Below, piece after piece: positions 1-23,846 of a stretch of DNA of 23,846 nucleotides. The position numbers and the translations under genes were made by a program. The DNA comes from Podospora anserina (taxonomy: Eukaryota): contig CM030333.1 of the NCBI GenBank assembly GCA_017654855.1, positions 5,208,001-5,231,846 of the forward strand. The letters run 5' to 3'. Under the pieces are notes generated by a model. It ran no database searches. It had not been told where the DNA came from and saw nothing but the letters and a program-made list of their open reading frames with translations. Every line of letters begins with the position of its first letter. The stretch's first letter is position 1.

Positions 1-704
1 TGTTAGTCTTGCGGATGGTTGGAACATACGAAAAGTGTGCTGGCATCCTTGGGCTTCCCATTCATGTTCACCATGTGGTCCATGACGGTTGCCGTTCCTC
101 GAATGGAGACTACCAACGTTTTCCCACTCCACCCTGGAATCGGGGTGAACGGGATCTTCCACATTGAGTAAGCCTTGACGGTACCCATCGAGGACGGGCT
201 ACGGTGCAGCACAGGTTCGATATCGAACCCCTTGACACCAATTGGTTGTGTCTGATCGTAGACCATAACCGCACACTGGCAGGCCGCTCTAATAAGCTCG
301 CCAGTACCCGGAGAGCTGGCTTGTCAGTGGTGACTTTGCTGCTGGCGCTGTTCAACTTACCAGGACCACTCCTCCCCGGCATTATCCTGTAGGGAGGAGT
401 CTGTATACCTCTCCGCTTGTTGGCAGAGCTGGTCTAGGTGATACTGTAGCTCATCTCCAGGATCGCCTATCATTGTGTCAGTACTGGTGCCATAGCTCGA
501 GTCACTATATGGCTTACCTTCATCTCCGAGCCGATCAAACACAAAGTCCAGACCTGCAGTCAGGTCGGCCACCGCAGCGCATGCTGCTACGGAGGCTTGC
601 ACCGAGGCCAAGTTACAGTCCGACATTGAAGCCGATTCAGTGACAGTGGACTTTGCAGATGCTTGGATAGTGCGCCGCGGCAGAGCCTTTCGAATCCACG
701 CCAT
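1..704 (-). CDS. Probable class-3 lipase (Lipase_3-like alpha/beta hydrolase), 5' part; exons 704-518, 466-361, 315-30, continuing beyond the left edge
   Basis: ATG at 704-702. Minus-strand introns 517-467 (GTAAGC..TACTGAC..TAG), 360-316 (GTAAGT..CACTGAC..CAG) and one starting at 29 (GTATGT..CTAAC). Splicing joins ORFs 357..761 and 3..266 in frame: ...EEWSCSPGTGELIRAACQCAVMVYD...GTVKA...KTLVVSIRGTATVMDHMVNMN. The LVVxIRGT..D..VN motif is typical of Lipase_3; the GHSLG nucleophile would lie outside the window. Confidence 0.75.
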
Positions 705-1133
705 GTTGATGCTTGGTGTCTTGCCAGAATCTTGATCAAGCGAGTTTGCACGGGAATCCAATCAGTCAGAAAACCAGGGACTTATTAATAACGGCCATTC
801 TCAGATGCATTAGTGCAAGGCATTCATTGCCCGAGATGTATGGAGGGTGGAAAATACCCATGCACAACCGACATAACCAGGGCAGCTACGACGCCCCGCA
901 TCACCCAGCACCATTATCGGTATTCGATTTCGACAAGGCACTCTGCCGTGGCAGTGCATTTCAGCTGAACTGCGGGGGGGTCACCAGACCACCGAGCTAC
1001 CAATACAGCAATAGATACACATTCTGACATCAATCCAGTCATACCTAGAGGGTCGAAATACCTCCCTTCACCTTGCTTGCTATCGTCTTCAAGGTTGTCT
1101 TCTAGGTTCTGAAGCTCATGATATACCCTTACG

Positions 1134-3991
1134 ATGACGTCTCTGCTGAGTCGTATACTGCCCGCTGCCACCCAAAGCGCTTCATCCTCCAGCGGAAGTC
1201 ATGTCACTGATGCTCCAGAGGTCCCCCGCGTCCAAATTGGGCCCGCGGCAAACCACCTTCGAGATGCCATGATGGTCATGTACTGGGCTGGCGTGAGACG
1301 AGAATTGCCGCATATCGTCCAGACACTTCGAAAATGGAGGACTCGAGACGAATACTCAACGACGGTTCACCCCGACGAAGAGGACCGCTACATTCACGGC
1401 TATGAAACCTTTCTTGATCAAGTCAACCACACCTCTCGCGGGTTTTCCGACAGGTATCGCAAGCTTCCAAAGCTCAGAGACCCGGCGGAGGAAAGAGATG
1501 CCGATCGAGTGCCGACATACTCGGAAGCGCTTGAGGACCGAGGTTGGGACATTTACTCGGAACTGCAGAGCTCTTCCATCCGTCGCTCCATAATGATGGA
1601 CCTACAAGACCGGGAAGTGAAGGGGGAGGACGTGGTACATCGGCGAGCACGGATGCTACTCCAGTCCGCCCAGTTTCTCGACATGGACAAGATCATCGAG
1701 TACCGAGATCCAGAAGCGCTCATTACCTTTTGGAAGCAACCTACGCCCTCACAAGTTACGGTGTCATCCTACGACGAAGGACATATGCCGATTCTTGTTC
1801 CTCAAGCGTGCGACTCATGCAGCAAGGCAATAAGAGGGTCGATCTTTCGAAACATCAAGACAGACCAGATGATTTGTGAAGGTTGCTACCGGCGAGACTT
1901 TTATGGTCACAAGGACATCACCAAAGTGTATAAACAGTGCTGTCTGCGGAGAGCTGTGTCCGCCGACGATAGCCAGGAGATCTGCAGCTGCATCGATGTA
2001 TCACGAAGACACGGTGACGGACAGCTGAGAAATCTGTTCCCTGTGAACAATGATCTTTCCAATCCCGAACAGCATCTCAACACCGCCGGTGTGAACGGAA
2101 AGATTCGGTGTGGGCTTTATGAGTTGACGGATATGGCAGCAGAAGCCAAATTTGCCTCATGCCGCCACAGAGGGACGAGTCTTACTCTTGGGAAAGCCAA
2201 GCGAGAAGGCCGCTACAATCGCCCTCGTCGGGTCAACAACATCAATGGTGAGAATCCAGAGGGAAAGTTCAAGACAACCGAGTTTGGAGCGTCATTTGGA
2301 ACGACCACCAAAGGGACCGAGGACATCCCCTTTTACCTCAATGATATTGTCAATGACTATCCTTACGGAAATGTGCACATGGCGTTGAGAATTGGCCCGC
2401 TTGTGATTGAGAATGGAGTCAGCAAGTGAGTTACTTAGGGGTTCGTGCTTGGAATGCACTGCTAACTGTTGGCAGAACACACGGAGGCGTCCTCATCACC
2501 AGTCGGGACCCGCCAAACCTCCATGCTCTCCGAGACCCTTCTGAGGACATCCGGCACTCGCTCTTGGTCACTGGACAAGCAGACAGAACCCTCTATTCGC
2601 AGCAACGTCCCCGAGCTCCCAAGAGATACAAGGCAATGCTTAAACAAGTTGCTGGCGGTGTCTTTTGCGGGTTTTTTGAGCAAGAGGCAGAGGAACAAAT
2701 CATTGACACACTGATGAAGGAGAGCCTTCGGCTTGTCGACAACGGAATCAGCGTGACAGAGAAGAACACCTTGATGGATCAAGCTGTCAACCGGTTGATG
2801 GCGCTGCTCAAACCCTACCTGGGACCCCGGATCGAGGTCTACATTGACAGCATCGTTGCCAAATTGCTGGACCCAAACGTGAATCTTCGATGGAGCTTCT
2901 CAAACAACAACTGTCAGACCTTTGTCGACAACATTATTGATCGGTCGCTCTTTGGTTCGCTGTTTGCTCCGCATGGACCTAGCAACGTGGAGCAAGAATC
3001 AGCCAACATGCCATACCCCCTGTACCTCATGAGCTTTGTCTGCCGACCTGGAGCCTACGTGCCGCAACGAGCTCGCTCCAAATACGATGTACCCAACGGC
3101 TTGACAGAGGAATATCTCCTCAAGTTTCGGTACGGACGACATGAAGAGTCCGACATTGCCGATGCTCTCTCAGAATACTGGTATGACTGGGGTGCTTTTG
3201 ATGGGCCATTGTACCCCTATCAGGATCTGTTCCCTTGGGACTGCACGGAAGCCTTCAACCGGTATCCTGTGACATGTGGTTCGGAGTGCAACATCTCCAA
3301 ACACGTTTGGGCGTTCCCTTTCGACTCCTGGTCTCTCATCACCCTGCATCTATCCCGACCGAGAAACATGTATCCTCACAATGGATTCCCCGCCGACGAC
3401 TTGGGAACTCCATCCTTGCTGCACAATCCTTTGTCTAATTTGACAAAACTTGGGTCCGCTACCATGTCGGACACCTCCTGGTTCAAAAACAGACTTGCCA
3501 TACTTCTCGCCCAAGATACCCTGCTCTCTGCTGCAGCGGCAATGGCCCGTTGTTCGGCCTTTCGACAATCAACGTTCTGGCTTCACAAGCACGCTGATGA
3601 GCGAACAGACAGATTGAAATTGGGAGGGATTCACCGCGCTCAGCCGTTTAGCCATCACTTTGAGAAGGGGGCGTATCACCAGTATTTCATCGCTGGCTGG
3701 GCTCACTTGTCGCGACCACTGAAGATTGCCGAGTATGAAAAACTTAGAGACTGGAAAGCTACAAGACAAGATGTGGGCAGTTCAGATCACGACAGCGGTG
3801 ATGGAGGGGGAGGAGGGTGTGGTTTTGCATGCGCAGCTGGTGGAGCGGCGGCTGGAGCGGCATGTACTGGAGCGGCCGGAGATCTTGGAGATACCTGCGG
3901 GAGTGGATGCGTAAGTAGCTGTGGGAGTTCAGGTGGAGGTGATGGAGGTGATGGCGCTGGATGTGGAGGATGCGGTGGTTGCGGTGGATGA
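1134..3991 (+). CDS. Uncharacterised ~935-aa fungal protein; exons 1134-2425 and 2476-3991; ZZ-like Cys motif, possible permuted papain-like core, Gly/Cys-rich C-terminal tail
   Basis: ORFs 1134..2429 and 2426..3991 are joined in frame (..GVSK|THGG..) by a 50-bp intron 2426-2475 (GTGAGT..GCTAAC..CAG). Motifs: CDSC..ICEGCY, HMALRIG, NNCQTF, terminal GCGGCGGCGG. Confidence 0.85.
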
Positions 3992-4528
3992 GTGTTGGGA
4001 TTGGTCAAGCTTGCTTTTTCTCCACCCAGGTTCGGGATCAGGTTCTTTGCCAATTCATCACACTTCTTAGGAGACAGGAACAGTATTGAAACACTGCCAA
4101 CATAGCTCTGCCGCGAGATTGTTGTTGACCGAAGCCGAAAAGTAAGCAAATAGGAGGATTGTTCTGGCAAATGTGCATTGCATGTTGCGAAGCCAGGTTG
4201 GCATCATCTGTATGGCCAGGCGTCATGTCGAGTTGTCATTATAGCCAGCTATAGGCTACTCTGCTTTGCTGCGTGGATAGGGTAGATGTCAGAGCTAATT
4301 GTTTGAACAAACCACATCGTCGCAAATATTGGAGCTCTGCACCCACAGGTTTAAACGGTGTCGTGTACCATATTCACTCGAAGATGAAGTAAACGTGGAT
4401 GGGTCCTAACATTTTGAGTGGTGCGACAGAAGTTGGGCCTCGGTCGCATCACATCACAGTGATTAGATACCGATCTTGCGACGACGAGGTCTGGCCAAAC
4501 ACAAAGCCTGTGAGCTTGATGAGACTGT

Positions 4529-4537
4529 GTATATAAG
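4529..4537 (+). promoter_or_regulatory. Putative TATA box of the 4679 gene
   Basis: GTATATAAG about 150 bp upstream of the ATG, followed by a pyrimidine-rich leader (4570-4630). Confidence 0.45.
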
Positions 4538-4678
4538 ACTGGACGGGGAGCATGGAAACCGCAATCAAGCTCTCTTCACCTCTCACACTCTCACCTACAA
4601 CACTTCCTGCGACTTCATCTTCCTATCGGTCATTTGTCAATTCCTTCATTGCGAATCAACATTCTACAATCTCACACC

Positions 4679-5881
4679 ATGGCTTCCACTACCGTCGCCC
4701 CGACTGTTGATTTCAAAGGTATTGCAATCCACCTCGGCCGCTATTGCTACTCCGTCATCGCCTTCCTCCAGCTCCCCACAGACGTAGCATGGAGGCGCAC
4801 AGTTTCGGCAATCCAAGCCGCCAACACGGCAACATTCATGGCGATCAACCTCTATGTTCAGTTGTGCATCAACGTCGTGCGGCAATTCATCAACAACTCC
4901 TGGAACTCCATCGTGTCATCAGTACAGCAGGCCAGCACTACCGTCATTGCCGTGGTTGAATCTGTCAAGCTCACCGTCGGCCTCGGACTCGACTATCTCT
5001 TCAGCGCTGCGACCAACGCCACGAAAGCCTTCATCAGCCTTTTTGTCGACTACCTGCCTACCATTGCTGTCGGCTTCTACTCCGAAATGAGGAAGGAGGT
5101 CACGTTTCAACACATGAAGACCATGAACATGGTCCTCTTAGCCTCGAGTCTCGTATGGTTTTATCTTCGAAGATGTGTTGAGGTCGGCACCCCTGCTTTG
5201 CCCGCCAAAGACGGCCAGGTGACCAGTACTCGCAAGTGGAGGAGACGTTTTCAAGTTGTCCTTAGGGAGCTCGCCAGTCTCCTTGTCCTCAGTTCTGTCC
5301 TCTCCTACGCCGCAATGCCAGAGTGGACCGCCGCCACCATTGCCTCGTGGCTGTCTGCAGCGGCTGACCGACTGAGTTTTCTATCATCGATAGTTATGGA
5401 GAGAGTGAACCCCGTTTACGTCGCCGTGGTTGAAGGTACAAATTATCATCTTGGCAATCTCATTGAGGAATGTGTTTCTCGACTGCCACCAATATTGGAG
5501 AGAATTGAACCGGTTTATGGTGCCCTTGGTGGAGACAGTATCAGGCTTCAGCTCATCAAATTCGCCGGGGACTGTTTTGAGCGACTCCCACCGCGACCAG
5601 ACTGGCATCCGTGGGTGGGTATGTCTAGAGATGTTGGAATAGGGGTGTTGGCACCGATTATTCTCGGTGGCCACGGTCCTTCACCTTCTCCCATTTGCGC
5701 AGCCAGCAACACCAGCTCAACGCTCATCAAGAGTTCAGCTCCACCAACAATACCGGAACCCGCCCTCTCCTATCAGGGAGACGCTATGGTGGTGTTGCCT
5801 TTTTTGATGTATGTTATTGCGGCTTGGGATTTAGTAATGCTGGTGCGGCGACGACAAAGGAAAGGACAGGATCGGGCATGA
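4679..5881 (+). CDS. Hypothetical ~400-aa multi-pass membrane protein
   Basis: Long ORF with the first ATG in a good context (CACCATGG at 4679). Several hydrophobic segments and a C-terminal TM followed by a basic RRRQRK. No family recognised. Confidence 0.7.
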   Translation: MASTTVAPTVDFKGIAIHLGRYCYSVIAFLQLPTDVAWRRTVSAIQAANTATFMAINLYVQLCINVVRQFINNSWNSIVSSVQQASTTVIAVVESVKLTVGLGLDYLFSAATNATKAFISLFVDYLPTIAVGFYSEMRKEVTFQHMKTMNMVLLASSLVWFYLRRCVEVGTPALPAKDGQVTSTRKWRRRFQVVLRELASLLVLSSVLSYAAMPEWTAATIASWLSAAADRLSFLSSIVMERVNPVYVAVVEGTNYHLGNLIEECVSRLPPILERIEPVYGALGGDSIRLQLIKFAGDCFERLPPRPDWHPWVGMSRDVGIGVLAPIILGGHGPSPSPICAASNTSSTLIKSSAPPTIPEPALSYQGDAMVVLPFLMYVIAAWDLVMLVRRRQRKGQDRA

Positions 5882-6076
5882 ATAAGGGGGTCAAGGAAAG
5901 AGGGTGCATATGTAGATACAGATTCTAAGAAATAGAACAGGAACACAATCTGTTGTTCCTAGTTTATGCCCGATGCCCCACGTCAATATTTTCACTATTT
6001 AATAGGTCCACATTCTAAACTGTAAAATAGGTTAATAGAAATATATTTAAAGAACTTGTGAGGCTGTATCTAAAAC

Positions 6077-6141
6077 CCCTAATACTTATTCTCTAATGGA
6101 TAGTAGTATAATCCGTTAAAAAGTATATTGAAAAAACGTCC
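6077..6141 (+). mobile_element. Degenerate relic of the element left terminus (copy E0)
   Basis: CCCTAATACTTATTCTCTAATGGATAGTAGTATAATCCGTTAAAAAGTATATTGAAAAAACGTCC aligns with the termini at 6976, 7555, 14656 and 19082. Confidence 0.7.
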
Positions 6142-6158
6142 TGTTGTGAGCCTCCGAG

Positions 6159-6535
6159 TGTGACGAACCTCTATCTAGAATCTCTGAAAGGGATACCGGT
6201 TGAAGGCTCTTCTGAACAATCCTGGTTCGGTATAGCTAGTCAGTGTACAATAAATGGCTTATCTCGATCACAATAGCTAAGATACTAACGATTGTAACTT
6301 ATATTGCATACTGCGGAACTATCTATCTACACTAGCTAGTTCCTCCGTATATATAGACCCAATGCCGAGCCCGGCACTATCCTAGATCGATAGACTCGAC
6401 TATCGATCCTATCGATATTATTCCTTTTGGGGTTGACTCCCCTAGATCGATCCTCGATCCCCTTAACGTATATTATAAGCGAGTCGTATATATAAGCGAG
6501 TCGTACAGTCTCTACCACGACGCGTCCTCCTTACA
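6159..6535. mobile_element. Putative solo LTR (~377 bp)
   Basis: Begins TGTGA and ends TTACA (TG..CA, imperfect inverted termini). Flanked by CCGAG/CCTAG (4/5 match, possible TSD). Non-coding, with an internal TATATA and short direct repeats (TATAAGCGAGTCGTA x2). Confidence 0.5.
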
Positions 6536-6564
6536 CCTAGCATTAATTTTTTCCACAGCCCAAT

Positions 6565-6694
6565 ATGCCTCCTACTTTAAAGGAAGCTAGGATACTCTTA
6601 GCCCTTAAGCCTCCGAGCTGCAGCTAAACTCTACAACGTACTAGCTATGACTCTCTCTAACCGACGCGCCGGCCGGCCTACACGACGCGATATA
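6565..6694 (+). pseudogene. Fot1/pogo-type (Tc1-mariner superfamily) transposase N-terminal HTH fragment
   Basis: MPPTLKEARILLAL-[deletion/frameshift]-SLRAAAKLYNVLAMTLSNRRAGRPTRRD matches the characteristic EARILLAL...SxRxAAxxYxVPxxTLxxRxxGRxxRRD start of fungal Fot1/Pot transposases. Truncated at about 6694. Confidence 0.8.
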
Positions 6695-6975
6695 TGTGAC
6701 AAGGGCTGTAATATTAGGGCTTGGAACTCATGGTTCAATTCAGGCTAATAATCTTCAATGGCCTCGAAGAGCGTGATAAAGAAGAAGAAGGTCTAGGAAT
6801 ACAAATAGCTTTTGAGAACGCGTCTTTATCCTTCGCCCAGTGGTCCGTGCATTGTGGCCTTAGGCCGCTACTAAGTCTTTCAATATCTTAGGTTAACTAA
6901 TATTATTTCCTTAATAACCGCGAAGCTTATAATTATCTGCCTCACTTTAACTACTGGCTTATAACGTGCAGTTAC

Positions 6976-7554
6976 CCCTATCAGTTATTCTCCGATGGAT
7001 TGTAGTACAATCCGTTAAGAAACGTACCAAAAAAAACGCCTCACTTTGGAAATAGGGGGTAGGATCCGTTAAGAATTTAGTTATACGATCCGATAAGATT
7101 TTCTTTACCAAAACAAAAGAAAAAAATATTATTAGAATCGTTTGAACGAGTGTTACAACCCTGGGGTATAGACGAGAATAACGATTAGTTATAGAATTAC
7201 GGGAGCAGGGGCTAATCGGGAAAATACTTAGAAGAGCTAATTACAGGGAAGGACGGTAATTAGTGCGATTAGAACACTAATTAGACTAAGCAGGCTAGGC
7301 CGAGGTAATTAGTGTAATTAAGACACTAATTAAGCTAAACGTAAATAATTAGTATACTCGGAATACTAATTAAAAGAATTACAGCTAGGAAAAAAAGTTT
7401 ATATATATAGAGGAACTAACTAATATAAATAAATAGTTCCGTAATATATAATTTATAATTATATTTACGGTATTTTATATTTATATTAAAATATTTTATT
7501 ATATATTATTTAATTATACCGAACTAATTATTAAAAATTACCTTTAATTAATAT
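6976..7554 (+). mobile_element. Element copy E1: same terminus, divergent interior, truncated
   Basis: The first ~175 bp match the terminus plus part of one 202-bp unit. After about 7150 the sequence is unrelated to E2-E4 until the next terminus at 7555. Confidence 0.75.
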
Positions 7555-7654
7555 CCCTATTAGTTATTCTCCGATGGATTATAGTACAATCCGTTGAAAA
7601 GCGCACCAAAAAAAAGGCCCCACTTTAGAAACAGGGGTAGGATCCGTTAAAGAA

Positions 7655-10600
7655 TTCAGTTGTACGATCCGATGGGATTTCTCCCGTTAAAATAAAAAGT
7701 AAAGATAGTATTAGAATCGCCTGGACGAGCTGTATAGAATGGTATAAGGTGTATTATTGTATAAGCGGTGTAGAATTATAAATAAAAGATATAAAGTTAG
7801 GTATAAGTATGCTAGTAATGCACGTAGATAGTAAAGTAAGGTTAGGTAATAGAAAAGTAAGTTATACGATCCGATAGGATTTCTTCCGTCAAAATAAAAA
7901 GTAAAGATAGTATTAGAATCGCCTAAACGAGCTATATAGAATAGTATAAAGTATATTATCGTATAAGCGGTATAGAATTATAAATAAAAGATATAAAGTT
8001 AGGTATAAGTATATTAGTAATATACGTGGATAGTAAAGTGAGGTTAGGTAATGGAAAGGTAAGTTATACGATCCAATAGGATTTTTCCTATTAAAATAAA
8101 AAACAAAGATAATATTAAAATTGCCTAAACGAACTATATAAAATAATATAAAGTATATTATCGTATAAGCGGTATAGAATTATAAGTAAAAAATATAAAG
8201 TTAAGTATAAGTATATTAATAATATACGTAAATAGTAAAGTAAGGTTAAGTAATAAAAAAGTAAGTTATACGATCCGATAGGATTTCTCCTATTAATATA
8301 AAAAGTAAAAATATTATTAAAATTACCTAAACGAGCTATATAAAATAGTATAGGGTATATTATTATACGAACGGTATAGAATTATAAATAATAAATATAA
8401 AGTTAAATATAAATATATTAGTAATGTACGTAAATAGTAAAGTGAGGTTAGGTAATAAAAAAGTAAATTATACGATCCGATAGGATTTCTTTTATTAAAA
8501 TAAAAAGTAAAGATACTATTAAAAATAATTTAACGAATTATATAAAATAATATAAAATATAGTATTATATAAGCGGTATAGAATTATAAATAAAAAATAT
8601 AAAGTTAGGTATAAGTATATTAATAATATACGTAAATAGTAAAGTAAGGTTGGGTAATAGAAAGGTAAATTATACGATCCGATAGAATTTCTTTTATTAA
8701 TATAAAAAGCAAAAACACTATTAGAATTACCTAAACGAGTTGTATAGAATAGTATAGGGTATATTATTATACGAGTAGTATAGAATTATAAATAGTAAAT
8801 ATAAAGTTAAATATAAGTATATTAATAATATATATAGATAGTAAAGTGAGGTTAGGTAATAGAAAAGTAAGTTGTACGATCCGATAGGATTTCTCCTATT
8901 AAAATAAAAAGTAAAGATATTATTAAAAATAATTAAACGAGCTATATAAAATAATATAAAGTATATTATCGTACGAGCGGTATAGAATTATAAATAAAAG
9001 ATATAAAATTAAATATAAGTATATTAGTAATGTATATAAATAGTAAAGTAAGGTTAAGTAATGGAAGGGTAAGTTATACGATCCGATAGGATTTCTCCTA
9101 TTAATATAAAAAGTAAAGATATTATTAAAATTACTTAAACGAGTTATATAAAATAGTATAAGGTATATTATTATATAAGCGGTATAGAATTATAAATAGT
9201 AAATATAAAGTTAGGTATAAATATACTAGTAATATACGTAAATAGTAAAGTAAGGTTAAGTAATAAAAAAGTAAGTTATACGATCCGATAGGATTTTTCC
9301 TATTAAAATAAAAAGTAAAAATATTATTAAAAATAATTAAATAAGTTATATAGAATAGTATAAGGTATATTATTGTATGAACGGTATAGAATTATAAGTA
9401 AAAAATATGAAGTTAGGTATAAGTATATTAGTAATATACGTGGATAGTAAAGTAAGGTTAGGTAATAGAAAGGTAAATTATACGATCCGATAGGATTTCT
9501 TTTATTAATATAAAAAGTAAAGATACTATTAGAATTATTTAAACGAACTATATAGAATAGTATAGGGTATATTATTATATGAGTAGTATAGAATTATAAA
9601 TAGTAAATATAAAGTTAGGTATAAGTATATTAATAATATATGTAAATAATAAAATAAGATTAGGTAATAGAAAAGTAAATTATATAATCCGATAGGATTT
9701 CTTTTATTAAAATAAAAAGTAAAGATACTATTAAAATTACTTAAACGAGCTATATAGAATAGTATAGGGTATATTATTGTATAAGCGGTATAGAATTATA
9801 AATAGTAAATATAAAGTTAGGTATAAGTATATTAGTAATATATGTAAATAGTAAAGTGAGGTTGGGTAATAAAAGAGTAAGTTATACGATCCGATAGGAT
9901 TTCTTTTATTAAAATAAAAAGTAAAGATACTATTAAAAATAATTAAACGAGCTATATAGAATAGTATAAGGTATATTATTATACGAGCGGTATAGAATTA
10001 TAAGTAAAAAATATAAAGTTGGGTATAAATATATTAGTAATATATGTAGATAGTAAAGTGAGGTTAGGTAATGGAAAGGTAAGTTATACGATCTAATGGG
10101 ATTTCTCTTATTAATATAAAAAGTAAAGATACTATTAGAATTATCTAAACGAGTTATATAGAATAGTATAGGGTATATTATTATATAAGCGGTATAGAAT
10201 TATAAATAGTAAATATAAAATTAAGTATAAGTATATTAGTAATATACGTAGATAGTAAAGTAAGGTTGGGTAATAGAAAAGTAAGTTATACGATCCGATA
10301 GGATTTTTTTTATTAAAATAAAAAGTAAAGATATTATTAAAAATAATTAAACGAGTTATATAGAATAGTATAAGGTATATTATTATACGAGCGGTATGGA
10401 ATTGTAAATAAAAGATATAAAGTTAAGTATAAGTATATTAATAATATATATAGATAGTAAAATAAGGTTAAGTAATAGAAGGGTAAGTTATATAATTTAA
10501 TAAGATTTTTCCTATTAATATAAAAAGTAAAAATACTATTAGAATTGCTTAAACGAGTTATATAGAATAGTATAAGGTATATTATTATACGAGCGGTATA

Positions 10601-11432
10601 AAATTATAAATAATAAATATAAAGTTAGGTATAAGTATATTAATAATATACGTAAATAGTAAAGTAAGGTTAAGTAATAGAAAAGTAAGTTATACGATCC
10701 AATAGGATTTTTTTTATTAAAATAAAAAGTAAAAATATTATTAAAAATAATTAAATAAGCTATATAGAATAATATAAAATATATTATTATACGAGCGGTA
10801 TAGAATTATAAATAAAAGATATAAAGTTAAGTATAAGTATATTAGTAATATATATGGATAATAAAGTAAGGTTAGGTAATGGAAGGGTAAGTTATACGAT
10901 CCGATAGGATTTCTCTTATTAATATAAAAAATAAAGATACTATTAAAATTACTTAAACGAGCTATATAAAATAATATAAAGTATATTATTATATAAGCAG
11001 TATAAAATTATAAATAATAAATATAAAGTTAAGTATAAGTATATTAATAATATATATAAATAGTAAAGTAAAGTTAGGTAATAAAAAAGTAAGTTATACG
11101 ATCCGATAAGATTTCTTTTATTAAAATAAAAAGTAAAAATATTATTAAAAATAATTAAACGAGTTATATAGAATAATATAAAGTATATTATTATACGAAT
11201 AATATAAAATTATAAGTAAAAGATATAAAGTTAGGTATAAGTATATTAATAATATACGTAGATAGTAAAGTGAGGTTAGGTAATAGAAAGGTAAGTTATA
11301 CGATCCGATAGGATTTTTTTTATTAATATAAAAAGTAAAGATACTATTAAAATTACTTAAACGAGTTATATAAAATAGTATAAAGTATATTATTATACGA
11401 ACGGTATAGAATTATAAATAAAAAATATAAAA
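7655..11432. repeat. 202-bp tandem array, ~18.7 units, RIP-mutated
   Basis: The TACGATCCGA anchor falls at 7663, 7865, 8067 ... 11299: 19 anchors at exact 202-bp spacing. Units differ mainly by transitions. Confidence 0.95.
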
Positions 11433-11462
11433 TTAATTGATTTTTATTATTATATAATTTAT

Positions 11463-11981
11463 TTAATTATCGGAATTATTAATAACTATAAGCTTTTAAC
11501 TTTTTTCCGCCGCTCCCTTATTTCCTTCGCTCTTTTCTTCGGCTTTAATACCATTTTATTTAGTAATATAGAAATTATATTTATTACCGTAATCCCTTTA
11601 CTTATAATTATTATAAATATTACCCTAGTACCTATCTATCGTACGATAATCCTTAAACGGCCCTCTATTAAGCTTATTAGTATAAGTAATATAGGGAGAA
11701 ATAGTTACTAAACTACGGCTTTAAATTAAAATTATATTTAGGTAGTTCGGACGAATTAATACTTTAGCCCCCTTTACTTTACCGGGGATATATTTAATAT
11801 CGGCCGATAGTAGAGCCAAAATTATTTATTGTATCTCCTATATATTTATTAGTTTAAATATTATTATACGGGAAAAATATATATTAATATTAATATAGAA
11901 ACTATTTATTAGGCTCTTAATATAAGGCTAGTTAATATCGATAACCTTATACGAGTTACGGGTAGTAAGGATAAAAGTTAT
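11463..11981 (-). pseudogene. DUF3716-like Cys-cluster protein gene, RIP-inactivated (copy in E2)
   Basis: Colinear with 17281-17799 at offset 5818; see that feature. The start position is approximate. Confidence 0.7.
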
Positions 11982-12329
11982 TTTAAATATTTATTTAAAA
12001 GTTAATTAATTTATATAATTAAAAGTTTATTAGAAAAGGGCTTTAATTAGAATTAAACCTATACTTTTAAAAACTTTAAGACCGTATATACCGCTTAGTT
12101 ATTATGCTTTAAGATCTTTATATTATCTTTTAAGCGATAATACTAATAAATAATAAATTTATAAACTTTATATAAAAATTATATAATATTTTTTTACTAT
12201 TATATAATATTTTATTATACGATATTTATATTATTTTATTATACGATATTTATATTATTTTATTATACGATAAGCTTACTATATAACCGTCCGGGAATTA
12301 AATATCTATATTTTTTAATTAAACTTTAT

Positions 12330-13967
12330 TATACGGCACTTAGACGACTTAATTAGAATAATAAAACTATATTATATAGTTAGTTTGTCGAGGGATTTAG
12401 AAGAAAAGGCCTGCTTTGTAGACCTAGACCCCGGCAACCGTACGCCACTGCCTTTTTGCCGAGGCATGCCCTAACTATTATACGGAACTAGTAACTATAC
12501 GCTACTGCCTTCCTGCCGAGGCATGCCCTAACTATTGTACGGCACCTAGACGCTTTGATCGGAATAATAACGCTTTATTATAAAGCTGGCCTGTCGAGGG
12601 ATTTAGAAAAAAAGGTCCGCTTTTAAAGACCTAGATCCGGCAACCGCACCTTACTGCCTTCCTGCCTAGGCATACCCTGACTATCGTACGGTACTTAAAC
12701 GCCTTAATCGGAATAACAAAGCTCTGTTATATAGCTGGGCAATCGAGGTAATTAGAAGAAATGGTCCTAGATCCTCGTAGCCGCACGCCACTGCCTTCGC
12801 GCCTAGGCGAGCCTTGTTTACCGTACGGGACCTAGACGCCTGGATCGGAATAACAAGGCTCTATTATATAGCTGGGCAGTCGAGGTAGTTGGAAGAAATG
12901 GTCCCAGATCCTCGCAGCCGTACGCTACTACCTTCGTGCTTAGGCGAGCCCTAATTACCGTACGGGACGTAGATCCTTGCAGCCGCACGCCACTACCTTT
13001 ACGCCTAGGCGAGCTTTGCTTACCGTACGGGACCTAGACGCTTGGATCGGAATAATAAGGCTTTGTTATATAGTTGGGCAATTGAGGTAGTTGGAAGAAA
13101 TGGTCCTAGATCCTCGCAGCCGCACGCCACTGCCTTCGTGTTTAGGCGAGCCCTAACTACCGTACGGGACGTAGATCCTCGTAGCCGCACACTACTGCCT
13201 TTATGCCTAGGCGAGCCTTGCTTACCGTACGGGACCTAGACGCTTGGATCGGAATAATAAAGCTCTGTTATATAGTTAGGTAGTCGAGGTAGTTGGAAGA
13301 AATGGTCCTAGATCCTTGCAGCCGTACGCTACTGCCTTCGCGCTTAGGCGAGCCTTGCCTACCGTACGGGACCCAGACGTCTGGATCGGAATAATAAAGT
13401 TTTATTATATAGCTGGGTAATCGAGGTAGTTGGAAGAAATGGTCCTAGATCCTCGTAGCCGCACGCCACTACCTTCGTGCCTAAGCGAGCCCTAACTACC
13501 GTACGGGACGTAAATCTTCGCAGCCGCACGCCACTGCCTTCGCGCTTAGGCGAGCCTTACCTACCGTACGGGACCTAGACGCCTGGATCGGAATAATAAA
13601 GCTTTGTTGTATAGCTGGGTAATCGAGGTAGTTAGAAGAAATAGTTTTAGATCCTCGCAGCCGCACGCTACTGCTTTCGTGCTTAAACGAGCCTTACTTA
13701 CCGTACGGGACCTAGACGCTTAGATCGGAATAATAAAGCTTTATTATATAGCTAGCCTATCGAGGGATTTAAAAGAAAAGGCCTACTTTAAAGAAAAAGG
13801 TTTGCTTTTATAGACCTAGACCCCGGCAACCGCACGTTACTACCTTCTTACCCAGGTACGCCCTAACTATCGTATAGGACTAGTAACCGTACCTTACTAC
13901 TTTCCTACCTAAATACGTCTTAACTATTGTACGGGATTTAGACCCCGGTAACCGCACGTTACTACCC
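12330..13967. repeat. GC-rich composite tandem array (E2)
   Basis: GGAATAA anchors at 12355, 12561, 12710, 12847, 13049, 13251, 13388, 13590 and 13727 (spacings 206, 149, 137, 202, 202, 137, 202, 137). The 202 unit is the 137 unit plus a duplicated 65-bp subunit. Confidence 0.92.
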
Positions 13968-14099
13968 TTATCTACTTATACGTAACCCACTTTACCTTTA
14001 ATAGGATATCCTTTTTTAAAAAAACTTACTAATAAACTTTAATTTAATAATATTTCGTATTATATATAATTATTATATTATTATTAATACTATATTAAA

Positions 14100-14655
14100 A
14101 TAAATCCTTTTATTTATATTTCCCGCTTTTAAATTTTTATTTATAGGAAATATAAAGTAATTATTTTTATAAATAAAGTATTTACTTATTTTTATATATT
14201 TTATAAAGATATTATAATTATAAATAGATTAAATATCGTATGAAAGTATAATAATTTATTAATAGTTTTTCGAAAATAATAAAATTTAATAAACTTTATA
14301 TTTCTTTTTATAGTAATTAATTTAATTTTAAAACTAAAGAAACTTTTTTTTAATAAATTAAAGTACGATATTTACGTTTATATTATATGGATTAAGAGGG
14401 TAATATAAAAGTATTACTATACGAGGTACGATTAGGTTAACCTTAATATAAAAGGGGGAAATATTAAAGTAACTTAATAATATTAAGGACTTTAAATAAT
14501 TAGGATATATTATTAACGGTTTTTTAAAAGTTAATTAATTATTAAATATTTTAAGGTACGATTAACGGAGCCGGTAGTCGGGAGTTCTAACCTCGTATAA
14601 TAAATTTAAAAACGAAAAAAATAGTTTATAGTATTTTATTATACGATTAGCTTAA
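14100..14655 (+). pseudogene. DUF3505-like zinc-finger gene 5' part, RIP-inactivated, cut at the E3 terminus
   Basis: Colinear with 22954-23509. Starts ATA(ATG) AAT CCT TTT = MNPF. Confidence 0.7.
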
Positions 14656-14756
14656 CCCTATCAGTTATTCTCCGATGGATTGTAGTACAATCCGTTAAAA
14701 AGCGCACCAAAAAAAAGGCCCCACTTTAGAAATAGGGGGTAGGATCCGTTAAAGAA

Positions 14757-17250
14757 TTTAGTTGTACAATCCGATAGGATTTCTCCCGTTAAAATAAAAA
14801 GTAAAGATAGTATTAGAATCGCCTGGACGAGCTGCATAGAATGGTATAAGGTACATTATCGTACGAGCGGTATAGAATTATAAACAAAAGATATGAAGTT
14901 AGGTATAAGTATGCTGGTAATGTACGTGGATAGTAAAGTGAGGTTAAGTAATAGAAGGGTAAGTTATACGATCTAATAGGATTTCTCTCGTTAAAATAAA
15001 AAATAAAGATAGTATTAAAATTGCTTAAACGAGTTATATAGAATAGTATAAGGTATATTATTGTACGAGTAGTATAGAATTATAAATAAAAGATATAAAG
15101 TTAGGTATAAGTATACTAATAATATATGTAAATAGTAAAGTGAGGTTAGGTAATAGAAGGGTAAGTTGTACGATCCGATAAGATTTTTTTTATTAATATA
15201 AAAAGTAAAGATACTATTAAAATTACTTAAATGAGTTATATAGAATAGTATAGGGTATATTATTGTACGAGCGGTATAGAATTATAAATAATAAATATAA
15301 AGTTAGGTATAAGTATATTAGTAATATACGTAAATAGTAAAGTAAGGTTAGGTAATAGAAAGGTAAATTATACGATCCGATAGGATTTCTTTTATTAATA
15401 TAAAAAGTAAAGATACTATTAGAATTATTTAAACGAACTATATAGAATAGTATAGGGTATATTATTATATAAGCGGTATAGAATTATAAATAGTAAATAT
15501 AAAATTAAATATAAGTATATTAGTAATATACGTAGATAGTAAAGTAAGGTTGGGTAATAGAAAAGTAAGTTATACGATTTAATAAGATTTCTCCTATTAA
15601 AATAAAAAGTAAAGATATTATTAAAAATAATTAAACGAGTTATATAGAATAATATAAAGTATATTATTGTACGAGCGGGATAGAATTATAAATAAAAGAT
15701 ATAAAGTTAGGTATAAATATACTAGTAATGTACGTAAATAATAAAGTAAGGTTAGGTAATAGAAGGGTAAGTTGTACGATCCGATAGGATTTTTTCTGTT
15801 AAAATAAAAAGTAAAGATAGTATTAGAATCGCTTAGACGAATTATATAGAATAGTATAAGGTATATTATTATACGAGCGGTATAGAATTATAAATAAAAA
15901 ATATAAAGTTAGGTATAAATATATTAGTAATGTACGTAGATAGTAAAGTAAAGTTAAGTAATAAAAAAATAAGTTATATAATCCGATGGGATTTTTCCCG
16001 TTAAAATAAAAAGTAAAGATAGTATTAGAATTACTTAAACGAGTTATATAGAATAGTATAAAGTATATTATCGTACGAGCGGTATAGAATTATAAGTAAA
16101 AGATATAAAGTTAAGTATAAATATATTAGTAATATATATAGATAGTAAAGTAAGGTTAAGTAATAGAAGGGTAAGTTATACGATCCGATAGGATTTCTCT
16201 TATTAATATAAAAAGTAAAAACATTATTAAAATTACTTAAACGAGCTATATAGAATAGTATAGGGTATATTATTATACGAGTGGTATAGAATTGTAAATA
16301 GTAAATATAAAGTTAAGTATAAGTGTGCTAGTAATGCACGTAGATAGTAAAGTGAGGTTGGGTAATAGAAGAGTAAGTTGTACGATCCGATGGGATTTCT
16401 CCCATCAAAATAAAAAGCAAAGATACCATTAGAAACAACTAAACGAGCTGCACAGAATAGTAAATAAAAGATATAAAGTTAGGTATAAGTATGCTAGTAA
16501 TGTACGTAGATAGTAAAGTGAGGTTGGGTAATGGAAGGGTAAGTTGTACGATCCGATGGGATTTCTCCCGTCAAAATAAAAAGCAAAGATAACATTAAAA
16601 TTACCTAAACGAGCTACATAAAATAGTATAAGGTACATTATTGTATAAGCGGTATAGAATTATAAGTAAAAAATATAAAGTTAAGTATAAATATACTAAT
16701 AATGCACGTAGATAGTAAAGTAAGGTTGGGTAATAGAAAGGTAAGTTATACGATCCAATAGGATTTCTCCTATTAATATAAAAAATAAAGATATTATTAG
16801 AATTACCTAAACGAGCTGCATAGAATAGTATAGGGTGTATTATCGTACGAGCGGTATAAAATTATAAATAATAAATATAAAGTTAGGTATAAGTGTACTA
16901 GTAATATACGTAAATAGTAAAGTAAGGTTAGGTAATAAAAAAGTAAGTTGTACGATCCGATAGGATTTCTCCCATTAAAATAAAAAGCAAAGATACTATT
17001 AGAAATAACTGAACGAGCTGCACAGAATAGTAAGTAAAAAATATAAAGTTAGGTATAAGTATACTAGTAATGCACGTAGATAGTAAAATAAAGTTAAGTG
17101 ATGGAAGGGTAAGTTATACGATCCGATAGGATTTCTCCCGTTAATATAAAAAGTAAAGATACTATTAGAATTACCTAAACGAGCTATATAAAATAATATA
17201 AAGTATATTATCGTATAAACGGTATAGAATTATAAATAAAAAATATAAAA
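14757..17250. repeat. 202-bp tandem array, 13 anchors, two 166-bp deletion units
   Basis: Anchors at 14765 ... 16381, 16547, 16749, 16951, 17117. The units starting at 16381 and 16951 lack 36 bp. Confidence 0.95.
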
Positions 17251-17280
17251 TTAATCGATTTTTATTATTATATAACTTAT

Positions 17281-17799
17281 TTAATTATCGGAATTACTAA
17301 TAACTATAGGCTCCTAATTCTTTTCTGCCACTCTCTTATTTTCCTCGCTCTCTTCCTCGGCTTTAGTACCGCTTTATTTAGCGGTATAAAAGCTATATTT
17401 ACTACCGTAATCCCTCTATTTATAATTACTATAAGCATTACCTTAGTACCTATCTATCGTATAATAATCCTTAAACGGCCCTCTATTAAGCTTATTAGTA
17501 TAGGTAGTATAGGGAGAGGTAGCTATTAAATTACGGTTCTAGATTAAAACTATATTTAGGTAGTTCGGACGAGTTAGTACTTTAGCCCCCTTTACTTTGC
17601 CGGAGATGTATTCGATATCGGCCGATAGTAGAGCCGAAATTATTTATTATGTTTCCTATATATTTATTAATTTAAGTATTATCGTACGGGAAAGATATAT
17701 ATTAATATTAATATAGAAGCTATTTATTAGGCTCTTAATATAAGGCTGGCTAGTGTCGATAACTTCGTACGAGCCACGGGTAATAAGGATAAGAGCTAT
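17281..17799 (-). pseudogene. DUF3716-like Cys-cluster protein gene (~170 aa), RIP-inactivated (best-preserved copy)
   Basis: One minus-strand frame whose stops are all TAA/TAG (revertible to CAA/CAG/TGG). Reverting TAT>TGT gives ..RPNY....I..SPCTTC..KLNRGPFKDC..IDRYQGNACSNCKWRDHGSKCSF...EEESEE...EPIVISDSDD*, i.e. the CxxC..GPF..C..CxNCxW..C pattern of fungal DUF3716 (PF12511). The start codon is uncertain. Confidence 0.75.
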
Positions 17800-18122
17800 T
17801 TTAAATATTTATTTAAAAATTAATTAATTTATACGATTAAAAGTTTATTAGAAAAGGGCCTTAATTAAAATTAAACCTATACCTTTAAAAACTTTAAAAC
17901 CGTATATACCGCTTAATTATTATACTTTAAGATCTTTACATTACCTCTTAAGCAATAATACTAATAAACGATAAATCTATAAACTCCGTATAAAAATTAT
18001 ATAATACTTTTTTACTATTATATAATATTCTATTATACGATATTTATATTATTCTATTATACGATAAGCCTACTATATAACCGTCCGGGAACTAAATATC
18101 TATATCTTTTAATTAAACCTTA

Positions 18123-19081
18123 TCGTACGGCACCTAGACGGCTTAATCGGAATAATAAAGCTATATTACATAGCTAGCCTATCGAGGGATTTAGAAGAAA
18201 AGGCCTGCTTTACAGACCCAGACCCCGGCAACCGCACGCCACTGCCTTCCTGCCGAGGCATGCCCTGACCATCGTACGGGACTAGCAACCATACGCCACT
18301 GCCTTCCTGCCGACGTATGCCCTAACCATCGTACGGCACCTAGACGCTTTGATCGGAATAATAACGCTCTGTTACAAAGCTGGCCTATCGAGGGATTTGG
18401 AAGAAAAGGTCCGCTTTTAAAGACCCAGATCCGGCAACCGCACCCCACTACCTTCCTGCCCAGGCATGCCCTGACTATCGTACGGCACCCAGACGCCTTA
18501 ATCGGAATAACAAGGCTCTATTACACAGCTAGGCAGTCGAGGTAATTAAAAGAAATGGTCCCAGATCCTCGCAGCCGCACGCCACTACCTTCGCGCCCAG
18601 GCGAGCCTTGCCTACCGTACGGGACCCAGACGCCTGGATCGGAATAACAAGGCTCTGTTGCACAGCTGGGCAGTCGAGGTAGTTGGAAGAAATAGTCCCA
18701 AATCCTCGCAGCCGCACGCCACTGCCTTCGTGCCCAGGCGAGCCCTAACTACCGTACGGGACGCAGATCCTCGCAGCCGCACGCCACTGCCTTCGCGCCC
18801 AGGCAAGCCTTGCCTACCGTACGGGACCCAGACGCCTAAATCGGAATAACAAGGCTCTGTTGCATAGCTAGGCAGTCGAGGTAGTTAGAAGAAATGGTCC
18901 CAGATCCTCGCAGCCGCACGCCACTGCCTTCGTACCCAGGCGAGCCTTGCCTACCGTACGGGACCCAGACGCCTGGATCGGAATAACAAAGCTCTGTTGC
19001 ACAGCTAGGCAGTCGAGGTAGTTGAAAGAAATAGTCCCAGATCCTCGCAGCCGCACGCCACTACCTTCGTGCCCAGGCGAG
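18123..19081. repeat. GC-rich composite tandem array (E3), truncated
   Basis: Anchors at 18149, 18355, 18504, 18641, 18843 and 18980 (spacings 206, 149, 137, 202, 137). Confidence 0.92.
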
Positions 19082-19182
19082 CCCTATCAGTTATTCTCCA
19101 ATGGATTATAGTACAATCCGTTGAAAAGCACACCAAAAAAAAGGCCCCACTTTAGAAACAGGGGGTAAGATCCGTTAAAGAA

Positions 19183-20738
19183 TTCAGTTATACGATCCGA
19201 TGGGATTTCTCCTATCAAAATAAAAAACAAATATAGTATTAGAATCGCCTAAACGAGCTACACAGAATAGTATAAGGTATATTATTGTACGAGCGGTATA
19301 AAATTGTAAGTAAAAGATATAAAGTTAGGTATAAGTATACTAATAATATACGTAGATAGTAAAATAAGGTTGGGTAATAGAAAAGTAAGTTATACGATCC
19401 GATGGGATTTCTCCCGTTAAAATAAAAAGTAAAAATAATATTAGAATCGCCTGGACGAGCTACATAGAATAGTATAAAATATATTATCGTACGAACGGTA
19501 TAGAATTATAAGTAAAAAATATAAAGTTAGGTATAAGTATATTAATAATATACGTAAATAGTAAAGTAAGGTTAAGTAATAGAAAAGTAAGTTATACGAT
19601 CCAATAGGATTTCTTTTATTAAAATAAAAAGTAAAAATACTATTAAAAATAATTAAACGAGCTATATAGAATAGTATAAAGTATATTATTATACGAGCGG
19701 TATAGAATTATAAATAAAAAATATAAAGTTAGGTATAAGTATATTAGTAATATATATGGATAGTAAAGTAAAGTTAAGTAATAGAAACGTAAGTTATACG
19801 ATCCGATAGGATTTCTCTTATTAATATAAAAAATAAAGATATTATTAAAATTGCTTAAACGAGTTATATAGAATAATATAGGGTATATTATTATACGAGC
19901 GGTATAGAATTATAAATAGTAAATATAAAATTAAATATAAATATATTAATAATATATATAAATAGTAAAGTAAGGTTAAGTAATAAAAGGGTAAGTTATA
20001 CGATCTAATAGGATTTCTCCTATTAATATAAAAAGTAAAAATATTATTAAAATTACTTAAACGAGTTATATAGAATAATATAAAGTATATTATTATATAA
20101 ATAATATAAAATTATAAATAATAAATATAAAGTTAAATATAAATATATTAGTAATATACGTAAATAATAAAGTAAGGTTAAGTAATAAAAGAGTAAATTA
20201 TACGATCTAATAAAATTTTTTTTATTAAAATAAAAAGTAAAGATACTATTAAAAATAATTAAACGAGTTATATAGAATAGTATAAAGTATATTATTATAC
20301 GAGCGGTATAGAATTATAAGTAAAAAATATAAAGTTAGGTATAAATATATTAGTAATGTACGTAGATAGTAAAGTGAGGTTGGGTAATAGAAGGGTAAGT
20401 TATATAATTTAAGAAAATTTTTTCTATTAATATAAAAAGTAAAAATACTATTAAAATTATTTAAACGAGTTATATAGAATAGTATAAGGTATATTATTAT
20501 ACGAGCGGTATAGAATTATAAATAATAAATATAAAGTTAAATATAAGTATATTAGTAATATATGTAAATAGTAAAGTGAGGTTAAGTAATAGAAAAGTAA
20601 ATTATACGATCCGATAGGATTTCTTTTATTAATATAAAAAGTAAAGATATTATTAGAATTACTTAAATGAGTTATATAAAATAATATAAAGTATATTATT
20701 ATACGAGTAGTATAAAATTATAAATAAAAAATATAAAA
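19183..20738. repeat. 202-bp tandem array, ~7.7 units
   Basis: Anchors at 19191, 19393 ... 20605 (8 anchors, exact 202-bp spacing). Confidence 0.95.
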
Positions 20739-20768
20739 TTAATTAACTTTTATTATTATATAATTTAT

Positions 20769-21287
20769 TTAATTATTAGAATTATTAATAACTATAGGCT
20801 CCTAGTTTTCTTCCGCCACTCCTTTATTTCCTTCGCTCTTTTCTTCGGCTTTAGTACCGCTTTATTTAGCGGTATAGAAACTATATTTACTACTGTAATC
20901 CTTTTACTTATAATTATTATAAGTACTACCCTAATACTTATTTATCGTACGATAATCTTTAAACGGCCCTTTATTAGGCTTATTAGTATAGGTAGTATAG
21001 GGAGAGGTAACTATTAAACTACGGCTTTAGATTAAAACTATATTTAAGTAGCTCGGACAAGTTAGTACTTTAGTCCCCTTTACTTTACCGGGAATGTATT
21101 TAATATCGGCCGATAGTAAAGCCGAAATTACTTATTATATTTTTTATATATTTATTAATTTAAATATTATTATACGGGAAAAATATATATTAATATTAAT
21201 ATAGAAGCTATTTATTAGGCTCTTAATATAAGGCTAACTAATATTAATAACCTTATACGAGCTACGGGTAATAAGGATAAAAGCTAT
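20769..21287 (-). pseudogene. DUF3716-like gene, RIP-inactivated (copy in E4)
   Basis: Colinear with 17281-17799 at offset 3488. Confidence 0.7.
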
Positions 21288-21514
21288 TTTAAATATTTAT
21301 TTAAAAGTTAATTAATTTATACGATTAAAAGTTTATTAAAAAAGGGCTTTAATTAGAATTAAACCTATACCTTTAAAAACTTTAAAACTATATATACTAC
21401 TCAGTTATTATACCTTAAAATCTTTATATTACCTTTTGAGTAATAATACTAATAAACGATAAATCTATAAATCCCGTATAAGAATTATATAATACTTTTT
21501 TACTATTATATAAT

Positions 21515-21602
21515 ATTCTATTATACGATATTTATATTGTTCTATTATACGATATTTATATTGTTCCATTATACGATATTTATATTATTCCATTGTACGA
21601 TA
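21515..21602. repeat. 24-bp VNTR (TTCCATTGTACGATATTTATATTG-like)
   Basis: 4 TACGAT-containing units here, 3 in E2 (~12210-12272) and 2 in E3 (~18028-18066). Confidence 0.8.
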
Positions 21603-21659
21603 GGCCTACTATGTAACCGTCCGGGAACTAAATATCTATATCTTTTAATTGAACTTTAT

Positions 21660-22821
21660 TATACGGTACCCAGACGGCTTGATCGGAATAATAAGGCTAT
21701 GTTACACAGCTGGCCTGTCGAGGGATTTGGAAGAAAAGGCCTGCTTTGCAGACCCAGACCCCGGCAACCGCACGCCACTGCCTTCCTGCCGAGGCATGCC
21801 CTGACTATCGTACGGGACTGGCAACTATACGCCACTGCCTTCCTGCCGAGGCATGCCCTGACCATCGTACGGCACCCAGACGCTTTAATCGGAATAATAA
21901 CGCTCTGTTGCAAAGCTGGCCTGTCGAGGGATTTGGAAGAAAAGGTCCGCTTTTAAAGACCCAGATCCGGCAACCGCACCCCACTGCCTTCCTGCCCAGG
22001 CATGCCCTAACTATCGTACGGCACCCAGACGCCTTAATCGGAATAACAAGGCTCTGTTATATAGCTGGGCAGTCGAGGTAGTTGGAAGAAATGGTCCCAG
22101 ATCCTCGCAGCCGCACGCCACTGCCTTCGCGCCCAGGCGAGCCTTGCCTACCGTACGGGACCTAGACGCCTGGATCGGAATAACAAGGCTCTGTTGCACA
22201 GCTGGGCAGTCGAGGTAGTTGGAAGAAATGGTCCCAGATCCTCGCAGCCGCACGCCACTGCCTTCGTACCCAGGCGAGCCCTAACTACCGTACGGGACGC
22301 AGATCCTCGCAGCCGCACGCCACTGCCTTCGCGCCCAGGCGAGCCTTGCCTACCGTACGGGACCCAGACGCCTGGATCGGAATAACAAGGCTCTGTTGCA
22401 CAGCTGGGCAGTCGAGGTAGTTGGAAGAAATGGTCCCAGATCCTCGCAGCCGCACGCCACTGCCTTCGTGCCTAGGCGAGCCCTAACTACCGTACGGGAC
22501 GCAGATCCTCGCAGCCGCACGCCACTGCCTTCGCGCCCAGGCGAGCCTTGCCTACCGTACGGGACCCAGACGCCTGGATCGGAATAACAAGGCTCTGTTG
22601 CACAGCTGGCCTGTCGAGGGATTTGGAAGAAAAGGCCTGCTTTGGAGGAAAAGGTTTGCTTTTGCAGACCCAGACCCCGGCAACCGCACGCCACTGCCTT
22701 CCTGCCCAGGCACGCCCTGACTATCGTATGGGACTGGCAACCGCACCCTACTGCCTTCTTGCCTAGGCACGCCCTGACTATCGTACGGGACCTAGACCCC
22801 GGTAACCGTACGCCACTACCC
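21660..22821. repeat. GC-rich composite tandem array (E4)
   Basis: Anchors at 21685, 21891, 22040, 22177, 22379 and 22581 (spacings 206, 149, 137, 202, 202). Units are nearly identical. Confidence 0.93.
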
Positions 22822-22953
22822 TTATTTATTTACACGTGACCCACTTTACCTTTAATAGGGTATTCTTTTCCAAAAAAATTTATTAATAAACTTTAATTTA
22901 ATAACATCTCGTATCGTATATAACTATTATATTACTATTAATACTATACTAAA

Positions 22954-23846
22954 ATAAACCTTTTTATTTATATCTCCCGCTTTTAAATTTTTATTTATAG
23001 GAAATATAAAGTAATTATTCTTATAAATAAGGTACTTATTTATTTTCGTACGTTTTATAAAGATATTATAGTTATGGATAAACTAAATATTGTATAAAAG
23101 TATAATAATTTACTAGCGGTCTTTCGAAAATAATAAAATTTAATAAACTTTATACTTCCTTTTACGATAATTAATTTAATTTTAAAATTAGGGAAGCCTT
23201 CTTTTAATAAATTAAAGTGCGATACTTATACTTATATTATACGGACTAAAAGGGTAATATAAAAGTATTATTGTACGAGGTACGATTAGGTTAACCCTAA
23301 TATAAAAAAGGGAAATATTAAGGTAGTTTAATAATATTAAGGACCTTAAATAATTAAAATATATTATTAATAGTTTTTTAAAAGCCGGTTAATTATTAAA
23401 TATTTTAAAGTACGATTAATAGAGCCGGTAACCGGAAGTCCTAACCTTATATAATAAATTTAAAAACGAAAAAAATAGTTTATAGTATTTTATTATATAA
23501 TTAATTTAACCTTTTAATAAATATTAATAATTATTATAATAAGTAAAAAATAATTAATTTTAAATCCTTAATTAAATAGGATAGATTAAGTATATTACTT
23601 TAGGTTTTTAAACCGGTAAATTATATATCGTTTAACTTTTTTTAATTTAAACGAGGGATAATTAAACGGTAAAAATTTAATTACTTTTATAGTCCTTTAT
23701 AAAATTTAAGAGAGGATTAATTAAGTTATTACCGATATAATAATAAAATTATCGTTTAATAAAGTTAATTATTTAATTTTATTCGAGATTAATAAAAAAA
23801 TAATTAATTAAAAATCCTTTAAACCTTTTAATAATAATAGCTTAAT
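22954..23846 (+). pseudogene. DUF3505-like C2H2 zinc-finger gene (N-terminus typical of fungal telomere-linked RecQ helicase-like proteins), RIP-inactivated, runs off the window
   Basis: One frame from 22954. Reverting RIP changes gives MNPF.H..RF.I..CRKCK..V...EV..HFRT.H...P..ELGKP....LKCD.C.Y..RT.R.MQKHC.T.HDWVNP..KKG......GPW....HCQQFFKS....YFEV...NPWL.R..W..Y, which matches the DUF3505 (PF12013) motif order. No helicase motifs are visible within the window. Confidence 0.75.

Follow-up and report, generated by a model that had tools for sequence, protein, structure and literature searches.

HeT-A, TART and TAHRE of Drosophila form head-to-tail arrays in which the constant end lies toward the chromosome body, the outer side is variably truncated and the non-coding 3' regions are very long. 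In yeast type I survivors, the subtelomeric Y' block is tandemly amplified by recombination on telomere failure, with telomere sequence between the units; each unit is full-length and has a helicase ORF, and the intervening tracts measure tens of bases. Telomere-attaching Penelope-like elements have telomere sequence of the C-strand type on their sense strand.

In Pyricularia (Magnaporthe) oryzae, TERT knock-out or spontaneous telomere failure leads to subtelomeric tandem arrays with variously truncated copies between telomere motifs; small telomere vestiges persist where repair took place, very short TTAGGG motifs serve as invasion sites, and the sequence joined can lie 20 to >120 kb from an end. 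The sections of the reports used here attribute these arrays to TAIR, micro-homology-mediated TAIR and D-loop amplification (Rahnama et al. 2020, PMC7367193; Rahnama et al. 2021, PMC8381367). The MoTeR and FoTeR elements, as described in the portions cited, carry an RT plus a REL endonuclease, measure 1.7–5.5 kb, are 5'-truncated and have 3–7 TAACCC repeats after the 3' end (PMC7367193, PMC12857005). The ‘family 4’ subtelomeric non-LTR or putative endonuclease-deficient Penelope-like elements of Zymoseptoria tritici contain internal tandem repeats and a 3' TTAGGG directed away from the telomere, with 1–3 hexamers at one end, and occur, restricted to subtelomeres, as truncated and full copies in tandem (Dhillon et al. 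2014, PMC4522978).

The fungal region described here, lying within a window of 23,846 nucleotides (the whole stretch of DNA analysed), contains several copies, in the same direction, of a single long non-coding repeat, each ending exactly at the start of the next. Our tentative interpretation is that recombination repaired chromosome ends that had lost their protection and that RIP then fossilised the resulting stack; we consider this more likely than an ordinary jumping gene.

Structure of the repeat stack

The window contains the following features.

1..6076, no strand, gene-bearing unique flank, 52% GC, free of RIP mutation
1134-2429 plus 2426-3991, long ORFs in the flank, one ZZ-type-like gene, ~890 aa in relatives
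4634-5881, long ORF in the flank
6077..6150, plus, E0, old and degenerate copy covering unit nt 1-74, starting CCCTAA (alignment)
6170..6360, minus, inverted copy of flank S' plus ~24 nt from the start of the unit head (RIP-aware local alignment)
6361..6975, plus, unrelated RIP-affected DNA
6976..7150, plus, E1, 175-bp copy of the head and the start of the first 202-bp unit (alignment)
7151..7554, no strand, non-unit DNA separating E1 and E2 (V and S')
7151-7394, V, three ~36-bp repeats
7395-7554, S', RIP-mutated inverted copy of 6193-6360
7555..14655, plus, E2, 7.1 kb (self-BLAST)
7555-7657, plus, E2 head
7658-11435, plus, E2 202-bp array, 18.7 copies
11436-12500, plus, E2 unique middle, with a 24-bp mini-repeat at 12180-12272
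about 12440-13890, plus, E2 GC-rich array
to 14655, plus, E2 AT-rich tail, last bases TTAACC
14656..19081, plus, E3, 4.4 kb (self-BLAST)
14760-~17254, plus, E3 202-bp array, including two 166-bp variant units, with the head before and the middle after it
to 19081, plus, E3 GC-rich array, cut within a 65-bp unit at CCCTA of a native CCCTAA
19082..23846, plus, E4, at least 4.76 kb, continuing beyond the window end
19082-19185, plus, E4 head
19186-20741, plus, E4 202-bp array, 7.7 copies
20742-21660, plus, E4 middle
21660-22800, plus, E4 GC-rich array, units up to 97% alike, 60% GC
22800-23846, plus, E4 AT-rich tail

A five-sequence alignment placed plus-strand termini at 6077, 6976, 7555, 14656 and 19082, all of which open with CCCTA, five-sixths of the telomere unit CCCTAA, followed by the conserved head. 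The head 18-mer, with up to three mismatches, gave four matches on the plus strand and none on the minus strand (0.03 expected); it misses E0 because that copy is too degenerate. The sequence-only reading had reported five termini, all on the same strand, and the alignment agrees with it in coordinates and strand for all five, but a sixth, inverted partial terminus (~24 nt, 6170-6192, ending at 6192) has to be added, followed by flank S at 6193-6360.

Self-BLAST identified E2, E3 and E4 as copies of a single unit, with the order 100-bp head, 202-bp satellite, ~1 kb of unique sequence, GC-rich array of 65/137/202-bp units and AT-rich tail. The extents proposed earlier were reproduced, E2 running for 7.1 kb with its end matching position 23511 in E4, and E3 for 4.4 kb with its end inside the GC-rich array. 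The satellite and GC-rich arrays are arranged differently in each of the three copies, and the unique parts are identical apart from RIP. A head-like motif, GTAC.ATCCG.T, recurs sub-terminally and once in every 202-bp unit; on the plus strand, CCCTAA occurs 5–6 times per copy and TTAGGG 0–1 times.

The idea that E2 stops in mid-gene found no support: the AT-rich tail has no ORF of at least 80 aa, and a Pfam search of six frames read through with X (12 read-through frames) matched no family in the unit. The de-RIPed consensus of the unit has no long ORF, and Rfam and tRNA searches of the unit gave no hits each, so that no coding or RNA signal is present within up to 7.1 kb of the unit.

The flank (1..6076) has RIP indices of 0.35–0.67 for TpA/ApT and 1.16–1.36 for (CpA+TpG)/(ApC+GpT). 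Its best named matches are from Sordariales (75–76% identity) and Fusarium (56–62%), and by these matches the host is a Sordariomycete.

RIP and relative age of the copies

E2, E3 and E4 differ at 4–7 positions in the head, 107–131 in the middle and 124 in the tail, without a single transversion; because the differences are transitions only, the three copies were identical before RIP. Their derived sites are spread as expected from independent RIP of one sequence, the load being 89 in E2, 70 in E4 and 41 in E3. E0 differs from E2–E4 by 9 transversions and 12–13 transitions within 74 bp, which confirms it as the most degenerate copy, and E1 has 3–4 transversions per 175 bp; both are older than E2–E4. 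The earlier suggestion of outward growth over time draws on the greater age of E0 and E1, which lie nearest the genes; the RIP load among E2–E4 is not monotonic.

The unit-like part of E0 is limited to 74 bp (6077-6150). E1 had been thought to end after 579 bp, but its unit-like part covers only ~175 bp (6976-7150), and 7151-7554 is other sequence. E1 is flanked by ..GTTAC at the left and TGTTAC.. at the right edge, possibly, though weakly, a 3–5 nt target duplication. The inverted terminus with its 168-bp flank is the counterpart of 7395-7578: RIP-aware local alignment of 6170-6360 with the reverse complement of 7395-7578 scored 187.5 and contains indels and transversions, so the inverted copy is old. 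One frame of the DNA at 6361..6975 translates as ..LSLRAAAKLYNVLAMTLSNRRAGRPTRRD.., which by eye we take to be like the N-terminal helix-turn-helix of pogo/Fot1-type transposases; this frame matched no Pfam family at E up to 1.

Junctions between the copies

Two joints, at the ends of E2 and E3, have a readable uninterrupted template and are therefore testable; both fall in register on template 5-mers of the C-strand telomere type, namely CCCTA(A) and TAACC. The end of E3 reads GAGCCCTA, where E2 and E4 read GAGCCCTAAC; E2 ends with TTAACC, where E4 reads TTAACCTTTT, and the joint itself reads TTAACCCTA. Telomere-like 5-mers begin at 30 of 4760 E4 positions, giving a chance of ~4e-5 for two joints on such 5-mers, for a motif class that was picked after the joints were seen. 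A search of the window for a telomere tract (two units with up to 2 mismatches) gave no matches, and no oligo(A) was seen at the joints.

Comparison with known systems

Like HeT-A/TART/TAHRE, the stack is a head-to-tail array with one constant end, variable truncation and long non-coding sequence; unlike them, it has no oligo(A) at the joints, no gag or RT was seen, the joints show telomere-repeat micro-homology, and the host group, unlike Drosophila, has telomerase-type TTAGGG telomeres. Tandem copies of a subtelomere-like block with telomere sequence at the unit boundaries recall the yeast Y' survivors, whereas the units here are truncated at different points and no helicase was seen.

The likeness to the Pyricularia arrays extends to the same-orientation stack, truncated copies, telomere-motif boundaries and Sordariomycete host, and to the telomere vestige at the joints, invasion in Pyricularia being at very short internal telomere motifs. 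As far as those arrays are described in the sections cited, the vestige here differs in being one partial repeat (5 nt), against 6–34 repeats in the interstitial tracts of the foxtail pathogen; the block is rich in satellite sequence, and neither RT nor helicase was seen in it; and the stack's position at a chromosome end is presumptive. Since the breakpoint differs in every unit, this is not iterative amplification of one unit, and since all copies are heavily RIP-mutated, it is a fossil and not an active array, both unlike Pyricularia.

A boundary telomere motif with an adjoining tandem-repeat-rich region, head-to-tail arrays with truncated members and RIP decay are shared with MoTeR1/MoTeR2 and FoTeR (PMC7367193, PMC12857005). 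Unlike these elements as there described, the unit lacks repeat tracts and, over as much as 7.1 kb, any ORF; only a plus-strand reading of the element puts its truncation at the end opposite the telomere motif. With Z. tritici family 4 it shares internal tandem repeats, a telomere motif at one end and tandem truncated copies, but that family measures 3.4–3.5 kb, carries an RT and belongs to Dothideomycetes, whereas the unit here exceeds 7 kb, with no RT seen, in Sordariomycetes (PMC4522978).

Origin of the stack

If the stack records end repair, the unit would be a telomere-adjacent, satellite-rich subtelomere block and not a gene-carrying mobile element. Its CCCTA has C-strand orientation, so the constant end resembles a telomere/subtelomere boundary facing left; the left terminus would be such a former boundary, and the CCCTA before the head a telomere remnant. 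Once attrition had left a telomere only a few bases long, that chromosome end would pair with a short stretch of telomere-like sequence within a different copy of the block, CCCTAA of the GC array or TAACC of the tail, and would then be extended by copying the template through to its end, in telomere-attrition-induced replication or micro-homology-mediated BIR, with its own end via a D-loop, other ends or excised circles as possible templates. Different invasion points would produce units of unequal length sharing one constant end, and RIP in later sexual cycles would have mutated all copies. The sequence directly shows repeated copies that were identical before RIP, telomere-like micro-homology in register at both testable joints, and no coding signal. 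We infer a head adjoining telomeres at native ends, a DNA template and the side of the chromosome end. The differing array organisation among the copies fits, weakly, with template-switch-prone copying.

End healing by BIR or circle integration, one option of the sequence-only reading, comes closest to this interpretation, but simple BIR from the right-hand end does not yield a leftward-facing C-strand CCCTA; the pattern would come from a short telomere invading internal telomere-like motifs (TAIR/D-loop), from circle templates or from end fusions. Against end repair, the vestige is just 5 nt, too short to be distinguished from a mobile-element motif, and no telomere tract lies within the window. 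The simplest D-loop version puts the chromosome end at the left, where un-RIPed single-copy genes stand; as duplicative capture of the gene region should be RIP-mutated, a non-duplicative joint, circle templates or end fusion would be needed. Moreover, the oldest copies, E0 and E1, adjoin the genes, a better fit to rightward growth, E1 has a possible 3–5 nt target-site duplication, and S' with the first 24 nt of the head recurring inverted could be site-specific insertion.

Rightward growth would fit a minus-strand retro-type terminal array, which we regard as rather unlikely. The unit would be either a TERRA-like subtelomeric transcript or the long non-coding 3' region of a retroelement. Target-primed reverse transcription would have copied its constant 3' end (...CTGATAGGG, perhaps with further G-strand telomere sequence) onto an uncapped right-hand end, and erosion would have shortened each copy at the 5' side until another was added, as in HeT-A/TART. 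All five constant ends would be 3' ends and the variable ends 5' truncations, the rule for such elements; E0 (74 bp) and E1 (175 bp, with its possible short target duplication) resemble severely 5'-truncated copies, the oldest copies lie beside un-RIPed unique genes with the youngest outward, the joint micro-homology would be primer–template pairing, and the Z. tritici subtelomeric non-LTR elements provide a parallel (PMC4522978). The constant-end/variable-truncation pattern and the left-to-right age gradient thus speak for this part of the earlier reading, but the RNA would have to terminate in telomere sequence of the G-strand type, and as much as 7.1 kb of unit shows neither RT nor gag nor any other ORF. 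A 3' end of the G-strand type would be unable to pair with a G-rich overhang, and FoTeR (PMC12857005) and MoTeR (PMC7367193), as described there, have the C-strand type on the sense strand. The joints lack oligo(A), the 3'-terminal 120 nt have no unusual fold (z = -0.69), and the arrays differ strongly between otherwise identical copies. It is improbable that a MoTeR/FoTeR-like non-LTR retrotransposon on the plus strand, targeting telomere repeats, or a non-autonomous partner of it, nested into itself. Here the constant end would be the 5' end, where a repeat-rich 5' region comes after a single telomere motif, and each new copy would enter a CCCTAA-like site in the previous one, the site orientation setting that of the insert; the predominance of CCCTAA over TTAGGG on the plus strand would account for the single orientation. 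Fusarium and Pyricularia are Sordariomycetes, as is the host, both testable insertion points are plus-strand telomere-like motifs, and FoTeR has a one-motif 5' junction, variable tandem repeats mostly upstream of the RT ORF and a C-strand sense matching the plus strand here (PMC12857005). Nesting of this kind is conceivable for E2–E4 if CCCTAA-like sites were targeted, but E0 and E1 are short fragments, and unrelated DNA, rather than a host copy, comes after each. Five copies would also be 5'-complete and 3'-truncated, the reverse of target-primed insertion, and an ORF-free 5' region of >7 kb is far beyond the described MoTeR/FoTeR, whose RT ORF starts at nt 594–1793 (PMC12857005); the tail has no RT signal, and multi-copy TAACCC tracts are absent. 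If nesting were true, a defined right end of E4, then the remaining E3 (...ACTACCGTACGG) and then the remaining E2 would follow.

The inverted partial terminus at 6170-6192, which faces E0, would suit a DNA transposon that carries short terminal inverted repeats (CCCTATCAGTTATTCTCC...) and had inserted again, locally, into copies of itself, 6077-6192 being a 116-bp internally deleted two-ended derivative. The sub-terminal head-like motif, repeated once per 202-bp unit, and the equal flank of the inverted terminus and E2, as with one preferred target, also agree with this. We nevertheless hold it to be very unlikely: the inverted terminus alone versus the head is not significant (score 27; shuffle mean 22.9, sd 3.7), 6077-6192 has no flanking target duplication, no transposase was found (Pfam, read-through frames), no long copy shows a right end in the window, and the telomere-register micro-homology is left unexplained. 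Chaining of reads from several chromosome ends with the same repeat into one contig is suggested by the highly repetitive region and by the window stopping within a copy, but the RIP pattern and array organisation are individual to each copy, the 5-nt telomere-like micro-homology joints are unlike the long overlaps where assemblers mis-join, and some part of 4700-14690 occurs in 20 of the 24 public runs listed, which come from 9 studies; such an artefact has little to recommend it and would be most surprising.

Should the end-repair reading, which we tentatively prefer, be true, native chromosome ends would have (CCCTAA)n directly adjoining TCAGTTATTCTCC.

Termini and extent of the copies

The repeat unit begins five times on the plus strand, and the five-way alignment bore out each of these termini, with CCCTA followed by the conserved head in 5/5:
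6077, plus strand, left terminus of copy E0
6976, plus strand, left terminus of copy E1
7555, plus strand, left terminus of copy E2
14656, plus strand, left terminus of copy E3
19082, plus strand, left terminus of copy E4

An 18-mer from the head gave four matches on the plus strand and none on the minus strand (up to three mismatches; 0.03 expected). By self-BLAST, E2 occupies 7555-14655, E3 14656-19081, and E4 runs from 19082 past 23846, where the window ends.

Collinear matches among E2, E3 and E4 (self-BLAST)
7552-9360 against 14653-16462: 88.0%
14656-16316 against 19082-20742: 87.7%
17013-18969 against 20501-22505: 88.7%
13649-14657 against 22503-23511: 85.5%

The sequence-only reading had taken E0 and E1 for copies of the unit; their termini are real, but unit-like sequence covers only 6077-6150 in E0 and 6976-7150 in E1 and then gives way to other DNA. 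It had also placed all termini on one strand, which holds for five of six, the sixth being an inverted terminus within 6170-6360. On the plus strand this interval aligns, in inverted and diverged form, with 7395-7578, which takes in the 160 bp upstream of E2 and the first 24 nt of the E2 head (score 187.5, with indels and transversions). Taken alone, the inverted 24-mer does not match the head significantly (score 27 against 22.9 ± 3.7 for shuffles), but it carries weight because it extends the flank alignment in register. On this alignment, an old junction of flank and head-like sequence is present twice, in opposite orientations. A long target duplication at E0 was rejected by eye, with five transversions in 21 nt.

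Between E0 and E1, the frame ..LSLRAAAKLYNVLAMTLSNRRAGRPTRRD.. at 6566-6700 is reminiscent, by eye, of the motif with which pogo/Fot1-type transposases bind DNA at their N-terminus; it has no Pfam match, and the segment may be a RIP-damaged transposon relic. Three direct repeats of about 36 bp, each with a short palindrome (TAATTAGTG...CACTAATTA), lie at 7257-7380. Part of the interval 4700-14690 was present in 20 of the 24 listed public sequencing runs, from nine studies, with shares from 0.68 down to 0.09; none of these was listed as RNA, and six runs guessed to be RNA matched only 0.09-0.15 of the words.

Anatomy of the unit

The unit consists of the following parts, in plus-strand order:
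head, about 100 bp, start of the unit
AT-rich satellite of 202-bp period, 7658-11495 (E2), 14760-17254 (E3) and 19186-20741 (E4)
unique middle, about 1 kb, ending in a 24-bp mini-repeat
GC-rich array, 65-bp core that is in some cases extended by 72 bp, with periods of 65, 137, 202 and 339
AT-rich tail, at least 1 kb, end of the unit

The satellite numbers 18.7 units in E2, about 12 in E3 (including two 166-bp variants) and 7.7 in E4. Comparison of 33 in-register units with their majority gave 560 transitions and 62 transversions, and the GC content of the satellite unit rose from 22% to 43% when C was preferred over T and G over A, which shows that the array was originally a fairly ordinary satellite. 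Transversion markers distinguish three unit types, named G, T and A.

Order of satellite unit types in each copy
E2: G G G T A T A T A T t A T A T A T A T'
E3: G G T T A G G T A* G T A* T'
E4: G G A T T A T T'

The order of core types in the GC-rich arrays also differs among the copies. Judged from these orders, the satellite arrays have been reshuffled independently in each copy, while the unique parts are identical. In E2, the satellite shows a higher-order repeat of 404 bp (T-A), and in E3, a variant unit with a 36-bp deletion occurs twice. The 24-bp mini-repeat, in about four copies, was seen at 12180-12272 (E2) and 21504-21602 (E4), directly upstream of the GC-rich array. RIP has left far fewer mutations in the GC-rich arrays themselves (21660-22800, 12440-13890 and 18100-19081) than in the AT-rich sequence of each copy; array units of E4 are up to 97% alike with 60% GC, and the E2 array has about 50% GC. 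The tail carries TAACCCTAA at 23292-23300 (E2 equivalent near 13983), equal to one and a half telomere units; an earlier joint, marked by such a vestige, may thus lie within the repeat unit.

Relationship and age of the copies

All differences among E2, E3 and E4 are transitions: the head (4-7 differences), the middle (107-131) and the tail (124) hold no transversion. In the middle region, private derived states (T or A) number 43 in E2, 30 in E4 and 15 in E3, and common derived states 30 for E2 and E4, 16 for E2 and E3, and 10 for E3 and E4; these proportions are as expected if RIP struck three identical copies independently, at hot spots common to them. The exclusive occurrence of transitions, together with these proportions, shows that E2, E3 and E4 were identical when made and that all of their divergence is attributable to RIP. 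Between E2 and E4 (11436-14657 against 20742-23511), the commonest context was CpT for C-to-T differences (69/124) and ApG for G-to-A differences (40/101); these contexts dominate because CpA and TpG are nearly exhausted in all copies. The remaining variation between copies thus lies mainly in second-choice RIP contexts.

With 3-4 transversions over the 175 bp of E1 and nine over the 74 bp of E0, both are older or derived from diverged relatives. A 14-nt stretch of E0 that recurs in the middle of the unit (20929) was set aside as RIP convergence, the identity being gone in the less mutated E2 copy.

Flanking genes and the switch to RIP-mutated DNA

The first 6 kb of the window contain long ORFs at about 52% GC, and the RIP indices change from about 6000 onward: TpA/ApT is 0.35-0.67 to the left of this point versus 1.28-2.36 to the right, and (CpA+TpG)/(ApC+GpT) is 1.16-1.36 versus 0.07-0.94. 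RIP is known from filamentous ascomycetes only; combined with the relatives of the flanking ORF, this places the host among the Sordariomycetes.

Of 8000 candidates scored against the ORF at 2426-3991 (521 aa), 285 are relatives at E ≤ 0.001. Among those with a name, Immersiella caudata (75% identity over 84% of the query) and a Cercophora sp. (76% over 52%) give the best matches, and Fusarium relatives stand at 56-62% identity. ORFs of 431 and 521 aa adjoin within 1134-3991, in different frames and with an overlap of a few bases near 2411-2429. Because relatives of the second ORF are 'ZZ-type domain' proteins of about 850-910 aa, the two ORFs probably belong to a single gene at 1134-3991, separated by a short intron or a change of frame. 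The product ends in a Gly/Cys/Ala-rich tail, and its relatives show a patchy taxonomic spread. Protein Atlas scores for this flanking gene (≤ 0.77) were uninformative.

Coding and RNA content

E2 had been described as ending in mid-gene, a claim left without support, as ORF and Pfam scans found no coding signal in the unit. The AT-rich parts contain no ORF of at least 80 aa, and the de-RIPed consensus of middle and tail offers no convincing frame; its longest, of 161 codons, was not accepted as a gene since it overlaps the GC-rich array. Pfam returned no family for six ORFs of the window, for 12 read-through frames of middle and tail (where RIP is severe and E4 runs off the window) or for three further read-through frames beyond them. 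No match to a reverse transcriptase, REL endonuclease, gag or RecQ-type helicase (the last a mark of Y'/TLH subtelomeric elements) was found in the visible parts of the unit, which extends off the window. The GC-array ORF at 21746-22081 has no relatives (0/12 candidates scored).

Rfam and tRNA scans found nothing, and an rDNA spacer identity was dropped with no rRNA in Rfam. The terminal 120 nt of the minus strand fold no better than shuffles (z = -0.69). The head motif had no match in metagenome contigs and prokaryote genome contigs, nor the GC-array motif in metagenome contigs, and full-text searches of articles turned up no description of the unit.

Joints between copies

Where one copy stops and the next head begins, two joints have a readable template and are testable (E2/E3 at 14656 and E3/E4 at 19082); the other three are without one. 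E3 ends ...CCCAGGCGAG/CCCTA/TCAG (slashes bound the overlap), and E2 and E4 read ...GCGAGCCCTAACTACCG at the equivalent array point, which places the E3 joint, by this comparison, within a native CCCTAA with a 5-nt overlap. E2 ends ...GCTTAACC/CTATCAG where E4 goes on TTTAACCTTTTAAT; the joint reads TTAACCCTA, eight bases that keep the telomere register throughout (TAACCCTA), with TAACC derived from the template. The overlap would grow to 7 nt if RIP had turned a C into the T that comes next in E4 (a CpT site, the class seen most often).

In 2/2 joints with a readable template, the variable end therefore falls on a telomere-like motif of that template: CCCTA(A) at the position matching 22279, TAACC at 23507. 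C-strand telomeric 5-mers begin at 30 of 4760 positions in E4, and the chance that two breakpoints fall on such 5-mers in register is about 4e-5, for a motif class chosen after the joints had been seen. This value argues that the truncation points do not reflect random erosion or random early termination and were set by pairing with telomere-repeat sequence. The constant end agrees with one-orientation units bounded by vestiges, CCCTA starting 5/5 plus-strand termini, although 5 nt are not enough to establish that they came from a telomere. The window, which ends inside E4, contains no tract of two telomere units. A Helitron (A/TC start) was dropped, as the upstream CCCT is kept in all copies and is absent from the E2 template at the E3 joint.

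Origin of the stack

Six features have to be explained: the constant CCCTA-led end, the ends at telomere-like motifs, the single orientation, the pre-RIP identity of E2-E4, the lack of coding capacity, and the older short fragments beside un-RIPed genes. Toward a right-hand chromosome end TTAGGG is expected, and C-strand CCCTA is seen; each unit therefore looks, in its sequence, like a chromosome end facing left with the head telomere-adjacent. At native chromosome ends, the head TCAGTTATTCTCC would directly adjoin (CCCTAA)n. Telomere-attrition-induced replication (TAIR) would yield this arrangement: a G-strand end worn down to a few bases (...CTGATAGGG-3', minus strand) would pair with a CCCTA(A) or TAACC inside another copy, on its plus strand, and be extended to the end of the template, so that the added unit would span the head to the invasion point.

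Such events are on record in Pyricularia. In TERT knock-outs, Rahnama et al. (PMC7367193) describe chromosome ends that invade the subtelomere of the same end where it carries very short TTAGGG motifs. For spontaneous telomere failure, they report (PMC8381367) tandem arrays of variously truncated copies with telomere-motif boundaries. Every repair joint kept a small telomere vestige, events mediated by micro-homology occurred, and ends were joined to sequence lying 20 to >120 kb from an end. The present stack is like these arrays in its vestige-bounded units and its breakpoints at internal telomere-like motifs. On the C-strand orientation and this precedent, a DNA-templated telomere-failure origin is ranked first, at a confidence somewhat short of even. 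By analogy, the stack may tentatively be taken, with the same reserve, as a RIP-fossilised end-repair array in another Sordariomycete. Polarity is the weak point of the telomere-failure origin, as its simplest version puts the chromosome end to the left, among single-copy genes spared by RIP. A way round this would be a non-duplicative last joint or units copied from excised circles; another would be units gained at the right-hand end by fusion with short-telomere ends.

That the stack is instead an unusual telomere-associated retroelement has a likelihood of about one in three. A retro-type array on the minus strand would account for the constant versus truncated ends, for the shortness of E0 and E1 and for the gradient of age, and a possible 3-5 nt duplication around E1 fits it as well; it requires an RNA ending in G-strand telomere sequence, and also a reverse transcriptase, of which nothing is visible, and we regard it as unlikely. 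The oligo(A) of HeT-A/TART 3' junctions is absent here, minus-strand units ending ...CTGATAGGG. Endonuclease-deficient Penelope-like elements (Athena/Coprina type) bear 3' telomere repeats complementary to the G-rich overhang, whereas the minus-strand 3' end here, TAGGG, is of G-strand type and not complementary to it. Read on the plus strand, a MoTeR/FoTeR-like element is rather more doubtful than the minus-strand array. Its single 5' telomere motif and repeat-rich 5' region, as outlined in PMC12857005, have a counterpart in CCCTA and in the arrays of 202 bp, 24 bp and 65/137 bp, which all lie in the first 4-6 kb. However, 5/5 copies are 5'-complete and 3'-truncated, with >7 kb before any ORF, the opposite polarity to MoTeR/FoTeR, whose truncated copies keep the 3' end and lose the 5' end. 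The 3' TAACCC/CCCTAA repeats of MoTeR/FoTeR are absent, strictly for the minus-strand reading only, as the plus-strand 3' ends lie off the window.

Such an element would have been nested into itself, and by nesting the remainder of E3 (...ACTACCGTACGG) and then that of E2 would follow the end of E4. A TIR transposon is improbable, and a misassembly very improbable. Of low probability, too, is an RNA-templated form of healing, in which long, non-coding TERRA-like transcripts of the satellite-rich subtelomere block, G-strand-ended, would be reverse-transcribed onto uncapped ends, priming by a few bases of telomere-like micro-homology in a telomerase-bearing filamentous fungus. If true, this would amount to HeT-A-like terminal addition without element-encoded protein in >7 kb. 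The retro-type array, if true, would make the stack a telomere-associated element of an unusual kind, one whose non-coding end is rich in satellite and very long.

If the telomere-failure origin is true, the stack would be a natural, datable fossil of a telomere crisis in a wild Sordariomycete other than Pyricularia, a record of three to five end repairs, one after another, whose exact joints have survived RIP. Its motifs, CCCTA with the constant head and breakpoints at internal CCCTAA/TAACC, would be searchable in other genomes, and it would support the view that spontaneous telomere failure and micro-homology repair shape fungal chromosome ends and move blocks of sequence.

Follow-up and report, generated by a model that had tools for sequence, protein, structure and literature searches.

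A RIP-inactivated tandem element of Podospora anserina, probably of the telomere-linked helicase type, with a DUF3716 partner gene

Architecture of the repeat units

The stretch of Podospora anserina DNA analyzed here (the window, 23,846 nucleotides in full) carries three colinear head-to-tail units (A, B and C), delimited by self-BLAST and TRF (Table 1). We regard these units, with considerable confidence, as right-truncated copies, accompanied by two end relics (E1 and E2), of a RIP-inactivated element of the telomere-linked helicase (TLH) type. Weighing this identity together with the mode of spread discussed below, we find the overall explanation favored on balance, if modestly. Each long copy has the same order of parts: a leader of ~103 bp, a 202-bp AT array, a minus-strand gene wreck, a 24-bp VNTR and a GC array. 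A plus-strand gene wreck follows the GC array in units A and C only; unit B ends inside its own GC array. An earlier note on this DNA, made from the letters alone, had described three long colinear copies and two terminal relics with ordered parts, and our analysis recovered the same arrangement. Orientation is identical in all five copies. Copy-number shifts inside the arrays indicate that slippage or unequal exchange took place.

Table 1. Coordinates of the units, their parts and the end relics in the window.
Feature	Position	Strand	Remarks
Relic E1	6077..6141 (end approximate)	+	Leader's first 48-65 bp, begins CCCTAA; 3 mismatches in the 45-nt purine/pyrimidine match
Relic E2	6976..7150	+	Complete leader plus ~70 bp of the first 202-bp unit
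Unit A	7555-14655		7101 bp
Unit A leader	7555..7657	+	Terminus, begins CCCTA; 9-12 bp subterminal hairpin
Unit A 202-bp AT array	7658..11435	+	18.7 copies, RIP-saturated; three CGTACG-derived sites per 202-bp unit
Unit A DUF3716-like wreck	11472..11945	-	In-box HMM match 11517-11855
Unit A 24-bp VNTR	12180..12272		4.0 copies
Unit A GC array	12332..13785		65/137/202-bp periods, partly RIP-mutated; one CCGTACGG per subunit
Unit A OrsD/DUF3505-like N-terminal region	14109..14570	+	RIP-aware profile; gene interrupted at 14655 by unit B
Unit B	14656-19081		4426 bp
Unit B leader	14656..14759	+	A/B junction has CC in common
Unit B 202-bp AT array	14760..17254	+	8.4 copies plus 166-bp variant units
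Unit B DUF3716-like wreck	17290..17763	-	phmmer, hhalign, in-box HMM
Unit B 24-bp VNTR	18016..18066		2.1 copies
Unit B GC array	18120..19081		Interrupted at native CCCTAA, the start of unit C; RIP index 1.02, not RIP-mutated
Unit C	19082-23846		At least 4765 bp, runs past the window end
Unit C leader	19082..19185	+	B/C junction has CCCTA in common
Unit C 202-bp AT array	19186..20745	+	7.7 copies
Unit C DUF3716-like wreck	20778..21251	-	HMM match 20805-21134
Unit C 24-bp VNTR	21504..21602		4.1 copies
Unit C GC array	21662..22800		RIP index 1.18, not RIP-mutated; between the two divergent genes
Unit C OrsD/DUF3505-like N-terminal region	22963..23424	+	RIP-aware profile; frame continues to the window end

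All five copies begin at an identical base, at CCCTA, and their upstream flanks are unrelated, in agreement with the base-precise left end that had been claimed for them. A 26-nt terminus pattern (up to 3 mismatches) matched four places in the window versus none expected, and a purine/pyrimidine-coded 45-mer recovered the five copies with 0-3 mismatches. Even with this RIP-proof coding, no inverted copy of the terminus was found in the window; minus-strand matches to it fall only inside the leaders themselves. At the B/C junction the leader meets the native CCCTAA of a GC unit, and at the A/B junction it meets the AACC of the unit A tail. E2 is flanked by inverted-repeat arms of ~150 bp (6200-6360 and 7395-7548), which look like another transposon. 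Tests for target duplication were weak or negative (p ~0.02 for E1, where the candidate is not adjacent to the end, and 0.44 for E2).

The differences between copies carry the mark of RIP. Three pairs of spacers differ by 101, 103 and 93 transitions and the tails by 123, with no transversions in either comparison. RIP indices outside the GC arrays range from 0.09 to 0.29, and the RIP load of the GC arrays declines from A through B to C.

A DUF3716 gene and a divergent OrsD/DUF3505 gene

The minus-strand gene is a homolog of DUF3716 (PF12511), a Cys-rich domain of ~59 residues (RPSYLNAvLIQSRG ... six Cys ... NCKWRDH). A direct Pfam scan of the read-through frames missed the wreck. The read-through frame of unit B, searched with phmmer against 1.84 billion proteins, gave seven matches at E <= 1e-3 (best 2.7e-6); Pfam finds PF12511 in six of them, five at or above the cut-off. 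Aligned with six natural DUF3716 members, the frame reached an hhalign probability of 98.8% (E 9e-17, 110 columns). Furthermore, an in-box HMM found a single site in each unit, at 67-75 bits, and no other in the window. In all three copies the six conserved Cys and the His all read as Tyr, and the conserved Gln and Trp as stop codons. These Cys/His-to-Tyr and Gln/Trp-to-stop changes are all of RIP type, matching the RIP prediction.

The plus-strand gene begins with a region similar to OrsD/DUF3505 (PF12013), an N-terminal domain of ~114 residues with two C2H2-like fingers. No OrsD/DUF3505 was found in the plus-strand frames by direct Pfam, by a word-based search or by plain phmmer with the relative L075. 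We therefore used a RIP-aware profile, made from the N-termini of four metagenome relatives (L075, L023, L012 and L036, with PF12013 assigned by Pfam in L075, L023 and L036). As an author-made profile calibrated within the window and on shuffles rather than against a curated threshold, it scored 186.6 in unit A and 181.1 in unit C versus at most 105.6 in all other frames of 5900-23846; shuffle controls had means of 68-78 and a maximum of at most 101. The alignment takes in all 155 profile columns, including both fingers, and the conserved CQRFF block appears in unit A as Y, stop, R, F, F. Both genes thus have the identities that the earlier note had proposed for them, a Cys-cluster gene like DUF3716 and, divergent from it, a zinc-finger gene like DUF3505.

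The part of the plus-strand gene in view comprises ~185 codons in A, where the gene is cut, and ~295 codons in C, where it leaves the window; it is absent from B. Further similarity was undetectable in the unit C frame between 23424 and the window end. A DEAD/Helicase_C part would lie outside what the window covers of this gene, and a helicase domain that is unseen in all three units counts against the TLH reading.

The palindrome CGTACG is enriched 20-40-fold in the element and likewise in most DUF3716-bearing loci. The CGTACG-rich arrays may provide binding sites for a zinc-finger protein encoded by the element, most simply DUF3716, and the GC array is a putative common upstream region of the two divergent genes.

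Metagenome relatives and the telomere

DUF3716 relatives are encoded at 80 metagenome loci, in 6 of which the neighboring large ORF belongs to one helicase-type cluster. Pfam places OrsD at the N-terminus of the large ORF in L075, L036, L044 and L023, and the first three of these four relatives also carry DEAD and Helicase_C. L044 has the divergent gene order of the window. In L075 the helicase begins near residue 1320, the contig is full of tandem arrays and ends in (TTAGGG)20, and the helicase gene is directed toward the telomere. Hence, the pair of DUF3716 and helicase genes adjoins a real telomere in this intact relative. Because both genes were identified in the window and the relatives encode an OrsD-helicase ORF beside DUF3716, the units are best read as TLH-type with a DUF3716 partner, as had been suggested. 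The occurrence of DUF3505 at the N-terminus of telomere-linked helicases, which the earlier note mentioned, is in print, in accounts that place DUF3505-helicase proteins in subtelomeres (bioRxiv 10.1101/2023.02.05.527183; PMC5576322).

The window itself gives conflicting hints about a former telomere. TLH genes adjoin telomere repeats, and the window nowhere has two or more telomere repeats in a row: each unit is preceded by one CCCTA only. On the plus strand CCCTA has the orientation of the C-strand, which would place the former telomere on the left, where ordinary genes now flank the array. The direction of the helicase gene in L075 would place it on the right. The two hints contradict each other.

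How the units may have spread

The earlier note had seen no DDE transposase, RT or Rep motif, and we also found none: 27 read-through frames gave no Pfam family at all, a weak negative given that these scans missed the DUF3716 wreck too. The element has two divergent genes, a small DUF3716 zinc-finger gene and an OrsD/DUF3505 double-finger gene that in intact relatives continues into DEAD/Helicase_C. The GC array and VNTR lie between them, and the 202-bp array and CCCTA-starting leader beyond the DUF3716 gene. We propose that each new copy was attached, by short microhomology (CCCTA, CC) at the first bases of its leader, to an older copy that was broken or eroded. Spread would then proceed through end-directed copying, akin to the break-induced or telomere-attrition-induced replication known from subtelomeric repeats, rather than through a conventional transposase. 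Telomere-attrition-induced replication is described as a source of subtelomeric tandem arrays in which telomere motifs bound both full and truncated units (PMC8381367). We advance this mode of spread tentatively, as a possibility that falls short of a probable one. Five shared ends and two microhomology junctions are the whole basis on which self-propagating behavior may be proposed. Erosion-driven joining would be expected to nibble sometimes into the leader, so the exact ends of all five copies count against it, as does the placement of E2, which is more suggestive of an insertion than of addition to an end.

Such an insertion would suit a class II transposon, of the REP9/Styx kind or another family with terminal inverted repeats (TIRs), which we consider unlikely. 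Such a transposon would have the leader as its left terminal repeat and would have left E1 and E2 as solo ends and B and C as nested or local insertions, with the transposase and right end beyond the window. DUF3716 genes are also cargo of REP9/Styx, described in Zymoseptoria as 7.9 kb long with two DUF3716 genes, solo TIRs and local tandem triplications (PMC8232023, PMC10853768). Unit A, at 7.1 kb, is of comparable size, E2 sits in another inverted-repeat element, and DUF3716 genes adjoin hAT-type ORFs at 19 metagenome loci. However, the window, in which every copy has its right end missing or out of view, holds no inverted terminus copy and, in a weak test, no rve/DDE signal; the five copies face the same direction, and both native-target junctions show microhomology rather than target duplication. 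The plus-strand gene is, moreover, of TLH type, and the available text on REP9/Styx reports no such gene (PMC8232023, PMC10853768). Tandem copies could also reflect mere local duplication of a satellite-rich region that RIP had mutated and that carried two dead genes, the end being a duplication boundary and mobility absent. The adjacency of all long copies and the copy-number changes in the arrays are consistent with this improbable scenario. Unequal exchange, however, joins homologous positions, yet a tail and a GC array meet the same leader base, and the isolated relics E1 and E2 have that base amid unrelated flanks.

A fixed end with the other end variable (65 bp, 175 bp, 4.4 kb, 7.1 kb) is the pattern of non-LTR elements, and a retroelement read on the minus strand would have the leader as its fixed 3' end and 5'-truncated copies. 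Its copies would have been added successively to a chromosome end on the right or by target-primed reverse transcription at CCCTA-like nicks. The microhomology between upstream DNA and the end, the hairpin near the leader end, flanking genes on the side expected for the centromere and the falling RIP load of the GC arrays all agree with it, and telomere-linked retroelements that contain internal tandem repeats and occur as truncated copies in tandem are described in fungi (PMC4522978, PMC12857005). We nevertheless doubt this origin strongly. Among the traits of Penelope-like and non-LTR elements, neither an RT ORF (by a weak test), nor a hammerhead, nor C-strand telomere repeats at the 3' end were found; Rfam gave no match to any family at E <= 1. 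The DUF3716 gene and the leader end are separated by the 202-bp array alone, the TLH-type gene would lie antisense, and the duplication tests were weak or negative. The fixed end, read as a 3' end, also carries the G-strand motif, opposite to endonuclease-free Penelope-like elements as described in PMC8557442. A plus-strand Helitron-like rolling-circle element whose 5' end is fixed, whose 3' ends vary and whose copies lie in tandem seems very improbable. The end is A followed by TC in three of the five copies and by TT, one RIP-type transition away, in unit A (E1 differs), with a hairpin nearby, and tandem copies in Pyrenophora with a DUF3505 ORF near the 5' edge are attributed to a Helitron-like element (bioRxiv 10.1101/2025.11.13.688278). 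Against it, CCC precedes this A in all five copies, and the junction in the native target of unit C lacks an AT dinucleotide. Neither a Rep nor a Pif1-type helicase was seen, and the helicase of the relatives is of DEAD/Helicase_C type.

Comparison with known systems

Yeast Y' elements form helicase-bearing subtelomeric head-to-tail arrays that are copied by recombination when telomeres fail, and their copies are full length and separated by telomere-repeat tracts. The earlier note's analogy to Y' holds for the head-to-tail helicase-type unit and fails for the telomere tracts: here a single CCCTA lies between units, the older units are each truncated, and there is no sequence relation. Fungal TLH repeats are also known from Magnaporthe, where TLH genes adjoin blocks of tandem repeats. 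Those of Colletotrichum higginsianum (telomere-associated families of 11-18 kb) and Fusarium oxysporum are described as having an N-terminal DUF3505/OrsD in a large gene (PMC5576322; bioRxiv 10.1101/2023.02.05.527183). Like them, the element combines a multi-kb repeated unit, tandem blocks beside the gene and RIP damage with, in its relatives, DEAD and Helicase_C; the window shows neither the helicase part nor a telomere. The DUF3716 partner, the 202-bp and 65/137-bp arrays, the dense CGTACG and the base-precise end have no mention in the available portions of PMC5576322 and bioRxiv 10.1101/2023.02.05.527183.

The attrition arrays of Pyricularia likewise consist of one full unit and variously truncated copies that all face the same way, and telomere motifs mark the unit boundaries (PMC8381367). 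Those arrays are built of a retroelement-like unit, with 6-34 telomere repeats at the boundaries (PMC8381367), whereas the boundary motif here is a single one of 5 bases, in a locus that now lies internally and has been mutated by RIP. Among class II transposons, the IS3EU-related REP9/Styx of Zymoseptoria (~8 kb) resembles the element in its small six-cysteine DUF3716 genes, its solo ends and local tandem copies, and in having relatives killed by RIP (PMC8232023, PMC10853768). What sets Styx apart is an integrase-like transposase together with inverted ends of 36-43 bp and duplications of 6 bp, and the text at hand reports no helicase gene for it (PMC8232023, PMC10853768); such ends and such an enzyme were not seen in the window. 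The telomere-targeted non-LTR retrotransposons MoTeR and FoTeR resemble the units in the telomere-like motif at a conserved end, the repeat-rich region and truncated, RIP-decayed copies co-located with TLH genes (PMC12857005; PMC8381367). In contrast, they are described as encoding a reverse transcriptase, carrying short VNTR motifs and being followed by 3-7 telomere repeats (PMC12857005; PMC8381367); neither RT, by a weak scan, nor a telomere tract was found in the window. The earlier claim that the element falls outside the standard classes was too strong, since TLH-type subtelomeric repeats are an already known kind. What is new in this element is its DUF3716 partner and its carpet of CGTACG motifs.

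Architecture of the repeat element

Positions 1–5900 of the window are ordinary fungal DNA (52% GC) with three ORFs, one of which has 232 homologues among filamentous ascomycetes; a Pfam scan of the three returned no family. The ORF at 2636–3991 is a member of a conserved ascomycete family of hypothetical proteins (75% identity to the best hit); it ends in a Gly/Cys-rich tail and has no Pfam family, and an Atlas search with it gave no match. From approximately position 5900 on, the sequence is repeat-rich and mostly 17–30% GC. Self-comparison and Tandem Repeats Finder identified three colinear, head-to-tail units in this part (A, B and C) and two short relics of their left end (E1 and E2). Each long unit contains, in this order, a leader of approximately 103 bp, a 202-bp AT array, a spacer of approximately 0.9 kb, a 24-bp VNTR and a GC array with periods of 65, 137 and 202 bp. 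An AT-rich tail extends beyond the GC array in A and C. The AT-rich and GC-rich 202-bp units showed no detectable homology even when RIP-type changes were allowed (z = 1.3), and none of the cyclic shifts of the former against the latter was outlying. Rfam and tRNA scans found no candidates, an ORF in the GC array had no homologues, and a literature search for a 202-bp repeat with RIP found no description. Just upstream of unit A are three tandem units of approximately 45 bp, each with an internal palindrome around TAATTAGTG...CACTAATTA.

Coordinates of the features in the window
Feature	Position	Strand	Basis or remark
Flank ORF	2636–3991		conserved ascomycete hypothetical-protein family
Relic E1	starts 6077		short copy of left end
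Inverted repeat, left arm	6200–6360		approximately 150 bp
Pogo/Fot1-like stretch	~6566–6700	+	authors' reading
Relic E2	6976–7150		short copy of left end
Palindromic tandem units	7257–7372		three units
Inverted repeat, right arm	7395–7548		approximately 150 bp
Unit A	7555–14655		self-comparison and Tandem Repeats Finder
AT-rich 202-bp units	7658–11435		compared with GC-rich 202-bp units
GC-rich 202-bp units	12768–13372		compared together with their copies
OrsD/DUF3505-like match in A	14109–14570	+	profile score
Unit B	14656–19081		self-comparison and Tandem Repeats Finder
Leader stem (example)	14672–14696		perfect stem
GC array of B	18120–19081		RIP index
Unit C	19082 to window end		self-comparison and Tandem Repeats Finder
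GC array of C	21662–22800		RIP index
OrsD/DUF3505-like match in C	22963–23424	+	profile score

All five copies start at the same base (CCCTA) with the same leader, and the DNA on their left is unrelated. With three colinear units and five copies sharing one exact end, the repeat element described in the earlier note is real. Unit A ends approximately 870 bp into its tail, precisely at the first base of the B leader, and the junction has 2 bases (CC) in common with the leader. Unit B ends within its own GC array, precisely at the first base of the C leader; the native GC unit reads CCCTAA at this point and thus shares 5 bases with the leader. The leaders retain a perfect stem of 9 bp, or of 12 bp if two G-T pairs are counted, located 17–41 nt from the terminus. 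Folded as RNA, the whole leader was not more stable than its shuffles (z = -0.54). Purine/pyrimidine coding also suggested a longer terminal palindrome, but this is largely accounted for by one arm being pyrimidine-rich and the other purine-rich; we discarded it and retained the 9–12 bp stem alone. A search of the metagenome contigs with the leader pattern gave 0 matches.

Relic E2 is surrounded by an inverted repeat whose arms differ by RIP-type transitions and whose right arm stops within a few bases of the unit A leader. Inside it lies a stretch that we take to resemble the N-terminus of a pogo/Fot1-type transposase.

RIP history of the units

The copies differ in the manner expected from RIP. 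Pairwise comparisons of the spacers revealed 101, 103 and 93 transitions and 0 transversions, and the tails of A and C differ by 123 transitions and 0 transversions. Similarly, 886 of the 978 differences from the consensus of the 202-bp arrays are G>A or C>T. Compared with B, unit A has T/A at 96 of 117 transition sites; compared with C, it does so at 126 of 146. The RIP index, (CpA+TpG)/(ApC+GpT), is 0.09–0.29 in arrays, spacers and tails, and reaches 0.59 (intermediate) in the GC array of A, 1.02 in that of B and 1.18 in that of C. The GC arrays of B and C thus carry no RIP signature next to RIP-saturated DNA; they are the only parts of the window element that escaped RIP and are also the densest in the palindrome CGTACG. 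A deRIP consensus, one of the checks proposed in the earlier note, recovers little from three copies: built from three spacers and two tails, it had only 32–33% GC and no convincing ORF because the CpA sites are saturated in all copies.

RIP-tolerant searches reveal two ruined genes

Pfam searches with 27 read-through frames (stops as X) retrieved no family even at an E-value of 10, a scan insensitive to RIP wrecks. One minus-strand frame of the spacer stands out for having 16–18 stops, compared to up to 43 in other frames. An exhaustive phmmer search with the unit B version of this frame against 1.84 billion proteins recovered 7 hits at E ≤ 1e-3 (best, 2.7e-6), all over residues 112–223. Pfam assigned DUF3716 to 6 of the 7 (five at or above the cut-off and one just below it) and no family to the other. 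A source name is attached to three of the seven, and the two of these that specify an organism are both from Sordariales. Furthermore, when six natural members were aligned to the frame with hhalign, the probability was 98.8% (E = 9e-17), and an HMM built from these members matched one site per unit, at 67–75 bits, and nowhere else in the window. All the conserved cysteines and the conserved histidine are tyrosines in 3/3 copies, and the conserved glutamine and tryptophan are stops, which are exactly the codon changes that RIP makes. Several of the phmmer hits (P0122, P0123, P0124) also have tyrosine at conserved cysteine positions. These Tyr-bearing database relatives are probably translations of RIP-mutated pseudogenes from other fungi. 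An AlphaFold2 model of one natural DUF3716 protein, based on 6 sequences, reached a pLDDT of 42.8, too low to use.

For the plus-strand gene in the tail, a word-based search with the tail frame found no match, and plain phmmer with the OrsD-helicase protein of metagenome locus L075 against the six window frames returned nothing significant. We therefore matched a profile of four natural N-termini to every frame of positions 5900–23846, allowing codon T->C and A->G reversions at a small penalty. The two best scores, 186.6 in A and 181.1 in C, fall at homologous positions on the plus strand; no unrelated score exceeded 105.6, and shuffling of profile columns or codons (60 trials each) gave means of 68–78 and maxima of at most 101. 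The alignment spans all 155 columns, including both fingers and the conserved block behind them. When the TLH (telomere-linked helicase) profile was extended past position 23424, no frame stood out. Both gene assignments of the earlier note, a DUF3716-like gene on the minus strand and a DUF3505-like gene on the plus strand, were therefore borne out. Standard Pfam negatives are uninformative here because the genes are RIP wrecks; indeed, standard scans missed both genes, which came to light only in RIP-tolerant searches.

Intact relatives in metagenomes

A metagenome scan with the DUF3716 alignment recovered 80 loci, whose ORFs we clustered before scanning the representatives with Pfam. Recurrent neighbors of the DUF3716 gene are a hAT-type ORF (19 loci), a Copia-type RT (7 loci), an NDC10_II-domain ORF (3 loci) and a large helicase-type ORF cluster (6 loci: L001, L012, L023, L036, L044 and L075). 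Pfam identified an N-terminal OrsD/DUF3505 domain in L075, L036, L044 and L023 and DEAD plus Helicase_C domains in L075, L036 and L044; L012 and L001 belong to the cluster solely by tblastn to L075. Pairwise identity among the six ORFs is only 24–60%. The 10.7-kb contig of L075 contains the DUF3716 gene, a 2077-residue OrsD-helicase ORF, 2 kb of further sequence and a terminal (TTAGGG)20, with many tandem arrays around both genes. At least 12 different short arrays (periods of 12–125 bp) occupy positions 1–2440 of this contig, upstream of and between the two genes; GTACGA forms the core of many of them. The divergent gene order of the window recurs in L044, where no telomere was found at the contig end. 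In the window, two divergent genes flank a repeat-rich intergenic region and further arrays lie outside them, an arrangement that echoes these intact relatives. The element is most likely an inactivated TLH-type unit in which DUF3716 is the partner gene.

A palindrome that often accompanies DUF3716

The window element (7555 to the end) has 41 CGTACG sites where 1.0 is expected, compared to 0 in the flanking genes (1–5900; 1.7 expected) and 13–43 in each of the six TLH-type loci (about 1–2 expected in each). Enrichment, defined as 5 or more sites and a 5-fold or greater excess, was found in 53 of the 80 DUF3716 loci, some of which are near-duplicates. Of 9 long loci, 4 have sharp islands of 6–9 sites per kb around the DUF3716 gene and hardly any sites elsewhere; no island is seen in the remaining 5. 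Examples of these islands, in which the motif is mostly TCGTACGA, lie at 10–13 kb in L006, 9–13 kb in L014, 2–10 kb in L034 and 7–11 kb in L070. For the 9 long loci taken together, sites number 2.51 per kb up to 2 kb from the gene and 0.15 per kb at distances above 5 kb. The islands coincide with DUF3716-bearing elements of hAT-like, Copia-like, NDC10-domain and TLH type.

The GC arrays of the window have 8.4 CGTACG sites per kb, and at three offsets of the 202-bp unit the palindrome or a C>T/G>A derivative is present in 31–32 of 32 units. CGTACG contains no CpA and therefore largely survives RIP. A literature search for this motif (TCGTACGA) in fungal transposons found no account. The single fungal case found, in the accessible text of the source, comes from Pseudocercospora fijiensis, where TCGTACGA is repeated in a promoter and the number of repeats goes along with lowered sensitivity to fungicide (PMC6637983). 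We infer that DUF3716 may bind the CGTACG palindrome, with the forms TCGTACGA and CCGTACGG as candidate targets.

Mode of spread and comparison with known systems

A real terminus is favored by the five exact ends, each of which lies in a different context, and the microhomology at the two heterologous junctions points to end joining or template switching there. Copies may have been joined by one of these routes at the first bases of the leader. Plain local duplication and a minus-strand retroelement are rival explanations. Other rivals are a Styx-like class II element, as characterized in the available portions of the reports (PMC8232023, PMC10853768), and a Helitron-like element (bioRxiv 10.1101/2025.11.13.688278, available portion). 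The test for target duplications gave a weak signal for E1 and none for E2. The available text on Stagonospora repeat families (PMC3017866, PMC2621366) and Coprina elements (PMC13159263) provided leads only.

A broader reading, which we consider rather unlikely, is that TLH-type units are true site-directed mobile elements carrying a DUF3716/CGTACG module shared with unrelated fungal transposons. A hairpin-bearing, base-precise end would join beside a telomere-repeat unit (CCCTA), and this would account for the presence of TLH-type units at chromosome ends. The portable module, common to hAT-like, Copia-like and NDC10-domain elements, would have two parts: the small DUF3716 zinc-finger protein and its presumed binding site, (T)CGTACG(A), a RIP-proof palindrome present at 6–9 copies per kb over the whole element. 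Together they could mark the element's own DNA, for example by driving expression or blunting silencing.

The locus and its intact relatives offer three features open to testing: the exact end and its microhomology junctions; DUF3716 as a constant small partner gene; and a short palindrome that is spread densely over the element and makes up its two satellites. Should DUF3716 bind CGTACG, a widespread domain of unknown function would gain a role and a self-marking system common to several transposon classes would emerge.

That fungi carry telomere-linked helicase repeats has been known for decades. According to the accessible parts of two reports (PMC5576322; bioRxiv 10.1101/2023.02.05.527183), subtelomeric repeats in fungi are marked by DUF3505-helicase proteins. 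The documented process closest to the spread proposed here is telomere-attrition-induced replication, which, as far as the available text describes it, generates arrays in which full and truncated subtelomeric units share one orientation and are bounded by telomere motifs (PMC8381367). Against spread of this type are the single CCCTA at each boundary, a leader that is never nibbled, conflicting hints of orientation and the position of E2 inside another inverted-repeat element. The TLH/Y'-like interpretation of the earlier note was largely right. The element is not a new class: the window most likely holds a TLH or Y'-like subtelomeric element, an already known kind, with unreported features.
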